Position numbers and translations under genes: made by a program
Source: Paludibacteraceae bacterium
Lineage (GTDB): Bacteria > Bacteroidota > Bacteroidia > Bacteroidales > Paludibacteraceae
Assembly: GCA_045639525.1 (NCBI GenBank)
Contig: JAZUDI010000045.1
Coordinates: 5,479-69,478, forward strand
Reading direction: 5' to 3'
DNA: 64,000 nt
Shown here: positions 1 to 64,000 of the stretch, in pieces
Numbering within the stretch: the first letter of the stretch is position 1
Layout: each line of letters starts with the position of its first letter
The notes under the pieces: model-generated
Database searches by the model: none
What the model was told of the DNA's origin: nothing
Seen by the model: the letters and a program-made list of their open reading frames with translations, nothing else

Positions 1-499
1 GCCAACAAAAAAGGATGGGTGCGGCCAATAGCATCACTCTTCCGTAGGAGGCGGCTAACACGGCGGATCCGACCATGTCTAAGGTGGCGTTGGTGTAGAG
101 GAAGGTGTTGGCGGGTTCGTTGAATGCCCAGCCGTGACTTGGGGAGAGGGCGGATTGCACAGGTCCGACGATGGCGAAGGTGCCGATGCAGAAGAGTAAT
201 ACGCCAGTCGTGAGCCCTTGCACCTCTCTTTTATGTCCTTTGGCGGCGCGTTCGATACGTCCCTCCAAATCCAGCTTCGTACCGATTAGGGCACCTATCG
301 CGATGCTTAGGATGAAGAGAACTGGAATCTCGCTTTTCTGCATATTGGGTAGCGCCGCGTTGGCTCCTAAGACGAGGCAACAGATTCCCAGTCCGTTGAA
401 TAACGCTTGTTTGTACCGATCGGATATCTTATCGCCGAAGAGTGACCCGCAGGTCGCTCCGATCACGATGGTGCAAGTATTGATGATGGTTCCTAACAT
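1..499 (-). CDS. DUF554-family membrane protein, N-terminal part (gene runs off the window start)
   Basis: Hand translation of the minus strand from the ATG (revcomp of cat at 497-499) gives MLGTIINTCTIVIGATCGSLFGDKISDRYKQALFNGLGICCLVLGANAALPNM... It stays open to base 1. It is Gly- and hydrophobic-rich, and the N-terminal pattern is typical of DUF554/YdfK-like proteins. The + strand ORF 171..602 is its shadow. Confidence 0.7.
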   Translation of the reverse strand, partial: MLGTIINTCTIVIGATCGSLFGDKISDRYKQALFNGLGICCLVLGANAALPNMQKSEIPVLFILSIAIGALIGTKLDLEGRIERAAKGHKREVQGLTTGVLLFCIGTFAIVGPVQSALSPSHGWAFNEPANTFLYTNATLDMVGSAVLAASYGRVMLLAAPILFCW

Positions 500-539
500 T
501 TCTTGTTTGTTTTTAATAAAGGGGAGAATTCAATGTAGT

Positions 540-562
540 AAGGGCGAATTGAATTCGCCCTT
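540..562 (-). terminator. Hairpin immediately 3' of the 574..1809 gene
   Basis: Perfect palindrome AAGGGCGAATT-G-AATTCGCCCTT lies 12 nt downstream of the stop codon on the minus strand. There is no strong U-tract, so terminator function is inferred from position only. Confidence 0.4.
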
Positions 563-573
563 ACGGTGCGTGT

Positions 574-1809
574 TCAATTCGCCCCTTCTACGGTGCGTAT
601 GAGGAGAGAGCTGTCGCCGTAACTTAAAAAGCGGAAGTCATTCTTCATCGCATAGTCATACATCCGTTTCCAATCCTCTCCCACGAAGGCGGAGATAAGG
701 AGCAGCAAGGTGCTCTGCGGTTGGTGGAAATTGGTGATGATAGCCTTCACGATGTGGAAAGTGTAACCGGGAACAATGATGATTTGGGTATCCGCACAGA
801 TGTTCTCCAATCCATGCTTCTCCATAAAGGCGAGGATGGCGTCGAGCGACTCCTCGGTGGAGAGGTTATAACCGCTTTGGTAAGGCATCCATTGGGTAAC
901 CTTCAACTCGCTTTCGCAGAGGTTGGGATTCTCCGCCAATTGGCAGCCGATGTAGTAGAGACTCTCCAAAGTCCGCACGGAGGTGGTGCCGACCGCGATG
1001 ACTTTCCCTGCTTGCCTGATCTTCTCCACGACACTCTTCTGTACGGAGATCCATTCGGCATGCATCTCATGGTCGCCTATGGTCTCGGATTTCACGGGTT
1101 GGAAGGTGCCTGCGCCTACATGGAGCGTCACCTCTTCGCAATGGATGTTTTTCTTCTCCAGCGAGGCGAACACCTCTGGGGTGAAGTGTAGTCCAGCTGT
1201 TGGGGCCGCCACGGATCCTTTGATTTTGGAATAGACGGTCTGGTAGGTGATTTTGTCACGATCCACCGTCTCTCTGTGCAAATAGGGCGGAATCGGCAGC
1301 ACGCCGAATGCGTCGAGGATAGAGGCGAAGTTCACGGAGGTCTCCTCCCAAAAGAATCTAACATAATAGGCATTGCCCACCGCTTCTTGCTTCTCCGCTT
1401 TGAAGATGATCTCCTTGCCCTCTACCGTCACCGATTTCTCCAAAATGGTGCCTGGTTTCCACTTGCTGGCGTTGCCCACCATGCACTTCCAGGTACACTC
1501 GCCTGTGGTTTGGAAGGTGAGGACATAATCGTGGGGTCGGATCGGTTCCAAGCAGAATACTTCGATGCGGGCGCCTGTCTCCTTGTGGAAGACCAGACGG
1601 GCTTGGATGACGCGGGTGTTGTTGCAGACCAACAAGTCTCCCTCGTTCAAATAATCTGGGATGTTTTTGAAAATGGAGTGGGAGATCTCTCCGTTGCGGT
1701 AGAGGAGTAACTTTGATTCGTCTCTTTTCTCCAAAGGGAATTTCGCGATGCGCTCATCGGGAAGGTCGTAGTTGAAATCTTCGATGGCGATGTCTTGTGG
1801 TTGCTGCAT
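574..1809 (-). CDS. queA: S-adenosylmethionine:tRNA ribosyltransferase-isomerase, long (411 aa) QueA-family paralogue
   Basis: The N-terminus FNYDLPDERIAKFPLEKRDESKLLLY...GDLLVCNNTRVIQARL...GARIEVFCLEP, and later VAAPTAGLHFT and VGTTSVRTLES, match QueA motifs. It is collinear with the second QueA at 26699..27748. Confidence 0.85.
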   Translation of the reverse strand: MQQPQDIAIEDFNYDLPDERIAKFPLEKRDESKLLLYRNGEISHSIFKNIPDYLNEGDLLVCNNTRVIQARLVFHKETGARIEVFCLEPIRPHDYVLTFQTTGECTWKCMVGNASKWKPGTILEKSVTVEGKEIIFKAEKQEAVGNAYYVRFFWEETSVNFASILDAFGVLPIPPYLHRETVDRDKITYQTVYSKIKGSVAAPTAGLHFTPEVFASLEKKNIHCEEVTLHVGAGTFQPVKSETIGDHEMHAEWISVQKSVVEKIRQAGKVIAVGTTSVRTLESLYYIGCQLAENPNLCESELKVTQWMPYQSGYNLSTEESLDAILAFMEKHGLENICADTQIIIVPGYTFHIVKAIITNFHQPQSTLLLLISAFVGEDWKRMYDYAMKNDFRFLSYGDSSLLIRTVEGAN

Positions 1810-1938
1810 TTTCTTCTTGTTTTATGTCAGTATGCAAAGGTAGTCATTTAAGAGTTAAGAAACGATAGTTCGATGAGGTCAATTAAGAAATAGGAACTTT
1901 TTCATTCCTTAGGATATATGAATTGTATTATGATATGC

Positions 1939-1946
1939 TAACTTTG
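1939..1946 (+). promoter_or_regulatory. Bacteroidota -7 promoter box (TAACTTTG)
   Basis: Matches the TAnnTTTG consensus and sits 19 nt upstream of the ATG at 1966. Confidence 0.45.
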
Positions 1947-1965
1947 CAAAAAACAATATAGGATT

Positions 1966-2367
1966 ATGAAGTTGATAGCGATCCCTACCAGAGACGGCTC
2001 GGTCGATGACCATTTCGGCCATTGTGCATATTATACGATTTACCACTTGGACGATAATAATAAGATTGTCGTGATGGAACGTTTGGACTCTCCGCAAGGA
2101 TGTGGCTGCAAGTCTAATATCGCCTACATTATGCGGGAAATGGGTGTGACCTTGATGCTGGCTGGCAATATGGGAGCGGGCGCCTTCAATAAATTGTCGG
2201 AACAGGGAATTCAAGTGGTCAGAGGTTGCAGCGGCAAGGTAGAGGCTGTCCTGAACCAATATTTAGGTGGCAAACTGTCGGATTCCCAAGAGGCATGTAG
2301 CCACCACGGGTGCCACAGTTCCGAAGAGAATCTTAGTTTCTCTTATGTAGCCCCCAAAAATTCTTAA
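1966..2367 (+). CDS. NifB/NifX-family (dinitrogenase Fe-Mo cofactor biosynthesis domain) protein
   Basis: MKLIAIPTRDGSVDDHFGHCAYYTIY...GVTLMLAGNMGAGAFNKLSEQGIQVV is the typical NifX/NifB-like small-protein pattern. Confidence 0.75.
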   Translation: MKLIAIPTRDGSVDDHFGHCAYYTIYHLDDNNKIVVMERLDSPQGCGCKSNIAYIMREMGVTLMLAGNMGAGAFNKLSEQGIQVVRGCSGKVEAVLNQYLGGKLSDSQEACSHHGCHSSEENLSFSYVAPKNS

Positions 2368-2390
2368 TTTATAACGCTAAATTAATTATC

Positions 2391-3443
2391 ATGAAGGTTG
2401 GAGATAGAGTTCGTTTCCTCAATGCGACAGGAGGCGGAGTGGTTAGTAAAATAGTGAGTCGAGAGATGGTTATGGTGACCGATGACGACGGATTCGACGT
2501 GCCAACACTGGCCCGCGAGTGTGTTGTCGTGGATAGTGGGGAGAATCGTCCCGGCGGTAACGCGTCCAGTTCATCCGCCCCTACGAAGGAGAAGAAGATT
2601 GAGGATGTGGTTCCTGAAACGGAGGATGACGACTACGAACCGGGCGAGGAGACCAAAGAGGGTGAGACCTTGAATGTCTTTTTGGCCTATATTCCGCAAG
2701 ATCCGAAGAAACTGTCTGTCACCGATTATGACTGTTATTTGGTGAATGACAGCAACTATTACTTGGGTTACAATGTGGCGAGCGGAAACGGGTCGATGTT
2801 TATCTCCCGCGCCGCAGGTTTTATCCAGCCCAACACCAAGATGCTTTTGGAGGAGATCAAGAAGGATCAGTTGAATGATTTGGAGTTCCTTCGTGTGCAA
2901 TTGATGCCATTTAAGCAGAAGAAGGCCTACAAGGTGAAGCCCGCTTATGACGCGCAGGTCAAGATCAATCCGGTGAAGTTCTATAAATTGCATAGTTTCA
3001 CGGAGAACGACTACTTTGATGAGGACGCGATGTTGTTCCCTATCGTGAAGAACGATGGCTTGGTGGAGCGTGAGGTCTCCGCGGAGGCTGTCTCAGAAAT
3101 CTTGAAGAGCAAGGAGACCAAATTGCCGGCTAAGGTGTCGGTTTCCAGCAAGCCTAGACAGGAGATTGTGGAGATAGACCTCCACATCGAGCAACTTCTG
3201 GACAATACGACAGGAATGAGCAATGGCGACATACTCCAATATCAGGTAGATAAGTTCCTTGAGGTGATGGCGCAATACGCGAAGTGCAAGGGACAGAAAA
3301 TCGTCTTCATCCATGGCAAGGGAGATGGCGTTTTGCGCAAGGAGATTCTTCAACAATTAAACCATAAATATGCCACTTGCTATGTGCAGGACGCCTCTTT
3401 CCTTGAGTATGGCTATGGCGCTACGATGGTAACCATAAAATAG
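2391..3443 (+). CDS. Smr-domain protein (DUF2027-type N-terminus plus C-terminal Smr)
   Basis: The C-terminus reads EIDLHIEQL...KIVFIHGKGDGVLRKEI...YGATMVTIK, which is Smr-like (HGxG motif). The linker is acidic. Confidence 0.7.
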   Translation: MKVGDRVRFLNATGGGVVSKIVSREMVMVTDDDGFDVPTLARECVVVDSGENRPGGNASSSSAPTKEKKIEDVVPETEDDDYEPGEETKEGETLNVFLAYIPQDPKKLSVTDYDCYLVNDSNYYLGYNVASGNGSMFISRAAGFIQPNTKMLLEEIKKDQLNDLEFLRVQLMPFKQKKAYKVKPAYDAQVKINPVKFYKLHSFTENDYFDEDAMLFPIVKNDGLVEREVSAEAVSEILKSKETKLPAKVSVSSKPRQEIVEIDLHIEQLLDNTTGMSNGDILQYQVDKFLEVMAQYAKCKGQKIVFIHGKGDGVLRKEILQQLNHKYATCYVQDASFLEYGYGATMVTIK

Positions 3444-3448
3444 AGATT

Positions 3449-4528
3449 ATGACGCTTTTGATCGTATCGTTGATTCTGACGCTCGGAATCTCCTTCCTAT
3501 GCTCCTTGATGGAGTCTGTGTTGTATTCCACCACCAGCTCCTATATCGAGTCGATGCCCGACACGAAGGGTGTCCGTTTGCTCAAGGATTTGAAGTACAA
3601 TATCGAGAAGCCCATTGCGGCTATCTTGTCGCTGAATACGATCGCCAATACGGCGGGTGCTTCGGTAGTGGGCGCACAGGCGGCTGAGGTCTTGGGCAAT
3701 GAGTTGTTCGGATTCATGTCCGCCCTTTTGACGGTCTTGGTCTTGATCTTTTCCGAGATTATTCCAAAGACGATTGGCTCGAATTATTGGCGGGAGTTGT
3801 GCGTCCCTATCGGATATATCATCAAGGGTGTCTATTACCTCTGCTTCCCTTTGGTGGTGGCCTCCCAGGCGTTGACAAAACTCTTCACCAAGAAGCAGAC
3901 CAATACGGTGAGCCGAGAGGAGGTAGCCGCCTTGACCAAGATCGGAGAGCGTGAGGGTGTCTTTATGACGAGCGAGAGTAAGATCATTAACAATCTGGTG
4001 AAGATGCAGACCATTAAGGTTCACTCCATCATGACGCCGCGTACCGTGGTGTTGGCCGCGCAGGAGGATATGACATTGGGTGAATTTTTCAAACAAAAGA
4101 GATATTTGTGTTATTCCAGAATCCCTGTCTACACGGAGGATATCGACGACATCACTGGTTTTGTCCTCAAGACGGATATTCTGATGCACCTCGCTAATGG
4201 CAAGAAAAACTTGAAGTTGAAGTCCATTAAGCGTGATATTATGGTCTGCTACGAGAATACTTCCATGCCTAAATTCTATGACCTATTGGTGACCCGTAAG
4301 GAGCACATCGCCTTGGTCATTGACGAGTATGGTGGTATGGAGGGAATCGTGACCATGGAGGATGTCGTGGAGACAATCCTTGGTCTGGAGATCACGGATG
4401 AGAGTGATGCCCAGACCGATATGCAGGCCTTTGCCAAGGCACTTTGGGCAAAACGCGCGAAGAACCTTGATGTGGCGGAAGTGGAGCCGGAGGATAAGAT
4501 CGAATCCGAAGGCGGATCACTTGAATAG
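3449..4528 (+). CDS. CNNM/hemolysin-family membrane protein (DUF21 plus CBS pair)
   Basis: The N-terminus has several transmembrane segments (SEIIPKTIG motif), followed by CBS-like segments (IMTPRTVV..., GIVTMEDVVETILG). Confidence 0.8.
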   Translation: MTLLIVSLILTLGISFLCSLMESVLYSTTSSYIESMPDTKGVRLLKDLKYNIEKPIAAILSLNTIANTAGASVVGAQAAEVLGNELFGFMSALLTVLVLIFSEIIPKTIGSNYWRELCVPIGYIIKGVYYLCFPLVVASQALTKLFTKKQTNTVSREEVAALTKIGEREGVFMTSESKIINNLVKMQTIKVHSIMTPRTVVLAAQEDMTLGEFFKQKRYLCYSRIPVYTEDIDDITGFVLKTDILMHLANGKKNLKLKSIKRDIMVCYENTSMPKFYDLLVTRKEHIALVIDEYGGMEGIVTMEDVVETILGLEITDESDAQTDMQAFAKALWAKRAKNLDVAEVEPEDKIESEGGSLE

Positions 4529-5836
4529 TCGGAAGAAATCGTTCATGTTCGCGAAGATCATCAAGGCGAGGAGGATGAACATGCCAATCATTTGCGCTCT
4601 GACAAGCGCCTTTTGACTAGGTTTCCTTCTGGTTACCATTTCGTAGATCAAGAACATGATGTGGCCACCGTCCAATCCTGGAATAGGCAACAGATTCATG
4701 AATGCCAAGATAACGGAGAGATAAGCTGTGATCTCCCAGAATATTTGCGGATGGAATGGATAAGGGAAGAGACGTCCAATGGAGATGAATCCTCCCAAAC
4801 TCTCCGCCGCCTCCTTGGAGGTGAATACATATTTCATGTCGTTGGCGTATCCTGTGAACTTCTTGACACACTTTTGGGTGCCATGCGGAATGGCTTCGAA
4901 GAGGGAATAGTCTCTTGTCGTGACAGGATAGAATGAAAGGACGGATTTCCTGATGACACCGATTTTACCATTGTGGTCTGGTGTGAGTTCGACCTCCACG
5001 ATTTTGTTGTCCCGCATCACTTTGACCGGCACGGTGAGATTCTTGTGTTCCGAGAATACATTGGTACAGTGCCCAACGTAGGCCGGTAGGGAGTCTCCGA
5101 CGGAGATGAGGCTATCTCCGGCTTTCAATCCGGCCAACTGCGCGCGCGACCCTTCGACAACGCTCTCCAATACGAATGGGATGCGGAAGTTGGCGAATCC
5201 CTTCTGCTCTTGCATCATATCCTTTATTAAATCTCCCTTCATCGGAAGCGCAACCTCCTCTCCCTTTCGAATCACGGTTACCGTCTCTGCGTCGGTGATG
5301 GCGCGGAAGGTCTCTTCGCTGAAATCTTCTAGTGTGAGGTCATCTGCCTTGTAAAGAATATCTCCATCCTGGAATCCCGCCTTTTGTGCGGCTTGACTGA
5401 ACTCCATACCGGAGGTTGCGTCACGTAATGCGATATAACTCTCTCCGTAATGGAAAGAGACCATCGAGTAGATGACGATGGCTAAAATAAAATTGAATAC
5501 CACGCCAGCCACCATAACGAAGAATCGTTGCCATGCGGGTTTGGAACGGAACTCCCAATCTTGCACGGGGCGCTTCATCTGTTCTGTATCCAATGATTCG
5601 TCGATCATGCCGGCGATCTTCACATATCCTCCCAGTGGCAACCAACCGATACCGAAAAGGGTGTCGCTGTTTTGTGGCTTGTACTTGAAGAGAGAAAAGC
5701 CTGGGTTGAAGAAGATATAGAACTTCTCCACACGGATGTTGAAAATCCGGGCGAAGAGGAAGTGTCCAAATTCGTGAATGACCACCAATAGGGATAGACT
5801 AAGAAAGAATTGGAGCAGTACGACTAAAAGTTCCAT
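4517..5836 (-). CDS. rseP: RIP zinc metalloprotease RseP (site-2 protease)
   Basis: HEFGHFLFAR (HExxH) is in the first transmembrane helix. A PDZ-like middle region follows, then LLPIPGLDGGH near the C-terminus. It lies next to dxr, as is usual. Confidence 0.9.
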   Translation of the reverse strand: MELLVVLLQFFLSLSLLVVIHEFGHFLFARIFNIRVEKFYIFFNPGFSLFKYKPQNSDTLFGIGWLPLGGYVKIAGMIDESLDTEQMKRPVQDWEFRSKPAWQRFFVMVAGVVFNFILAIVIYSMVSFHYGESYIALRDATSGMEFSQAAQKAGFQDGDILYKADDLTLEDFSEETFRAITDAETVTVIRKGEEVALPMKGDLIKDMMQEQKGFANFRIPFVLESVVEGSRAQLAGLKAGDSLISVGDSLPAYVGHCTNVFSEHKNLTVPVKVMRDNKIVEVELTPDHNGKIGVIRKSVLSFYPVTTRDYSLFEAIPHGTQKCVKKFTGYANDMKYVFTSKEAAESLGGFISIGRLFPYPFHPQIFWEITAYLSVILAFMNLLPIPGLDGGHIMFLIYEMVTRRKPSQKALVRAQMIGMFILLALMIFANMNDFFRLFK

Positions 5837-5860
5837 GTTTCGATAGGGTGGGGAATAGGG

Positions 5861-7012
5861 TTATTTTGAAGATAATTCCGCTGCGATGCGTCTTGCCTCT
5901 TTGTCGCTCTCCACATAAACTTCGTAGGAAGTTTGCGTGGTGAACGTGGCGGTTTGCATCGTCTTTTCAATGATGTCGGACATTTGAAGGAATCCGATGT
6001 TGCCTTTTAGGAACTCAGCCACGACAATTTCGTTGGCGGCGTTGAGGATACAAGGCATATTGCCTCCCTTGTCCATTGCTTCGAATGCGAACGCGAGGTT
6101 GCGGAACACCTCCATATCGGGCTTTTCGAAAGTTAAATCCTTGCAATCGAAGAAGTCCAAGCGCTTGAAGTTGTTCTTCAAACGGTTAGGAAATCCGAAC
6201 GCGTATTGGATCGGCAGTTTCATATCGGGAAGTCCCATTTGAGCCTTCACGGATCCATCCTCGAACTGCACCATGGAGTGGATGATGGATTGCGGGTGAA
6301 CCACAGGGACTATCTGTTCGGGTTTTACGCTGAAGAGCCATTTTGCTTCGATGACCTCGAACCCTTTGTTCATCATGGAGGCGGAATCGATGGTGATCTT
6401 CGCTCCCATGCTCCAGTTCGGGTGTTTCAAAGCATCCTTGGCGGTAACTGTCTCTAAGAACTTTCTGTCCTTGCCGCGGAATGGGCCTCCCGAAGCGGTA
6501 AGAATGATGCGTTCGATAGGACTTTGTTCCCCTACCAGACATTGGAAGATGGCGGAGTGTTCCGAATCGACCGGAAGGATAGGGCATCTGTTCTTGATAG
6601 CCAAGTCGCAGACCAATTCTCCTGCCACCACCATGGTCTCCTTGTTGGCCAAGGCGATGGTCTTTCCCGCCTTCAATGCGGCGATAGTGGGTTGCAGACC
6701 AGAGTAGCCTACCATGGCGGTAAGTACAATATCCACAGCGTCGGCGGAAGCCACCTCGGCGATGGAGGCTGCGCCTGCGAAGACCTTGATAGGCAGATCC
6801 GACAAAGCCTCCTTGACTGTCTCGTACTTCGCTTCATTGGCGATGACCACCATTTCAGGCTTGAACTTTATTGCCTGTTTGATCAGTAATTCATCGCTGT
6901 TGTTGGCAGTCAATGCGTAGACTTCAAAGAGATCGGATTGCTCTTCGATGACCTCCAAGGCTTGTGTTCCGATCGAACCGGTCGAGCCTAAAACCGCTAT
7001 CTGTTTTTTCAT
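5861..7012 (-). CDS. dxr: 1-deoxy-D-xylulose-5-phosphate reductoisomerase
   Basis: MKKQIAVLGSTGSIGTQALEV..., LANKE, DSEHSA and NAANE motifs are present. The start was moved to the internal ATG at 7012, because the track ORF extends to 7081 into the upstream gene. Confidence 0.92.
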   Translation of the reverse strand: MKKQIAVLGSTGSIGTQALEVIEEQSDLFEVYALTANNSDELLIKQAIKFKPEMVVIANEAKYETVKEALSDLPIKVFAGAASIAEVASADAVDIVLTAMVGYSGLQPTIAALKAGKTIALANKETMVVAGELVCDLAIKNRCPILPVDSEHSAIFQCLVGEQSPIERIILTASGGPFRGKDRKFLETVTAKDALKHPNWSMGAKITIDSASMMNKGFEVIEAKWLFSVKPEQIVPVVHPQSIIHSMVQFEDGSVKAQMGLPDMKLPIQYAFGFPNRLKNNFKRLDFFDCKDLTFEKPDMEVFRNLAFAFEAMDKGGNMPCILNAANEIVVAEFLKGNIGFLQMSDIIEKTMQTATFTTQTSYEVYVESDKEARRIAAELSSK

Positions 7013-7032
7013 GTCGAAAAATCGTTTAAATG

Positions 7033-7896
7033 TTAGAATGAAATGTAGGATAGTGGATTGACGGCCACGCCATCTTTCCATAACTCGAACTCGAAGTAGG
7101 AGTCTGTTCCATTTCTGAATGTGGTCAAAATCTCACCGGCATGAACCTTCATACCCTTTTGTTTGATGAATGGCTGCTTGGTCTTATAGACGGTGACGAT
7201 ATTGTCCGAATGTTGAATACCCAACACATATAGGTTGTGGAATGAGTAGTCGGATGAGATGATGATACCATCCAAAACGGATAGCACACTGCTGTTCTGG
7301 ACCGCCACGAGGGTGGTTCCGTAGTTTTGTTTGCGGACATTGAAGGTGTCGATGATTCTACCCTGCGCCGGAGAGCACATAAGGTAGGTGGCCTCGATCT
7401 TCTCGGAGTTGTAGTTGATCGGGTTCAGATTCTCGATTTCGCTTGACTCGTAGGCATTACGATAGGCGGTCTCCTTGTCGGATGGCTCCAACGAGATCTT
7501 GTCCATATTGATTCCTTTCAGATCTTGGGTGGCAGCTGCGGAGTCCAATTCCACTTGGCCAGTCATGACCGCCCGTAACCCCTCCATGTATTGGATTTGG
7601 ATATTCAATTGGTCAGACAGGGAATCGACAGCCAAAGCGTCTCGCATAAGTTGACGGTTGAGGTTGAAGTTCTCCGTGTAGCCGGGAAGGAATCCTCTCA
7701 ACGGTGTCTTGATGATCAGGAAGGCGATCAAAAAGAAGTAGAGGACGGCCATGATGAAGCCCGCCGCCACTACGGAGCCTTTGGAGAGTCGTATGTGGAA
7801 GACCTCCTCCAAGGTGTTCTCGTTCAGGATGGATACCTTGTATTTGAATCGTATGATCCGTATCAAACGGTTGATTAAACTGCCTTTTTTATCCAT
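7033..7896 (-). CDS. M23/LytM-family peptidase-like membrane protein (possibly non-catalytic)
   Basis: An N-terminal transmembrane anchor is followed by a C-terminal LytM-like beta domain (VLSVLDGIII...IQHSDNIVTVYKT...GEIL...NPLSYI). I could not see a clear HxxxD motif. Confidence 0.6.
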   Translation of the reverse strand: MDKKGSLINRLIRIIRFKYKVSILNENTLEEVFHIRLSKGSVVAAGFIMAVLYFFLIAFLIIKTPLRGFLPGYTENFNLNRQLMRDALAVDSLSDQLNIQIQYMEGLRAVMTGQVELDSAAATQDLKGINMDKISLEPSDKETAYRNAYESSEIENLNPINYNSEKIEATYLMCSPAQGRIIDTFNVRKQNYGTTLVAVQNSSVLSVLDGIIISSDYSFHNLYVLGIQHSDNIVTVYKTKQPFIKQKGMKVHAGEILTTFRNGTDSYFEFELWKDGVAVNPLSYISF

Positions 7897-7917
7897 TTTA
7901 CAATAGTAATCTTCTTC

Positions 7918-8673
7918 TTACAGTAATCTTCTTCTGAATTCCGCGCAAACGATGCCTGTCGCCATCGCTACATTCAGGGATTCCGAGGTTTCCCTTTCTT
8001 GCGGATAATTGGGGATGAATAGGCGTCGGTTGATCAATTTCGAGATTGATTCGGAGATGCCGTTCCCCTCGTTGCCCATCACGATGATACCGTGGGGCGT
8101 AAGTTCTTGTTTATACATATCGGCACCATCGAGGAAGGTTCCGTAGATGGGTGTCTCTTGGTTCTCTTGTAGGTATTGGACCAAATCGACATAGTGCACC
8201 TTCACGCGCGCGATGGCTCCCATGGTGGCCTGCACCACTTTGGGGTTATAGACATCCGCCGTGTCCTGTGAGCAGATGATGTTCTCGATGCCGAACCAAT
8301 CCGCCACACGGATGATGGTTCCCAAATTGCCGGGGTCTTGGATGGTGTCGAGTGCCAAGACAAGCTGTTTGCTCATTTGACGCTGGTCCATCGGGTAGTG
8401 GGGCTGGTCGAAAATGGCCAGTGCCGATTGGGGGGATTGAAGCAGCGAAGCCTTTCTGATCTCCTCCTTTTCGGTGATGATCACCTCCTCCGCATTGGGT
8501 GAGGGATGCTCTTCCATGAATGATTCTGTGCAGATCAAAGTGCGGCAACGGAAGGCGGGCAAAAGGTCGGAAACCAACTTGTTTCCCTCCGCGAGGAAGA
8601 GCCCAAGCGCATCACGTTCCTTTTTCTTCGCCAACGATGCGATTGCTCGTATCTTGTTCTTACTCAGCATCAT
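7918..8673 (-). CDS. TrmH/SpoU-family RNA 2'-O-methyltransferase
   Basis: VLALDTIQDPGNLGTIIRVADWFG..., GNEGNGIS and SLNVAMATGIV are the SpoU motifs 1-3. Confidence 0.85.
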   Translation of the reverse strand: MMLSKNKIRAIASLAKKKERDALGLFLAEGNKLVSDLLPAFRCRTLICTESFMEEHPSPNAEEVIITEKEEIRKASLLQSPQSALAIFDQPHYPMDQRQMSKQLVLALDTIQDPGNLGTIIRVADWFGIENIICSQDTADVYNPKVVQATMGAIARVKVHYVDLVQYLQENQETPIYGTFLDGADMYKQELTPHGIIVMGNEGNGISESISKLINRRLFIPNYPQERETSESLNVAMATGIVCAEFRRRLL

Positions 8674-8680
8674 ATTATTC

Positions 8681-9283
8681 TTATTCCAAACCTACCAACT
8701 CAATTTCGTAGTACATAGGCTGGTATTCAGCCGCATCGGAAATGGTACCTCCTGTGATGGTGATGTTACTCTCGTTTCCGATCTTGAAAGGGATGATCAC
8801 TTTACATTTGCCTCCCACCCGTAGATTCTTGACCGCTTGTTGGAATCCCTCACCGAAGGTGGTGCTGGATGCGTCGGAAGTGATCTTGAAACTTTGGGGA
8901 TCTGGTGAGTATTGCGCGGTGCAATTGTATCGCATGTTGCCGTGCAACGTATATCCGGCGTAACGGACATAGGCGGTCCAGTTCTTTTGCGGTTCGAGCG
9001 TGCCTTCTCCCTTGCTCACTTGGTGGTAGTAGAGTCCTTCCGCTTTTCCTGACGCGTAGAGGTAGTAGATCTCTTTGCCGTCGGCGGTAAGCCACTCACC
9101 GTCGCTGGCTGGCATGGTACCCTCCACGGCGATTTTATGGTCTTTGATGAATTTCTCGATTGCATCGTCCTCGTCGTCCAGGTAGTCGGAGTAAGACTTG
9201 GTCTTGGAGCAGCCGGTGAGGGCGACGAAGAGTATACTGGATAGGGATAGAACTGCTAACTTAAATTTGCTCGTGAGAGTCAT
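8681..9283 (-). CDS. Putative lipoprotein, unknown function
   Basis: A signal peptide with the lipobox LTGCS. The gene is co-directional with the FKBP gene. Confidence 0.6.
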   Translation of the reverse strand: MTLTSKFKLAVLSLSSILFVALTGCSKTKSYSDYLDDEDDAIEKFIKDHKIAVEGTMPASDGEWLTADGKEIYYLYASGKAEGLYYHQVSKGEGTLEPQKNWTAYVRYAGYTLHGNMRYNCTAQYSPDPQSFKITSDASSTTFGEGFQQAVKNLRVGGKCKVIIPFKIGNESNITITGGTISDAAEYQPMYYEIELVGLE

Positions 9284-9304
9284 AATGAATTGATTTGTAT
9301 GTTA

Positions 9305-9847
9305 TTAATTTCCTGATTTCACTTCGAGGATCGCCATTTTCATGAAAACGGGGGTCCAACTGTTGATGCATTTGCCTTTGCCTGGCACACCGAAGGCGAT
9401 GACTGAAGGAAGGATGAATTCTCCGCTTCCGCCATTGCGCATCAATGGAATTGCCTCGCGGATGCCCTTCTCGATATCCGTGTGTCCAATTTTCACGGTA
9501 GTTACCACGTCTGTGATTTTGTCGCAAGGTTCTTCGCCCAACGGTCCGATGGTGTATTTGATGGTCACCTCGTCGTCGCCAACGATGGAGTCTCCCGCGC
9601 CCTTTTCGATGATGTGGTAGCGTAAGCCCGAACTTGTTCTGCCCATTTCCAAATGGAGGGAGTCGATGTAGTGGTTGATCTCTTGCTCCTCCAATTCGTA
9701 GAATTGCTTATTCATTTCAAGCAGGCTCTCTTTCACCTGATCCGGCTCGATCTTGTTGACAGGCACTTGTACCTGTTCTTTGCCGCAAGCGAAGAGTAGC
9801 GCGAGGATGAGTGCGAAGAGGGGAGTGATGGATTTATACATAGCCAC
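9305..9847 (-). CDS. FKBP-type peptidyl-prolyl cis-trans isomerase (lipoprotein)
   Basis: Lipobox LFACG. The FKBP core reads GLRYHIIEKGAGD...VTIKYT...GIREAIPLMRNGGSGEFILPSVIAFG. Confidence 0.8.
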   Translation of the reverse strand: MAMYKSITPLFALILALLFACGKEQVQVPVNKIEPDQVKESLLEMNKQFYELEEQEINHYIDSLHLEMGRTSSGLRYHIIEKGAGDSIVGDDEVTIKYTIGPLGEEPCDKITDVVTTVKIGHTDIEKGIREAIPLMRNGGSGEFILPSVIAFGVPGKGKCINSWTPVFMKMAILEVKSGN

Positions 9848-10895
9848 GTCTCTTTAACTCCTCGTTCAACTCATCTTTCAGGGATGGAAGCGCCTTTTCG
9901 AACGCCTCGATGACCTGTTCCATATTGTCATAGGATTCTCCGCCCGACGCGTTTTTGTGTCCGCCACCGTTGAAGTATTGAGCGGCGAAGGTGTTGGTCG
10001 CCACATCACCTTGCGAACGGAAGGAGCATTTGATCTTTCCTCCCTCCTCCTTGAAGAAGGCGGAAAAGATGATGCCTTTGATGGAGAGCGGCATGTTGAC
10101 AAATCCCTCGGTGTCGCCCTTCTTGAAATCATACTTGGAGAGTTCGTCTGCCGTGAGTGAGATCATGGCGGCGCCATATTCGGGATATAGTTTCATCTTC
10201 TCGTAGAGCATATAGCCCATCAAACGGTATCTGCTCTCGGAGTAGTTGTTGTAAACTTTGTCGTAGATGGCATCCTTGTCGATGCCTTTTTTGATGAGTT
10301 CGGAGACGATCACATAGACTTCCGCTCCGTTGGAGTTGTAGGTGAAGCCTCCCGTGTCGGTCATCATACCTGTATAGATGCACTCGGCGCACTCCTTGTT
10401 CAGCTCGGTGAAGTATCCCATACGGCAGATGATGCGGAAGATCATCTCCGAGGTGGACGCGAACTGAGGGTAAGAGATCACCAAGTCGGCGAAGTTGCCT
10501 GGGTCCAAGTGGTGGTCGACGATGATTTTCTTCGCGGCGGAATCAGCCACGCTGATGGCCACGCTATCGATGCGTTTCAAAACATTGAAATCCAAAGCGA
10601 AGATCAAGTCGGCTTGTTCGATCAACTCGTCGGCAACCGATTTCTTTTTCTCGTAAACAATGATGTCGGAAGAGGCTGGCATCCATTTGAGGAATCCAGG
10701 GAAATCATTGGGTACAATGACGTTCGCGTTCTTTCCGATTGTTCTCAAAAAGATACAGAATGCCAAAGAAGAACCTATCGCGTCTCCATCGGGAGAGACG
10801 TGTGTGGTGATGACAATGTTCTCTGCATCCTCAATGTAGGCTTTCGCCTCCTGTATCAAATCTTCGTCAATAATTTTTGAAATCATAACTTCCAC
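9834..10895 (-). CDS. DHH-family phosphoesterase (NrnA-like oligoribonuclease/pAp phosphatase)
   Basis: Has HVSPDGDAIGS, the DHH motif (IVDHHLD), and a DHHA1-like GGGHKNASGG at the C-terminus. Confidence 0.85.
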   Translation of the reverse strand: MEVMISKIIDEDLIQEAKAYIEDAENIVITTHVSPDGDAIGSSLAFCIFLRTIGKNANVIVPNDFPGFLKWMPASSDIIVYEKKKSVADELIEQADLIFALDFNVLKRIDSVAISVADSAAKKIIVDHHLDPGNFADLVISYPQFASTSEMIFRIICRMGYFTELNKECAECIYTGMMTDTGGFTYNSNGAEVYVIVSELIKKGIDKDAIYDKVYNNYSESRYRLMGYMLYEKMKLYPEYGAAMISLTADELSKYDFKKGDTEGFVNMPLSIKGIIFSAFFKEEGGKIKCSFRSQGDVATNTFAAQYFNGGGHKNASGGESYDNMEQVIEAFEKALPSLKDELNEELKRRGYV

Positions 10896-11029
10896 TTTTA
10901 AGACGTTGCTAATTTAAGAAAAAATATTGGCATTTTCCCCATAAAAGCGTTGAAACTTTTTCTTTGTACTTAGTCTGATAATGTATTGATAATTAACGAT
11001 ATAAGCAATGTTTAACAACCCCAATGACG

Positions 11030-12640
11030 CTAAATCGGAAGTTTCGTAGCAGTTATGTATGCCGTATAGAGCAATAGGAGGGAGAGCATTGTGGCGATTC
11101 GCTGGAATGAACGGAGTTGCATGACCGCCGCCATCGCCGCTAACAACGCATAGAGAAAGAGCAGGTCAATGATGTGGAAAGCGATTCCATCGACGGCCGA
11201 GTGGGGTATTTTCCCCAACCATTCGATGGCGCTGTTCATCCCATGTGTGACGAAGGAGATCGCCTCTCCAACTCGTCTCATCAAGGGCGGGAAGGGGGTG
11301 CAGATCATAAGTAAAAGTGTGCCGTAGAGTAGTATTGTGGCGGCTGGTATGACGATAAGTCCCGAAATCCAGAATGTGTTGCTGAAATGGTGGAAGTGGT
11401 AGAGGATGATGGGGAGCGTACCTAATTGTGCGGCGATTGAGACGGAGGTGAGCGACCAGATTTTATCCCATAGAAGTGGCTTGAAGAGAAATGTCTTGTA
11501 GATTTTATCTTGCCATAAAATAATGGAAAAAACCGCGGCGTAGCTGAGTTGGAAGCCGATGTCGGTAAGGTATCTCGGTTGGTAGAGTAGCATGCAGAAA
11601 GCGGAGGCTAAGACCGTATTGGCGGTGTTCGACTTCCTGCCGATCACACCTCCGAACGCGACGAGGGAGAGCATTATGGAGGCTCTCACCACCGAGGGCG
11701 AAAGCCCGGTGAGAAAGGCGTATCCCCATAGAAAAACGAGTGTGGCGGGAATCCTTATACGCTTCATCGCGTTGCCTGGAAGCAGACGGGAGAGCAGGGT
11801 GGAGATGAGGAGATAGATGATGCCCACGTGAAGTCCGCTTACGGCGAGGACATGGCTTGCCCCTGTGGCGGAATAATTGGCCTTGGTCTCTGGTGTGAGT
11901 TGGCTTTTGTCTCCTAAGGTGAGGGCGGATATAATCGCCAATTCGTCGCCGGTGATCCCCGCCTTCTCTAATTGTCGCTCCACTTTTTGCCTCGTTCGCA
12001 TCGCCTGCCCTTTGAGGGTGAATCGGGGTGTGCCGTTCATCCTCTTCCATTGTCCCTTGGGGAGGTAAATCGTCCCTGAGTAGCCGATGCTGAGTAGGTA
12101 GTGGTCGAAATCACTGGGGGTGTCGATCTTCTTCACCAGCCGATTCGGGAATAGGATGATCTCTCCGGTGGAGAGCCTCTGTGATAGAGAGTCTTTGGCG
12201 ATGTAGAGTCTCGCCTTTGTTCCCGAAGGGAGCCCCTTCCCGAACAGACGGGCGTTGACGCGGTAGGTGGCTTGCCTCTCTTGGGGTAACTCCTCGATTT
12301 CCGCTAGGAGGTATCCCTTCCCGTCGGTCTCTCTCTCCCAGATGACGGGTGCTGTCTGTTGGGTGCGGAGGATGCCGACGATTGTCAACAGAATGAGTAG
12401 AGAGGCGCCGAACAGCCATCTTCGCTGGTATTGTCGCTCTCCGAGACGGAAAGAGAAGATGAGGGTGGTCCCCAAGGGTGGCAGTATGCTCCAAAGGGGG
12501 AGTTGGATGTTGGGGAAAGTGATTCCGAGGAGGATGCCAAGCGACAAAAAGATCGTCAGGCGTAAAAAGGGTAGCCGTGTCATAAGAAGAGATGTGAAAA
12601 ATCCCAATTGGGATGTGAAACAAAACGGGTATGCAAACAA
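11030..12640 (-). CDS. ComEC/Rec2-family competence membrane protein (no beta-lactamase domain)
   Basis: A polytopic membrane protein containing TGASHVLAVSGLHVGI, the ComEC signature. The real start may be the internal Met at 12583 (MTRLPFLRL...). Confidence 0.8.
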   Translation of the reverse strand: MFAYPFCFTSQLGFFTSLLMTRLPFLRLTIFLSLGILLGITFPNIQLPLWSILPPLGTTLIFSFRLGERQYQRRWLFGASLLILLTIVGILRTQQTAPVIWERETDGKGYLLAEIEELPQERQATYRVNARLFGKGLPSGTKARLYIAKDSLSQRLSTGEIILFPNRLVKKIDTPSDFDHYLLSIGYSGTIYLPKGQWKRMNGTPRFTLKGQAMRTRQKVERQLEKAGITGDELAIISALTLGDKSQLTPETKANYSATGASHVLAVSGLHVGIIYLLISTLLSRLLPGNAMKRIRIPATLVFLWGYAFLTGLSPSVVRASIMLSLVAFGGVIGRKSNTANTVLASAFCMLLYQPRYLTDIGFQLSYAAVFSIILWQDKIYKTFLFKPLLWDKIWSLTSVSIAAQLGTLPIILYHFHHFSNTFWISGLIVIPAATILLYGTLLLMICTPFPPLMRRVGEAISFVTHGMNSAIEWLGKIPHSAVDGIAFHIIDLLFLYALLAAMAAVMQLRSFQRIATMLSLLLLYTAYITATKLPI

Positions 12641-12685
12641 AAAAAGAGGGAGGCTCCGTCGCTGGAAGGAGGCCTCCCTATGGTG

Positions 12686-13336
12686 TTACAACGCCTTTAA
12701 TTGGGCGATGGTTTCGGTAGGGTTCTGCGCACCGAAGACGAAGCTGCCGGCTACGAGCACGTCCGCTCCTGCTTGCAGCAATCGCTTGCCTGTCTCGAAA
12801 TTGACGCCACCGTCGATCTCGATGAGCGCGTGGGAACCGCGTTTGAGGATCAACTCCTTCAAACGGGAGGTTTTATCGATGGTGTTCTCGATGAACTTCT
12901 GTCCGCCGAATCCTGGATTGACTGACATCAACATGGCCACATCCACATCTTGGATGATCTCCTCCAAAACGGAGACTGGTGTGTGCGGATTCAGTGTGAC
13001 ACCTGCCTTCATGCCACAAGCCTTGATGCGTTGTAGCGTTCTGTGAAGGTGGGTGCAAGCCTCGTAGTGGACATTGAGCACCTCGGCGCCGAGTTTGTGG
13101 AACTCGTCAATGAACTTATCGGGCTCCACGATCATCAAATGGACGTCCAATGGCTTCTTCGCGTATTTTTGGATGGCTGCCGTGACGGGCATGCCGAAGG
13201 AGATATTGGGAACAAATACTCCGTCCATGATGTCGAGGTGGAACCAATCGGCTTGACTGTTGTTCACCATCTCCACGTCGGAACGCAAATTGGAAAAATC
13301 CGCGGATAGCACGGAAGGTGCGATTAGGTGGCTCAT
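12686..13336 (-). CDS. rpe: Ribulose-phosphate 3-epimerase
   Basis: APSVLSADFSNL..., HLDIMDGVFVPNISFG, MSVNPGFGGQKF and DGGV are all present. Confidence 0.93.
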   Translation of the reverse strand: MSHLIAPSVLSADFSNLRSDVEMVNNSQADWFHLDIMDGVFVPNISFGMPVTAAIQKYAKKPLDVHLMIVEPDKFIDEFHKLGAEVLNVHYEACTHLHRTLQRIKACGMKAGVTLNPHTPVSVLEEIIQDVDVAMLMSVNPGFGGQKFIENTIDKTSRLKELILKRGSHALIEIDGGVNFETGKRLLQAGADVLVAGSFVFGAQNPTETIAQLKAL

Positions 13337-13414
13337 TCGATTTCTCTGTTGAGGGGAACGGTAGTTTTACGGAAGCGGAAGTCGCCCGACTGCCGGACCC
13401 TGTGGTTTATAAAT

Positions 13415-13446
13415 GAAAAAAGGAAGTAACTTTCGCCACTTCCTTG
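13415..13446 (-). terminator. Rho-independent terminator after tRNA-Pro
   Basis: On the minus strand, AGGAAGT-ggcgaaagtt-ACTTCCT is followed by TTTTT. Confidence 0.6.
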
Positions 13447-13453
13447 CTTTGTG

Positions 13454-13528
13454 TCGAGGTGAAGGGATTCGAACCCCCGACCCTCTGGTCCCAAACCAGA
13501 TGCGCTAACCGGACTGCGCTACACCTCG
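13454..13528 (-). tRNA. tRNA-Pro (anticodon UGG)
   Basis: The reverse complement folds by hand into a cloverleaf: CGAGGTG TA GCGC AGTCCGGTTA GCGC A TCTGG TTTGGGA CCAGA GGGTC GGGGG TTCGAAT CCCTT CACCTCG A. The anticodon loop is TT-TGG-GA. CCA is not encoded. Confidence 0.9.
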
Positions 13529-13543
13529 TTCTCAAATGCGATG

Positions 13544-13551
13544 CAAAGGTA
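13544..13551 (-). promoter_or_regulatory. -7 promoter box (TACCTTTG) for tRNA-Pro
   Basis: A TAnnTTTG match on the minus strand, 15 nt upstream of the tRNA 5' end. Confidence 0.45.
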
Positions 13552-13626
13552 TGTACTTTTGGGTACCCCTCCAAATCTTTTAGCCACTTTTTTTAGAAAA
13601 AAAATCACTTTTTTCTTATCTGCTTG

Positions 13627-13905
13627 TTATTCAATGAAATAATTTTTTGCACAAAATAGGGCTATGAGGAGCTGTACGATTAATAGAGCTGGAACGCCTA
13701 TGGAAAATTTTTTGTGGAGTGTTTTGTGGCGGATGAGATACATGGCTAAAAGTGCACCGATAGAGCCTCCGACGGCGGCGATCAGCAGCAGATTTTTCTC
13801 CGGGATTCTCCTTGCGTTTCTCTTTTTGGAGAGATGTTTGTCCCAAGCGTAGGTGGAGAAGGCCACGATGTTGATGGCGAGGAGGTAAAGAAGTACTACT
13901 TCCAT
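13627..13905 (-). CDS. DUF1294-family small membrane protein
   Basis: AINIVAFSTYAWDKHLSKKRNARRIPEKNLLLIAAVGGSIGALLAMYLIRHKTLHKKF is the characteristic DUF1294 pattern. Confidence 0.8.
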   Translation of the reverse strand: MEVVLLYLLAINIVAFSTYAWDKHLSKKRNARRIPEKNLLLIAAVGGSIGALLAMYLIRHKTLHKKFSIGVPALLIVQLLIALFCAKNYFIE

Positions 13906-13991
13906 ATTTTTTATTGCGTTGTGCTTGAAAAAGGATACAAAAAAGGGAATGTGCCGTCCGACACATTCCCTTGTGGTCTTTGGAATCAGTG

Positions 13992-14324
13992 TTAATACTT
14001 CATCTTATCCTTAGAAGGGTTTCTGTGGAAAACCTTTCCGTCGGTGTACTCTTGCGCAGCGATCAAGGTTGGCTTAGGGAGCTTCTCGTAGAAACGTGAG
14101 ATCTCGATTTGCTCACGGTTCTCGAATACCTCCTCCAAGTTGTCGTTGAAAGATGCGAACTCTTGCAATTTCTTGTCCAATTCCGACTTCATCTCCACAG
14201 CGATCTGGTTGGAACGACGTGCGATGATGTTCACTGTCTCGTAAACGTTACCTGTGTCTGCACAGAGTGAGTTCATGTCACGAGTGATAGTGTTAGTTGG
14301 AGCGGTTACTTTTTTGTAGTCCAT
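13992..14324 (-). CDS. rpoZ: DNA-directed RNA polymerase subunit omega (Bacteroidota type, 110 aa)
   Basis: MDYKKVTAPTNTITRDMN...NVYETVNIIARRSNQIAVEMKSELDKKLQEFASFNDNLEEVFENREQIEISRFYEKLPKP. The start was trimmed to the ATG at 14324. It lies next to bamD, as in other Bacteroidota. Confidence 0.85.
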   Translation of the reverse strand: MDYKKVTAPTNTITRDMNSLCADTGNVYETVNIIARRSNQIAVEMKSELDKKLQEFASFNDNLEEVFENREQIEISRFYEKLPKPTLIAAQEYTDGKVFHRNPSKDKMKY

Positions 14325-14337
14325 GATTATATATGTT

Positions 14338-15165
14338 TTATTTGTTTTTGTTATCGATAGCGTTAATATATTTTCTCGTCTTCTCGTGGATTCTCTCCGC
14401 CTCTTTCCTGTGTTTGCCGTTCGGAAATTCGCCGATGTAGTTGTAGTACTCATCGTCGGTGTCGCGGTAGCGGTCCTCCATTTTGCTCTCGACGCTCTTC
14501 ACGGCTTGCATGTACTTCGCATCGAGAATCAGGAAGCTGAGATCCTCTTTCCTTTTGGTGTCTGGGTAAAGTTTCAATGCGTTGGTGGCGGTGACAACCG
14601 CTGAACGGTAGTTGTTGCCCATGAAATCACCCAAGTCGAAATAGAGTTTCGCGTTCAAATAGGCCTTCTCCGCCAATTTCTCCTGCAACTCGCTGAGTAG
14701 GGATACCGCCTCTGGCAAGTATTTGCTTTCGGGATATAGGTTGGTGAACTCCAACAACTCGTCGATGGCGGTGACGGTGCTCGCCTGGTCGAGCTTGACG
14801 TCTGGCGAGTCTTGGTAAAGGCATTTGCCCGCTAGAAATTTACACTCTTCGGCATGTTCGCCTTGCGGATAACTGCGGGTATAAGCCGAGAAGTAACTCT
14901 TCGCCGAGGTGTAGTCCTTGTTGTTGTAGTGGGACTTTGCGATCATATAGACCACATTCTCACCCTTGGTGGTACCACGGAAGGCGGATCCCACCGATTC
15001 TAATATGGTGTGCGCCTTGTAATAGTCGCCACTCTCATAGTATTCGACGGCCTTCTGGTACTTGAAGTCGTTATCCGTGCTCTTGATGACCTTGTTGTAA
15101 CCTCCGCAGGAGAGGAATCCCAAAGCCATGAAAGCCAATGTGATATGTCTAAATTTCTTTTCCAT
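14338..15165 (-). CDS. bamD: Outer membrane protein assembly factor BamD (TPR lipoprotein)
   Basis: Lipobox LSCGG, then TPR-like repeats (YQKAVEYYESGDYYKA..., AKSHYNNKDYTSA...). Confidence 0.85.
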   Translation of the reverse strand: MEKKFRHITLAFMALGFLSCGGYNKVIKSTDNDFKYQKAVEYYESGDYYKAHTILESVGSAFRGTTKGENVVYMIAKSHYNNKDYTSAKSYFSAYTRSYPQGEHAEECKFLAGKCLYQDSPDVKLDQASTVTAIDELLEFTNLYPESKYLPEAVSLLSELQEKLAEKAYLNAKLYFDLGDFMGNNYRSAVVTATNALKLYPDTKRKEDLSFLILDAKYMQAVKSVESKMEDRYRDTDDEYYNYIGEFPNGKHRKEAERIHEKTRKYINAIDNKNK

Positions 15166-15322
15166 TCTTACTCTAAACCGCGAAAATAGTCAAAATCGTT
15201 CAAAAGATAAAAGAAAAACATTCAATTTTAACTATTTTAAATAAAATGTTTTTATTTCTTTTGCATTTGAATTTAACAGTGATTTAATACTAGTTGTAAA
15301 ACGATTTTTAGAATAGAAAATT

Positions 15323-15739
15323 ATGTTGAAGAGAATTTTGTCGATTTCCGGAAAACCAGGATTGTTTGAATTGGTGTCACAAGGAAAGAATATGTTGATA
15401 TTGGAGTCCCTTACGGAGAAGAAGCGTGTCCCTGCTTATACGCACGAGAAGATTTTGTCTCTTGGTGATATCGCTATCTATACGGAGGAGGGTGAGGTGC
15501 CTTTGGCGGATGTTTTGCAATCCATGAAGGAGAAAGAGGATGGCAAGGTGGCTTCAATCAACCCTAAAAAGGCTGATGGCAAAGAGTTGGCAGCTTACTT
15601 GGCTACTGTGTTGCCAAACTTCGACCGTGACCGTGTCTATTCATCCGACATCAAGAAGTTGCTCACGTGGTACAACATCTTGATCGAGAGCGGCCGCGAC
15701 CAATTCGTGGAGAAGAAAACTGAGGCTGAGGCGAAATAA
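15323..15739 (+). CDS. DUF5606-like conserved hypothetical protein
   Basis: MLKRILSISGKPGLFELVSQGKNMLILESL... matches a conserved Bacteroidota small protein. The family name is from memory. Confidence 0.6.
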   Translation: MLKRILSISGKPGLFELVSQGKNMLILESLTEKKRVPAYTHEKILSLGDIAIYTEEGEVPLADVLQSMKEKEDGKVASINPKKADGKELAAYLATVLPNFDRDRVYSSDIKKLLTWYNILIESGRDQFVEKKTEAEAK

Positions 15740-15763
15740 TAATTCCCTTGTCCAACTTTTATA

Positions 15764-15796
15764 GGAGAAGATGCGTGTGTGTCTTCTCTTTTTTTT
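15764..15796 (+). terminator. Rho-independent terminator
   Basis: GGAGAAGA-tgcgtgtgtg-TCTTCTC followed by T8, lying 25 nt after the stop of 15323..15739. Confidence 0.75.
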
Positions 15797-15805
15797 GCGC
15801 ATCTT

Positions 15806-15916
15806 AGAAATTGTTTAAATTTAATTCAAAACTAAATTGAGAGACCTAAAAAAATTCCTAAAACACACTTAAAATATTGATTATCAATTTGATAAGCGAA
15901 TAAATTTTCGTAACTT
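15806..15916. repeat. Left copy of a ~110-bp direct repeat flanking the GH5 gene
   Basis: AGAAATTGTTTAAATTTAATTCAAAACTAAATTGAGAGACCTAA...AAAACACA..TTAAA.TATTGATTA... aligns with 18059..18170, with roughly 80-85% identity by eye. It contains a copy of the -7 box (caaaacta at 15827-15834, minus strand). Confidence 0.8.
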
Positions 15917-15917
15917 A

Positions 15918-18053
15918 TTACTTAACAATCAACTTGATGTTCTTAACACCCATAGCGTTAGAAACACATACATTGTAGATTCCAGAAGGAAAATGCTTGT
16001 TGATAACAACGTCGCTTTTTACATCTTTTTGGTAAACAATAGCACCAAGAGAGTTGCAAATCCTTACGTTGGCAGCACCACCAGTAACAACAGTGAACTC
16101 ATCTCCTGCAGGGTTTGGATAAACAACAACAGAGCTCATGTCATCATGGATGTCTTTAACGTCATCTTCGTGGTTGCTGTATTCGAATTCAGGAATATTG
16201 TCGTCCACGAATGTGAACATGAAGTTAGAGAACTCGCCAGGAGATTTATTTACATCTGGAGAAATGAGTAATTTGAGCTTCTGTTCACCCTCATATTTGA
16301 ACAAAAGAGTCAAGTCGTCAGCTTGGTCGCCTCCACAAGCTGTCCAACCCCAGCAAGTCCAATATTGATTTGGGTCACCTTTTTTAGCACCATTGGGATC
16401 TTGTGTTCCGTCAACATACAAGCCACACTTAGGAGTTGCAGTAAGCTGGAATGAAGGCCAAACTTTAGCATCTTTGTTGTTGCGGTTATTCCAAGAACGG
16501 ATGATGTTACCATTCTGGTCAGGCTGTTTGCCACCAACAATCTGGAAACCAATAGAACCTTCTGAGCTGACCTCAGAACCGGTCAAACAGTGAACTTTGT
16601 AGTAACCCTTCTTCTTGACATTGATAGTATAGATTATCCATTCACCAGGTTCGGTATACATAAGGTTGTGGAGATCTTTACCCACTGTTCCATAACCATC
16701 GCCAGGAAGTCCCCAGTTAGCACCCAAACCAGACATTGAGTTCTCTATGTCCACACAATCATCAGAACGAAATGCCTTTGTCTTGTCGATCAAATCTGCA
16801 TATAATGCACCTATATTACAGTATTCTGCTTCTGTACCCTTAGCTTTTTCGCCAGTCTTGATTTCATACCTACTATCAGGGTCAACATACATTGATGAGT
16901 TATTATCATGATAAGCGACATCAGCACCTCCTTTGTCAAAGAATCCGATGTTCAAGATACCATAATCTTCATCGTTTTTAGGAATATCCTGAACTTCGTA
17001 TGCAACAGACTGTTCGATATCTGGAATTTCTGTCTTACCGGTCATAATGTCTACGATATACTTGCCTGTAGGTGTTAAGTTATCAGAATTATATTCAGAA
17101 GAACAGTTCTTAATACAAGAAGACTGATAGTTTCTTTTCTCACCCCAGGTATCAAAACACCATGAAATCAACTGGTTTCCATGGTTGCCAGATGCCTTTA
17201 AATAGCCCAAAAACCTACTTGCTTCATCAGTGCATAGAGCTCCTTCACCATCAAAACGTACAGGCGACCATTCTGAAATGAACAAAGGAATTGATGCTGC
17301 TGCAGACATAATACGTGGGACTACATCTTCCATGTGTGAGCAAGTGTAAACGTGCGCAGAGTACATCAATCCAAGATTGTACTTGTTCTTGTCGATTGGA
17401 GACATAGCAGCTTCTTCAGGATGCTGGTCCCAAGCACGAGTAGGGCATATAACGATTGCTCCCGGATCTACACCTTCAATGGTAGGAAGAACACTTTCCG
17501 CATATTCTTTCAAATAGCTGAACGGCTTGTCAAGAGGCTCGTTACAGATCTCGTACAACACGTTGATCATTCCTTTTTCATTTGCCCACTTGCCATTTCT
17601 CTCAAAGAAGCCGATAGCATCTTTAGTATATATCTTAGGGTTACCGCTACCGCCGTCACCTTCAAGAATGTGGAAGTCCAACAATACGTACATGTTCAAT
17701 TGAGTTGCCCACTTCATGTACTTTTGGATGTCATCATCCTGGTATGCACCATATTTACCCTTACTGTTATCGGCATAGCAAGCCAAACGTACACAATTTG
17801 CACCCCAAGCCTTCATTGCTTTAAAACCTTCTTCGGTTAGACAGTTAACTACTTCGTCGTAGTTAATAGAGAAAGTAGACCAACCCTTCAACTGAATGGG
17901 TTCGCCACTACTAGAGCACAACTGATTGCCAACCAACTTCAAACGACCCCATTCTCCGATGTAATCGTTGTTCACAAAATCAGTTTCACTCAGTACAGCA
18001 TTTGCAGTCATTGTGCTGCAAAGCACAGCCATAAGAAGTAAAAATTTCTTCAT
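15918..18053 (-). CDS. Secreted GH5-family glycoside hydrolase (cellulase/mannanase-like) with a CBM-like domain and a T9SS type A C-terminal sorting domain
   Basis: Has a signal peptide and the GH5 acid/base motif LYEICNEP. The middle domain is beta-sandwich-like. The C-terminal VVVYPNPAGDEFTV...GIYNVCVSNAMGVKNIKLIVK is a Por secretion tail. The gene is visibly more AT-rich than its neighbours. Confidence 0.8.
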   Translation of the reverse strand: MKKFLLLMAVLCSTMTANAVLSETDFVNNDYIGEWGRLKLVGNQLCSSSGEPIQLKGWSTFSINYDEVVNCLTEEGFKAMKAWGANCVRLACYADNSKGKYGAYQDDDIQKYMKWATQLNMYVLLDFHILEGDGGSGNPKIYTKDAIGFFERNGKWANEKGMINVLYEICNEPLDKPFSYLKEYAESVLPTIEGVDPGAIVICPTRAWDQHPEEAAMSPIDKNKYNLGLMYSAHVYTCSHMEDVVPRIMSAAASIPLFISEWSPVRFDGEGALCTDEASRFLGYLKASGNHGNQLISWCFDTWGEKRNYQSSCIKNCSSEYNSDNLTPTGKYIVDIMTGKTEIPDIEQSVAYEVQDIPKNDEDYGILNIGFFDKGGADVAYHDNNSSMYVDPDSRYEIKTGEKAKGTEAEYCNIGALYADLIDKTKAFRSDDCVDIENSMSGLGANWGLPGDGYGTVGKDLHNLMYTEPGEWIIYTINVKKKGYYKVHCLTGSEVSSEGSIGFQIVGGKQPDQNGNIIRSWNNRNNKDAKVWPSFQLTATPKCGLYVDGTQDPNGAKKGDPNQYWTCWGWTACGGDQADDLTLLFKYEGEQKLKLLISPDVNKSPGEFSNFMFTFVDDNIPEFEYSNHEDDVKDIHDDMSSVVVYPNPAGDEFTVVTGGAANVRICNSLGAIVYQKDVKSDVVINKHFPSGIYNVCVSNAMGVKNIKLIVK

Positions 18054-18058
18054 TAATA

Positions 18059-18170
18059 AGAAATTGTTTAATTTTAATTCAAAACTAATTTGAGAGACCT
18101 AAGATAATCTCTCTAAAACACAATTAAATATTGATTACCAGCATTGTAAGTGGATAATTTTTCCGTATCT
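18059..18170. repeat. Right copy of the ~110-bp direct repeat (holds the GH5 promoter/5' leader)
   Basis: Begins 6 nt upstream of the GH5 start codon and aligns with 15806..15916. Confidence 0.8.
18080..18087 (-). promoter_or_regulatory. -7 promoter box (TAGTTTTG) for the GH5 gene
   Basis: A TAnnTTTG match on the minus strand, 26 nt upstream of the ATG at 18053. Confidence 0.45.
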
Positions 18171-18195
18171 TTAAAGTGACGAAATAATAAAGAAA

Positions 18196-18273
18196 ATGAC
18201 CAATTATCCAACAAATCTCACCGATAATCAGTGGCAAAGTTACAGAAAAGTTTGGGAATTATATACTATTTGA
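18196..18273 (+). pseudogene. IS5-type (DUF4096-like N-terminus) transposase remnant, 25 codons
   Basis: MTNYPTNLTDNQWQ... is the conserved N-terminal motif of IS5/IS1182-type transposases. The frame stops after 25 codons and no transposase body follows. Confidence 0.55.
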
Positions 18274-18337
18274 CCCAAGGAATGAAAACACCCTCGACAT
18301 TTGGGCTACTATGTATAATTCGATACCAATTTAGGCA

Positions 18338-18575
18338 GGTGACGTCTGAAAGACGTTACCTCAATAGCCCTGTACATGCCCTGATACGAAGTGAAGGGGA
18401 TGTGCAGGGTTATACGCGTGATATGTGAAGTCATTGCGCGTCTGAAAGACGCTACTTCTGCGGTATGTATTGTATCGTCTTACAGACGAGTGTGTTACAC
18501 CCATGGTGCATAACCCTGCACATGTCTCTTCGTTCCATGTACGGGGTTACACAAGTAGCGTCTTGCAGTCGCTAT
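18338..18575. repeat. Compound imperfect palindrome: four CGTCT-N3-AGACG hairpins around a ~50-bp inverted repeat
   Basis: The four hairpins are H1 18338-18360 (ggtgaCGTCTgaaAGACGttacc), H2 about 18436-18453, H3 about 18476-18488 and H4 about 18555-18575 (degenerate). Arm 18368-18418 is the imperfect reverse complement of arm 18502-18546 (CCCTGTACATG...ATGTGCAGGGTTAT). Confidence 0.75.
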
Positions 18576-18748
18576 ATTTTAACTCCACCATTAAACTATT
18601 AAATAGTTTTTAGCAATTGAGTTGCGTGACTTGCGGGGACTAAAAGTATATAGTTGCCAAAAATATTTCAGTGAAATTTAAACAGCATCTAAAATGGTGG
18701 AATGTTATCGGGAGGGTTCGTGAAGTGAGCGATATGGCGTGGAATAGG

Positions 18749-18787
18749 AAAGGGGTGTGCCGATGATGACACACCCCTTTCGTTTTG
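18749..18787. terminator. Strong GC-rich hairpin, probable terminator of 18806..19144
   Basis: AAAGGGGTGTG-ccgatgatga-CACACCCCTTT lies 20 nt downstream of the minus-strand stop. The T-tract (TCGTTTT) is better on the + strand, so it could also end an unannotated + strand transcript. Confidence 0.55.
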
Positions 18788-18805
18788 TGAGGACTCAATA
18801 GAGTT

Positions 18806-19144
18806 TTATCCTACTCTCTGCTGTTGCATCTCGTGGCTTTCCTTGAGATTTTTGCTTCCTGTCGCGATGGATGAAAGCGCCTCTTGAATCATGTAGAAGG
18901 CCTCCTTGAACGACTTGTCCGCTTGAGAGAGTCTGTACACCGTATCCATGGCTACCGCTGTGGAATCGGGTGCGTCGCAGTCAGATGGCGCGATGTTCGC
19001 AAGGTCATTCACAATGAGCTGAATGTGCTTCTGCTCAAACTGAAGAAGATTGAATTTCTGTTTCATGTCCGCCAACAGAAAATCCATTTCTCTGGTGATG
19101 TCCATTGTGCTTTTTCTAACCATTGGCTCTAATACGTTTTCCAT
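18806..19144 (-). CDS. Hypothetical helical protein (112 aa)
   Basis: An intact ORF with a downstream hairpin. I recognise no motif. Confidence 0.5.
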   Translation of the reverse strand: MENVLEPMVRKSTMDITREMDFLLADMKQKFNLLQFEQKHIQLIVNDLANIAPSDCDAPDSTAVAMDTVYRLSQADKSFKEAFYMIQEALSSIATGSKNLKESHEMQQQRVG

Positions 19145-19312
19145 GTTTTCCCCTTTAGTTAAACTTCAATTTCGTTCCGCTAAAGTGCGAAATGGTTTTT
19201 GAAAAAGAAAATTTTCGAACCGATAATTTTCAACAAAGGGGCGGTTTATGACAAATGTCTTTAAAGCCGATTTATCGTGTTTCTTGCCTAAAAAATGTGG
19301 AAAATTTCCCAG

Positions 19313-19735
19313 TTAGGCTTGCTGGCTCTTGAAAGCCAGGGCGTACATCTTCATCTGGTTCACCATGGCAAGCATACCGTTGGAACGGGTTGGAGAGAGG
19401 TGCTCCTTGAGGCCGATTTGGTCGATGAAGTAGAGGTCAGTCTCTAAGATTTCGTCTGGCGTGTGGCCTGACAAGACCTCCACCAACATGGAGACGATGC
19501 CGCCAGAGATGTCGGTGTTGCTCTCTCCTTGGAAATACACCAAGCCATCCTTGTACTCAGCGTGTACCCACACCTTGCTTTGACATCCCTCGATGAGGTA
19601 CTTGTCGATCTTGTATTCTTCGTCAACACCGGGGTTGGCGATGCCCTTGTCGATGATTTGTTGGTACTTGTCCAACCAATCGTCGAGGAACTCGAATTCG
19701 GCGATGATCTCGTCTTGTTTCTCTGCTATTGTCAT
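19313..19735 (-). CDS. sufE: SufE-family cysteine desulfuration protein
   Basis: EGCQSKVWVHAEY... carries the conserved Cys. The C-terminus LSPTRSNGMLAMVNQMK is also typical. It lies directly downstream of sufS. Confidence 0.85.
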   Translation of the reverse strand: MTIAEKQDEIIAEFEFLDDWLDKYQQIIDKGIANPGVDEEYKIDKYLIEGCQSKVWVHAEYKDGLVYFQGESNTDISGGIVSMLVEVLSGHTPDEILETDLYFIDQIGLKEHLSPTRSNGMLAMVNQMKMYALAFKSQQA

Positions 19736-19751
19736 GCTATCTTTTTATCTA

Positions 19752-20978
19752 TTATTTCCTTCTAAACATTTTCGCTGCTCTTTGCACGCCCGCCACGAGG
19801 ATGTCGATCTCCTCTTTGGTGTTGTAGATGCCGAACGACGCGCGCACGGTTCCTTCGATACCGAAGGCTGCCATGACAGGCTCCGCGCAGTGGTGTCCTG
19901 TGCGGACCGCGATGCCTAACTTGTCTATGATTGATCCCAAATCGTAGGGGTGGATGTCACCCACGAGGAAGGATACCAAGCCACTTCTATTTTGGGCGTT
20001 GCCGATGAATCGGATATTCTCCACTTCGCCTAATCTCTCCAAAGTGTAGCGTACCAACTCCTGTTCGTGCGCCGCGATCTCCTCCATGCCGATGGCGCTG
20101 ACATAGTTGAGTGCCTCCGCCAAGGCTGTAGAACCGATATAGTCTGGGGTTCCCGCCTCAAATTTGAAGGGCAACTCGTTGAATGTGGTCTTCTCGAAGG
20201 TGACCTTTTGGATCATCTCGCCGCCGCCTTGGTAGGGTGGTATGCGCTCCAGCCACTCCTCTTTGCCATAGAGGACGCCGATACCGGTAGGCCCGTAAAT
20301 CTTGTGTCCTGAGAAGACGTAGAAATCCGCGTCGAGCGCCTGGACATCCACGGGCGTGTGGGGCACTGATTGTGCACCGTCCACCAATACTGGAATGTTG
20401 TGGCTATGTGCCTTCGCGATGATCTCCGCCACAGGGTTGATGGTTCCCAAGGTGTTGGAAACATGGGCGATGGAGATGAGTTTGGTCTTCGCCGTGATGA
20501 GTTCGTCCAGTTTTTCCAACAGCAGTTCACCCTTCTCGTCGAAAGGAATCACCTTGAGCACGATGCCCTTCTCCCCTTGAAGAAGTTGCCAAGGAACGAT
20601 GTTGGAGTGGTGCTCCATATGGGAGACGATGATCTCGTCGCCCTCTTGGCATTGGCTTCTGCCGAAAGAGGAGGCTACTAAGTTGATGGCCTCCGTGGTG
20701 CCTCTGGTAAAGACGATTTCACGGGCGTGTTTCGCATTGATGAATTTCCGGACGGTTTCGCGCGCCGCTTCGTGGGCTTCCGTCGCCACCTGGCTGAGGA
20801 AGTGGACACCACGATGGATGTTCGCATTGTTGTTGAGGTAATTTTCGCTGATCTTCTCTACCACGCACATCGGTTTCTGCGTCGTGGCCGCGTTGTCCAA
20901 ATAGACCAACGGCCTTCCGTAAATCTCCTTCTTTAAGATAGGGAAGTCCTCTCTGATTTTATTGATATCGAAACTCAT
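19752..20978 (-). CDS. sufS: Cysteine desulfurase, SufS type
   Basis: YLDNAATTQKP, FSGHKIYGPTGIGVLYG (the PLP lysine) and RTGHHCAEP (the catalytic Cys loop) are present. The start was trimmed to MSFDINKIREDFPIL at 20978. Confidence 0.92.
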   Translation of the reverse strand: MSFDINKIREDFPILKKEIYGRPLVYLDNAATTQKPMCVVEKISENYLNNNANIHRGVHFLSQVATEAHEAARETVRKFINAKHAREIVFTRGTTEAINLVASSFGRSQCQEGDEIIVSHMEHHSNIVPWQLLQGEKGIVLKVIPFDEKGELLLEKLDELITAKTKLISIAHVSNTLGTINPVAEIIAKAHSHNIPVLVDGAQSVPHTPVDVQALDADFYVFSGHKIYGPTGIGVLYGKEEWLERIPPYQGGGEMIQKVTFEKTTFNELPFKFEAGTPDYIGSTALAEALNYVSAIGMEEIAAHEQELVRYTLERLGEVENIRFIGNAQNRSGLVSFLVGDIHPYDLGSIIDKLGIAVRTGHHCAEPVMAAFGIEGTVRASFGIYNTKEEIDILVAGVQRAAKMFRRK

Positions 20979-21077
20979 CTCTTTGCACTTTTCCGCGAAT
21001 TTACGAAAATATGGGCAAAAATGTAGAACTTCATTCAATATTACATTGAGATAAAGAATCGCTTGTCCAAATACTAT

Positions 21078-21623
21078 TCAATGGTTATTTTCTACTTCAT
21101 GTTTGGTTATGAGGTAATTTTGCAGTACATTTGCAATACCTCCATTAGGTTGTGGTGAAGAAGCTGTGCTTTCATGAACCGGGTTAGACGCAACAACCTC
21201 TTGGAGATTTTTTGTTAAAAAGGATTCGTGTAGATACAATCGTTGTTGCTTGAGGTTTGCAATTACTTCAACAGCGCATACGTATTTTTCTTCCGCTATT
21301 TGTATTGGAGCAGCAATTATGCCGGTCATTTGCTTCTTGCCATTTGTTCCGTAGTAATTTAATGGCATTATAACAACACCTTTTTCTAGAACATCTTTTA
21401 CGGCAGCAAAAGAAGCTGATTTAACTCTACTATTACCATGTTGTTTGCTGTTTTGCACGCCTTTCTTATCTAATACCACAGTACCCAAAGGTGAGTTTGC
21501 CGTTCCACCTTGTAATTCAAAGAAAGCAGAAACTTGGTTGGCAAATGACATGCCTTCTTTGGGTAGAAATTCGTCTCCCTTCAATATACATACCGGACTA
21601 TCATTTAATAAATCCATTTCCAT
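21078..21623 (-). CDS. Hypothetical protein; resembles nuclease-like modules of phage/conjugative-element polyvalent proteins (PBECR-like)
   Basis: GTVVLDKKGVQNSKQHGNSRVKSASFAAVKDVLEKGVVI...IIAAPIQIAEEKYVCAVEVI...RLYLHESF recalls Barnase/EndoU/ColicinE5-D/RelE-like polyvalent-protein domains. This assignment is from memory of motifs and is low confidence. The gene is clearly AT-rich compared with sufS and yraN. Confidence 0.35.
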   Translation of the reverse strand: MEMDLLNDSPVCILKGDEFLPKEGMSFANQVSAFFELQGGTANSPLGTVVLDKKGVQNSKQHGNSRVKSASFAAVKDVLEKGVVIMPLNYYGTNGKKQMTGIIAAPIQIAEEKYVCAVEVIANLKQQRLYLHESFLTKNLQEVVASNPVHESTASSPQPNGGIANVLQNYLITKHEVENNH

Positions 21624-21712
21624 ATTCTTTCTTTGTAAATGTCTGTATAAAGGGCATTTAGTTGCTTCGTTTTTGTAGGTTGGGTGTTTGGTTAGTGGGA
21701 TGAATAAACCTA

Positions 21713-22075
21713 CTACGGCAAAAAAGCATCCTCAATATGCTCGATAGAGTAATTCCCCTCCAAAGGTGCTGTGATTACCGAGATGATATCGAATTGTGTC
21801 GGCAGTAGAATATTGAATTTAAAAATGTAGGCCTGCGCCGCCAAGATCGTGTTTCGCATTTTCGTTTTGTTCACGCTGTCCGCAGGGTGGATTCTGTAAT
21901 TATCCTTGCGCGTGCGCACCTCCACGACGACCAGCGTGTTGTTGTGTTCCGCCACGATGTCCAATTCCAGTTTTCCGCTTCTCCAGTTCCGATGTCTGAT
22001 TTTGTAGCCTTTGTCGATCAGGTAGGCCACCGCCTTTTCCTCGCCCATTTGGCCTAATTCGTTGTGTTCCGCCAT
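21713..22075 (-). CDS. yraN: YraN-family (UPF0102) endonuclease-like protein
   Basis: GEEKAVAYLIDKGYKIRHRNWRSGKLELDIVAEHNNTLVVVEVRTR matches the family. The start was trimmed to the ATG at 22075. Confidence 0.85.
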   Translation of the reverse strand: MAEHNELGQMGEEKAVAYLIDKGYKIRHRNWRSGKLELDIVAEHNNTLVVVEVRTRKDNYRIHPADSVNKTKMRNTILAAQAYIFKFNILLPTQFDIISVITAPLEGNYSIEHIEDAFLP

Positions 22076-22161
22076 AATGCAAATTTTTAACAGGTTAATA
22101 TTCGTCACAAAAGTAACAAATGTTTAGATAATACACAAATGTAATCGGACGGGCCAATGTA

Positions 22162-22203
22162 CATAATTCAAAATTCATAATTCAAAATTCATAATTCACA
22201 ATT
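22162..22203. repeat. 14-bp tandem repeat x3 (CATAATTCAAAATT)
   Basis: Two perfect copies and one with a single mismatch. The array abuts the -7 box of hemW. Confidence 0.9.
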
Positions 22204-22210
22204 ACCTTTG
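22203..22210 (+). promoter_or_regulatory. -7 promoter box (TACCTTTG) for hemW
   Basis: A TAnnTTTG match only 4 nt before the ATG at 22215, which implies a near-leaderless mRNA. Confidence 0.4.
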
Positions 22211-22214
22211 CATT

Positions 22215-23342
22215 ATGGCAGGTATCTATATCCATATTCCACTCTGTAAGAATCGCTGTATCTATTGTGATTTTTACTCCTCCACCTATGACGGCAATCG
22301 GGAGGAGTTGCTTCATGCGATTTGCGCTGAACTGCAATCCAGAAGGGATTACCTGCGAGGAGAGCGGATAAAGACGCTCTACTTGGGCGGCGGAACCCCA
22401 TCTTTGCTGCGGATAGAGGAGTTGTCGCGGATTTTCGGAACGGTGATGGACCATTACGACTGCGACTTCGAGGAGGTGACCTTGGAGGCCAATCCCGATG
22501 ATCTGAGTGAGGATTTCGTCCAATCGTTGAGGCGGTTGCCGATCAACCGTTTGAGTTTGGGCATCCAAAGTTTCCATGACGATGACCTACGGCTGCTTAA
22601 TCGACGCCATACGGCGGAAGAGGCAAAGACTGCTGTGAAGCGTTGCCAACAGGCGGGCTTCACCAATCTGAGCATTGATCTGATCTATGGTTTGCCCAAC
22701 CAGACACTGGCGGCGTGGCAAGACAACATCGAGCAGGCCATCGCGTTGGATGTTCCCCATATCTCCGCCTATCACCTCACCTATGAGGAGGGAACGAAGA
22801 TATACCGAATGTTGCAAAAGGGTGAAGTAAAGGAGGTGGATGAGGCGTTGAGCGTGGAGATGTTCCGCACTTTGCGCCAAAGGTTAGCGGAGGCGGGGAT
22901 CCTGCAGTACGAGATCTCCAATTTCGCGAAGCATGGGATGCATGCGCGGCACAACTCCTCCTATTGGGATGGTACGCCCTATTTGGGCGTGGGGCCCTCT
23001 GCCCATTCGTTCGATGGGAAGGACCGCCGTTGGAACATCGCCGACACGAGGCGATACATCGCTTTGATGAAAGAGGGGAAGCCCTATTATGAAATAGAGG
23101 TTTTAGACATTGCCTCCTCTTATAATGATTATGTCATCACCTCTCTCCGCACCATAGCGGGTATGGATTTGAAACGGGTTTCGGATCGTTTCGGTGAGCC
23201 CTACGCCACCTATTGCATGCGACAGGCGGAGCCCTGCGTCAGGGAGGGGTTGGCGGAGGTTTCCGGGGAACGCTTGGCGTTGACTGAACGTGGCCTCTTC
23301 CTCTCGGACGCGATAATGGAGCGTCTGATGTGGGTAGAGTAA
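22215..23342 (+). CDS. hemW: Radical SAM heme chaperone HemW (HemN-like, oxygen-independent coproporphyrinogen oxidase family)
   Basis: YIHIPLCKNRCIYCDF carries the CxxxCxxC cluster. The GGGTPS motif and a HemN_C-like tail are also present. Confidence 0.88.
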   Translation: MAGIYIHIPLCKNRCIYCDFYSSTYDGNREELLHAICAELQSRRDYLRGERIKTLYLGGGTPSLLRIEELSRIFGTVMDHYDCDFEEVTLEANPDDLSEDFVQSLRRLPINRLSLGIQSFHDDDLRLLNRRHTAEEAKTAVKRCQQAGFTNLSIDLIYGLPNQTLAAWQDNIEQAIALDVPHISAYHLTYEEGTKIYRMLQKGEVKEVDEALSVEMFRTLRQRLAEAGILQYEISNFAKHGMHARHNSSYWDGTPYLGVGPSAHSFDGKDRRWNIADTRRYIALMKEGKPYYEIEVLDIASSYNDYVITSLRTIAGMDLKRVSDRFGEPYATYCMRQAEPCVREGLAEVSGERLALTERGLFLSDAIMERLMWVE

Positions 23343-23355
23343 TTAATTAAATTTG

Positions 23356-23363
23356 TAACTTTG
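23356..23363 (+). promoter_or_regulatory. -7 promoter box (TAACTTTG) for coaD
   Basis: A TAnnTTTG match 22 nt upstream of the ATG at 23386. This favours that start over 23374. Confidence 0.45.
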
Positions 23364-23385
23364 CGGAAAATTATTGGCATATAAG

Positions 23386-23850
23386 ATGAAAAGAGCATTA
23401 TTCCCAGGTAGTTTCGATCCCTTCACGATTGGTCACTATTCCGTTGTGAAACGTGCGTTGAATTTTGTGGACGAAGTGGTCATCTCCATTGGTGTGAATG
23501 ACGCTAAGCGTTGTCTTCTCTCCGTCGATCAGCGATTGGCGATTATTACCAAAGCCTTCCATGACGAACCGCGCGTAAAGGCCAGATGTTACGACGCCTT
23601 GACGGTTGACTTCGCCAAAGAGGTGGGTGCCAATGTCATATTAAGAGGTATCCGCTCCATCCAGGATTTCGAGTATGAGAAGACCATCGCGGACGCCAAC
23701 CGAAGTCTGTCGGGTATCGACACTGTGCTTTTGTTCACCGAACCGCAACACTCTTTCGTCAGCTCTACAGTGGTGCGTGATCTGATCCGTTACGGAAAGG
23801 ACATCAAAGATTTTTTGCCACCCAATGTCTCTTTGGAGGATTTGAAATAA
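23386..23850 (+). CDS. coaD: Phosphopantetheine adenylyltransferase
   Basis: ALFPGSFDPFTIGHYSVV (T/HxGH motif) and SSTVVRDL are present. Confidence 0.92.
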   Translation: MKRALFPGSFDPFTIGHYSVVKRALNFVDEVVISIGVNDAKRCLLSVDQRLAIITKAFHDEPRVKARCYDALTVDFAKEVGANVILRGIRSIQDFEYEKTIADANRSLSGIDTVLLFTEPQHSFVSSTVVRDLIRYGKDIKDFLPPNVSLEDLK

Positions 23851-23933
23851 TATTAACACTCTTTAACATATAAAATTTTTAAAAGAGTATAATTGTTGCT
23901 TTTTTTGCGGAAAATTTGGGTATATAGTATCTG

Positions 23934-24809
23934 ATGAAAAAGAAAGCAAAACATAGATTTTTTAATTCGAAGCTCACATCAGCGATCAGTATTTCGATTG
24001 TACTCTTTTTATTAGGTTGTATCATCTTTGTCGGATTCATGTCTAACAGGCTGACTACCTATGTTTTAGAGAATGTGACTTTGACCGTATTCGTAAAAGA
24101 GAATAGTACAGAGGAGGCCCGCTTGAACCTTGAGAAATATTTGGCGGGACAACCATATACCACAAAGGAAAAATTTATCGACAAGGAGACTGCCATCCGC
24201 GAACTATGCGAGGAGATCGGCGAGGATCCTGAGGATTACAAGGACATCAACAGAATTTTGGATATGGTGGAGGTGCACATGAACGCGCAATACGCGAACA
24301 ATGACAGCATCATCCCGATAGCGGAGAGCATCGAACTCTTCGATTGTGTCGATCATGTCGATTACCAGGAGGATATGGTCGACCGTATCGGCAACAACAT
24401 CCAAAAGTTGGTATCCGTCCTGATTTGTACGGCGGCAGTCTTGCTGCTGATTTCTTATGTCTTGATTAGCAATACAATACAATTGTTGATCCATTCGGAT
24501 CGTTTCTTGATCCACACCATGACATTGGTGGGAGCCTCCCCTTCGTTCGTGCGCCGTCCATACATTATGGAGAGCCTTTTGATCGCTGTGGTGGCCTTCG
24601 TTTTGGCGACCTGCTACATGTTAAGTCTGGGTTATTTCCTGAAGGATGATCTTCCGCCAAGTTTGGATGGTATGACCAGCGATCCGATGCTTTACATCGT
24701 CGTGTTGGGCAGCATCTTTATTTTCAGCATCATCATCACGACGGTGGCCACTCATCGTGCTGTCAGCAAGTATTTGAAGCACCAAGTGGATGATTTGTAT
24801 TATATTTAA
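23934..24809 (+). CDS. ftsX: FtsX-like cell-division permease
   Basis: An N-terminal transmembrane segment, a periplasmic alpha/beta domain, and three C-terminal transmembrane segments (LVGASPSFVRRPY). Confidence 0.8.
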   Translation: MKKKAKHRFFNSKLTSAISISIVLFLLGCIIFVGFMSNRLTTYVLENVTLTVFVKENSTEEARLNLEKYLAGQPYTTKEKFIDKETAIRELCEEIGEDPEDYKDINRILDMVEVHMNAQYANNDSIIPIAESIELFDCVDHVDYQEDMVDRIGNNIQKLVSVLICTAAVLLLISYVLISNTIQLLIHSDRFLIHTMTLVGASPSFVRRPYIMESLLIAVVAFVLATCYMLSLGYFLKDDLPPSLDGMTSDPMLYIVVLGSIFIFSIIITTVATHRAVSKYLKHQVDDLYYI

Positions 24810-24834
24810 TTTGTAAGTTTTAATAATAAAATAA

Positions 24835-25134
24835 ATGGACAAGAAGGAGAGTTATGCGTTGCCTAAGGAGAATTTGCTTCTCATGGCCGCAGGTTTCGTT
24901 ATCATTATCATTGGTTTTGTTTGTATGATTGGCGGTGGAAGCCCTGATGGAGTTTCTTTCAACCCGGAGATTTTCAGCCCTATGAGAATCACAGTAGCGC
25001 CGGTTATCGTTGTGTTCGGCTTCTTCTTCGAAGTCTTCGCGATTTTGTGGAGCCGTCCTTCCAAGGAGGATGAACAGGAGGAGGAGACCTCTTTAAAGGC
25101 GCACGAAGGAACCAGTGTTATTCGTAAATCATAA
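24835..25134 (+). CDS. DUF3098-like small membrane protein
   Basis: Two transmembrane helices (LLLMAAGFVIIIIGFVCMIGG...). Its position between ftsX and uppP is conserved in Bacteroidota. Confidence 0.65.
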   Translation: MDKKESYALPKENLLLMAAGFVIIIIGFVCMIGGGSPDGVSFNPEIFSPMRITVAPVIVVFGFFFEVFAILWSRPSKEDEQEEETSLKAHEGTSVIRKS

Positions 25135-25150
25135 GGGAGGAGGATTATAA

Positions 25151-25990
25151 ATGGATTGGTTACAGGCATTGATCCTTGGTTTGGTCCAAGGTTTGACGGA
25201 GTATCTACCCGTATCTTCCAGTGGACATTTGGAGATTGGTAAAGTATTGTTGGGCGAAGGCGCCGAGGCGGGCGGCCTGACTTTTGATATCGTGGTGCAT
25301 GTCGCTACGGTGTTGGCTACCTTGTGTGTCCTCTGGAAAGAGGTGGCGTGGATCTTCAAAGGTATGTTCAAACCCTTCGAAGAGGGTAAGATGAATGATG
25401 AGCAGAAGTATGTCTTGAACATTTTGATCTCTATGATTCCGGTGGGAGTCGTGGGTCTCTGCTTTAAGGACCGCATCGAGGCGCTCTATGCGGACAATAT
25501 TCTTCCGGTGGTTGGTTGTTGCCTATTGGTGACGGCGACTCTGCTTGCCTTGACTCACTTTTTGAAACCACAACCTCGTGAGCAGATTTCTCCATTGCAC
25601 GCCTTCGTCATCGGTATCGCGCAAGCGGTGGCTGTCTTGCCTGGTTTGTCCCGTTCGGGATCGACGATCGCTACTGGATTGTTGCTTGGCAACAAGAAAG
25701 AGTCTTTGGCGCAGTTCTCCTTTTTGATGGTGATTCCGCCTATTTTGGGTGAGGCCTTGTTGGACTTTAAGCATATTGTCGCCCCTTCGGCTGAATACTT
25801 GGCTGAACACGGCATGGAAGAGCCGATCGGTATGCTTCCTTTGATAGTGGGTTTTATTGCGGCCTTCATCAGTGGATGTTTCGCTTGCAAGTGGATGATT
25901 GCCCTTGTCAAGAGATTGAAATTGATCTATTTCGCCATCTATTGCGCCGTTGTGGGTGCGGGATGTTTGGCATATACCATATTCGCGTAA
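25151..25990 (+). CDS. uppP: Undecaprenyl-diphosphate phosphatase
   Basis: [15 protein letters not shown] and [10 protein letters not shown] are the BacA/UppP motifs. Confidence 0.92.
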
Positions 25991-25994
25991 AGGG

Positions 25995-26702
25995 ATGAAT
26001 TTCATTGACGGCGAGATATTGTGTTTTGACAAACCGTTGACATGGACTTCGTTCGACATTGTCAATAAGGTGCGTTACCTCATCAAGCGGCAATTGAATG
26101 TCAAGAAGTTCAAGATCGGCCATGCGGGGACGCTGGATCCTTTGGCTACCGGTGTCTTGATTGTCTGTACAGGCAAGGCCACCAAGCGTATCGAGGAGAT
26201 GCAATACAAGACCAAGGAGTATGTCGCCACCTTGAAATTGGGTGCCACAACCCCCTCCTTCGATTTGGAGCAAGAGATCGACGCGACCTATCCGACGGAG
26301 CATATCACCCGTGAGATGGTTGAGCAGACGCTACCTCGCTTCTTAGGTGAGATTTGGCAGGTGCCGCCTACCTATTCCGCCGTGAAGGTGAATGGCAAGC
26401 GTGCCTACGATTATGCCCGCAAGGGGGCTGAGGTGGAGTTGAAGCCCAAATTGTTGGTCATCGATGAGATAGAGTTGTTGGATTGCTCGCTGCCGGAAAT
26501 CACGATCCGCGTGGTTTGCAGCAAGGGCACATACATAAGGGCGTTGGCCCGTGACATTGGTTTGGCGCTGAACAGTGGTGCGCATTTGACTGCGTTGCGG
26601 CGCACGAAGGTGGGCGATTTCCATGTGGAGGATTGCCTCTCCATCGAGCAGTTCCAGACCATGATGAATGAGTTAGAACAGAAAAATTCCGATATAGCAT
26701 GA
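25995..26702 (+). CDS. truB: tRNA pseudouridine(55) synthase
   Basis: [15 protein letters not shown]...[14 protein letters not shown] carries the catalytic Asp. The start was trimmed to the ATG at 25995. Confidence 0.92.
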
Positions 26703-27748
26703 AATTATCAAAATTTAAATTCAACTTGCCTACTGAGCAAGTCGCCCTCTACCCGGCTCACAACAGGGATGAGGCTAGATTGTTGGTACTCAATCGTAAA
26801 ACCGGAGAAATCGAACATAAGATATTCAAGGATGTTCTTCAATATTTTGATGACAAGGATGTCTTTATATTTAACGACACGAAGGTATTCCCTGCCAGAT
26901 TGTATGGTATCAAGGAGAAGAACGGTGCCAAGATCGAGGTTTTCTTGCTTCGTGAGTTGAACCATGAGTTGAAGTTCTGGGATGTGTTGGTAGATCCTGC
27001 CAGAAAGATCCGTATCGGAAACAAATTGTATTTCGGCGAGGATGAGTCGTTGGTGGCTGAGGTGATCGACAATACCACCTCCCGTGGCCGTACCCTCAGA
27101 TTCCTTTATGAGGGATCTTATGAGGAGTTCCGCGAGACTTTGTACAAGTTGGGCGAGACACCGTTGCCAAAGTTCATCGACCGTCCTGTAGAGCCAGAGG
27201 ATGCTGAGCGTTACCAAACCATCTTTGCGAAAAACGAGGGCGCTGTGGTGGCACCGACCGCTGGTATGCACTTCAGCCGTGAGTTGATGAAGCGTTTGGA
27301 GATCAAGGGTTGCGAGTTCGCTTATTTGACCTTGCATGCGGGGTTGGGTAACTTCCGTGAGATTGACGTGGAGGATTTGACCAAGCATAAGATGGATTCC
27401 GAGGAGATGTATATCAACGAGGAGTGCACCAAGATCGTGAACAGAGCGCACGAGGCGAAGCAACACATCTGTGCGGTGGGTACCACTGTCTTGCGCGCCG
27501 TTGAGAGCAGCGTGGGCACAGATGGTTTGATCAAGCCTTTCGAGGGATGGACCAACAAGTTCATCTTCCCGCCATACAACTTCACAGTGGCTGACCGATT
27601 GATCACCAATTTCCATACACCATACTCCACCTTCTTGATGATGGTTTGCGCATTCGGCGATTACGATATGGTGATGAACGCATACAACGAGGCATTGAAG
27701 GAGGGTTACAAGTTTGGCCCTTACGGCGACGCTATGTTGATCCTTTGA
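26699..27748 (+). CDS. queA: S-adenosylmethionine:tRNA ribosyltransferase-isomerase (canonical 349-aa QueA)
   Basis: [26 protein letters not shown]..., [10 protein letters not shown] and [11 protein letters not shown] are present. Its start overlaps the truB stop by 4 nt. Confidence 0.92.
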
Positions 27749-27790
27749 TGCGAAATTTTGATTGTTAGAATTTTTAGATAGATATAGACG

Positions 27791-30700
27791 ATGGCTAAGA
27801 AATTCGCGGAACATTCCAACTTCAACCTCTCGGATATCAACAAGGAGGTTTTGAAGCAGTGGGAAGAAAAAGATTTGTTTCATAAGAGTATTGAAATCAG
27901 AGAGGGAGCGCCTTCTTTCGTATTCTTCGAGGGACCTCCTTCTGCTAATGGTATGCCGGGTATTCACCACGTGATGGCCCGTTCTATCAAGGATATTTTC
28001 TGTCGTTACAAGACCATGAAGGGATTCCATGTGAAGCGTAAGGCTGGATGGGACACGCACGGTCTTCCCGTAGAGTTGGGCGTCGAGAAGGAGTTGGGTA
28101 TCACCAAGGAGGATATCGGTAAGAAGATCTCCGTGGATGATTACAACAACGCATGCCGTACCAATGTCATGAAGTTTACCAAAGAGTGGACTGATTTGAC
28201 CAAGAAGATGGGTTACTGGGTGGATCTTGAGAATCCATACATCACCTACGACAATAAATTCATCGAGACCCTTTGGTACTTGTTGAAGGAACTTTACAAG
28301 AAGGGTTATCTATACAAGGGTTACACCATCCAACCTTATTCGCCAGCCGCTGGTACGGGTCTTAGCTCCCACGAGTTGAACCAACCTGGTTGCTACCGCG
28401 ACGTGAAGGATACGACGGTGGTGGCTCAATTCAAGATGGTGGATCCTAAGCCGGAGATGGCACAGTTCGGAACGCCATACTTCTTGGCATGGACCACTAC
28501 TCCTTGGACCTTGTCTTCCAACACCGCACTTTGTGTGGGTCCTAATATCCAATATGTGGCTGTTCAGTCTTTCAACCCTTATACGGGTGAGCCTTCCACT
28601 TATGTGGTGGCGAAGGATTTGTTGGGCGCCCACTTCAATCCGAAGGCTGCCGAGGTGGCATTCGAGGATTACAAGCCAGGCGACAAGTTGGTTCCTTTCA
28701 AGGTGGTGGCTGAATACAAGGGTAGTGACCTTGTCGGCATGAAGTACGAGCAGTTGATGAACTGGATCACGCCAGAGAACGCTGACCAAGCCTTCCGTGT
28801 CATCCCAGGTGATTATGTGACCACAGAGGATGGTACTGGTATTGTGCACATCGCGCCTACCTTTGGTGCGGACGATGCCAAGGTGGCGAAGGCTGCGGGT
28901 ATTCCTCCATTGCAATTGGTGGATAAGAATGGTAACCTCCGTCCATCCGTGGATTTGACAGGTAAGTTCTACTTGTTGGAGGATTTGGATCCTGCCTATG
29001 TGAAGTCACACGTCAATGTGGAAGCCTACAAGAAGTTTGAAGGCCGCTTCGTGAAGAACGCTTACGACGCGACTTTGACCGATAAGGACGAGACGCTCGA
29101 CATCTCCATCTGTATGGATATGAAGGCCAATAACCAAGCCTTCAAGATTGAGAAGCATGTCCACAACTATCCTCACTGCTGGCGTACCGATAAGCCAGTG
29201 CTCTACTATCCTTTGGACAGCTGGTTCATCCGCTCTACTGCCGCTCGTGAGCGCATGATGGAGTTGAACAAGACCATCCAATGGAAGCCTGAGTCGACCG
29301 GAACAGGTCGTTTCGGCAAGTGGTTGGAGAACTTGAACGATTGGAACCTCTCCCGCTCCCGTTACTGGGGTACTCCGTTGCCAATCTGGCGTACCGAAGA
29401 GGGTACTGAGGAGAAGTGTATCGGCTCTATCGCGGAGTTGTTCGAGGAGATCGACAAGTCTATCAAGGCTGGCTACATGAAGGAGAACCCTTGGAAGAAC
29501 TTCAAGGTGGGTGATTACTCGAAGGAGAATTACGATCCGAGGGTGATTGACCTTCACCGTCCATATATCGATAGCGTCATCTTGGTATCCGATAGCGGTA
29601 AGCCAATGAAGCGTGAGACTGACTTGATCGATGTTTGGTTCGATTCAGGTGCGATGCCTTTCGCACAACAACACTATCCATTCGAGAACAAAGAGGTGGT
29701 GGATAACGGTGAGTTCTACCCTGCGGACTTCATTGCCGAGGGTGTGGACCAAACCCGTGGATGGTTCTTCACATTGCACGCCATCTCTACCATGATCAAG
29801 GATAGCGTAGCCTTCAAGGCGGTTATCTCTAACGGATTGGTTTTGGATAAGAATGGTAACAAGATGTCCAAGCGTTTGGGCAATGCGGTAGATCCATTCG
29901 GCGCCATCGAGAAGTATGGTTCCGACCCACTTCGCTGGTACATGATCACCAACGCATCCCCTTGGGATAACTTGAAATTCGACACAGATGGTATCGAGGA
30001 GGTTCGTCGTAAGTTCTTCGGTACACTCTACAATACCTACTCATTCTTCGCGTTGTATGCGAATGTGGACAACTTCACCAATAGCCAACCACAGGTTCCT
30101 ATGGAGAAGCGTCCTGAGATCGACCGTTGGATCATCTCATTGCTCAACTCCCTCATCAAGGAGGTGGACGAGAGCTACAACGACTACGAGCCTACCAAGG
30201 CTGGCCGCGCGATCTCTAACTTCGTCAACGACCATTTGAGTAACTGGTATGTGCGTTTGAACCGTAAACGTTTCTGGGGAGGAACCCTCACCGAGGATAA
30301 GTTGGCGGCTTACCAAACCCTCTACACTTGCTTGGATACCATTGCGCGTTTGATGGCTCCTATCTCTCCATTCTATGCGGACCAATTGTTCTTGGATTTG
30401 AATGGCGCGACAGGTTGCGATAAGAGCGAGTCGGTTCACTTGGCGGATTTCCCTAAGTGCGACGAGAGTTTGATCAACAAGACTTTGGAGGAGCGTATGC
30501 AGTTGGCTCAGGATATCTCATCCATGACCTTGTCTCTCCGTAAGAAGGAGAACATCAAGGTGCGTCAACCATTGAAGCAGATCATGGTGCCTATCTTGGC
30601 GGAGCATGAGCAAGAGAATATCGAGGCTGTGAAGGATTTGATCATGAATGAGGTCAACGTGAAGGAGATCAACTTCGTGGATGATTCAGCTGGTATCTTG

Positions 30701-31222
30701 GTGAAGAAGATCAAGCCTGACTTCAAGAAACTCGGCCCTAAGTGCGGTAAGAGCATGAAGGCGGTCGCTGCCCAATTGCAGGCTTTGCCACAAGAGGAGA
30801 TTGCTAAGTTGGAGAAGAACGGTAGCTACGAGATTTGTCTGGACGGTGTATGTGTCATTGTCGATAAGGCGGATGTCGAGATCCTTTCAGAGGATATCCC
30901 AGGCTGGTTGGTTGCCAACAACGGTACCATCACCATCGCGCTCGATGTGACGATCACGCCAGAGTTGCAAAAGGAGGGTATCGCGCGTGAGTTCATCAAC
31001 CGTATCCAAAACATCCGTAAGTCCAGCGGATTCGAGATCACCGATAAGATTGTGATCGATATCGAGAAGTCTGAGCATGTCAACGAGGCGGTCGCAGATT
31101 TCAAGGATTACATCGCTTCTCAGGTGCTTGCCAACAACATCACGTTAGTCGATAAGGTGGCAAATCCTACCGAATTGGATTTCGATGATTTTAAGGTAAA
31201 TATCGAGGTGAAGAAGGCGTAA
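27791..31222 (+). CDS. ileS: Isoleucine--tRNA ligase (type 2, long form)
   Basis: PPSANGMPGIHHV (HIGH-type motif), KMSKRLGN (KMSKS), and a CP1 editing region. Confidence 0.95.
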   Translation: MAKKFAEHSNFNLSDINKEVLKQWEEKDLFHKSIEIREGAPSFVFFEGPPSANGMPGIHHVMARSIKDIFCRYKTMKGFHVKRKAGWDTHGLPVELGVEKELGITKEDIGKKISVDDYNNACRTNVMKFTKEWTDLTKKMGYWVDLENPYITYDNKFIETLWYLLKELYKKGYLYKGYTIQPYSPAAGTGLSSHELNQPGCYRDVKDTTVVAQFKMVDPKPEMAQFGTPYFLAWTTTPWTLSSNTALCVGPNIQYVAVQSFNPYTGEPSTYVVAKDLLGAHFNPKAAEVAFEDYKPGDKLVPFKVVAEYKGSDLVGMKYEQLMNWITPENADQAFRVIPGDYVTTEDGTGIVHIAPTFGADDAKVAKAAGIPPLQLVDKNGNLRPSVDLTGKFYLLEDLDPAYVKSHVNVEAYKKFEGRFVKNAYDATLTDKDETLDISICMDMKANNQAFKIEKHVHNYPHCWRTDKPVLYYPLDSWFIRSTAARERMMELNKTIQWKPESTGTGRFGKWLENLNDWNLSRSRYWGTPLPIWRTEEGTEEKCIGSIAELFEEIDKSIKAGYMKENPWKNFKVGDYSKENYDPRVIDLHRPYIDSVILVSDSGKPMKRETDLIDVWFDSGAMPFAQQHYPFENKEVVDNGEFYPADFIAEGVDQTRGWFFTLHAISTMIKDSVAFKAVISNGLVLDKNGNKMSKRLGNAVDPFGAIEKYGSDPLRWYMITNASPWDNLKFDTDGIEEVRRKFFGTLYNTYSFFALYANVDNFTNSQPQVPMEKRPEIDRWIISLLNSLIKEVDESYNDYEPTKAGRAISNFVNDHLSNWYVRLNRKRFWGGTLTEDKLAAYQTLYTCLDTIARLMAPISPFYADQLFLDLNGATGCDKSESVHLADFPKCDESLINKTLEERMQLAQDISSMTLSLRKKENIKVRQPLKQIMVPILAEHEQENIEAVKDLIMNEVNVKEINFVDDSAGILVKKIKPDFKKLGPKCGKSMKAVAAQLQALPQEEIAKLEKNGSYEICLDGVCVIVDKADVEILSEDIPGWLVANNGTITIALDVTITPELQKEGIAREFINRIQNIRKSSGFEITDKIVIDIEKSEHVNEAVADFKDYIASQVLANNITLVDKVANPTELDFDDFKVNIEVKKA

Positions 31223-31246
31223 TTATTACTTACGTGTCATAAATAG

Positions 31247-31286
31247 CAAAGGCCATCCGCATGGTTGTGGGTGGCCTTTGTTGTGT
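31247..31286 (+). terminator. Rho-independent-like terminator after ileS
   Basis: CAAAGGCCA-tccgcatggttgtggg-TGGCCTTTG followed by TTGTGT. Confidence 0.6.
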
Positions 31287-31320
31287 ATATGTGGAAGCAA
31301 GTATTTGTTGGGTGATGTTG

Positions 31321-31848
31321 TTATAGCAATTGGGATAAATCGTAAAACAAGGTCATGGTTCGGCCCTCAGTCTCCTCCAATCTCTTGTTCAACAGAACGA
31401 ATCCATTCTTCTTATAAAACGGAAGGGCGGAGGGTAATGCGTCCACCGTGACAAAGGTACACCCGGTTCGGTTGTTAGACACAAACATACTTTCAATGAA
31501 ATTCAATATAACTGTGCCAACGGAACAGCGCTGGTACTTTAGGTCTACGGCAAGACGTCCAATTTTCACAGATGGATAATCCGATCTGTGTTTGGCATGA
31601 GGAAAACAAGACTTTACCTTCCTCCACGTAGATTTGTCCGAGTCAGGTACTGATATTCTATCATTTGACAACGAAAAGAATGCAACTGTATCATTGCCTC
31701 TTTTTAGAAGATATGTAACTGATAGTAATCTTTTCAAATATGCCTTGGCATCGTTGAATAAGAAATTGTTTAGATCTTCATTTCCACAATCAAAAGACGA
31801 TAATTCGGTTTCTTCTTGCAAACGGATAACGGTAATTTCTTCAAACAT
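31321..31848 (-). CDS. GNAT-family N-acetyltransferase, toxin-like (TacT/KacT-type architecture)
   Basis: The N-terminal FDCGNEDLNNFLFNDA motif is typical of GNAT toxins. The core RLAVDLKYQRCSVGTVIL and the C-terminal FYKKNGF form the acetyl-CoA pocket. Confidence 0.7.
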   Translation of the reverse strand: MFEEITVIRLQEETELSSFDCGNEDLNNFLFNDAKAYLKRLLSVTYLLKRGNDTVAFFSLSNDRISVPDSDKSTWRKVKSCFPHAKHRSDYPSVKIGRLAVDLKYQRCSVGTVILNFIESMFVSNNRTGCTFVTVDALPSALPFYKKNGFVLLNKRLEETEGRTMTLFYDLSQLL

Positions 31849-31853
31849 AGAGG

Positions 31854-32012
31854 TTAAAATTTAAATGTTAGACATTTTTTGAGTTTCTCAGCATTCTCTT
31901 TTATCCTCTTCTTCTCTTCTTCTGTGGCCTTGGGCCTTGTTTCGAGATAGGTGAAAAAGTCAATCGCCGCTTGTCCGTGCAGCTCCGGTGTTGGTGCAAT
32001 AGGTGTAGCCAT
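31854..32012 (-). CDS. Unannotated 52-aa ORF, candidate antitoxin partner of the GNAT gene
   Basis: Hand translation gives MATPIAPTPELHGQAAIDFFTYLETRPKATEEEKKRIKENAEKLKKCLTFKF*. The stop lies 5 nt before the GNAT ATG. The ORF is below the track cutoff. Confidence 0.45.
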   Translation of the reverse strand: MATPIAPTPELHGQAAIDFFTYLETRPKATEEEKKRIKENAEKLKKCLTFKF

Positions 32013-32145
32013 AGTTAGTATTGTATTTAATTATTAATAAAATCTTTGCAAAGATAATGGATTGTCGGATGATTTCCAAAAATGGAATGTGGGTTCGATG
32101 AATTGTAGAGACGGTGTGCGCACCATCTCTACAACACTATACAAT

Positions 32146-33093
32146 CTAATCATCCTTACCTTCTTCGATAATCCTAAACAACAATGTGTTTTGGAAGGTG
32201 ATGGACTTGTTTCTTGCAAAGAAAATCGTACCGGTTACTGGGCTCTTGATTTCGCAGACTTGATATCCCTCGTAAGGGTGCATGATGCGTGCGATCACCT
32301 TGCCTTTCTTTACCTCTTGTCCCGCCTCGCTCTCTACGATGAGGATACCTGCGTGGGGTGCTTGGATAGAGATGAGTTGACTACCTTTCACGATGGTGGA
32401 GGCTGGCATCGCTTCTTTGTTGCTCACGCTCAAGGAGGCCATTCCCTTGTAGGTCATAAAGCGGCTGATGGCATCAATGGAGATGCGCGCCATCTCGTGG
32501 TCGATCGTGTCGGTGGTTCCCGCATAGAGTGAGAATGCCTGTGTCTCCCATATCTGCCAGTTGTAGTTCAACAACACTGTGTCGAATGGCTCCGGATCGC
32601 GGATGGCGATGTAAGGGAAGCCGAAATACTTCGCGTCCTCCACATCCTCGAATCCTGTGTGGATCATGCGGACGTGTGGCAAAAAGTTTCCCGGCAGATA
32701 GTATGAGGCCAATTGAATACCGAATTTGAAATCCTTGATAAACTCGAAAAGTCCCGCCGCGATGCGTTGCGTGGTCTCTCCTTGGTTGTAGCCGGGAAAC
32801 ATACGGTTGATATCCGTATTGTCTAAGGCCCAAAAACGTTTCTCTATATTGATGGAGAAGGGGTTGACCGAAGGAATGACTGAGATGGAGATACCTGGTT
32901 GCAGACGATTGTTCTCCTCCGCGAATTTTAGCAAAGCCACCAAGCGGCTCGCCACATATTGCTGTTGGATCTCGTCTCCACGCATGGAGCCTACGATGCA
33001 CAAAGTCTTGGTGCCCTCGCCGAAGGTATATGCTTTGATGCGGAAGTCATCACGGTAAGGGGATGACATGCTGAATATAGTTTGTACTTTCAT
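32146..33093 (-). CDS. AstE/AspA-fold (succinylglutamate desuccinylase/aspartoacylase, M14-like) paralogue lacking the zinc-binding histidines
   Basis: Collinear with 33113..34039. It reads CIVGSMRGDEIQQ where the paralogue has CIVTGTHGDELEG, and GIQLASY where the paralogue has VIDIHAS. The start was trimmed to the ATG at 33093. Confidence 0.7.
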   Translation of the reverse strand: MKVQTIFSMSSPYRDDFRIKAYTFGEGTKTLCIVGSMRGDEIQQQYVASRLVALLKFAEENNRLQPGISISVIPSVNPFSINIEKRFWALDNTDINRMFPGYNQGETTQRIAAGLFEFIKDFKFGIQLASYYLPGNFLPHVRMIHTGFEDVEDAKYFGFPYIAIRDPEPFDTVLLNYNWQIWETQAFSLYAGTTDTIDHEMARISIDAISRFMTYKGMASLSVSNKEAMPASTIVKGSQLISIQAPHAGILIVESEAGQEVKKGKVIARIMHPYEGYQVCEIKSPVTGTIFFARNKSITFQNTLLFRIIEEGKDD

Positions 33094-33112
33094 GATTCCG
33101 TAATTTTCTTTT

Positions 33113-34039
33113 TTATAGACGATGGATTCTTCCCAATAGGGAGCCTTCGTAAACCATCGGATAGGCACGAAGGGTGAAGAGCAATCCGTCGCAAGGAGCC
33201 TTCACGTCGCTGAGGACATCGCCTGTCAGTGGCGAGATGATTTGTCCGATGGATTGTCCCTTCTGGACGGTTGTGTCGTTGTGTAGTTCCGTGATGAATA
33301 CGCCGCTTATCGTGGCGTTCAGGAAGGCGACGGTATTTTCTCCTTGGCTGACAATGCTCTCTTTCAATCGGCTCTTGTCAGGCTCCTCTTGCCAAATGCC
33401 CATGCGGAACATCATGTTTTGGATACCATCCACCAGTTGGTTGCACATGGCGTGGCTGATTCTTCCGCCGACGCCCATTTCCGCCACGAGGCAGGGTGTT
33501 CCGGTGGAGTTCAGGGAGTGGGCTAGTGTGGATTCCAATACTGTGGCAGCTTGGTGGATCCAGATGAAGTCGATGCCCATTAATTTGGCGTAAGGGACCA
33601 ATAGTTCGGCAGTCTGCTCCGAGATACGCACTTGGGGCATCTCGCGGAGGAAGATGTTGGAGGCGTGGATGTCGATCACCATATCCGCGCCCGACAAGTC
33701 TGTGTAGATGTCGTGGGCCACCTTCTCAATCATGGATCCGCGGGAGTTGCCGGGAAATATACGGTTCATATCCAGGTCGAAGGCGGGAACGCCCCGTTGC
33801 ATGGAGTCGATGCCCAGTGGGTTGAGGGCAGGGTAAATATCGATGGTCCCTTGCAAAAGATGCATGTTCTCCTTCACCATCTTGGCGATTAAGTAGCAGA
33901 CATATTGTCCCTCTAATTCGTCTCCGTGGGTACCGGTGACGATGCAAATTCTCTTTCCTTTACCATTCGTAAAATGGTTCTTGACAATGCGGAACTCCTC
34001 GTCCACGGGCATTTCAAGACTTGTGACATTTTGAATCAT
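33113..34039 (-). CDS. AstE/AspA-family zinc deacylase/carboxypeptidase-like protein (metal ligands intact)
   Basis: GTHGDELEG (HxxE) and DIHAS (the third ligand His) are present, with a C-terminal beta-barrel (GDVLSDVKAPCDGLLF). Confidence 0.75.
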   Translation of the reverse strand: MIQNVTSLEMPVDEEFRIVKNHFTNGKGKRICIVTGTHGDELEGQYVCYLIAKMVKENMHLLQGTIDIYPALNPLGIDSMQRGVPAFDLDMNRIFPGNSRGSMIEKVAHDIYTDLSGADMVIDIHASNIFLREMPQVRISEQTAELLVPYAKLMGIDFIWIHQAATVLESTLAHSLNSTGTPCLVAEMGVGGRISHAMCNQLVDGIQNMMFRMGIWQEEPDKSRLKESIVSQGENTVAFLNATISGVFITELHNDTTVQKGQSIGQIISPLTGDVLSDVKAPCDGLLFTLRAYPMVYEGSLLGRIHRL

Positions 34040-34830
34040 AACGCTATCATTTCACATTTTATCGTAAGTTGTTCTTGTATATTCGTGCGGGCGAAAAACT
34101 GGCCTCGGTTGGAGGGACAGTCGTAAATATCTCTGCCGTGCGCGATCTTGATGTAGCCCCAATCGATCACCTTGTCGTAGGTGGGGTCAAGCCCGATCCA
34201 TTTCTCTTGGTCGTACACCTCCACCCAAGCGTGGGTCTCGCCTTCGCCCAAGACCAATCCGTTCACATAGCGGGCTCGGATGCCTATGCTTCTGCAAAGG
34301 GCGATCATCAGGTGGGAGAAATCCTGGCAGACACCGTGTCGCTTTTCGAACACCTCTTGGGCGCATGTTTTGTTGTTGGTGACCCCCTTTTGGTAGGTGA
34401 GATGAGTATGGACGGCATGCATGATCTCTTCCGCATTGCGCGCGTCGCAGGCACCTCCTACAGTAATCCCTGTCGCCCAATTCTTCATCGCGTCGTTGAA
34501 ATGGGCCATGGGGGAAGGGAAAAAGTATATGTCGCTGGGAGTATCCTCCACCACGCCGTAGGGACGACATCGGACCACCCCTTCGCTCTCTGTGCGGAAA
34601 TGGTCGTGGATCGACTGGTAACTGCCGTATTGGAGCAGGTTGCCTTGTGCGTCGCGCGACTCGTTCAACAAACAGTCAGAAGGGGAGATCCGCAACGTGT
34701 GCGACTCCACCTCCTGACAACTATTTGAGCATGGGATTGCCCTTAACTTAAAGAAATGGGAGGAGAGGGCAGGGGTGAATGTCGCCTCTGTCATGTAGTA
34801 AAATCTGTATCGTCTCTCCTCTCCGAACAT
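34036..34830 (-). CDS. Transglutaminase-like cysteine protease-fold protein
   Basis: GVCQDFSHL (Cys), ETHAWVEVY (His) and IGLDPT (Asp) form an intact triad. The N-terminus is Bact_transglu_N-like. Confidence 0.85.
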   Translation of the reverse strand: MFGEERRYRFYYMTEATFTPALSSHFFKLRAIPCSNSCQEVESHTLRISPSDCLLNESRDAQGNLLQYGSYQSIHDHFRTESEGVVRCRPYGVVEDTPSDIYFFPSPMAHFNDAMKNWATGITVGGACDARNAEEIMHAVHTHLTYQKGVTNNKTCAQEVFEKRHGVCQDFSHLMIALCRSIGIRARYVNGLVLGEGETHAWVEVYDQEKWIGLDPTYDKVIDWGYIKIAHGRDIYDCPSNRGQFFARTNIQEQLTIKCEMIAL

Positions 34831-34841
34831 CTCCTCTTCTT

Positions 34842-35543
34842 TTAGACTAAGACCAAACAGTTGATGCCTCCCAACACCGTGTTTTTATACGCTTGCGGAT
34901 CCTTTTCAAAAGCCTCCTTGTCGATGATCAACGCATGGAGGCGTGCGGCTTGTACGGCATCGAACATATCGGGATGGGAACGGGTATATTTTTGGATCAT
35001 ATCCCAGGTCTCCTCGATACGGTAATATTTGTAGTCGAAGCGGATGCACATATCCAGGTGTTCCAACAATCTTCCAATCTCTAAAAGGGCGTAGGTCTCT
35101 CCATGGACACGCTCGCGGATGCAGCCCCAGAAGGCGAGCAACCAGTCGGTGATCGGTTGGAGCTCCGTGATGTTGGTCTCTCTGGTGGCGGATTTCGCGC
35201 GGATGAGGTCGCGGCACAACTCAATGTAGGCGAACGACTCCGAATAGATCTCCGAACGAAGCACAATGGCGTTGTCCATCATCATCTCAATGATGCTTCG
35301 AAGGGAGGTGGGGGTGTCCGGATTGTAGAGTTGATCCATCATTTGGTAGCTGGTGGTCATCTCATTGGAGACGTAGATGTCCATCTTTTTTAGAAATTCG
35401 CTGTAAGGAACCTCTCCGACGGGCACGTCGATTACCTCATCATAGGCCTTGCGCATCAAGTGAAGCATAATGTAGCCCCTCTCGGCGTATCGTCCTAACC
35501 AAAACAAACGGTTTGCTTTATTTGCACTCAATATTGATTTCAT
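34842..35543 (-). CDS. Alpha-E domain protein (DUF403)
   Basis: ANRLFWLGRYAERGY... is the hallmark N-terminal motif. The protein is all-helical. Confidence 0.8.
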   Translation of the reverse strand: MKSILSANKANRLFWLGRYAERGYIMLHLMRKAYDEVIDVPVGEVPYSEFLKKMDIYVSNEMTTSYQMMDQLYNPDTPTSLRSIIEMMMDNAIVLRSEIYSESFAYIELCRDLIRAKSATRETNITELQPITDWLLAFWGCIRERVHGETYALLEIGRLLEHLDMCIRFDYKYYRIEETWDMIQKYTRSHPDMFDAVQAARLHALIIDKEAFEKDPQAYKNTVLGGINCLVLV

Positions 35544-35581
35544 ACTCTCAACAATTATTTTTCAAACTATAAGGAATCTAA

Positions 35582-36901
35582 TTATCTCTCCATTACCCAG
35601 GTGTCTTTGAATCCGCCACCTTGGCTGCTGTTCACCACGAAGGAGTTCGGATTGCGGCTGAAGCGCGTCAAGCCCGATTTCCAAACCTTGGTCTCCTTGC
35701 CTGTGATGACGAAGGCGCGGAGGTCGCATTTGCGTGGGGAAGGCTCTCCAGTCTCATCGATGATATCCAGATCGATGAAGTCCACCACCTCTTGCGCAAT
35801 CCAGCGTCGAGGCTCCTTGATGATGAGTTGCTTTACCTCCTCCAGACGCTCCGGTGTCATGTCTCTTCCGAACATCACGCCATATCCGCCCGCTTCGGCC
35901 ACATCCTTGATCACCAATTTCTCTATGTTGCTCAGGATGTATTCGTAATCCTCCTTGAAGAATGGCAAGTAGGTGGGTGCGTTTTGGAGGATTGGCTCCT
36001 CGTTGAGGTAGTACCTTACCATCTTCGGCACGAAGTAGTAGATGCCCTTGTCGTCCGCCACACCGTTGCCCAGCGCGTTGATGAGTCCGATGTTGCCCGC
36101 CTTGTAAGCCTCCATTAAGTTGGGAACGCCCAACAGTGAACTTGGCTCGAAGGCCAACGGGTCGAGGTATTCGTCTGACACGCGGCGGTAGATGGCGCCC
36201 ACGCGGATCTTCTGCTTGTATAGGCCGACATAGTAGACTTTGTTGTCCTCCACGACCAAGTCGCCTGGGAAGGCAAGCACGGCGTCTGTCTTTTCCGCCA
36301 AGTAGGAGTGCTCGAAGAAGGCGGAATTGTATCGTCCTGGGGTCAGGATGCAGTTGATGCCTCGTCCACCGTTGATGTCGTCCATCATCTCCTTGAGCAA
36401 TTCGCCGTAATTGCGGTTGTCTGCGATGAGGTTGTCCCTGAAGGTCTGTGGACAGGCCTTTCTGGTCACTTTGCGGGCGATCATCGGGTAGGAGGCGCCG
36501 CTTGGAATGCGGAGGTTGTCCTCTAAGATCAGCCATTTACCATCCTTCGCTTGTACCAAATCGATACCGGCAATGTGCGCGTATACGTTCAAAGCGGGTG
36601 TGATGCCTTCGCATTCAGGCATGTATCCTTTGCTCTCGTAGGTGAACTCTTTGGGAACAATGCCGTCGGCGACAATCTTTTTGTCGTGGTATATGTCGTA
36701 AAGAAACATGTTTAGCGCTTTCACACGTTGAATGAGTCCCTTCTCCAACATCTCCCACTCTTGGGCTGAAATTTGTCTTGGAATAGCATCAAAGGGGAAG
36801 ATTTGTTCGTTGAATACGCCATTCTTGTAAACACCAAAACGTACTCCATAACGTTCCATCCATTTATTCACGGAATCTCTTGCGGCTAACAGTTCTTTCA
36901 T
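35582..36901 (-). CDS. Circularly permuted type-2 ATP-grasp protein (DUF404/DUF407)
   Basis: FPFDAIPRQIS..EW..LEKGL.QRV.ALN.FL.DIY, LEDNLRIPSG, and NALGNGVADDKGIYYFVP are present. The size and motifs are typical of COG2308 proteins. Confidence 0.85.
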   Translation of the reverse strand: MKELLAARDSVNKWMERYGVRFGVYKNGVFNEQIFPFDAIPRQISAQEWEMLEKGLIQRVKALNMFLYDIYHDKKIVADGIVPKEFTYESKGYMPECEGITPALNVYAHIAGIDLVQAKDGKWLILEDNLRIPSGASYPMIARKVTRKACPQTFRDNLIADNRNYGELLKEMMDDINGGRGINCILTPGRYNSAFFEHSYLAEKTDAVLAFPGDLVVEDNKVYYVGLYKQKIRVGAIYRRVSDEYLDPLAFEPSSLLGVPNLMEAYKAGNIGLINALGNGVADDKGIYYFVPKMVRYYLNEEPILQNAPTYLPFFKEDYEYILSNIEKLVIKDVAEAGGYGVMFGRDMTPERLEEVKQLIIKEPRRWIAQEVVDFIDLDIIDETGEPSPRKCDLRAFVITGKETKVWKSGLTRFSRNPNSFVVNSSQGGGFKDTWVMER

Positions 36902-36951
36902 AACACAACAATTTAAATTAGACTGCTTTTGTCACTCTCATGTTCATGATA

Positions 36952-36959
36952 CAAAAGTA
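36952..36959 (-). promoter_or_regulatory. -7 promoter box (TACTTTTG) for the ATP-grasp operon
   Basis: A TAnnTTTG match on the minus strand, about 50 nt upstream of the ATG at 36901, inside a 340-bp AT-rich intergenic region. Confidence 0.4.
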
Positions 36960-37206
36960 AGCGAATGTTGTGTTTGATATGAATAAATGTAAGTGAAAAT
37001 AGATAATATAGTTGCAATAATTATGTATAATAAGCAAAACAAATAGCAAAATGATATTTTATAAGTAAAAAGTTTGTCATTTTGTCAATTTGAAAGCGAG
37101 GAAACCAGGGGTTTTTATCGGGCACAATTTTGGACATAGTCGGAAGTGTCTTTAAATACGTGATTTAAAGATACTTGTCAATAGCGTTGTCGGTTGAAGG
37201 TAGAAC

Positions 37207-37240
37207 GAAAAGGGGGATTGGAGATGGTGGGTGTCCCCTC
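37207..37240 (-). terminator. Rho-independent terminator after the esterase gene
   Basis: On the minus strand, GGGGA-cacccaccatctccaa-TCCCC followed by CTTTT, starting 2 nt after the TAG stop. Confidence 0.6.
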
Positions 37241-37241
37241 T

Positions 37242-39528
<2,287 letters not shown>

Positions 39529-39616
39529 GAGATATTCGTTTGGCACAAATATAGGTAATTTGGTTTAGAGGAACGCTTCTTGGGGAGATTTTCGGATGAA
39601 ATAGTTGGTAAATTGT

Positions 39617-39624
39617 TAATTTTG
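39617..39624 (+). promoter_or_regulatory. -7 promoter box (TAATTTTG)
   Basis: A TAnnTTTG match 27 nt upstream of the ATG at 39652. Confidence 0.45.
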
Positions 39625-39651
39625 CGGTTGAGACAAATCCCGTGATGCGTG

Positions 39652-40653
39652 ATGAAACACTCCAACATCCCTATATTCATTCCCGAACTGGCGTGTCCGC
39701 ACCAGTGCATCTTCTGTAATCAGGCGAAGATCAGTGGGCAGCAGGAGATTCCGCAGCCAGAGGAGATTCCTGCCATTGTGGAGCAATACCTCTCCACGAT
39801 GAACGATGGCCGAGAAGTGGAGATCGCTTTCTTCGGCGGCTCCTTCACGGGGATTCCGATGGATTTGCAGGAGCGTTATCTACGGGAGGCCTTCCCTTAT
39901 GTGGAGCAGGGTAGGGTGCGTGGCATCCGTCTCTCCACCCGCCCCGATTACATCAGTGGCCCCGTTTTGGACCTCTTGGAACGCTACGGGGTGAAGACCA
40001 TCGAGCTGGGGGCGCAATCCACCAATGATGATGTCTTGTTGGCGTCGGGCAGGGGGCATAAGCGTGAGGCGATCTGGCAGGCGTCGGAACAGATCAGGCG
40101 TAGAGGCTTCCATTTGGGGCTTCAGATGATGATCGGATTGCCCCACGACAGCTACGAACGCTCCCGTCAGACGGTGGAGGATATCATCTCGCTCGGTGCG
40201 GACAATACCCGCATCTATCCCACCTTGGTGATCAAGGGAACCCAATTGGCGAAGCTGTATGAGATGGGGCGTTATGCTCCGCTTGACATGGCTACGGCTG
40301 TCTCGTGGGCTAAAGATTTCTACCTTCGTTTTGAGGAGGCGGGGCTTACGATTCTGCGCGTGGGGTTGCACGCTTCCGAGGAACTTACTCCTGAAAAATC
40401 GTTGTTGGCGGGACCTTACCATAGGTCATTCAAGGAGTTGGTGATGACGGAGGTCTGGCGAGATATTTTGAGGCGTGGCTTGTCCGATTATGCGGGGGAG
40501 AGCGTTCGATTGGCGGTACACCCTTCGCAAATCAATTTTGTGTGGGGCTATCAAAGGGCTAATGTAGCTTTGTTTGAAGAGATGAGGGTGACAGTGAAAG
40601 TGTTTGGAGACAATACTTTGGGAAAATATGAAATGCAGGTTAGCCGTTGTTGA
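39652..40653 (+). CDS. Radical SAM protein (ELP3/HemN-like family, function unknown)
   Basis: IPIFIPELACPHQCIFCNQ carries CxxxCxxC. A TIM-barrel-like core follows. Confidence 0.8.
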   Translation: MKHSNIPIFIPELACPHQCIFCNQAKISGQQEIPQPEEIPAIVEQYLSTMNDGREVEIAFFGGSFTGIPMDLQERYLREAFPYVEQGRVRGIRLSTRPDYISGPVLDLLERYGVKTIELGAQSTNDDVLLASGRGHKREAIWQASEQIRRRGFHLGLQMMIGLPHDSYERSRQTVEDIISLGADNTRIYPTLVIKGTQLAKLYEMGRYAPLDMATAVSWAKDFYLRFEEAGLTILRVGLHASEELTPEKSLLAGPYHRSFKELVMTEVWRDILRRGLSDYAGESVRLAVHPSQINFVWGYQRANVALFEEMRVTVKVFGDNTLGKYEMQVSRC

Positions 40654-40716
40654 CGCCCGGTGCGATGAGGGGATCGTGGATTGTCTCTCCGATTTTTCCG
40701 AAGAGGTTTTCCTCTT
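40615..40716. repeat. Left copy of a 102-bp direct repeat (radical SAM 3' end plus the first 29 codons of the downstream gene)
   Basis: ACTTTGGGAAAATATGAAATGCAGGTTAGCCGTTGTTGACGCCCGGTGCGATGAGGG... matches 41301..41402 with about 6-7 mismatches. Confidence 0.9.
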
Positions 40717-40729
40717 TTTTGTGTGGTAA
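40628..40729 (+). pseudogene. Truncated duplicate of the N-terminus of the 41314..42015 gene
   Basis: MKCRLAVVDARCDEGIVDCLSDFSEEVFLFFVW* compares with MKCRLAVVDARCDEGIVDRLADSSEEVFLFRSEG... in the intact copy. Confidence 0.75.
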
Positions 40730-40778
40730 ATAGATTAACAAAAAATATGTATATGATTGTTTGATTGATTATTTGTCG

Positions 40779-40786
40779 TATCTTTG
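40779..40786 (+). promoter_or_regulatory. -7 promoter box (TATCTTTG) inside the inserted segment
   Basis: A TAnnTTTG match 22 nt upstream of the ATG at 40809. A TTTG lies about 15 nt further upstream. Confidence 0.45.
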
Positions 40787-40808
40787 TGGAGGATAAATAT
40801 CAAATCAG

Positions 40809-41255
40809 ATGAATATTAGCAAACTAAAATTACTTGTGGCCATTGTTACGATGCCTATCGTTTTGTGTAGTTGTCCTGGCCATAACTGCGAGGAAGAGAA
40901 TGTACCAAAAGGTTACGTAGTTAGGATGAAAAATGATTATTCTGGGAATGTGATGGTAACCATGAATCTAAGTACAAAGGGAGACACTTCTTATTGTTGT
41001 ATCTCGAAGAATGATCACACGAAGGAAATAACAGAATATTATTTCAACATTCGGTCTGCCGTATATGAGGATATTGCCTATCTAAGTATATCTTCCTCTG
41101 AATGGGATGATAAATTTTTGGACTCGTTGTCCCTATATGTGATAGATACTGATCCGTTTGATGAGGTATATGCTTATTATAATAATTATGGCATCGATGA
41201 GTTGAAAGAATTTATTAAGAAAGATGAATGGCATAATCTAAAGAAGCTAAAATGA
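40809..41255 (+). CDS. Hypothetical lipoprotein (148 aa) on the AT-rich insert
   Basis: Signal peptide with lipobox VLCSC. Strongly AT-rich codon usage. No recognisable domain. Confidence 0.55.
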   Translation: MNISKLKLLVAIVTMPIVLCSCPGHNCEEENVPKGYVVRMKNDYSGNVMVTMNLSTKGDTSYCCISKNDHTKEITEYYFNIRSAVYEDIAYLSISSSEWDDKFLDSLSLYVIDTDPFDEVYAYYNNYGIDELKEFIKKDEWHNLKKLK

Positions 41256-41300
41256 AAACATTGCTGATTTTGTTGCGCTTAAAATAGAATCAATCGTAGT

Positions 41301-41402
41301 ACTTTGGGAAAATATGAAATGCAGGTTAGCCGTTGTTGACGCCCGGTGCGATGAGGGAATTGTGGATCGTCTCGCCGATTCTTCCGAAGAGGTTTTCCTC
41401 TT
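41301..41402. repeat. Right copy of the 102-bp direct repeat
   Basis: See 40615..40716. Confidence 0.9.
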
Positions 41403-42015
41403 CCGAAGCGAAGGGGTGACCTACGAATCGGTCTCTTGTCACCCAGATATATTCATCTACCAATCCTCGCATGATGTGGTGGTGGCGCCCAATGCACCGC
41501 AATCCTTGAAGGATCAATTGACGGCTTTGAGAATCCCTTATTTGGAGGGGAAGTCATTCGTAGGCGAGCGGCAGCAAGATTCCTGCTATTACAATTGTCT
41601 TGCGACGGAAGAGGCCTGCTTCCACCGGGAAGGATTCACTGATGAAGTGATCCTCTCTTTGAACCGGGGAAAGCGGATGGTGGCACTTCCCCAATCCTAT
41701 ACCCGTTGTTCCCTCTTCCCTCTGAGTGATGAGGCCTTCATCACCTCCGACGGAGGCGTTGCGAAGGTCTTGGCGCGGGAGGGGTACGACGTATTCCTTT
41801 TTGCTCCGCAAGAGATCCTCATTCCAGTACATGCTTATGGGTTCTTGGGTGGTACTTGCGGCAAGTTAGGCAACCAATTGCTTTTTATGGGTAACCCGTT
41901 GAGGCATAAGGATGGAGCGGCGCTCTGTCATTTTGTTGAGGCGCATGGCGTGGCGGTGGTGGCGTTGTCAGATGACTATCTTTACGATGGGGGCGGACTC
42001 TTTTTCTTTGAATAG
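41314..42015 (+). CDS. Conserved hypothetical protein (possibly a GME/amidinotransferase-fold family; uncertain)
   Basis: An intact 233-aa ORF with backbone-like GC content. In the ancestral arrangement its ATG overlapped the radical SAM stop by 26 nt. The fold guess is from memory only. Confidence 0.5.
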   Translation: MKCRLAVVDARCDEGIVDRLADSSEEVFLFRSEGVTYESVSCHPDIFIYQSSHDVVVAPNAPQSLKDQLTALRIPYLEGKSFVGERQQDSCYYNCLATEEACFHREGFTDEVILSLNRGKRMVALPQSYTRCSLFPLSDEAFITSDGGVAKVLAREGYDVFLFAPQEILIPVHAYGFLGGTCGKLGNQLLFMGNPLRHKDGAALCHFVEAHGVAVVALSDDYLYDGGGLFFFE

Positions 42016-42209
42016 TAGTATGATTTTTCTTTCTTGTAGGTCTATTGTAACGCTATACTTTGTAATTTCGCGGAAGGAAAGACGGAGTGAGGAACCGCTT
42101 CGTCAGTTGTGGATGCAATTGTTTTTGAACAGTTTTGGAGCAAGTCCAGCATTTCGCTACTGAACTCGACTCTTCAATTAATAATGTTTTATTAAAAAGG
42201 AGGTCTAAT

Positions 42210-42326
42210 ATGGGAGCTGCGGGTAACAAGAAACCGAAAGGCTCAAAGACAGGTAAACATGCGCCTGCCTATGAAGTCGAGGAGTCAAAGAACTCAAGTT
42301 CGCTTTTCAACAAAAAGAAGAAATGA
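42210..42326 (+). CDS. Candidate 38-aa Lys-rich small protein
   Basis: MGAAGNKKPKGSKTGKHAPAYEVEESKNSSSLFNKKKK*. An unusually strong AAAGGAGG lies 6 nt upstream of the ATG, and a hairpin plus T-run follows at 42352-42385. Confidence 0.35.
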   Translation: MGAAGNKKPKGSKTGKHAPAYEVEESKNSSSLFNKKKK

Positions 42327-42351
42327 TTTTTGTTTGAATGGGAAGATGAAG

Positions 42352-42385
42352 GGAGATGGTCACGGGGTGGCGATCTCCTTTTTTC
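42352..42385 (+). terminator. Rho-independent-like terminator
   Basis: GGAGAT-(15-nt loop)-ATCTCC followed by TTTTTTC. Confidence 0.5.
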
Positions 42386-42415
42386 TTCTAATATTATCCC
42401 CTTGTGGAATCGTTT

Positions 42416-42883
42416 CTATTCTTCGAGCGTTTGCCTCTTTGCTCTTGCATTTAAAAGATCTTTAACCGCACCTAATAAACCCATGAAAAGGATGACCTTA
42501 GGAATAGAAGAAAAATATCCTAACATAGTTTGCCCGTCGCCATGGAAATAGGTGTCAATGTCAATTGTGTCCATAAAGAATACAACATGCATAAAAATAA
42601 AGACCAGCGAAGATAGGCCGATAAAAGAATTTTTAGTCTTGCTTTTCAATGAAAGGACAACAAACAGAAGAAGCAGACCAATAAAAATGTAAAAGGTGCC
42701 ATTGAACGCGCTCTCCTCGTTCGCATACTTAGACATCAACAATTCAGATATCGTAGACATTAGCGCCAAACCCAATATGATAGGAAATGTAATAACTGTG
42801 CCTAAGAGAGAGATGATAAAACTAATGATAGTATATCGATAAGGAGATGCCTTTGACATCATACTTTGTTTTTCTTCAGTCAT
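42416..42883 (-). CDS. Hypothetical polytopic membrane protein (155 aa)
   Basis: Four predicted hydrophobic helices. AT-rich. No recognisable motif. Confidence 0.5.
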   Translation of the reverse strand: MTEEKQSMMSKASPYRYTIISFIISLLGTVITFPIILGLALMSTISELLMSKYANEESAFNGTFYIFIGLLLLFVVLSLKSKTKNSFIGLSSLVFIFMHVVFFMDTIDIDTYFHGDGQTMLGYFSSIPKVILFMGLLGAVKDLLNARAKRQTLEE

Positions 42884-42960
42884 ACCCTAATTTTTTATTA
42901 TACAACTTCGTTCGGAATAGAGCCGAATACCTAATGCGACAAAGATATTATTTTTTTTGC

Positions 42961-42994
42961 AAAAAAAAACGCCGAACGGATTTCGCTCGGCGTT
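42961..42994 (-). terminator. Rho-independent terminator after metG
   Basis: On the minus strand, AACGCCGA-gcgaaatccgt-TCGGCGTT followed by T9. Confidence 0.8.
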
Positions 42995-43015
42995 TCGATT
43001 TTATGATAGGGTGAG

Positions 43016-45076
43016 TTATCCTACTCTTGAACCGTTAGCCACCTTCTTGGAAACGGAGGTGACCACCAATTTACCGTCTTGATCCACGGCAGACATGATC
43101 ATACCTTGGCTCTCGATGCCCATCATCTTACGAGGTGGGAAGTTGGCCACGAAAAGGATCTGCAAGCCTACCAACTCCTCTGGATTAGGGTATGACTTCG
43201 CGATACCCGAAAGGATGGTGCGGCCGCCCAAACCGTCGTCGATTCTGAATTGGAGCAACTTGTCTGATTTTGGCACCTTTTGGCACTCCAAGATGGTACC
43301 TACGCGGATGTCCAACTTCGCGAAGTCGTCGATGGTGCTTTGTCCCTCGATAGGCTCTGGTTGCCAGTTGTTCTTCTCGTTCTCCTTCTTGATGTTCTCC
43401 AAACGTGTCATTTGCGCTTCGATGGCGTCGTCCTCGATCTTCTCGAACAACAACTCCGCCTTGCCCAATTGAGCGCCGGTAGGCAACAAATCGATCTTGC
43501 CCAATTGGTTCCAATCGAATGAACTCATGCCCAACATATTGCGCAACTTCTCGGAAGAGAATGGCAAGAATGGCTCGAACGCGATGGCGAGGTTGGCCGC
43601 GATCTGCAATCCGATGTGGAGAATGGAGGCGGTGCGGTCCATGTCGGTTTTAGCCAATTTCCAAGGCTCGGTTTCCGCTAAATATTTGTTACCGATGCGG
43701 GCTAAGTTCATCGCCTCCTTTTGCGCCTCGCGGAACTTGAAGTTGTCGAGCAGTTGCTCCAACTTCTCCTTCACGTCGGCGAACTCTTGGAGGGTAGCCT
43801 TGTCGTAGTCGGTCAACTCCTTCAAGGCTGGAACCTTTCCTTCGAAATATTTTTGGGTCAATACCAACGCACGGTTCACGAAGTTACCGTAGATGGCCAC
43901 CAATTCGCTGTTGTTGCGGGTTTGGAAATCCTTCCAAGTGAAGTCGTTGTCCTTGGTCTCAGGCGCGTTGGCGGTCAAGACATAACGGAGCGTGTCTTGC
44001 TTGCCAGGGAAATCCACCAAGTATTCGTTCAACCACACGGCCCAGTTGCGGGAGGTGGAGATCTTATCGCCCTCTAAGTTGAGGAACTCGTTGCTTGGCA
44101 CATTATCAGGAAGGATGTAGCTGCCCTCTGCCTTCAACATGGCAGGGAACACGATGCAGTGGAACACGATGTTGTCCTTTCCGATGAAGTGGATCAAACG
44201 GGTATCCTCGTCCTTCCACCACTTCTCCCAGTTGCCGTATTTCGCAGGGTTGGCGTCGCAAATCTCCTTGGTGTTGCTGATGTAGCCGATAGGGGCGTCA
44301 AACCATACGTAAAGTACCTTGCCCTCCGCACCCTCTACTGGGACTGGGATACCCCATTCCAAGTCGCGGGTCACCGCACGTGGCATCAAATCCATATCCA
44401 ACCAGCTCTTGCATTGACCATAAACATTAGGTCTCCACTCTTTGTGGTTGTTCAAGATCCAATCCTTCAACCAATCTTGGTGCTTGTTCAAAGGCAAGTA
44501 CCAGTGCTTGGTGCTCTTGAGAACTGGTTTCGCACCTGACAATTGGCTGACAGGGTTGATCAACTCCTCTGGGGAAAGGGCGCTACCGCACTTCTCGCAT
44601 TGGTCGCCGTATGCGCCTTGCGCGTGGCAGCGCGGACATTCGCCTACGATGTAACGGTCGGCCAAGAATTGCTTCGCCTCCTCGTCGTAGTATTGCTCGC
44701 TCTCTTGCTCCACGAACTCTCCTTTGTCGTAAAGGGTGCGGAAGTAGTCCGAAGCCAACTTGTGGTGGATGTCCGAAGTGGTGCGTGAATAGACATCGAA
44801 TGAGATGCCGAACTCCTTGAAGGAGTCTTTGATGATCTTATGGTAGCGGTCCACCACGTCTTGTGGGGTGATGCCCTCTTTTCTGGCGCGGATGGTGACA
44901 GGCACACCGTGCTCATCCGAACCGCCGATGAAGATCACCTCCTCGCCCTTCAGACGAAGGTAGCGCACGTAGATATCCGCAGGCACGTATACACCGGCCA
45001 AGTGTCCGATGTGGACGGGGCCGTTGGCGTATGGAAGCGCGGATGTGACAGTTGTTCTTTTGAATTTCTTGTCCAT
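43016..45076 (-). CDS. metG: Methionine--tRNA ligase (with C-terminal tRNA-binding domain)
   Basis: [17 protein letters not shown] (HIGH), KISTSRN (KMSKS-like), a CxxC...CxxC zinc knuckle, and a C-terminal EMAP/Trbp111-like domain. The start was trimmed to 45076. Confidence 0.95.
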
Positions 45077-45191
45077 ATTATCGTTTAAATTATTTGTTTC
45101 CTCGTATGATAACAATGACGCAAATTTACAAAAAATAGATCTTTAAGACAATAAATATTCCTCTAATCGTTTGAAGTGAAAAATAATTGCC

Positions 45192-45199
45192 TATATTTG
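45192..45199 (+). promoter_or_regulatory. -7 promoter box (TATATTTG) for pnp
   Basis: A TAnnTTTG match 43 nt upstream of the ATG at 45243. Confidence 0.45.
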
Positions 45200-45242
45200 T
45201 GAAATATATTTTGATGTTTTTTAGACGAATAAAGAAAAAAAG

Positions 45243-47387
45243 ATGAACGTAATTACAAAGACGATTGCTTTGCCTGATGGCCGTACGATCTCTATCGAGA
45301 CAGGTAAATTGGCGAAGCAAGCTGACGGATCAGTTGTAGTTAGAATGGGTAACACCATGTTGTTGGCTACGGTTTGTTCAGCGAAGGATGCAGTACCGGG
45401 AACGGATTTCATGCCGTTGACGGTTGAGTACAAAGAAAAGTTTGGTGCGTACGGACGTTTTCCGGGCGGTTTCACCAAGAGAGAGGGAAAGGCTTCTGAC
45501 TATGAAATCTTGACGGCTCGTTTGATCGACCGTGCTCTCAGACCTTTGTTCCCTGATAATTATCACGCAGAGACATTTGTGAATGTCCTTATGATTTCCG
45601 CTGACGGTGTGGATCAACCAGACGCTTTGGCTGGTCTTGCTGCTTCCGCAGCCCTTGCGGTTTCAGACATTCCGTTTAACGGCCCAATCTCCGAGGTTCG
45701 TGTGGCTCGTGTCGACGGCAAGTTTGTGATCGACCCGACTTTCGAGCAATTGGCGAAGGCTGATATGGATTTGATGGTAGGTGCCACTTATGAGAACATC
45801 ATGATGGTGGAGGGTGAGATGGATGAGGTTTCCGAGCAAGACCTCTTGAACGCTTTGAAGGCGGCTCACGATGCTATCAAGCCAATGTGTATCGCGCAAA
45901 AAGAGTTGATGAAGGAGCTTGGTACAGAGACCAAGCGTGAATATTGCCACGAGGAGAACGACGAGGCATTGGAGAAGGACGTTTGGGATAAGTGCTACCA
46001 AAAGGCTTATGCTTTCGCTACTTCAGCCAATACCGACAAGCACGACCGCGAGGCTAAGTTCGCTTCCGTTAAGGAGGAGTACATCGCGTCTTTGAACCTC
46101 TCTGACGAGGAGTTGGAGGCTAAGGCTGGTATGATCGATCGTTACTATCACGCTGTTGAGAAGGAGGCTATGCGTCGTTCTATCTTGGACGAGGGCAAGC
46201 GTCTTGACGGACGTGCTACAACAGATATCCGTCCAATCTGGTGCGAGGTGGGTTACCTTCCTGGCCCTCACGGATCATCTATCTTCACCCGTGGTGAGAC
46301 TCAATCTTTGACTACTTGTACTTTGGGTACCAAGCAAGATGAGAAACTCGTTGACGAGGTGCTTACCCACGGTAAGGAGAGATTCTTGTTGCACTACAAC
46401 TTCCCTCCATTCTCTACAGGTGAGGCGAAGGCGCAACGTGGTGTAGGTCGTCGTGAAATCGGTCACGGTCACTTGGCATGGCGTGCGTTGAAGGGTATGA
46501 TCCCTGCTGATTACCCATACGTGGTACGTGTCGTTTCAGATATCATGGAGTCTAACGGTTCCTCTTCAATGGCTACTGTCTGCGCCGGTACATTGGCGTT
46601 GATGGATGCAGGTGTGAAGATCAAGAAGCCAGTTTCCGGTATCGCTATGGGTCTTATCACTGACAAGGGTAATGTGAAGTATTCAGTGCTTTCCGATATC
46701 TTGGGTGATGAGGATCACTTGGGTGATATGGACTTCAAGGTAACAGGTACAAGAGATGGTATCACCGCTACTCAGATGGATATCAAGGTAGACGGTCTTT
46801 CATACGAGATTTTGGAGAAGGCGTTGAACCAAGCGAAGGCTGGCCGTATGCACATCTTGGATAAGATCCAAGAGACTATCGCTGAGCCACGCGAGGATCT
46901 CAAGCCACACGCTCCACGTATCGTGGCATTCGATATTCCAAAGGAGATGATCGGTGCTGTGATCGGCCCTGGTGGAAAGATCATCCAAGACATCCAAGAG
47001 AAGTCAGGCGCTACCGTTTCTATCGAGGAGACAGATGGCAAGGGCCGCGTAGAGGTGGCTGCTACCAACAAGGAGTCTTTGGACGCCGCAGTATCCCGTA
47101 TCAAGGGTATCGTTGCTGTTCCTGAGGTAGGTGAGACCTACGAGGCTAAGGTGAAGTCAATCATGCCTTACGGTGCATTCGTTGAGTTCATGCCTGGCAA
47201 GGAGGGCTTGCTCCACATCTCTGAGATTGAGTGGAAACGCATTGAGAAGATGGAAGATACAGGCATGAAGGAGGGTGATATGATCACCGTTAAGTTGCTT
47301 GATATCGATGCTAAGTCTGGCAAATTCAAGTTGTCTCACAAGGCATTGCTTCCACGTCCACAACGCGAGGAGAAGGCTGCGGAATAA
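45243..47387 (+). CDS. pnp: Polyribonucleotide nucleotidyltransferase (PNPase)
   Basis: Two RNase PH-like domains ([16 protein letters not shown]), a KH domain ([13 protein letters not shown]) and an S1 domain (YGAFVEF). Confidence 0.95.
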
Positions 47388-47409
47388 TCCGTAACCTATC
47401 ACAATAGCA

Positions 47410-47446
47410 AAGGAGATCATCCGAAAGGGTGGTCTCCTTTTTCTTT
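47410..47446 (+). terminator. Rho-independent terminator after pnp
   Basis: AGGAGA-tcatccgaaagggtgg-TCTCCT followed by TTTTTC. Confidence 0.7.
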
Positions 47447-47510
47447 GAGCAACATTCAATACAACCTTGATTGTGTGATGGCTTTGTAGATAGATGACGG
47501 TTGTGATCTT

Positions 47511-48449
47511 CTACCCAATAATGGATTGAATCACCTCCTCTGTCATTTGTAATCGTTCACTGATTTCTTTCGAGGACATTCCGCTACTGAAAAGTAATCG
47601 TACGGTGGCGTCTATGCCTTGTTGGATGCCTTGTTGGATGCCTTGTTGGATACCCTCCATGCGACCCTCGTTCAATCCCTCCCAGCGTGCGTTGCCCAAT
47701 ACATCGTTCTCTACCCGAACAGCATCCATGTGGCGTTCGTAAGCATGCTTTTCCGCCTCCGACATGGTGAGATAACGCAACTTTTCCTTAGCTTCGCTAA
47801 GGCCTGGTGTTTGGGTGTCCTCTTTGATGACACCTGACTTTAGGTAGTCCATCCACTCCTCCAAAGGGGTAGAGGCGTGGTCGTTGAACTCATTGACGCG
47901 AATGACATAGAATTCCGGGAACACTTCGGTCGGATCCTTCATGGGGCGATAATCCAATGCCTCGTCTGGGAGATTCATGGCTTTCTGCTCTTTAGCGGAA
48001 ACGGTAAGGATATCGTGATTGTGAACGCCTACCAATTTCGTTTGGCCATAGTAGAGATAGTCCGATCCTTTTCCGAGGTCGAAATAGACCACACTGATGG
48101 AAATCACTTTGCGGATTTTGTAGTAATCATCGCCGATGTGCAATTGTTCGGTGATAGCTTTGGCTGTGCCATAGACAATCCGTTCCAAATAGTGGACTTG
48201 TTTGGTCAACTGGACCTCGATGATGTAGATTTCTCCCTTCTCATTTCTTGCCTTGACGTCCACGCGGTTGAACTTGTCCAAGGCATTTTCCTGATTGCTT
48301 TCGCTCTCAAGAATGGCCTCGATTTTCACCTTTTCGCCAGTGAATACACTGATAAAACCCTCCAACACCGCATGGTTGGCCTTCTCCCTGAGCATCTTCT
48401 TGATAGCCCAGTCGAATCGAACGAATTCGTTTGATGCTTTCATAAACAA
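47511..48449 (-). CDS. Rpn-family recombination-promoting nuclease / PD-(D/E)XK putative transposase
   Basis: FDWAIKKMLREKANHAVLEGFI..., DVKARNEKGEIYIIEVQ (PD-ExK core) and the C-terminal EGxxEG/GIQQ repeats are typical of the family. Confidence 0.8.
   Translation of the reverse strand: MFMKASNEFVRFDWAIKKMLREKANHAVLEGFISVFTGEKVKIEAILESESNQENALDKFNRVDVKARNEKGEIYIIEVQLTKQVHYLERIVYGTAKAITEQLHIGDDYYKIRKVISISVVYFDLGKGSDYLYYGQTKLVGVHNHDILTVSAKEQKAMNLPDEALDYRPMKDPTEVFPEFYVIRVNEFNDHASTPLEEWMDYLKSGVIKEDTQTPGLSEAKEKLRYLTMSEAEKHAYERHMDAVRVENDVLGNARWEGLNEGRMEGIQQGIQQGIQQGIDATVRLLFSSGMSSKEISERLQMTEEVIQSIIG
47616..47651. repeat. 12-bp tandem repeat x3 inside the Rpn-family gene
   Basis: GCCTTGTTGGAT x3, perfect, encoding (GIQQ)3 on the minus strand. 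Confidence 0.9.
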
Positions 48450-48541
48450 AACTTTTTATAGATTTAATAATTTTGATGATAATACTATGCAAATATAGTG
48501 ATTTAACACTTGACGAAATGGATTTGACGCGATTTTTTTGT

Positions 48542-48549
48542 TAATTTTG
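48542..48549 (+). promoter_or_regulatory. -7 promoter box (TAATTTTG) for ubiE/menG
   Basis: A TAnnTTTG match 43 nt upstream of the ATG at 48593. Confidence 0.45.
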
Positions 48550-48592
48550 TGGTCACACACTCGATGTGAGGTGTGCATAAGGGTTAATTCCA

Positions 48593-49333
48593 ATGTCAGA
48601 TTACAAATGCGAGAAGGTGCTTCCCTACGAATCGGCAGGGAGCAAAACCGAACAGATTTCCGAGATGTTTGATCATATTGCCAGACAATATGACAAGATG
48701 AACCACTTGATGTCCTTGGGGCAGGATAGGGCATGGCGTCGTAAGGCGATCGATGCCTTGGCAGACCGACGCCCTCAGCGTGTCTTGGATGTGGCCACGG
48801 GTACAGGCGACTTTGCCATTGACATGACTCAACGGCTTTGCCCTAAACGTGTTTTAGGCGTTGATATATCCGAAGAGATGATGAAGGTGGGTGCGGAGAA
48901 GGTGGCTGCCATGGGACTCTCCGATGTGGTGAGTTTCGAGAAGGGCGACTCCTTGGATCTGCACTTGGAGGATGGCTCTTTCGATGCTGTGACGGTGGCT
49001 TTCGGCGTCCGCAACTTCTCCAGCCTGGAGAAGGGCCTTCGCGAGATCAACCGTGTTTTAGTTCCCGGTGGCGCCCTGGCGATTTTGGAAATGACGGAGC
49101 CTAACAATCCTATCTTGCATGTAGGTTATAAGATATACACCAAAATCTGTTTGCCGATCATGGCACGCTTCATCGCCAAGGATTTGAAGGCATACGATTA
49201 TTTGCCTGCCTCCATCCAGGCCTTTCCGAAGGATGATGAGATGCGGGCTTTGTTGAAGCGCTGTGGTTTCTCTTCGGTAGATATCAAGAAATTCACGATG
49301 CAGACCTGTTCTTTCTATTTAGCGTGTAAATAA
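48593..49333 (+). CDS. ubiE: Demethylmenaquinone methyltransferase (UbiE/MenG)
   Basis: MFDHIARQYDKMNHLMSLGQDRAWRR and VLDVATGTGD (SAM motif I) are present. Confidence 0.9.
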   Translation: MSDYKCEKVLPYESAGSKTEQISEMFDHIARQYDKMNHLMSLGQDRAWRRKAIDALADRRPQRVLDVATGTGDFAIDMTQRLCPKRVLGVDISEEMMKVGAEKVAAMGLSDVVSFEKGDSLDLHLEDGSFDAVTVAFGVRNFSSLEKGLREINRVLVPGGALAILEMTEPNNPILHVGYKIYTKICLPIMARFIAKDLKAYDYLPASIQAFPKDDEMRALLKRCGFSSVDIKKFTMQTCSFYLACK

Positions 49334-49336
49334 ATA

Positions 49337-50350
49337 ATGAAGAAGATACTGATCACTGGTGCGAATGGATTCGTGGGTAGCTTCCTTGTGGAGGAGGCTC
49401 TGCGTAGAGGTTTTGATGTCTATGCGGCGATGCGTTCCGATAGTTCCAAAGCTAATTTAGAGGGGTTGAACCCTAAATTCATAGATCTGCCCTATGCGGA
49501 TAAGAATCGCATGAAGAAGTGCTTGGCGGGTTTGAAGGCCGTTGTCGGACAATTCGATCTGGTCATCCATGCCATGGGACTCACCAAGTGTAAGCATAAG
49601 GAGGATTTTGATATCGTCAATTACGAATATACCTGCAACTTCGTCAACGCCCTAATGGAGAGTGGGATGACGCCTAAGCACTTCATCTATATGAGCAGCC
49701 TCTCCGCTTTCGGTTCTGGTGATAGAAAAACGTTGGAGGAGATTAAACTGACCGATGAGCCTAAACCAGACACCGCTTATGGAGCCAGCAAGTTGAAAAG
49801 CGAGCGATTCTTGGCCTCATTAGATGTCAAGACATTCCCCTATACCATTTTACGACCTACAGGCGTTTATGGCCCCAAGGAGAAGGACTATTTCGTGATG
49901 CTGGATACAATTAAGAAACATCTGAATCCTGGCATTGGCTTTGATCCGCAATACATCACCTTCATCTATGTGAGGGATCTGGTGGAGGTCGCCTTCTTGG
50001 CGGCTGAAAAGCAGGGAACAGGTAAGGCCTATTTTGTGGCCGATGGCGATGTGTGGACCTCCGACGCCTACCAGAAGCTCTGCAAACAGTTGTTGGGCGT
50101 GAAGTGGACTTTAAACATCAAGGTGCCTTGCTGCCTGGTGAAGGTGTTGGCCTTCCTTTTCGATAAGATCGGAGGGCTCTTCGGTGTTACGCCAACGTTG
50201 AATATGGATAAGTACAACATCCTCTCCGCTACCAATTGGAAATGCGATATCGAACCATTGCGCAAAGACTTTGGCTTTAAGGCGAAATATAATTTGGTGA
50301 AGGGGCTGAAAGAGAGTATCCGTTGGTACAAGCAGAAGGGTTGGTTGTGA
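49337..50350 (+). CDS. NAD-dependent epimerase/dehydratase-family (SDR) protein
   Basis: ILITGANGFVGS is the Rossmann GxxGxxG motif, and YGASK is the YxxxK motif. Confidence 0.8.
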   Translation: MKKILITGANGFVGSFLVEEALRRGFDVYAAMRSDSSKANLEGLNPKFIDLPYADKNRMKKCLAGLKAVVGQFDLVIHAMGLTKCKHKEDFDIVNYEYTCNFVNALMESGMTPKHFIYMSSLSAFGSGDRKTLEEIKLTDEPKPDTAYGASKLKSERFLASLDVKTFPYTILRPTGVYGPKEKDYFVMLDTIKKHLNPGIGFDPQYITFIYVRDLVEVAFLAAEKQGTGKAYFVADGDVWTSDAYQKLCKQLLGVKWTLNIKVPCCLVKVLAFLFDKIGGLFGVTPTLNMDKYNILSATNWKCDIEPLRKDFGFKAKYNLVKGLKESIRWYKQKGWL

Positions 50351-50998
50351 TTACTCAAACTCGAACTTCTCGATCATATACCAATTTTTGTTGATGCGGA
50401 TGAAGTTGTACATGCTCGCCATGCGTCCCTTTTGGTAGATGTAGATTTTCCTGTTGTTTCCCTTTTCGTCCGATTTGAAATGGATCATTTGCGGGTATAG
50501 ATTGGTCAGTTCCACTGGGTCCCAATCTCTTGGCATGATCAGTTTCCGTTTGGTCTGCTCCTTGCCTACAATGACATTGATAGGGAAGGGGAAGATGGTG
50601 TGGTTGATCTGAAAATCTTTGTTTTGAGAGAATTGAAGGATGAAATCCGGAAATTCGTCGTAAGCCTCCTTCCCGATAGCCTTGGCCTTCTCACTGGAAT
50701 AGCTCCATTTCCCGCCGCCCCTCTTGAAGGTGGTCTCCACAACGCTTCTCTTCTTAAAGTCGAAATAGGCGGTGCTATGCTGCGGTGTGTTGGTGAATGG
50801 AATCGAATCGATGGTGATGATGGCGAAGTTTTTGGCGTCGGTTCCCTGATAGGGGCTTCTCTTGCCTGCCGTAATCAATTCGTTGAGGATATGGGAAGAC
50901 AGTTCTTGTGCTGCGGAAGGGATCACCGTTCCGAAGAGAAGAATTAGCGTGTAAATATGTTTTTTCAATATCCCCATTATAAATCGATAGCTCATCAA
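50351..50998 (-). CDS. Hypothetical secreted protein (possibly DUF4348-like)
   Basis: Has a signal peptide. The motif FILQFSQNKDFQINHTIFPFPI is the basis for the family guess, which is low confidence. Confidence 0.45.
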   Translation of the reverse strand: MMSYRFIMGILKKHIYTLILLFGTVIPSAAQELSSHILNELITAGKRSPYQGTDAKNFAIITIDSIPFTNTPQHSTAYFDFKKRSVVETTFKRGGGKWSYSSEKAKAIGKEAYDEFPDFILQFSQNKDFQINHTIFPFPINVIVGKEQTKRKLIMPRDWDPVELTNLYPQMIHFKSDEKGNNRKIYIYQKGRMASMYNFIRINKNWYMIEKFEFE

Positions 50999-51082
50999 TT
51001 TCAGGCAAAAATAGTCAAAAGCGATGAAATAGAAAAACCTAAAGAGTTAATTAGTTTGAAAGAGTGAGGTGGTGGGTGTTCG

Positions 51083-51120
51083 AAAAAAGTGAGGAGTCCG
51101 TATCATACGGGCTCCCCACT
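51083..51120 (-). terminator. Rho-independent terminator after 51162..52661
   Basis: On the minus strand, GGGGAGCCCGTA-tga-TACGGACTCCTC followed by ACTTTTTT. Confidence 0.65.
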
Positions 51121-51161
51121 TGTAAATGCTTTCCCCTTTGAGGAGGAACATAATTGCTTGA

Positions 51162-52661
51162 TTAAGGCATAGCTACGAATACGTTATCTACGCCTTCTGT
51201 CTCATCAGGAAGTGCGTTGTTGTCGAAGATGTTGCCCTTGCCGCAATTCTCGAATTTCAAACCAGAAACGCCACCCTTGAATACGTTAGACCAGTCGCGA
51301 GAGTAAACCCACTCGCCATCCACCTCTTCTTCAAGAGTATTGGTTCTGACAATCAGACCATACTCTTTCGCGTTCTTGATGGTAAGATTCTCAACTGCCA
51401 AGTATTGCTCGTCGTAGTAGTCAACTATCAAGCATCTTTCGTTTCCATCGCTGATGACAACATTTTTGAAGATGTTTTCGCTATTGTCAGACTTAAACTC
51501 GACACCTTCCCAGTAGCCAGCCTTGTTCTCCAAACCGCTGATTACGATAGGCGCAGCCTCTGTTCCTAGCAATTTGATAGTTGCACCACCAGAGATGTGG
51601 AAACCTGAGTTTTTCTTAAATACCATAGAGACGCCTTCGTTAACGGTCAATTCTCCATCAACGTAAAGTGCATCGAAGAAATAAGGAGCACCCATTGCGT
51701 TGAGCGTCAATTTTTCATCTTCGAGAACGTCGTCACCCCAGCCGAAAACGATGAAGTTCTCTTTGTTGTTTTCGAATTTGTTTCCTGTGCCAAGTGCATT
51801 CGCATTTAGTTTTGTCATGCTCATTGCGTAACCATCCATATTCTTGATGGTGTTGTTTTCGAATGCCTTTAGGTTCTTAGCACCTCCATACGTTGTTGAG
51901 AATCCACAACCGAGTCCGCCGTCAATCGTACAGTTCTTGACTGAGACGGAACCATCACCATAGGTTCTCAAGACGCCAGAATCTTTTTCTTCACTCGAAC
52001 CGCCATTCTTCAAGATGACATACTCCATCTGGTTGTCGGCACGGTTGGAAGCATATTGGATATAGCCCCATGATCCTTTGCTTGGATTGTTGATAGGACC
52101 TTGGAAAACGATAGGTTTCTCCGCGGTTCCGACCATCTTCAATCCTGCGTTTTCACCCACTTCGATGATACCGTTAGTTCCTGTAAAGGCAATGGTTACA
52201 CCTGGTTCGATAGTCAAACAAGCATTTCCTTCTACGTAGAAAGTACCGTCGATGATATAGTCGATTGGCAAACCGAGGTCTTTTAATGTCTTGTTCTCGT
52301 TCATGGTTCCCGACAATGTCATCGCATCGTTGATGTCAGTGATGTCGCCGCCGTTTCCGCCATTTCCACCCTCGCCAGCGGCGAAGATTGCGGTGAATGA
52401 CATGTTTTTGTTGACGATTACGGTACGAGGGTTGTCTGTGTTGTTGTCATCCCATTTGGTGAAGTGAAAACCGCTTTCCGCTACCGCTTTGATGATGGCT
52501 TGTGTTCCATCTTCATAGACTCCGCCACCTGTTACGATACCCTTGTTCGCGTCAGAAGACGTAACCGTCAGCGTGAATTCGTCCTTCTCCTTCTTGCAAC
52601 TTGTGAATAGGATAGCACCCACTGCGAGCATGCATCCCAAAACTTTAAAAAATCTACTCAT
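51162..52661 (-). CDS. Lipoprotein with an N-terminal Listeria/Bacteroides-type repeat and a right-handed beta-helix region
   Basis: Lipobox FTSCK. TLTVTSSDANKGIVTGGGVYEDGTQAIIKAVAESGFHFTKWDD is an InlB B-repeat-like unit. A GGNGGNGG linker follows, then repetitive N/G/V-rich beta-helix-like turns. Confidence 0.6.
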   Translation of the reverse strand: MSRFFKVLGCMLAVGAILFTSCKKEKDEFTLTVTSSDANKGIVTGGGVYEDGTQAIIKAVAESGFHFTKWDDNNTDNPRTVIVNKNMSFTAIFAAGEGGNGGNGGDITDINDAMTLSGTMNENKTLKDLGLPIDYIIDGTFYVEGNACLTIEPGVTIAFTGTNGIIEVGENAGLKMVGTAEKPIVFQGPINNPSKGSWGYIQYASNRADNQMEYVILKNGGSSEEKDSGVLRTYGDGSVSVKNCTIDGGLGCGFSTTYGGAKNLKAFENNTIKNMDGYAMSMTKLNANALGTGNKFENNKENFIVFGWGDDVLEDEKLTLNAMGAPYFFDALYVDGELTVNEGVSMVFKKNSGFHISGGATIKLLGTEAAPIVISGLENKAGYWEGVEFKSDNSENIFKNVVISDGNERCLIVDYYDEQYLAVENLTIKNAKEYGLIVRTNTLEEEVDGEWVYSRDWSNVFKGGVSGLKFENCGKGNIFDNNALPDETEGVDNVFVAMP

Positions 52662-52859
52662 AAAATAATTCTATTTGTTTATTAAATAATCTCACACCAG
52701 CTGTCTAGTTCTGCTCCCAGTATGTAGTTTCCTCAGAACTGAAAGATTTTTTTCAAAAATAACAACATTAAATTAATAAACAAAGAATATCAACTTTTTT
52801 TTTTGTAGATGATTTTTATCATTTCGCAATTTGCGAAATGATAATGTGTGAGAAGGATT

Positions 52860-55800
52860 TTACTCCCTGATCAAGGTGAAGTGTCCCGTGAATTGTCGGT
52901 CGATTTCCGGCATATTGATTACGTACCAGTAATCTGTGGAGGATTGTGCCCTGCCGTTATAGGATCCGTCCCATCCCTCATCGTCGCTAACGCCTTCGTA
53001 AAGCAACTTCCCGAAACGGTCGAAAATCTTATAAGAGGCGCGTGGATAACGGTTCAGGTTCTCCACTGCCCAGTTCTCTTTTCCCTCCACGAAATATTCC
53101 GGGATGTGGATGCCATAAACAGGTGTCTCGAATGTATATTCACTTTTACAACCCAATTCATTGGTGATGGTGACATGGTAGGTCGCACCGAAGGAGACAT
53201 TTTCTATGATGTTGGAGGTCGTGATTTCTCGACCCTCGCCGAAATCATAGTAGAGGGTATGTCCGTCGGATTCCGCCTCTATTTTGTAACCAGTCGCCCC
53301 ATATTCCGTGCAGGAGAGCACCTCTGGGTAAGGGAATACCTCCACGGTCCCCTCCGTCTTGTCTTCGCAGATACCGTTTCGGACACTGACGATGTAGTGG
53401 GTGGTGGCGGCGGGACTCACTTTGAGCGTTGGGGCGGATCCCAAGCTGCTCTCGAAATTGCTTTGCGCTGTGCTCCAGATGATCTCTGTGTAGTCACTCA
53501 TTCCCGCAATGCGTAGTGTGACGGAGTCGCCTTCGCAGATCTGCGCGTCGCCCACCGAGATGTCAAGCGGAGCATAGACGACCACTGTGGTGTAAATCGG
53601 TTTGGTTGGACATCCGTTTTCGGATGAGGCGGTGAGCTTGTAGCGGGTGGTCACCTCCGGCGTGACGGTGAGTGATTCGACGCCTTGCTCGACCTTCCTG
53701 TATGCCGATTCGTCTGTCCGGACAGCTTCCCATACGATAGAGGATGGGTTGGAGCATACGGTTTGGAGCGTGACGGTTTCTCCGCCGCAGATGGTGTCGT
53801 TTGGAATCTCTGCGAGGGTTGCTCCTTCGTCCACAATGGCGGTGATGATGCCCGATCCGTTCGGACAATATTTTGCGGTGTAGGACATTTTGTACTGTGT
53901 CGTCTCATCAGGTAAAACGCTGAAAAGGGTGCCTGTGACGTTCAATGGGGTGAAGTCGTCGTCGCTAATGCCCTTTTGCGACCATTTGATGTCGGTGGGC
54001 TTGCCGGTGAATTCTACGCTGATGTCGGTCTTCTCGTGTGAGCAAATCGCTACCGTCGAATCCATTTCAAAGGATATTTTAGGTTCTACCAACAACCTCC
54101 TCTCGTTGGAGATGGCATGTGGACAAACCGCCTCTCCGTCGGAAACGAGTCGGTAATTCACATTCTTTTCCGCCGTAAAGATCCATTGGTCGTTCATTGA
54201 TTGGTCGAAGGTCTCGTAATCCTCTTCTCCGTCAAACATCCTTTGCCATTGGATATTCTTCACATCTTCTTGCGTCACGGTGAGCGTCACATCGTCCCCC
54301 TCGCAAGCGCCCTCTGTGGAGAGCGAAATGGTAAGTTGAGGCTTTTTCTCCACCTCCACTACGAAGTCCTTTGTGACGGTTGGGCACTTTCTGCCCTGGA
54401 TAGCGAGTTGGTAGGTGCTCCGCTCGGTGGGTGTGTCTGTGATAGAGAGACGGGAAGAGGAAAGAATCTCTTCTCCCTTTTTCCAAGCGAAGGTGTTGCG
54501 TTCTGTTAGATCGGCTATGGCGACGAATTCCACGGATGTTCCTTCACAAACGATGGTCGGGACGGGAGCTACCGTGACGGAGACTTTAGGCTCGACGCTC
54601 ACCCGTACCACGTTGGAGTAGATGGTGGGGCAGACATTGGAGTTGGCTGCGGATTTAATGCGGTAGTAGGTGGTGTTGGTCGGCATCGTCGCCTTGATGT
54701 CTGTTTTAGGATCAAACTCCGAGAAGTTTTCTCCATCTTGCGATTTCTCCCAAATGATGGTGTGGGAGGTCTCCTCGTAGCCGACATACATCTTCGCCAA
54801 TTCGCCTTCGCAGATGCTGTCCTTGTCGATCTGCAACCAAACCTCGCCATTGCTCTCTACATTGACATTCACAGATTTTTTTGAGGTCGGGCAGTAGATG
54901 CCCTTCACGTTGAATTCGTAGTAGGTGGCTTGGGTAGGAGCGTGCTTCATCGTGAATTCTCCAGTTGAGAGGGTGTCTTTGTTGACAATCCAGGCGATGG
55001 AGTTGATCTTTTCGTCAATCTCCGCGCTCGCCGTTATTTTCAGTTCGGAGCCTTTGCAGATGGCAGCCGGTAATTCGCTTAGTTGGATATCCTTCACGCG
55101 CTTCTCCGCGTAGACAAACACGGTGTCGGAATAGAGGGTAGGGCAATCTCCCCATTCCGCTTTGGCACGGTAGTAGGTGGTCTGTTGGGGCTGGACGACT
55201 CCTGTCGCCTCGTCGTGAGAGAAACTGTTGAATTTCAGGTCGCTTCCCGTAGCGTACTCCCAGGTTAGTGGGCGGGTGTTCTCTGTGACAGCGGAGAGTA
55301 CGACGTCGTCGCCTTCGCAGACGCTGTCTTTGGAGAGCTTCAGCCTGATGGGAAGGGCCAATCCGCAAGTGTCATATTTGTCAGGCAGCGCGGAGATGGT
55401 GTTGGAAATGGAGAAGTAGGCGCAACCGTTGGATGGTCCTCCATGCTGGTTGATGTATTCGGCCTCCTTTTGTGCCTCCTCCGGAGTGTCTCCTCCCGTG
55501 ATGATTAGTCGGTAAACGCTGCTTTCCGCTATCTCTTTTTCGATCGTGACATTTTTCCTCTCCAATCCGCTCGCTTCGGGGATGGCTTCCCAGGAGAATC
55601 CGTCGTCATCGGATCTTTGCCATAGGAAATAGATGTGGTCGTAGAGTTTGCTCCAAGGTCCGAGGATGTCGTTGGTGACTTGATAGTCGATGATGGCTTG
55701 GGTTCCGTTTTGGACGGCGGTGCCCATTTCGATGATAGGTTCCACCACCTCGTCGTCATCCAATCTGTAGAGAGATAGATCATCCAATACGAAGTCGTTT

Positions 55801-56492
55801 CCGGTTCCGCTGGAACAGTGGTTCAGCACTTGGAGTTTTAGGATGTCGCCCTCTTCGGCGGTGAATTCAAGGTCGAATTGCTTCCACTCCTTTTGGGCGT
55901 GTGTATAGATGCCGTTGGGGTTTTGGTTGGTGCTGTTGTTGAATTCCCAAAGCGGCAAGTTCCCCGTATCCATGCTCTTGACCACCACCGGATGGTCAGG
56001 ATCCTTGATGTTTACGATGTTCAGCGTAAGGTTGGAGAGCAGAATGTTGAGGTTGGTGAAGGAGATGCAGGCGCCGAATAGGGTGAATCGGTATTGATGG
56101 TTGCCGCAAGCGTCGAACTTCATGGTCTGCTCGTAGATAGGCTCCCCATTTCCGGAACTTCCCACGTTCACGATCAGCATGGCGCCGTCCTTGTTCCCCG
56201 TGTGGTCTCCTCCTGCTGTGAAGTGCTCCGCCCAACTCATGTATGGACATGTCTCTCTGGATCTGATGAAGGACCACCAGGTACTGTTAGCGATGCCGTA
56301 ATATCCATCGTCAATCGTGTGGCACTCAGCAAATCGGTGGTTGGGGACGGTCATGGTCGGGTCTGGAAAATCCTTGATGATGGAATCTTCCGCTACGCCA
56401 AAATCCTCCCGCCATATCAAGTTCCATGTCTGGCTTTGGGCAGTGAAATGGATAAATAATAGTGTTAAGAATATAAATAACTTTTTCAGCAT
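52860..56492 (-). CDS. Large secreted adhesin-like protein: N-terminal jelly-roll-like domain, eight Ig-like Cys-pair repeats, T9SS type B (gliding-motility-associated) C-terminal sorting domain
   Basis: Has a signal peptide. GNDFVLDDLSLY ends the N-terminal domain. The repeat units each carry C-x-G...V.L and ...CPT...V.V motifs. The C-terminal IPEYF...NRYPRASYKIFDRFGKLLYEG...GWDGSYNGRAQSSTDYWYVI is type B CTD-like. Confidence 0.75.
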   Translation of the reverse strand: MLKKLFIFLTLLFIHFTAQSQTWNLIWREDFGVAEDSIIKDFPDPTMTVPNHRFAECHTIDDGYYGIANSTWWSFIRSRETCPYMSWAEHFTAGGDHTGNKDGAMLIVNVGSSGNGEPIYEQTMKFDACGNHQYRFTLFGACISFTNLNILLSNLTLNIVNIKDPDHPVVVKSMDTGNLPLWEFNNSTNQNPNGIYTHAQKEWKQFDLEFTAEEGDILKLQVLNHCSSGTGNDFVLDDLSLYRLDDDEVVEPIIEMGTAVQNGTQAIIDYQVTNDILGPWSKLYDHIYFLWQRSDDDGFSWEAIPEASGLERKNVTIEKEIAESSVYRLIITGGDTPEEAQKEAEYINQHGGPSNGCAYFSISNTISALPDKYDTCGLALPIRLKLSKDSVCEGDDVVLSAVTENTRPLTWEYATGSDLKFNSFSHDEATGVVQPQQTTYYRAKAEWGDCPTLYSDTVFVYAEKRVKDIQLSELPAAICKGSELKITASAEIDEKINSIAWIVNKDTLSTGEFTMKHAPTQATYYEFNVKGIYCPTSKKSVNVNVESNGEVWLQIDKDSICEGELAKMYVGYEETSHTIIWEKSQDGENFSEFDPKTDIKATMPTNTTYYRIKSAANSNVCPTIYSNVVRVSVEPKVSVTVAPVPTIVCEGTSVEFVAIADLTERNTFAWKKGEEILSSSRLSITDTPTERSTYQLAIQGRKCPTVTKDFVVEVEKKPQLTISLSTEGACEGDDVTLTVTQEDVKNIQWQRMFDGEEDYETFDQSMNDQWIFTAEKNVNYRLVSDGEAVCPHAISNERRLLVEPKISFEMDSTVAICSHEKTDISVEFTGKPTDIKWSQKGISDDDFTPLNVTGTLFSVLPDETTQYKMSYTAKYCPNGSGIITAIVDEGATLAEIPNDTICGGETVTLQTVCSNPSSIVWEAVRTDESAYRKVEQGVESLTVTPEVTTRYKLTASSENGCPTKPIYTTVVVYAPLDISVGDAQICEGDSVTLRIAGMSDYTEIIWSTAQSNFESSLGSAPTLKVSPAATTHYIVSVRNGICEDKTEGTVEVFPYPEVLSCTEYGATGYKIEAESDGHTLYYDFGEGREITTSNIIENVSFGATYHVTITNELGCKSEYTFETPVYGIHIPEYFVEGKENWAVENLNRYPRASYKIFDRFGKLLYEGVSDDEGWDGSYNGRAQSSTDYWYVINMPEIDRQFTGHFTLIRE

Positions 56493-56762
56493 CGCTTTAG
56501 CTACGAAAAGATACGCCGTTTCTCTATACAGAGTGGAATCGACCTCCCTTTAAGTGTGGCAAATTTACCATAATTATTTGAAGGGTAGTTATTTTTTGAG
56601 GGAAAATATGCGTTTTATTGAAGTAATTTGGAAATTTAATGTACCTTTGTGTCGTTGAGTTTAGTTGATGCAACGAACGAAAACTTGACAAGGATTATCC
56701 GCTTGGCAAGGGTGGATTTAGGTGTGAATGGAGAAATCTGTCAAACTAAAAAAGTAAAAATT

Positions 56763-57308
56763 ATGCTATCAGTCTTGCTTACTATTTTATTGATCAATAC
56801 AACAAAGTTCCTTTTGGTGTCGTTTCTTCTTTTTCTTCTCTATGAGGGAGGTGTATTTCTCTATTTCCGTTTCGTGAAGGAGGGTAAGGAGCGTCTCTCC
56901 AAGAATGAATTGCGGAAACGCAAGGAGATGAATTACAAGCAGGAGGATCCAGAACCGGTTAGAGAGGCGACGGTGGTCGCTCCCCTCCAACGAACGGAGG
57001 AACGAGAGGGTTGGGAGCAGTTGATCGGCTATCAGCGCCAGACGGTGGTCTCTCCTACGAAAGATGTGGAGAATGAGGGTACCCTCAAACAAAAGAGCGA
57101 GACGGAGTCTATCTTGGCGGATCTCTTCTCCCAGGAGGGCGATGCGCCTAATCTGCCTGATCCCGTGTCGGAATTCTGCCCGAAAGAGTCGGCCGATGAA
57201 AAGTCGGTGGAAGAGGCGCGACACGATAACTCAAAGGAGAACTCTGTGGACGATGAGATGCAACGCTTCTTCTCGAATTTTGATTTCTCCAATATGAGCG
57301 ACCGCTGA
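56763..57308 (+). CDS. Hypothetical membrane-anchored acidic protein
   Basis: The N-terminal hydrophobic stretch MLSVLLTILLINTTKFLLVSFLLFLLY is followed by a charged, low-complexity tail. The ATG at 56763 is preferred over the GTG at 56649. Confidence 0.4.
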   Translation: MLSVLLTILLINTTKFLLVSFLLFLLYEGGVFLYFRFVKEGKERLSKNELRKRKEMNYKQEDPEPVREATVVAPLQRTEEREGWEQLIGYQRQTVVSPTKDVENEGTLKQKSETESILADLFSQEGDAPNLPDPVSEFCPKESADEKSVEEARHDNSKENSVDDEMQRFFSNFDFSNMSDR

Positions 57309-57319
57309 TCGCTCTTCCG

Positions 57320-58765
57320 TCAGGAAGGGCCTCTGGATCTTTTCGGTTGCGTGGTTTGTCTCGGATGCGGCGTTTCCCTTCTCATGACGGGGACCAAGGC
57401 GTTGAGATCCTGGTCTATTTTATACCGCCGCTGCTTGTATTCCACCTCTCCACCTCCTTTAAGAAGTCCGATTATGCTGCTGTTCGGGAAGAGGTGGTTG
57501 ATCTGCTCCTCTAACTTCGCCGCGGTTTGTTGCAGATAGAGTTGAGTCTTATTCCCTTGCAGTAATATCTTGCACCTTATCTCCGCGTTTTTTATTTTGA
57601 GAAGAGGCGATAGCGCTCCGTTGGTGGCACTTTGAAGATGACGGACAGAGTCGTCGTCGAAGAAATCCCGGATGTGAAACTCTTTTTTGTCTCCCTGCGC
57701 CCCTTGCATCACGAGTCTTGAGATGGGGGGAAGCCGCTTCTCGCACATGCCGTGGAGAAGTAGGTGAGCCTTCCCCTCCCGGTTGAATTGGTTGATTTGT
57801 ATGATGTCATACAATTTCTGCTTGGCAACGTCTATCTCCCTTCGCTTGTCGTTCCCGTTCGGGAAGCAGGAACTTTCCATTTTCTGTGAAATGTTTTCCA
57901 CGATGCTGCTCTCCATTTCGTGGTGCGAGGGTGCGATAAGGTTGTAGTCGATTTTTTCGGTCAACTCCTCGGAGGTGCTTTCGATCTCTTTGTTGATTTT
58001 GACATTGCTGATGAGAAGGGTCCCCTCCTCCTCTCGGATGGTGATTTCGTCCATAAGGAGGGAAATCATCTTGTCGTATTTTGGGGAGGCTATATCTCCG
58101 ATCTGTTCTTGCGAGTAGGCAAGATCCATGATCAAGTAATCGATGTGTTGGCTAATGACCTCAAGGTGTTGGTGCGCATCCCTTTCCCGCTCTTTGTCCT
58201 TGGTGTTTTGGGCGATATCGAGCAATTCGTTTTTGGATTTAAGATAACTGAATAGGTTCCTCTTGATGAGGAGTTGTTCCCGCTTCTCCATGATCAGTTC
58301 GTACTCCTCCTCGCTGATCTCCTCGTCGGATAGGATGGTCTCATCATCCTCTTTCCGTAGATATTCGTCCGCTATCGCAGGGGGAATATGGTATTGGATC
58401 ATGCCTCCAGCGCCATAACAACTGTTCTCTGTGGTTTGTGGGCTGTATTCCACTTCAAAGTCCTTGATGACGACGTAGGTCGCCACCCTGTTTTTGTAAA
58501 GGTATTTGTTGCTCCGCATATCTTGCCATGGACTGATCTGCAAACCTTGGCAGAGGATGGATGCCCTTCCGTGGGAGTCGAACAAGTGCTTTTGAGGAAA
58601 ATAGAATTCGCATGGTTTCATGCCGCCTGTCTCATAATAGGCGACCAAGGCACATATTTTGGTGCCACTCCTCAGTAGGGTGGTTTCGTAGGAGTCGATG
58701 CCAGGATACTTGTCGCCTCCTTGTCTGACCGAAGCGGTGAATATGGGCTGTTTATCTCTCTCCAT
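57320..58765 (-). CDS. Hypothetical 481-aa protein; N-terminal domain resembles TNT/DUF4237-type NAD+ glycohydrolase
   Basis: The first ~130 aa read ...LFDSHGRASIL...YLYKNRVATYVVIKDFEVEY...CYGAGGMIQYHIPPAIADEYL. This is compared from memory with the TNT consensus ...RFG...GRF...Y.Y.V.KP..V..G...PWFGQPGGG.QY. An acidic, coiled-coil-like middle and an unknown C-terminal domain follow. Confidence 0.35.
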   Translation of the reverse strand: MERDKQPIFTASVRQGGDKYPGIDSYETTLLRSGTKICALVAYYETGGMKPCEFYFPQKHLFDSHGRASILCQGLQISPWQDMRSNKYLYKNRVATYVVIKDFEVEYSPQTTENSCYGAGGMIQYHIPPAIADEYLRKEDDETILSDEEISEEEYELIMEKREQLLIKRNLFSYLKSKNELLDIAQNTKDKERERDAHQHLEVISQHIDYLIMDLAYSQEQIGDIASPKYDKMISLLMDEITIREEEGTLLISNVKINKEIESTSEELTEKIDYNLIAPSHHEMESSIVENISQKMESSCFPNGNDKRREIDVAKQKLYDIIQINQFNREGKAHLLLHGMCEKRLPPISRLVMQGAQGDKKEFHIRDFFDDDSVRHLQSATNGALSPLLKIKNAEIRCKILLQGNKTQLYLQQTAAKLEEQINHLFPNSSIIGLLKGGGEVEYKQRRYKIDQDLNALVPVMRRETPHPRQTTQPKRSRGPS

Positions 58766-59291
58766 GTAGATGTTTCTTTCCCAAATTCAGGTATTGGCTC
58801 TTCTCTGTTTCGCTCAGATTCCGGTAGCGAATGACGATCTTAATGTCTGGTTCCTCGCCCAGCTCCATGACGGAGCAGATGGATCCCCAGGTGGCGTCGA
58901 ATCGCACCTCTTTGTCCGAGGCTTGGATCTCCATGGGAAGTGCGCTCTCCTGCGCAAGGAAAGCGTCGTGGCCCCTCTTGATGGTTTGTGCGATCTCCTT
59001 GGCGTTCTCTCTGCTCTCCCAGGTTTGGGTGTGCGCGGCTTCCTCGGATCGGATGGTGATGCTCTCCAAAAAATTGTTTCTGCCAAAGCGGATCTCGATG
59101 CGATAGTCCTTCCCGTGGGAGGATAGATGCGGATAGATGAATCCGTTTCTGCCGGCGGATTGACAGTTTTGTGCGTCGATTTGTTTTCGATGAAACGCTC
59201 CGCTCAAATAGTTCTCTTTGGATAGCATGGGCTCGAAGCTTACTTCGACTGTGTTGTCCCATGCCATTTTCCCCGTTAATAAATCTATCAT
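58752..59291 (-). CDS. Hypothetical 179-aa protein, overlaps the downstream 481-aa gene by 14 nt
   Basis: An intact ORF whose stop lies inside the start of 57320..58765. No recognisable motif. Confidence 0.5.
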   Translation of the reverse strand: MIDLLTGKMAWDNTVEVSFEPMLSKENYLSGAFHRKQIDAQNCQSAGRNGFIYPHLSSHGKDYRIEIRFGRNNFLESITIRSEEAAHTQTWESRENAKEIAQTIKRGHDAFLAQESALPMEIQASDKEVRFDATWGSICSVMELGEEPDIKIVIRYRNLSETEKSQYLNLGKKHLHGER

Positions 59292-59804
59292 ATAGTTGTT
59301 TTATCTTTATCGGTTCAAGGATGAGCCCTTTACAGGTAAAAGGTGTTTTGAGTATAAATAAATCCTAATGAATTAACTGAAATATTGGTAAATGTTATAC
59401 TGTGCGAAGATAGATAATTATTTATTATAAACGATATATACTGATAAATATTTGTTGCATACTTATTATTACATAATAATAGGTGTAAGAATATTATAAA
59501 TATATTGTGGAAAGTATAAAAACATAATAAAGAGTGTAAAAAATATAAATATGATATGAAAAATTAGTCTAAAATATTGCCTGTTATATTTGAAAAAATT
59601 ATTTTTGCAACGAAAAGATTATAAGATGAATATCTAATCAGGACCTCTTTTCTTTTGAGATTTTCTCGAAACTATTGCTGAATTTGGGAGTATGGTTGCT
59701 ACGAATGTGTGGTTTCTTCTCTTTTTCGACACTGATTTCGTTGAACATATATTAAAAAATATACAAAAATTTTGAAAACATTTGTTTTGTATAAAAAATA
59801 CGCA

Positions 59805-59812
59805 TATATTTG
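59805..59812 (+). promoter_or_regulatory. -7 promoter box (TATATTTG) for the tra operon
   Basis: A TAnnTTTG match 43 nt upstream of the traE ATG. A TTTG lies about 15 nt further upstream. Confidence 0.45.
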
Positions 59813-59855
59813 CAAGTGTAAAAATAACACAAAACAATAATAAAAAAGTTTAATC

Positions 59856-60164
59856 ATGAAAAAAAGAATTATGACACTCGGCCTGATGGCCAGTAATTTT
59901 GTGGTTGCCTTGGCGGCGGATGTTCAATCTCAAAAAGGTCAACAAGCCTTATCTCAAGTAGAAACGGATATCAAGACCTATTTTGAAATCGCGTGTGGTA
60001 TCTTTTATGCGATTTGCGCTATCATGGCACTGGTGGGTGCCTTCAAGGTCTATTCCAAGTGGAGCAGTGGTGATCCCGACACAACCAAGGTGGCCGTAGG
60101 ATGGTTTGGTTCTCTGATCTTCGTGGCAGTGGTGGTGACGTTGATTAAATCCTTCTTTATTTAG
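59856..60164 (+). CDS. traE: Conjugative transposon protein TraE (DUF4134)
   Basis: A signal/transmembrane segment, then YFEIACGIFYAICAIMALVGAFKVYSKWSSGDPDT..., the typical TraE pattern. Confidence 0.8.
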   Translation: MKKRIMTLGLMASNFVVALAADVQSQKGQQALSQVETDIKTYFEIACGIFYAICAIMALVGAFKVYSKWSSGDPDTTKVAVGWFGSLIFVAVVVTLIKSFFI

Positions 60165-60229
60165 TCTTTTGTTTGCAAGGTCGTCGGTACCGTAGTTATT
60201 CGGTAGATGGTGCGTTTTATTCGTGGTTT

Positions 60230-60544
60230 ATGGAGTATACTATCAACAAGGGAGTGAATAGGCCTTTGGATTTTTATGGATTGAAGGAGACGTATATATT
60301 TTATTTTGCCGGTGGAGTGACCTGTGCGATTGTCTCCTATTTCATCCTGCAGTTCTTTATCACTTGGGTGGCGATTCTTGTCGCGCTGCTTATTGCGGCG
60401 GCCTCCTATGCGGTGACCTATTACCTGAATGACAAGTACGGGGCAAATGGCCTATCCAAAAGGATGGCGCAGAATGCTTGTCCGAAGCGAATCCAGTTGA
60501 AGCGGACTCGTCAACTCATCAGTAAAGGAGGTGTCAAACGATGA
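60230..60544 (+). CDS. traF: Conjugative transposon protein TraF (DUF4133)
   Basis: MEYTINKGVNRPLDFYGLK is followed by two transmembrane helices. The start was trimmed to the ATG at 60230. Confidence 0.75.
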   Translation: MEYTINKGVNRPLDFYGLKETYIFYFAGGVTCAIVSYFILQFFITWVAILVALLIAAASYAVTYYLNDKYGANGLSKRMAQNACPKRIQLKRTRQLISKGGVKR

Positions 60545-63057
60545 ATTTCAATGTGAAATCCAATGCGGTGGAGCATTGCTTCCCGTTGCTGTCGTATGAG
60601 GAGGGACTGTTGGTCTCCAAATCGGGCGATATCACCCGCCTTTTCGAATTGCAGTTGCCGGAGGTGTTCACCTCGTCGGATGGGGAGATAGACGCAATGA
60701 ACGAGTGTTGGTGCCGAGCGGTGCGTTCCTTGCCCGATTATTCGATAGTCCATAAACAGGATGTGTTCACCGACTCTCTCTACGAGGATCGACCGACCTC
60801 TGATAGCTTTTTGCAAGTGGCCTCCGTGAAACATTTTCAGGGAAGAACTGTTTTGAATCACCGCTCCTTCCTCTATGTCACGCTCTCCACAAAGAATGGC
60901 ATGAAAACCACTGCTGCCGCCAATGCGATATTAAGGAACCGCTTGGTGCCGAGGGAGTCGTTGGACGCCACCCGGATAGATGCCTTCAATGACTGTGTCA
61001 ATCAGATGGTGGCGATTCTTCGGTCGGGTGGTTTTGCCTGTCGTGAACTGACGGAGGATGAGGTGGTGGGAACGGAGGAGCGTTTCGGCATCATCGAGCA
61101 ATACCTCACATTGAACTACACGGGTAGAAACGAAATCCTCTATGATTTGCATGTGAATGAGGATGACTTGATGGTGGGGGATCGCTATCTCTCCTGCTTC
61201 TCTTTGGGGGAGTTGACGCAGTTGCCCAATGTCGTCTCCACCAGCAAGCGGAACGATAAACTCTCCTCGGATGTCTCTACTTTGGCCAACTGCTTTTCGT
61301 ATGAACTCTGTCTGAAACTGCCCTTCAACCATATCTACAACCAGTACATTTTTGTGGATGATTCCAATGAGAATCTGCGGGAACTGGAGAAGCAGGGGCG
61401 TAAGATGGAGTCGCTCTCGGCAATATCGAGGGAGAATGCGATCAACAAGGAGTTTAACGACGACTATTTGAATCAGGCGCAGATCATGAAGGAGCACAGT
61501 ATCCACGCCGCTTTCAATGTTATGGTGTGGGACGCTTCCTATACTCGTTTGCTGGAAAAAAATTCGCAAGTGGGTGGTGTGCTCTCCAACTTGGATTGCT
61601 CCGTGTCGAAAACCGAGGTGATTGTTCCCCATATTTTCTGGGCGGGTATTCCCGGCGCCTCTGCCAACTATCCGGAGGAGATGAAATTCCTTACCTTCAT
61701 CGCACCGAGTGTCTGCTTTTTCAACATGGAGAGCAACTATCGGAACATTTCGGGAGAGAAGGGTTGGGGCTTGAAGTTGACGGACCGCATCAGTGGTGTG
61801 CCTGTTCGTGTGGATCTCAGCGATGAACCAGTCAGAAGGGGTTGGGCCAGCGCTAAGAATAAGTTCATATTAGGCCCCTCCGGATCGGGAAAGTCTTTCT
61901 TCACGAATGTGATGATGGCGCAAAAATATGAGCAGGGAGAGCATCTGGTCATCGTGGATGTCGGCGACTCATATCTAGGATTGTGCCAATTGATCTCGGA
62001 GCAGACGAATGGCGAAGATGGGGTATATTTTACCTACAAGGAGGATGAGCCGATCGCGTTCAACCCCTTTTATGTGGAGGATTATGTCTACACGGAGGAG
62101 AAGATGGTGCAGTTGTTGTCGCTCATCTGCATTTTATGGAAGAACGAGCATGAGGAGATTTCGAAGGCGGAGGAGACTCACATTGAGACTGCCCTTAACT
62201 TATATATAAAAATTATTCAGGAGCATCGGGAGATATTCCCTTGCTTCGATACCTTCTACGCCTTTCTGTCCGACCAATTCAAGAAGTACATTTTACAGAA
62301 ATCGGTTCGGATAGAGAATTTCGACATCGACAATTTGATTCAGGTGTTGGCTCCCTATGCCAAAGGAGGAAAATACGGTTATTTGCTGAATTCGAGGGAT
62401 CGGGTGGATCTGCTCCATAAACGATTTATTGTTTTCGAGTTGGACAATATCAAAGACCACAAGGTGCTCTTCCCGATCGTGACCATCGTGCTGATGGACA
62501 CCTATATCGCTAAAATGAGACGTTTGGCGCCTCATGAGCGGAAGGTGATCTTGATCGAGGAGGCGTGGAAGGCGATCTCCAAGAGCGGTACGGCGGAGTT
62601 CATCAAGTATCTCTACAAAACGGTGCGTAAGCACAATGGAGAGGTGATGGTAGTTACCCAAGAGGTGGGGGATATCATTGGCAATGAAATCATCAAAGAT
62701 GCGATCATCAACAATGCGGATGAGAAGATCCTGTTGGACCAAAGTAAATTTTTGAACCGGTTCGATGAGATTCAGTCAACGTTGGCCCTTTCGGAGAAGG
62801 AGAAGGCGTTGGTGCTCTCCATCAACAGGGATTTACAAAGCAATGGGAATCGGGCCAAGTACAAGGAGGTGTTCATCTCGTTTAACTCAGCCTTTTCCGC
62901 TGTGTATGGCGTGGAGGTGTCGCCTGAGGAGTATTTGACCTTCTCCACCACGAAGGAGGAGAAGGGTGTCGTATTGGCGTATGCCAAGGAGTTGGGTTCG
63001 ATGCGGAAAGGAATCGAGAAGTATATTCAAGTTCATTATAAAAAGAGTATTGTATGA
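60541..63057 (+). CDS. traG: Conjugative transposon ATPase TraG (VirB4 family)
   Basis: 838 aa. Walker A is GPSGSGKSFFTN, and Walker B-like is VILIEEAWKA. The start overlaps the traF stop. Confidence 0.9.
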   Translation: MNFNVKSNAVEHCFPLLSYEEGLLVSKSGDITRLFELQLPEVFTSSDGEIDAMNECWCRAVRSLPDYSIVHKQDVFTDSLYEDRPTSDSFLQVASVKHFQGRTVLNHRSFLYVTLSTKNGMKTTAAANAILRNRLVPRESLDATRIDAFNDCVNQMVAILRSGGFACRELTEDEVVGTEERFGIIEQYLTLNYTGRNEILYDLHVNEDDLMVGDRYLSCFSLGELTQLPNVVSTSKRNDKLSSDVSTLANCFSYELCLKLPFNHIYNQYIFVDDSNENLRELEKQGRKMESLSAISRENAINKEFNDDYLNQAQIMKEHSIHAAFNVMVWDASYTRLLEKNSQVGGVLSNLDCSVSKTEVIVPHIFWAGIPGASANYPEEMKFLTFIAPSVCFFNMESNYRNISGEKGWGLKLTDRISGVPVRVDLSDEPVRRGWASAKNKFILGPSGSGKSFFTNVMMAQKYEQGEHLVIVDVGDSYLGLCQLISEQTNGEDGVYFTYKEDEPIAFNPFYVEDYVYTEEKMVQLLSLICILWKNEHEEISKAEETHIETALNLYIKIIQEHREIFPCFDTFYAFLSDQFKKYILQKSVRIENFDIDNLIQVLAPYAKGGKYGYLLNSRDRVDLLHKRFIVFELDNIKDHKVLFPIVTIVLMDTYIAKMRRLAPHERKVILIEEAWKAISKSGTAEFIKYLYKTVRKHNGEVMVVTQEVGDIIGNEIIKDAIINNADEKILLDQSKFLNRFDEIQSTLALSEKEKALVLSINRDLQSNGNRAKYKEVFISFNSAFSAVYGVEVSPEEYLTFSTTKEEKGVVLAYAKELGSMRKGIEKYIQVHYKKSIV

Positions 63058-63716
63058 AAGATCTAAAATGGATCATCACCATAGCCTTTATGGTTATTTA
63101 TCTGGCGGATGCCTTCTCACAGGGGGCCATGTTGGTGGAGGATCCTGCCTCCATTGCGCAGTCCGCCGCCCAATTCTGTGAGGAGATGACCGAGGCGGGC
63201 GACCAAAAAGCGACGCTCATCCAGCAGTTGAAACAGATGATACAGCAGGCTAAGTTGTTTAAAGACAATGCGGACAAGTACAAGAAGTGTATGAAGTGGG
63301 TGAAGAACGCGCGTGCGGCGATAGAGTTGTTGGATAAAGTAAATGCGCTGAAAGACAATTACTCCGCCTTCTACGATATGGTGAGAAAGTGCGATTGGTT
63401 AAGCAAGAAGGAACGTAATAATTTGATTTACAATGCAAACTTGATTGTAACGGAGTCTTCCCGAATTTATGAGGAGGCCAAAATAATCGTGCGGGAGTTC
63501 ACCGAGGAGGGCGACGCCGGGTTGAGTTCGTATGAACGTATCCAATTGCTGGAACAGTCCGGGACAAAGGTGGATGCTCTGAACGACAACCTGGATGTGA
63601 TGCGGGTGTATACGGAGAGAACGGTCGAGGAGCGTCAATATTATGCGGATCTTCATGCGGCCATGTACAACCAGTACGCTCCTTCGGATTGTCATGTGGA
63701 ATATAGTGTAAAGTAA
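63054..63716 (+). CDS. Conjugative transposon periplasmic protein, TraI-like (DUF4141-like)
   Basis: A signal peptide, then a helical Q/K-rich protein in the position after traG. The exact tra letter is uncertain. Confidence 0.55.
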   Translation: MKDLKWIITIAFMVIYLADAFSQGAMLVEDPASIAQSAAQFCEEMTEAGDQKATLIQQLKQMIQQAKLFKDNADKYKKCMKWVKNARAAIELLDKVNALKDNYSAFYDMVRKCDWLSKKERNNLIYNANLIVTESSRIYEEAKIIVREFTEEGDAGLSSYERIQLLEQSGTKVDALNDNLDVMRVYTERTVEERQYYADLHAAMYNQYAPSDCHVEYSVK

Positions 63717-63725
63717 AAAAAGAAT

Positions 63726-64000
63726 ATGGATAGTTTGGTTAGTGCGTTGACCTTTGAGTCGATTCCGAGTTTCGGAAATCGTTTGAACGAAATCTTGGGT
63801 TACTGTAAGGATGATTTGGGTAGTATCATGCATACCTCCATTTTGCTGTGTGGCCTATTTTCCCTGTTGTATATCGGCAACATCGTGTGGCAAAGTTGGT
63901 GCAATGGAGGCTCCATAAACATATATGCGTTGTTTCGCCCGGTGGTGATTGTCTTGGTGATTTCGAATTTTACGCTGTTCGTGAATGTCTTGGACACGCT
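63726..64000 (+). CDS. traJ: Conjugative transposon protein TraJ (VirB6-like), N-terminal part
   Basis: MDSLVSALTFESIPSFGNRLNEILGYCKDDLGSIMHTSILLCGLFSLLYIGNIVWQSW... is the typical TraJ N-terminus. The frame is open to the window end. Confidence 0.75.
   Translation, partial: MDSLVSALTFESIPSFGNRLNEILGYCKDDLGSIMHTSILLCGLFSLLYIGNIVWQSWCNGGSINIYALFRPVVIVLVISNFTLFVNVLDT

Follow-up and report, generated by a model that had tools for sequence, protein, structure and literature searches.

The window analysed here, a 64-kb stretch of DNA, carries on its minus strand five co-directional genes (G1 to G5), and the coordinates in the ORF list bore out the intergenic gaps of 38, 11, -4 and 19 nt given in an earlier note on this DNA, the negative value being a 4-nt overlap between G3 and G4. 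The start of G5 was taken as ATG, since orthologue N-termini read 'MK..IF.M.SPYRD'; an alternative GTG at position 33168 would overlap G4. The leader upstream of G1 is AT-rich, as had been described, and contains exactly one TAnnTTTG match on its coding strand, which probably acts as the promoter; across the whole window this motif is enriched (55 matches versus 34 ± 5.8 expected). No Rfam match and no conserved small ORF were found in the leader, and over its proximal ~200 nt the identity with the relative L094 is 74-81%, despite a different upstream neighbour in L094. Signal peptides were not evident in any of the five proteins. We read the region as a single intact operon, self-contained and cytoplasmic, that represents a variant form of the circularly permuted (CP) ATP-grasp / Alpha-E / transglutaminase amidoligase system.

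Table 1. Features of the operon and its leader, with positions in the window.
Feature	Position	Strand	Basis or remark
Leader / promoter region	36902..37241	(-)	340 bp, AT-rich, GC 0.32
TAnnTTTG box TACTTTTG	36952..36959	(-)	putative Bacteroidota-type -7 promoter element; 51 nt 5' of G1 ATG
G1, circularly permuted ATP-grasp ligase, 439 aa	35582..36901	(-)	Pfam, PDB 3N6X
G2, short-form Alpha-E protein, 233 aa	34842..35543	(-)	Pfam Alpha-E
G3, transglutaminase-fold Cys-His-Asp enzyme, 264 aa	34036..34830	(-)	Bact_transglu_N + Transglut_core
G4, AstE/AspA-fold (M14-like) zinc amidohydrolase, catalytic residues complete, 308 aa	33113..34039	(-)	Pfam AstE_AspA_cat
G5, predicted non-catalytic AstE/AspA-fold paralogue (pseudoenzyme), 315 aa	32146..33093	(-)	Residue states, AF2/Foldseek

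Profile HMM searches placed all five products in the families first proposed for them. G1 matched CP_ATPgrasp_2 (PF14403, E = 4.6e-132) and CP_ATPgrasp_1 (PF04174, E = 3.6e-123), and aligned with PDB 3N6X over residues 6-438 (E = 2.3e-113), including the C-terminal 'VVNSSQGGG.KDTW', while ~35 residues of the canonical ATP-grasp form are missing at its N-terminus; its mean pairwise identity is 72.5% (81 orthologues) and its dN/dS 0.041. The match of G2 to Alpha-E (PF04168, E = 1.2e-16) covers only profile positions 5-172 of 294, and the Alpha-E protein measures 223-237 aa in all gut-type orthologues versus 304-320 aa in distant operons. Its ER motif 'WLGRY.ER' is invariant among orthologues, and its AF2 model (pLDDT 90) consists of helices throughout; no PDB fold matched it significantly. 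G3 matched Bact_transglu_N (E = 6.5e-11), Transglut_core (E = 4.5e-24) and PDB 3ISR (E = 3e-15); its catalytic triad, within the motifs GVCQDF, THAWVE and GLDPT, is intact as originally read, with C168/H200/D215 conserved in 76 orthologues, and its middle segment is hypervariable and fast-evolving. The locus has the gene members of the system: a CP ATP-grasp gene, an adjacent Alpha-E gene with the ER motif and, third in order, an adjacent transglutaminase gene with the triad.

The same three families in the same order open the Anbu operon, where a hydrolase likewise follows the transglutaminase, and G1 is close to the canonical ligase structure 3N6X (roughly half of the aligned residues identical by eye). 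The fourth slot there holds the Anbu Ntn-hydrolase, whereas here it is taken by a putative live/dead pair of AstE/AspA-fold proteins, and the gut version found here differs further in its Alpha-E protein, cut to ~233 aa, and in its N-terminally shortened ligase. We rejected an Anbu operon sensu stricto, since genes four and five belong to AstE_AspA_cat and Anbu is absent; neither the 9 Pfam-labelled distant contexts nor the conserved flank genes of the gut loci included a proteasome-family gene. PMC6376114 and PMC5666114 credit the proposal for the triad to the comparative genomics of Iyer et al. (2009), and the idea of Anbu as the 'peptidase of a peptide-synthesis system' comes from the same two papers. 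Pull-downs with an Anbu-type operon yielded no stable complexes, with ATP hydrolysis by the ligase as the only activity seen, and phosphate release from ATP was the sole activity shown for the Yersinia ATP-grasp homologue (PMC6376114). No experimentally shown substrate or product of the operon was found in the literature searched, within which the earlier statement to that effect holds.

We assigned residue roles in G4 and G5 after CphZ (PMC9974463). G4 matched AstE_AspA_cat (E = 6.6e-25), its closest sequence relatives being PDB 2QJ8, 3CDX, 3NA6 and DoeB 6TWM (E = 4e-17 to 2e-10), and its zinc ligands (H38/E41/H125), general base (E187) and carboxylate clamp (R82/N92/R93) are invariant in 73/73 orthologues, with a dN/dS of 0.037. 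G5 reached 28.7 bits with the same profile (cut-off 25) over its N-terminal half only. R38 (73/73), A129 (69/73) and Y190 (73/73) stand in place of H, H and E; E41 is retained (73/73) and the clamp R86/N96/R97 is kept. Its AF2 model (pLDDT 82.8) has the two-domain AstE/AspA fold, and Foldseek aligned it with CphZ, 2QJ8, 3CDX and DoeB (E = 1e-15 to 2e-18, TM about 0.7), the best PDB fold match being CphZ (8EIP/8EIN, E = 2e-18). Its dN/dS of 0.053 marks strong purifying selection, and its mean pairwise identity (54%) is above that of G2 and G3. Judged by these residues, G4 is the only catalytically equipped member of the pair and G5 is a conserved pseudoenzyme, not a deacylase, so that the 'two zinc-carboxypeptidase-fold deacylases' of the earlier note reduce to one, G5 having lost zinc ligands and the general-base Glu; G5 could nevertheless work by an unforeseen catalytic mechanism. 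The same pattern recurs in distant relatives: HERNRHE is the reading of the first copy throughout (9/9 distant loci, 73/73 gut loci), the general-base Glu is absent from 118/118 distant second copies (94 Q, 12 R, 8 T), and the gut-type second copy reads RERNR(A/S/T/C)Y. Since the first copy keeps its catalytic residues and the second is without them, the two genes appear to be an old live/dead pair rather than two deacylases.

Among related genome loci extending far enough (n = 72), all five genes were present in 72/72, with the AstE/AspA pair adjoining the triad, and in the same order in 71/72. Distant relatives (Desulfobacterota, Myxococcota and other metagenomes) showed the order ATP-grasp, long Alpha-E, TGase, AstE, AstE in 8/9 contexts, neighbouring genes overlapping by 4 nt. 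The conserved set includes loci labelled Firmicutes and Proteobacteria, and the Firmicutes-labelled ones carry GGAGG sites before each gene, which indicates that the cassette really occurs in more than one phylum. The five-gene AstE-pair operon is a widespread, ancient and uncharacterised operon type, and not a peculiarity of one genome; its gut version is derived by trimming, the ATP-grasp protein being shorter at its N-terminus, the Alpha-E protein 233 aa long and the second subunit metal-less. This distribution also refutes a fortuitous linkage, in which the AstE/AspA genes would be independent catabolic deacylases lying beside the triad; the loss of adjacency in related genomes, which the earlier note had named as a refuting outcome, did not occur. 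Beyond a weak similarity of G4 to DoeB (TIGR02994), far under the cut-off, nothing was found in its favour, and with the adjacency in gut and distant loci, the 4-nt overlaps and a second copy that is apparently not an enzyme, we assign it a negligible probability.

The genomic flanks of the cassette vary between genomes, and no flanking gene was common to >8 loci. A GNAT and small-ORF pair adjoins the cassette, and its position shifts between relatives. Peptide natural-product clusters include ATP-grasp ligases and transglutaminase-fold peptidases, and variable genomic contexts would suit a cluster that makes a secreted, peptide-derived or RiPP-like product, with the AstE pair as maturation or self-resistance enzymes. 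Such a cluster is very unlikely here, however, as no precursor ORF conserved on either side and no conserved exporter or transporter were found (the best, Amt and SBF, made up 5/128 neighbours each), and different phyla retain the five genes, the ligase with the very high identity given above, unlike diversifying clusters. The differing flanks, the GNAT and small-ORF pair moving between relatives and the fast-evolving G3 segment would also fit a conflict or defence module (anti-phage or toxin) on a mobile cassette, but this we consider scarcely probable: PADLOC returned no match for any of the five proteins, an integrase or repeats common to the borders were not found, a close relative keeps the cassette between the same esterase and IleRS genes, and the functional neighbours are metabolic and nitrogen-related.

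The best structural match of G5, the cyanophycin dipeptide hydrolase CphZ/AotO (8EIN, 8EIP), shares with G4 the H-E-H zinc site, the general-base Glu, the R/N/R clamp and the two-domain fold, and is the last hydrolase in a nitrogen-storing cycle begun by an ATP-grasp-containing synthetase. In CphZ, R102/N112/R113 hold the C-terminal carboxylate, and the inactive E251A variant retains zinc and still binds substrate (7.6 uM; PMC9974463). Both subunits of the CphZ homodimer are active (PMC9974463), whereas one subunit of the pair here is predicted to be dead, and CphZ shares only ~13% identity with G5 in a structural alignment. CphZ itself was rejected as the identity of G4: the published criteria ask for >30% identity over >70% coverage and for cyanophycin genes in the genome or cluster (PMC9974463), and phmmer aligned G4 with 8EIN over residues 29-84 only (E = 3.7e-4), while the cassette has no CphA (cyanophycin synthetase) or CphB (cyanophycinase) gene. 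The DoeB/EutE N-alpha-acetyl-diaminobutyrate deacetylase and the COG3608-type 'predicted deacylases' resemble G4 in length, domain layout and C-terminal beta hybrid domain, but ectoine genes are not near the operon here, and DoeB (TIGR02994) was rejected with 63 bits for G4 and 28 bits for G5 against a curated equivalog cut-off of 402.7.

RimK/RimB, in which an ATP-grasp glutamate ligase and a trimming peptidase encoded with it work on ribosomal protein S6 (PMC11957051), follows the same operon logic, with the builder and the remover of an amide chain encoded together. It differs in that RimK belongs to another ligase family and is not circularly permuted, RimB is a retropepsin peptidase and not M14-like, Alpha-E and transglutaminase are missing, and the target is known. 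The build-and-trim logic suggested in the earlier note has good precedents, both in RimK/RimB (PMC11957051) and in CphA/CphB/CphZ (PMC9974463), and the gamma-glutamyl or N-acyl amino acid type of molecule that the note suggested may fit, being compatible with the evidence. The S6 case also speaks for a pupylation- or polyglutamylation-like protein-tagging system, which is what comparative genomics first proposed for the triad according to PMC6376114 and PMC5666114: G1/G2 would attach a peptide or an amino acid to a carboxylate of a protein, G3 would process or transfer the tag, and G4/G5 would be the carboxypeptidase eraser, acting on a target that must be a general cell component because no substrate gene is co-encoded. 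We regard tagging as rather unlikely, given that the substrates of all characterised matches are small molecules, either dipeptides or N-acyl amino acids (beta-Asp-Arg for CphZ, N-acetyl-diaminobutyrate for DoeB; the others are AstE, aspartoacylase and aminoacylase 3), the operon lacks a tag gene, and no target is known in any organism.

The reading we prefer, held at about even confidence, is that the operon is an amidoligase variant running a nitrogen-linked make-and-break cycle on a small amide compound, with a G4:G5 heteromer as its hydrolase. G1, probably with G2, would spend ATP on activating a carboxylate and so make an amide bond, peptide or isopeptide, of the kind that G3 would cleave, deamidate or transfer. 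Because the AstE/AspA pair occupies the Anbu slot, it may be the terminal hydrolase of the system, in which G4, as a zinc amidohydrolase, would split a small N-acyl-amino-acid or iso-dipeptide and release an amino acid whose alpha-carboxylate is free, and G5, a clamp-bearing dead paralogue, would have a substrate-binding or regulatory part; the heteromer is suggested by the paralogy and adjacency of the two genes and by CphZ being a homodimer. The whole operon would thus make and break a small amide-linked compound or short polymer, with a logic like that of cyanophycin (CphA - CphB - CphZ) or of gamma-glutamylation 'handle' pathways, in the service of nitrogen economy. The direction of the chemistry and the small-molecule nature of the substrate are likewise deductions of ours. 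Were one operon to encode both the ligase and the hydrolase for the same bond, the result would be futile cycling, unless timing or an intermediate step kept the two apart. A bolder extension, which we put forward as speculative and probably too far-reaching, would make the AstE-pair operon a phylum-spanning, nitrogen-regulated pathway in which a short polymer or an amide-linked metabolite is built and recycled, either as another nitrogen buffer of the cyanophycin kind or through a 'handle' pathway not described before, with the second AstE protein as a natural substrate-trapping subunit. If true, and because a small-molecule-type amidohydrolase replaces it here, the long-puzzling Anbu would likewise be a small-product amidase rather than a proteasome-like protease.

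As to the nitrogen link, the 64-kb window has no Amt (ammonium-transporter) or PII gene and the gut leaders (n = 78) have no sigma-54 motif. Amt genes lie beside or inside the cassette in 8/80 loci, in at least 4 arrangements and once within the operon, and sigma-54-type -24/-12 elements were found 43-64 nt upstream in 4/8 distant five-gene loci versus about 0.02 expected. In published work, the B. cenocepacia triad is 6-9-fold down in an ntrC mutant (PMC5491218), and the Anbu-type system of P. putida has been linked to nitrogen limitation, as cited in PMC6376114 and PMC5666114. Taken together, the Amt adjacency, the distant sigma-54-type promoters and the reported NtrC dependence of the triad point to a probable role in nitrogen economy. 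In 2 loci, a GATase/Peptidase_C26 gene forms a sixth member of the cassette.

The five minus-strand genes described in the earlier note were confirmed, from an ATP-grasp ligase (G1) to a second AstE/AspA protein (G5), with intergenic gaps of 38, 11, -4 and 19 nt behind a 340-bp AT-rich leader (GC 0.32) that carries a single TAnnTTTG box on its coding strand. Pfam placed all five proteins in the families named there, with G1 matching CP_ATPgrasp_2/1, G2 Alpha-E (over the first 172 of the 294 profile positions only), G3 Bact_transglu_N and Transglut_core, and G4 and G5 AstE_AspA_cat, which G5 barely passed (28.7 bits, N-terminal half only). The alignment of G1 with the canonical structure 3N6X begins at chain residue 41 of the latter, and G1 thus lacks about 35 N-terminal residues. 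NCBIfam returned no model for G1 to G3, and the G2 model had no significant match among PDB folds (the top hit, a membrane helical bundle at E 0.077, was disregarded). No obvious signal peptides were seen in G1 to G5, an Rfam search of the leader and operon matched no family, and scans for sigma-70 and terminator consensus sequences found no more than chance level. Across the whole window, TAnnTTTG occurred 55 times against 34 ± 5.8 expected, an excess consistent with a Bacteroidota genome using that promoter element.

Coordinates of the operon and of adjacent features in the window
Feature	Position	Strand	Remarks
G1, ATP-grasp ligase	35582-36901	minus	439 aa, intact ORF
G2, Alpha-E	34842-35543	minus	233 aa, intact ORF
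G3, transglutaminase	34036-34830	minus	264 aa, intact ORF
G4, AstE/AspA	33113-34039	minus	308 aa, intact ORF
G5, AstE/AspA	32146-33093	minus	315 aa, intact ORF; ATG start backed by orthologues
TAnnTTTG box of the leader	36952-36959		only match on the coding strand of the leader
52-aa ORF	31854-32012	minus	5 nt upstream of the GNAT gene; no Pfam match
GNAT acetyltransferase	31321-31848	minus	175 aa
TAnnTTTG box of the 52-aa ORF/GNAT pair	32049-32056		promoter-like, the pair's own
375-aa ORF	38419-39546	minus	overlaps the esterase gene start by 17 nt

To evaluate conservation, we scanned one genome per species with G1, which gave at least 591 relatives, and fetched the best 80 of these 591 (66-88% identical). 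Among these best 80, all 72 loci that reached far enough contained G1 to G5, whereas in the remaining eight a contig edge cuts off the two AstE genes (the AstE pair). Gene order was identical in 71 of the 72 loci, the exception being a Clostridia locus in which the AstE pair lies divergently upstream. A chance linkage of the AstE pair to the ATP-grasp/Alpha-E/transglutaminase triad is thereby refuted, and the linkage reported in the earlier note stands. When flanking ORFs were clustered, no further gene was common to more than eight loci, and no small ORF shared by the relatives was found on either flank; the unit therefore consists of exactly five genes. GGAGG precedes each gene in the loci labelled Ruminococcus, Oscillospiraceae, Clostridia and Peptococcaceae and is absent from those of Bacteroidales, a split indicating that the cassette genuinely spans more than a single phylum rather than being a product of faulty binning. 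Gut and rumen Bacteroidales commonly carry it, among them strains of Parabacteroides distasonis and Prevotella that can be cultured.

A search with G5 against 1.84 billion representative proteins, followed by a re-query with the distant relative P0301, added nine further contexts. Eight of them, including Oryzomonas sagensis and a Myxococcota MAG, repeated the gene set and gene order of G1 to G5, with a 4-nt overlap between the two AstE genes. Their ATP-grasp proteins measured 477-501 aa and their Alpha-E proteins 304-320 aa where intact, the Alpha-E genes of two loci (L084 and L087) being split or shorter gene calls. The triad operon thus has a second standard form, the AstE-pair architecture, which is widespread rather than unusual as had been supposed, and of which the window cassette is a trimmed derivative. 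The ninth context consisted of transglutaminase-AstE-AstE with the ligase missing. In L081 (6227-8999), and also in L082, such a trio without ATP-grasp and Alpha-E genes sits downstream of DUF4129, DUF4350, MoxR-type AAA and TPR genes, which suggests that transglutaminase-AstE-AstE is a reusable sub-module of three hydrolase-type genes. To our knowledge, the Pfam notes for PF04174 and PF14403 name transglutaminase, Ntn-hydrolase and Alpha-E, and no M14/AstE partner.

We then aligned 73 orthologues each of G4 and G5, assigning the roles of their positions from the study of CphZ, in which zinc is bound by H50/E53/H179, water is activated by E251 and the C-terminal carboxylate is held by R102/N112/R113 (PMC9974463). 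G4 kept H38, E41, H125, the general base E187 and R82/N92/R93 in 73/73 orthologues, and thus shows at sequence level what characterizes an AstE/AspA-type zinc amidohydrolase. G5 has the AstE/AspA fold without the catalytic residues: R38, E41 and Y190 were found in 73/73 and A129 in 69/73, while the clamp residues R86/N96/R97 are retained. The earlier note had described two deacylases; the residues in these 73 orthologues point instead to one enzyme (G4) and one pseudoenzyme (G5). The model of G5 (pLDDT 82.8) had CphZ, a homodimer (PMC9974463), as its top PDB fold match (E 2e-18, TM 0.71). G4 itself is not DoeB, whose model it matches at 63 bits (cut-off 402.7), nor is it CphZ, as it falls short of the thresholds set in the CphZ paper (PMC9974463).

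A parallel pattern was observed in the distant operons, where the first AstE copy read HERNRHE in 9/9, and the general-base Glu was present in none of 118 second-copy homologues (Gln in 94, Arg in 12, Thr in 8), with the zinc ligands still present in most of them. Taken together, the residue states of the gut and distant copies indicate that the pair has long comprised one live and one dead subunit. The intermediates HERNRAY and RERNRHQ were single instances among second copies. The dead subunit lost its general base first and, within the lineage to which the window belongs, its metal site later. G5 is not decaying, with a dN/dS of 0.053 against the close-relative locus L094 (G4, 0.037; G1, 0.041) and a mean pairwise identity of 54%, higher than that of Alpha-E (42%) or the transglutaminase (40%). 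Its loop 81-104 (KRFWALDNTDINRMFPGY) is the most conserved loop and the region where confidence in the monomer model is lowest, one possible reason being that it may order only in a complex or with ligand. The two lowest-confidence stretches of the model, 81-104 and 172-176, fall on two of the best-conserved motifs of G5 (KRFWALDNTDINRMFPGY and the first residues of TVLLNYNWQIW).

The classical operon consists of ATP-grasp, Alpha-E, transglutaminase and Anbu, an Ntn-hydrolase to which its authors assign the peptidase role in a system for peptide synthesis or tagging (PMC6376114, PMC5666114). G1 to G3 show every sequence feature of the amidoligase triad, but the window operon lacks the one feature that defines the Anbu operon; because the AstE pair occupies the exact Anbu slot, we interpret the pair as a terminal hydrolase that has taken the place of Anbu without being its orthologue. 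The characterized enzymes that G4 and G5 matched were CphZ, DoeB, AstE, aspartoacylase and aminoacylase 3, all of which hydrolyse small N-acyl amino acids or dipeptides, liberating an amino acid whose alpha-carboxylate is free. In the best-supported scheme, G1, with G2, would spend ATP on amide-bond formation, G3 would cleave, deamidate or transfer the amide bond, and G4, partnered with an inert, substrate-binding G5, would release the last amino acid. We infer that G4 and G5 form a heteromer, that the substrate is small and that the steps run in this order, whereas the gene anatomy is observed. By analogy, the build-and-trim logic proposed in the earlier note appears sound, with co-encoded ligase/hydrolase precedents in RimK/RimB (PMC11957051) and in the cyanophycin enzymes. 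Protein tagging, one of the readings given for Anbu, is unlikely here, since the substrate range of the hydrolase family speaks against it. Biosynthesis of a natural product by the five genes is highly improbable, as the operon comes without precursor and exporter, and a role as a defence module slightly more so, with no PADLOC model matching any of the five proteins and no island context.

The commonest neighbour of the gut-type cassette was an ammonium transporter (Amt; PF00909, E 3e-105), found at eight loci in four or more arrangements: just upstream in the same orientation as the cassette (L033, L036, L045), within the operon between Alpha-E and transglutaminase (L040, 12550-13962), on the downstream side (L001, L035), and upstream in divergent orientation (L002, L025). 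No PII gene was found beside the Amt genes of these eight loci, and neither an Amt nor a PII gene within the 64-kb window. Among 128 immediate neighbours, Amt and an SBF transporter ranked joint first (5 each), and asparagine synthase, glutamine-dependent NAD synthetase and carbamoyl-phosphate synthase occurred twice each. In L016, L017, L019 and L022, the gene right after G5 encodes this SBF (sodium/bile-acid symporter family) transporter, a membrane protein of roughly 320 aa, and in two of these loci the gene overlaps G5 by a few bases.

Sigma-54-type -24/-12 elements (TGGCAC-N5-TTGC, at most one mismatch) were located 43-64 nt upstream of the ATP-grasp gene in 4/8 distant five-gene loci (L083, L084, L085, L087; e.g. 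TGGCACGCAGCTTGCC), against a chance expectation of about 0.02 estimated from the pattern probability; none was found in 78 gut-type leaders. Under nitrogen limitation, an ntrC mutant of Burkholderia cenocepacia expressed the triad genes at levels lower by 6- to 9.4-fold (PMC5491218), and the Anbu papers cite induction in nitrogen-starved Pseudomonas putida (PMC6376114, PMC5666114). For the window copy, a nitrogen link may be drawn by homology only. Two distant loci carry as a sixth gene a class-I glutamine amidotransferase/Peptidase_C26-like protein, which hints at gamma-glutamyl chemistry; it directly follows the second AstE gene (L089, 8966-9634; L093, 7942-8631, with a 4-nt overlap in L093).

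The triad is among the most widespread bacterial operons without a known product, a question left open by the 2017 Anbu papers and on which nothing later was found in the literature. Searches on the triad, DUF403/404/407, Rv2411c, post-2018 Anbu and COG3608 found no functional study; in a 2026 M. tuberculosis preprint, GABA-trehalose synthesis was the sole activity for which Rv2411c and Rv2567 were assayed, and the result was negative. We found no paper describing the five-gene form or the live/dead pair, Iyer et al. 2009 being outside this comparison. The small-molecule substrates of the terminal hydrolase's characterized family narrow the search for the product, and a dead subunit that keeps its substrate clamp offers a ready-made bait for ligand fishing. 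The distant dead subunits keep the zinc site and have lost the catalytic Glu alone. This change also makes CphZ a substrate trap (E251A), and these second copies would thus offer natural substrate traps; CphZ E251A was inactive, retained zinc and bound beta-Asp-Arg at 7.6 uM (PMC9974463). At least 591 ligase relatives in species-representative genomes, together with cultivable hosts, make genetics and metabolomics feasible, and the Amt and sigma-54 context gives a growth condition to examine, namely nitrogen limitation.

The assembly nearest to the window operon was GCA_045642765.1 (L094), with about 94% amino acid identity in four of the five proteins. G3 was only 66% identical to its L094 orthologue (94-95% for the other four), with a dN/dS of 0.24 (0.04-0.05 for the others). 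The divergence was concentrated after the N-terminal domain and before the catalytic core (window ~34300-34700), leaving the catalytic triad untouched, and could reflect relaxed constraint, diversifying selection or a recombined segment. The 375-aa ORF near the esterase gene had no match in Pfam, NCBIfam or PADLOC. The 52-aa ORF and GNAT gene, downstream of the cassette in the window, lie upstream of it in L094, between the esterase gene and G1; given this changed position, the two genes act like a unit that can be moved, and they may constitute a GNAT-toxin/antitoxin pair.

Follow-up and report, generated by a model that had tools for sequence, protein, structure and literature searches.

An N-terminal NADase-type toxin candidate and its overlapping upstream partner gene in the Paludibacteraceae

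The window analysed here is a stretch of 64,000 nucleotides from a Paludibacteraceae bacterium (assembly GCA_045639525.1, contig JAZUDI010000045.1, positions 5,479 to 69,478 of the forward strand). In it, a gene for a 481-aa protein with a predicted NADase domain overlaps the gene of a 179-aa partner, and the two are flanked by a convergent gene for a membrane-anchored protein and a divergent tra cluster. The locus comprises the following features.

56763..57308, plus strand: convergent membrane-anchored protein of ~181 aa (likely start M39 of a 219-aa ORF)
57320..58765, minus strand: NADase-domain gene, a 481-aa ORF with an ATG start (ORF list)
57323..57379, minus strand: disordered tail with net positive charge, residues 463-481 (pLDDT <50, AF2)
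57380..57835, minus strand: alpha/beta domain of orphan fold, residues 311-462 (AF2)
58031..58312, minus strand: long acidic helical hairpin, residues 152-245 (AF2 secondary structure)
58331..58765, minus strand: predicted NAD(P)+ glycohydrolase domain with a TNT fold, Rhs1-CT ('Tne3') type, residues 1-145 (profile and Foldseek)
58394-58396, minus strand: predicted catalytic Gln, Q124 (alignment with Gln1452 of Rhs1-CT)
58752..58765, minus strand: 14-nt gene overlap (ATGGAGAGAGATAA), in which the partner stop couples to the NADase start (sequence read)
58752..59291, minus strand: partner gene, a 179-aa ORF with an ATG start (ORF list)
59292..59855, no strand assigned: AT-rich divergent control region from the partner gene to traE, 564 bp, 23.8% GC
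59856..63057, plus strand: traE, traF and traG of a Bacteroidota-type T4SS (Pfam DUF4134, DUF4133, P-loop_TraG)

The two minus-strand ORFs and their 14-nt overlap had been proposed in the initial annotation, and both the ORF list and the junction sequence (...CTAC ATG GAG AGA GAT AAa...) bear them out: the partner ORF ends in GGA GAG AGA TAA and the NADase ORF begins with ATG GAG AGA GAT. The same 14-nt overlap is present in the gene calls of loci L001, L002, L005 and L008, and match coordinates give an inferred overlap of 8-14 nt in the other loci of the window's clade (clade A). The AT-rich gap to traE, first put at about 560 bp, proved to have the length and GC content listed above; a Bacteroides-type TTTG…TATATTTG box lies within it at position 59805 on the plus strand, 5' of traE. 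Another ORF of the window (31321-31848) was considered as a paralogue of the partner and rejected, being unrelated and GNAT-like.

The pair recurs in all 14 distinct loci of clade A. Identity between these loci is 43-49% for the NADase protein and 33-40% for the partner, whereas TraG (84-91%) and the epimerase (86-89%) of the same loci are far better conserved; judged by these values, the pair turns over fast relative to TraG and the epimerase. In comparison with the closest relative, L016, dN/dS is 0.10 for the NADase gene, 0.24 for the partner gene and 0.22 for the membrane-protein gene. Since pair and overlap persist in 14 of 14 loci at low identity, with dN/dS of 0.10 and 0.24, the comparison indicates that both ORFs are real genes under purifying selection. 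With dN/dS well below 1 for all three genes, gene-wide positive selection was rejected, and the fast divergence cannot be ascribed to it. The membrane protein, in which a TM segment was found and a C-terminal FFSxFDFSNM motif is conserved, accompanies the pair in the window's clade only. Wherever the contig of a clade-A locus extends this far, the protein is found there, L031 being the sole locus without a match.

None of the three proteins (NADase protein, partner and TM protein) had a match in Pfam, NCBIfam, PADLOC or PHROGs, and a single-sequence phmmer search of the PDB returned nothing significant. Only with a family profile did a relative emerge, namely Serratia Rhs1-CT (PDB 6XTD, chain A), matched with E=1.6e-5 over residues 10-129 (120 positions). 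When an AF2 model of the 481-aa protein (pLDDT 79.8, pTM 0.80) was compared with the PDB by Foldseek, the same structure ranked first (6xtd_A, E=2.5e-7, target TM 0.76), and the best ten matches were TNT-type NADases throughout: Rhs1-CT, AfNADase, Tse6 and Tne2. The matches to AfNADase, Tse6 and Tne2 (E of ~3e-3 to 4e-2) were weaker than that to 6XTD. No fold beyond TNT-type NADases appeared below E=0.2 for this model, and the TNT structure 4QLP was absent from the best 50 matches. The model contains the twisted antiparallel beta-sheet (palm domain) by which TNT-like NAD(P)+ glycohydrolases are recognised.

The TNT-like N-terminal domain first read from the sequence is thus upheld by the profile match to 6XTD, and the structure search that had been suggested at that stage returned TNT-type NADases in all of its best ten places. 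The peptide on which the reading was based, LFDSHGRASIL...GAGGMIQYHIPPAIADEYL, is found in the 481-aa protein, with GAGGMIQY at G118-Y125 (nt 58391-58414), and the motif given for the family (…Y.V.K…G.GG..QY, with its catalytic Gln) does mark the TNT-fold NADase domain. Profile comparison came out less uniformly: 6XTD was matched, but the score of the Pfam TNT family was not reached, the window protein having no match to PF14021 at E<=1 and hence no place in that family. Among 80 scanned relatives, two distant ones match PF14021 (17-18 bits, E ~0.005-0.007) on exactly the Y.V.K…G.GG..QY motif, both below the gathering score of 27 bits. Altogether, profile and model assign residues ~10-130 to a NAD(P)+ glycohydrolase domain of TNT fold with an active-looking site.

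For Rhs1-CT (6XTD), NAD(P)+ glycohydrolase activity has been proven biochemically, and its toxicity is abolished by the substitutions F1386A, R1418A and Q1452A (PMC10539506). TNT-type NADases have in common a strictly conserved Gln (Gln1452 in Rhs1-CT, Gln822 in TNT), and their nicotinamide-ribose site bears residues of aromatic or hydrophobic character. In the window protein, Q15, Y20, G22 and D24 align with Gln1354, Tyr1359, Gly1361 and Asp1363 of Rhs1-CT, and F54, Q76, K91 and Q124 with Phe1386, Gln1408, Arg1418 and Gln1452; I77 aligns with Val1409, which belongs, as do Tyr1359 and Phe1386, to the nicotinamide-ribose site. Throughout the family, Q15, D24, Q76 and Q124, together with the aromatic Y20 and F54 and with I77, are invariant or nearly so, sub-clade L028-L030 excepted at Q124. 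Position 91 is K or R in every member, and the Lys of the window protein, where Rhs1-CT has Arg, is by this alignment a conservative difference. The initial annotation had been troubled by a missing Arg. The position of Arg757 of TNT is indeed not kept, but Arg1418 of Rhs1-CT aligns with K91, which resolves the concern. Similarity and the retained F/K(R)/Q residues place the protein in the Rhs1-CT-type ('Tne3') subgroup, and on the strength of these residues and the model we would expect the 481-aa protein to have NADase activity.

TNT-fold NADases and ADP-ribosyltransferases share a common fold, and the N-terminal domain could in principle be an ADP-ribosyltransferase, or a NAD-binding domain, catalytically altered or inactive, that does something other than poison the cell, the partner then being a chaperone or adaptor; small upstream genes can encode effector chaperones, Eag proteins for example. 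This reading can point to a weak match of one relative to the Tse2 ART family (E=0.0035), to K91 in place of the Arg of Rhs1-CT, to the sub-clade L028-L030, which tolerates replacement of the catalytic Gln (Q to H or R), and to L010, which keeps an intact active site with no partner within 15 kb. However, every significant neighbour in sequence or structure is a proven NAD(P)+ glycohydrolase and not a transferase, the glycohydrolase active-site set (Q15, D24, Q76, Q124 with Y20 and F54) is invariant, and arrays in which the toxin gene is truncated retain their partner genes, as described below, which would be senseless for a chaperone. We regard a non-glycohydrolase role as highly unlikely. 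Nor do the variant loci obey a rule by which loss of the partner means a dead toxin: L030 (Q124R, without partner) fits it, but its sister loci L028 and L029 (Q124H) keep the partner and L010 breaks it from the other side, and the rule was rejected.

C-terminal to the NADase domain, the 481-aa protein continues with ~340 residues of orphan fold and then a basic tail. The AF2 model reproduces the architecture sketched initially, with an N-terminal effector, an acidic helical region and a C-terminal domain without known match. In the hairpin, the motifs KRNLF and SPxYD are near-invariant (conservation in A1 and A10), and this region (residues 152-245) is common to several other N-terminal-NADase proteins. 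The C-terminal region had no significant structural neighbour in PDB or BFVD and no sequence match in Pfam or PDB, and its alpha/beta domain is unrelated to the partner (hhalign probability 1%). A profile match of residues 306-370 to AcrIF14 (E=0.12-0.16) was rejected for lack of Foldseek support. A deep search found a single stand-alone copy of the C-terminal domain (P0031); the domain is not common to other toxins. The last 25 residues carry a net charge of +5, compared with -11 for the whole protein, and the tail is net positive in 19 of 19 clade-A members. The 481-aa protein has no signal peptide, and no known secretion or trafficking domain was found in it by Pfam, NCBIfam, PADLOC, PHROGs or the PDB/BFVD structure searches.

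The same NADase domain occurs in ~200 other protein clusters, mostly at the C-terminus, where it is accompanied by RHS, DUF6443, LXG, VgrG, PAAR or PT-TG modules; a scan of viral contigs gave one match, to the NADase domain only, and a phage association was rejected. By sequence and by structure, the closest relative is Rhs1 of Serratia marcescens Db10 ('Tne3' NADase; PDB 6XTD), whose C-terminal domain, Rhs1-CT, is active in the cytoplasm and has a small immunity protein of its own, RhsI1, that neutralises it (PMC10539506). The two systems differ in layout. Rhs1, a PAAR/Rhs protein of ~1450 aa delivered by a T6SS, carries the NADase domain at its C-terminal tip and has its immunity gene downstream, whereas the 481-aa protein carries the domain at its N-terminus and the partner gene lies upstream and overlaps the NADase gene. 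Neither Pfam nor the AF2 model reveals an Rhs, PAAR or VgrG module in the 481-aa protein, which does not belong among C-terminal PAAR/Rhs tips, and the partner has no similarity to RhsI1. Other systems, namely TNT/IFT of Mycobacterium tuberculosis CpnT, AfNADase, Tse6/Tsi6 and Tne2/Tni2, have the palm-domain fold, the conserved Gln and an aromatic residue in common with the window protein. The TNT, AfNADase, Tse6 and Tne2 families each come with their own unrelated immunity protein, known NADase immunity proteins being mutually unrelated.

The partner family comprises ~31 clusters, found in Paludibacteraceae only. Among the distinct full-length loci, only L010 and L030 do not have its gene 5' of the NADase gene, and L009 carries two tandem copies. 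That homologues should occur as a conserved pair was a prediction of the initial annotation, and they do so in all of the clade-A loci and in nearly all loci overall. A 177-aa gene upstream in L010 was rejected as a partner because it codes for an unrelated TraO lipoprotein. The partner protein (AF2 pLDDT 78.6) has no hydrophobic segment and is predicted to be cytoplasmic. It had no match in Pfam, NCBIfam, PADLOC, PHROG or the PDB, 6XTD chain B included, and Pfam, NCBIfam and structure searches revealed no DNA-binding or other recognisable domain. Having no sequence or structure neighbour, it was rejected as an RhsI1-, Tsi6-, Tni2- or IFT-like protein, and its best Foldseek match, DUF4309/YjgB (TM ~0.4, E=0.045), was unconvincing as a relative. 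These results fit a new family with a fold of its own and a candidate cognate immunity protein.

At three loci (L012, L037 and L038), the partner gene is found in arrays of ~900-bp units, each consisting of a partner gene and a 109-aa toxin stub. The array partners are diverged and intact. Each stub follows its partner and retains the toxin N-terminus (residues 1-84) without the GG..Q motif. A Barstar gene adjoins the L012 array, and no recombinase was seen at the arrays except a PDDEXK_2 gene. Diverged immunity genes beside truncated toxins are likewise a feature of Rhs/CDI orphan cassettes and of Bacteroidales acquired interbacterial defence islands. The present arrays are the mirror image of Rhs/CDI orphan cassette arrays in that their stubs keep the toxin N-terminus, placed after the partner, because the warhead is N-terminal. 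Upstream pairing, duplication and arrays with dead toxin stubs together suggest that the partner behaves as an immunity protein would, and we infer that it neutralises the NADase.

The same gene order could be read differently. A small upstream gene overlapping a toxin gene is the classic layout of type II toxin-antitoxin (TA) systems, and the pair might work inside the cell as a TA or abortive-infection module, in which an antitoxin keeps the NADase inactive, the C-terminal region senses a phage or foreign element and loss of NAD+ kills or arrests the producer. Abortive infection by NAD+ depletion is an established strategy, and many single-protein defence sensors likewise carry their effector at the N-terminus, ahead of a large C-terminal region of unassigned type. 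The 481-aa protein has, as noted, no signal peptide or known trafficking domain, and many copies are plainly chromosomal and distant from secretion genes. On the other side, PADLOC-DB v2 contains no family with a match at E<=1 to any of the three proteins, and the defence and anti-defence roles entertained initially find no support there; the partner lacks a DNA-binding or other recognisable domain; intact diverged partners beside dead stubs and Barstar are characteristic of orphan immunity directed at toxins from outside, and not of TA or Abi loci; and the NADase domain is elsewhere almost exclusively the warhead of secreted polymorphic toxins. We consider a purely intracellular module rather unlikely. 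The orphan partner arrays and the use of the domain as a secreted-toxin warhead make it most likely that the pair is aimed at neighbouring bacteria and does not act only within the producer.

The tra cluster adjoins the pair in 10 of the 14 clade-A loci, the window included, and its traG codes for a VirB4-type ATPase. Adjacent tra genes are missing from clade-A loci L001, L008 and L025 and from the other clades except L010, where a distant homologue lies co-directionally in a CTnDOT-type tra operon, between traO and topoisomerase III/SSB. The link to a conjugative element suggested at the outset is therefore frequent in clade A but not obligatory. None of the loci showed a relaxase or coupling protein, the window having been read over its 64 kb, and the chromosomal copies are neighboured by housekeeping genes or by giant proteins without Pfam match, with no secretion genes. 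TraG diverges at a housekeeping rate, so that its adjacency to the pair in clade A may go back to one event and have been inherited since, and the tra apparatus is apparently fixed in the Paludibacteraceae chromosome.

The NADase protein might instead serve the conjugative element itself, acting on NAD+ or a NAD-derived molecule in the recipient, for anti-defence or for addiction or exclusion, with the partner protecting the donor; the protein would be either co-transferred with the DNA or expressed early from it. The pair is divergent from and adjacent to traE in the window and in nine other clade-A loci, and the L010 homologue, placed within its tra operon as described above, occupies the kind of site where conjugative elements often carry establishment genes. 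Conjugative elements do co-transfer effector proteins (PMC5512222), but the polyvalent and anti-defence proteins of that study include no TNT-type domain. Moreover, most clades of the family are unlinked to tra genes, the clade-A cluster looks vertically inherited with the chromosome, with three loci lacking it, and an enzyme that destroys NAD+ would harm the element's new host. A role in the service of the element appears very unlikely.

For a toxin aimed at other bacteria, the nearest parallel in layout is found in the X-Tfe/X-Tfi pairs of Xanthomonadales, which combine an immunity gene upstream in a small operon with an N-terminal toxin and a conserved C-terminal region (PMC6759196). Gene and domain layout of the present pair are the same, and many loci adjoin T4SS genes. 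The differences are several. The T4SS here is of the Bacteroidota tra (CTnDOT) type, whereas X-Tfe systems are VirB/VirD4; the cell envelope is the target of most X-Tfes, whose immunity proteins are periplasmic, whereas the partner is predicted to be cytoplasmic; and the XVIPCD is common to many X-Tfes, whereas the C-terminal domain here is confined to one family. The XVIPCD also binds the VirD4 coupling protein, a component seen in none of the present loci. No homology to XVIPCD appeared in Pfam, PDB profile or Foldseek searches, whose libraries are of unconfirmed XVIPCD content. N-terminal toxin, C-terminal region and basic tail correspond to the layout of a T4SS substrate, which makes the neighbouring T4SS the leading candidate for delivery. 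By this analogy the adjacent T4SS is a possible route, proposed tentatively and with the balance against it; intercellular delivery of the toxin by any means we would put at an even chance.

We propose, as the probable explanation, that the two genes encode an NADase toxin and its cognate immunity protein, with use between cells as the most likely purpose. With nothing to restrain it in the cytoplasm of a bacterium, the 481-aa protein would split NAD(P)+ by hydrolysis into nicotinamide and ADP-ribose(-phosphate), and growth would stop. The 179-aa protein, translated just before the toxin from the same transcript by way of the 14-nt overlap, would act as a cytoplasmic immunity protein, presumably by blocking the active-site cleft. 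The toxin has no N-terminal trafficking module, and with its C-terminal ~340 residues and basic disordered tail it resembles T4SS substrates such as X-Tfes in layout. N-terminal placement of this known toxin type, together with its partner family and a possible delivery route, is new. A bolder reading, which we think unlikely, is that this is the first bacteria-killing T4SS effector-immunity module outside Proteobacteria, in which a CTnDOT-type tra apparatus injects an NADase by means of a new C-terminal domain and tail. Read in that way, the family may be a 'mirror-image' polymorphic toxin system, with N-terminal warhead, upstream immunity gene and displaced arrays of immunity gene and stub.

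T6SS, T7SS and Rhs systems are well known to use toxins that destroy NAD+, together with immunity proteins specific to them. The Paludibacteraceae are an abundant, little-studied Bacteroidales family of herbivore guts and the rumen, and the window comes from a horse- or rumen-gut bacterium. If the proposal is correct, the partner would offer a new immunity fold in which the inhibition of NADases could be studied structurally, and the pair would open a way to examine how strains compete in the communities of rumen and hind gut. Were delivery by the tra apparatus to hold as well, T4SS-mediated killing, described so far in Proteobacteria only, would extend to Bacteroidota, and a conjugation-type apparatus could be seen to be retained for warfare.

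Two open reading frames on the minus strand, encoding a large protein of 481 aa and a small upstream partner of 179 aa, lie exactly where the initial annotation had placed them. Its reading of the surrounding sequence also stood: the junction (...CTAC ATG GAG AGA GAT AAa) puts the TAA stop of the small ORF 14 nt within the large one, the quoted peptide is present (GAGGMIQY, nt 58391-58414), and the AT-rich spacer between the pair and the oppositely oriented traE, traF and traG measures 564 bp (23.8% GC). The tra genes themselves, which it had named as neighbors, were recognized by Pfam.

Features of the module and its surroundings (window positions)
47511-48449, minus: PDDEXK_2 (Rpn/transposase-like nuclease) gene
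52860-56492, minus: giant neighbor
56763-57308, plus: convergent membrane-anchored protein, ~181 aa, accompanying the pair throughout the window's clade (clade A) only
57320-58765, minus: large ORF, 481 aa (ORF listing)
58752-59291, minus: small ORF, 179 aa (ORF listing)
59773-59812, plus: Bacteroides-type promoter match, ~44 nt ahead of the traE start codon
59856-64000, strand opposite the pair: traE (DUF4134), traF (DUF4133), traG (P-loop_TraG), a 220-aa ORF and the start of traJ

The 14-nt overlap itself is kept in clade A. The closest relative found is L016, a horse-faecal MAG of the Paludibacteraceae; its flanking epimerase and UbiE share 98% identity with those of the window. In the comparison with L016, the large gene had a dN/dS of 0.10 and the small gene one of 0.24. 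The two ORFs are real genes and form a conserved two-gene unit under purifying selection. The promoter match upstream of traE combines a -33 TTTG with a -7 TATATTTG at 59805; in the partner direction of the spacer, no exact -7 box of this type was found.

Neither protein matched anything in Pfam (including TNT at E<=1), NCBIfam, PADLOC or PHROGs, and homologues of the large protein formed only ~20 clusters among 5.8 billion proteins searched, all 478-487 aa long except P0020, a 273-aa fragment. The family alignment is most conserved over its first ~135 residues. Its profile matched one PDB chain, 6xtd_A (E=1.6e-5, profile positions 10-129), the C-terminal toxin of Serratia marcescens Db10 Rhs1 (Rhs1-CT) complexed with its immunity protein (PMC10539506).

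Family residues and their Rhs1-CT counterparts by profile alignment (6XTD chain numbering + 1318 gives the published numbering used here)
Q15: Gln1354
Y20: Tyr1359
G22: Gly1361
D24: Asp1363
F54: Phe1386
Q76: Gln1408
I77: Val1409
K91: Arg1418
S112: Ser1439
Q124: Gln1452

In Serratia, toxicity is lost with each of F1386A, R1418A and Q1452A (PMC10539506). Across the family the equivalent positions hold F (Y in some), K or R, and Q (invariant save in L028-L030), which settles the earlier worry over a missing Arg: the window has K91 there. An AF2 model of the large protein, with the family alignment as input (pLDDT 79.8, pTM 0.80), gave only TNT-type NADases as its ten best PDB structural matches. 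Rhs1-CT matched at E=2.5e-7 (target TM 0.76), AfNADase at E about 3e-3, Tse6 at E=3e-3 and Tne2 at E=4e-2; all PDB matches other than TNT-type NADases were at E>0.2. In 2 of 80 relatives, both distant, sub-threshold Pfam TNT matches fell on the motif noted initially. The TNT-like N-terminal domain initially proposed is thus upheld as a fold, and not as a member of PF14021 by score. Judged by profile and model, the domain is a TNT-fold NADase of the Rhs1-CT ("Tne3") subgroup, outside PF14021 by score, with a predicted site that is intact. In one sub-clade the essential catalytic Q124 is substituted, by His in L028 (1097-2470) and L029 (3325-4755), which keep the partner, and by Arg in L030 (4309-5682), which does not; this could reflect altered chemistry or decay.

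A profile search run exhaustively over 1.84 billion representatives yielded 216 clusters with the NADase domain. About a dozen join an N-terminal NADase to the helical region, and about eight share the full architecture; in most of the remaining clusters the domain forms the very C-terminal end of a longer protein, and the proteins sampled contained RHS repeats, DUF6443, LXG/WXG100 (T7SS), PAAR/prePAAR, PT-TG and in one case VgrG (T6SS). Modules such as RHS, LXG/WXG100, VgrG, PAAR and PT-TG belong to the usual trafficking equipment of toxins secreted against other bacteria. By sequence, the domain is a polymorphic-toxin warhead, placed in reverse (N-terminal) in the window's family. The large protein has no signal peptide, PAAR, LXG, Rhs or VgrG parts.

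Predicted layout of the large protein beyond the NADase domain (AF2)
Residues 152-245: acidic helical hairpin, with near-invariant KRNLF and SPxYD motifs in the alignment
Between hairpin and alpha/beta domain: poorly predicted linker
Residues ~311-462: alpha/beta domain
C-terminal end: disordered tail

The tail is net positive in 19 of 19 clade-A proteins, the whole proteins being net negative. These C-terminal two-thirds have no relative in Pfam, PDB or BFVD. A weak profile match of residues 306-370 (window 57655-57849) to the anti-CRISPR AcrIF14 (E=0.12-0.16, two PDB sequences) found no support in the structure search and was rejected.

A single-sequence search with the partner found one other cluster only; a profile search found about 31, Paludibacteraceae wherever labelled and none with a Pfam domain. 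For the partner, a compact alpha+beta structure is predicted (pLDDT 78.6); the protein lacks a hydrophobic segment and has no significant neighbor by structure or sequence search; known NADase immunity proteins are mutually unrelated (PMC10539506). In agreement with the conserved pair initially envisaged, almost every locus read, the remote relatives L044 and L047 among them, has a homologue of 175-183 aa (25-40% identical) directly upstream of its NADase gene; the two loci without it are L030 (Q124R) and L010 (intact active site). L009 has two tandem partner copies ahead of a single toxin gene, and L034 has tandem modules. L012, next to a Barstar gene, has at least 2.5 tandem units of ~900 bp, each an intact partner gene plus a 109-aa stub that matches NADase residues 1-84 and ends before the catalytic GG..Q motif; similar arrays occur on independent contigs (L037, L038). 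The small product thus behaves genomically like an immunity protein, these duplications, arrays and retained copies pointing to immunity over a chaperone or classic antitoxin function. When the L012 units (9032-11203) are compared, the partner gene shows strong divergence in its central part (65-76% nt), and its 3' half and the stub start are 99% identical, a mosaic that suggests a localised specificity segment or recombination.

The toxin, acting in the cytoplasm of a bacterium, would hydrolyse NAD(P)+; the small protein would block it. A purely intracellular TA/Abi role is unlikely, given the orphan arrays beside truncated toxins and the almost exclusive occurrence of the domain elsewhere in secreted toxins. 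The same two observations favor use between cells, to which we give about an even chance.

Among GTDB species representatives the module was found at 16 loci, every one in a Paludibacteraceae MAG from the gut of horse, yak, buffalo or sheep; three genomes carry two paralogous modules, and in a viral collection the family was essentially absent. The left flank of the window is chromosomal (MetRS, PNPase, UbiE, epimerase, DUF4348, a beta-helix protein and a 1210-aa CHU_C T9SS protein) and syntenic with other clade-A loci. Over 14 distinct clade-A loci, traE-traN is adjacent in 10 (the window, L002, L005, L018, L019, L020, L021, L023, L027 and L031, with a different orientation in L023) and absent in three (L001, L008, L025); L016, whose contig ends there, was left unscored. 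The cluster's chromosomal position is shared by many species of Paludibacteraceae. Across clade-A loci, identity to the window is 84-91% for TraG and 86-89% for the flanking epimerase, and far lower for the NADase (43-49%), partner (33-40%) and membrane protein (29-42%), so the tra cluster appears to have been inherited together with the chromosome, in contrast to the rapid turnover of the module; even with this strong divergence, the module's gene-wide dN/dS stays below 1. No relaxase, coupling protein or integrase was seen in any locus read, nor traO/P/Q at the far end visible in L005 and L023, where a 644-646-aa beta-helix T9SS-type protein follows traN. The cluster resembles a T4SS that has been passed on vertically and possibly domesticated, not a recently mobile ICE.

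The adjacent T4SS is a candidate route for delivery of the toxin. T4SS genes adjoin the pair in many loci, and independently in L010 (10001-11575), where the distant homologue P0027 (524 aa, catalytic site intact, no partner homologue anywhere in the 15-kb locus) lies within an apparently complete tra operon of CTnDOT type, with traO before it and topoisomerase III and SSB after it. The module also shares its layout with X-Tfe/X-Tfi, the pairs that a killing T4SS delivers in Xanthomonadales, with the immunity gene upstream, the toxin domain N-terminal, and a conserved C-terminal region with a basic tail (PMC6759196). However, the clade-A adjacency may represent a single inherited event, adjacent tra genes are absent in other clades, the coupling protein and relaxase are not visible, and the C-terminal domain is not common to other toxins. 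A T4SS route is conceivable but rather improbable.

The convergent membrane protein combines a basic stretch next to the membrane (KNELRKRKE) with a long, acidic region of low complexity and, at the C-terminus, a conserved FFSxFDFSNM motif; no library searched contained a relative. Outside clade A, L010 apart, the module occupies ordinary chromosomal settings, often beside giant proteins without a Pfam match. Giant surface-type proteins (1200-3500 aa), some with CHU_C or Por_Secre_tail T9SS signals and others matching nothing in Pfam, adjoin it in several independent clades (besides the window, L001 11540-20864, L002 13697-20191, L013 11001-16549 and L033 11658-21275); this may be functional, for example in cell-cell contact, or coincidental. 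PDDEXK_2 genes recur near the module and orphan array (also L002 12357-13295, L005 12755-13669, L008 6909-7787 and L012 7526-8482) and may have a role in local rearrangement. In L001 (3986-8803), a partner/NADase pair sharing only 34%/49% identity with that of the window is directly preceded by ATP-grasp, Alpha-E and AstE genes 94-97% identical to those at window 33113-36901, with the tra cluster absent, a pattern that suggests allele replacement and locus rearrangement between fairly close relatives. Upstream of the L008 module, which lacks the tra cluster, a 454-aa ORF (698-2062, minus) with a faint RHS_repeat match (E=0.0016) could be what is left of a different toxin system.

NADase toxins with immunity proteins are a well-known kind of system, and Rhs1-CT with its immunity protein RhsI1 is the closest known member. 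In contrast to that pair, the window's has an N-terminal warhead, an orphan 340-residue C-terminal region, a new immunity family and an upstream, overlapping gene order; its family shows mirror-image orphan arrays, is confined to Paludibacteraceae and is often linked to a Bacteroidota-type T4SS. A full-text literature search found no description of this module, and found bacteria-killing T4SSs for Proteobacteria only. T4SS delivery, if true, would make the finding considerably more notable.
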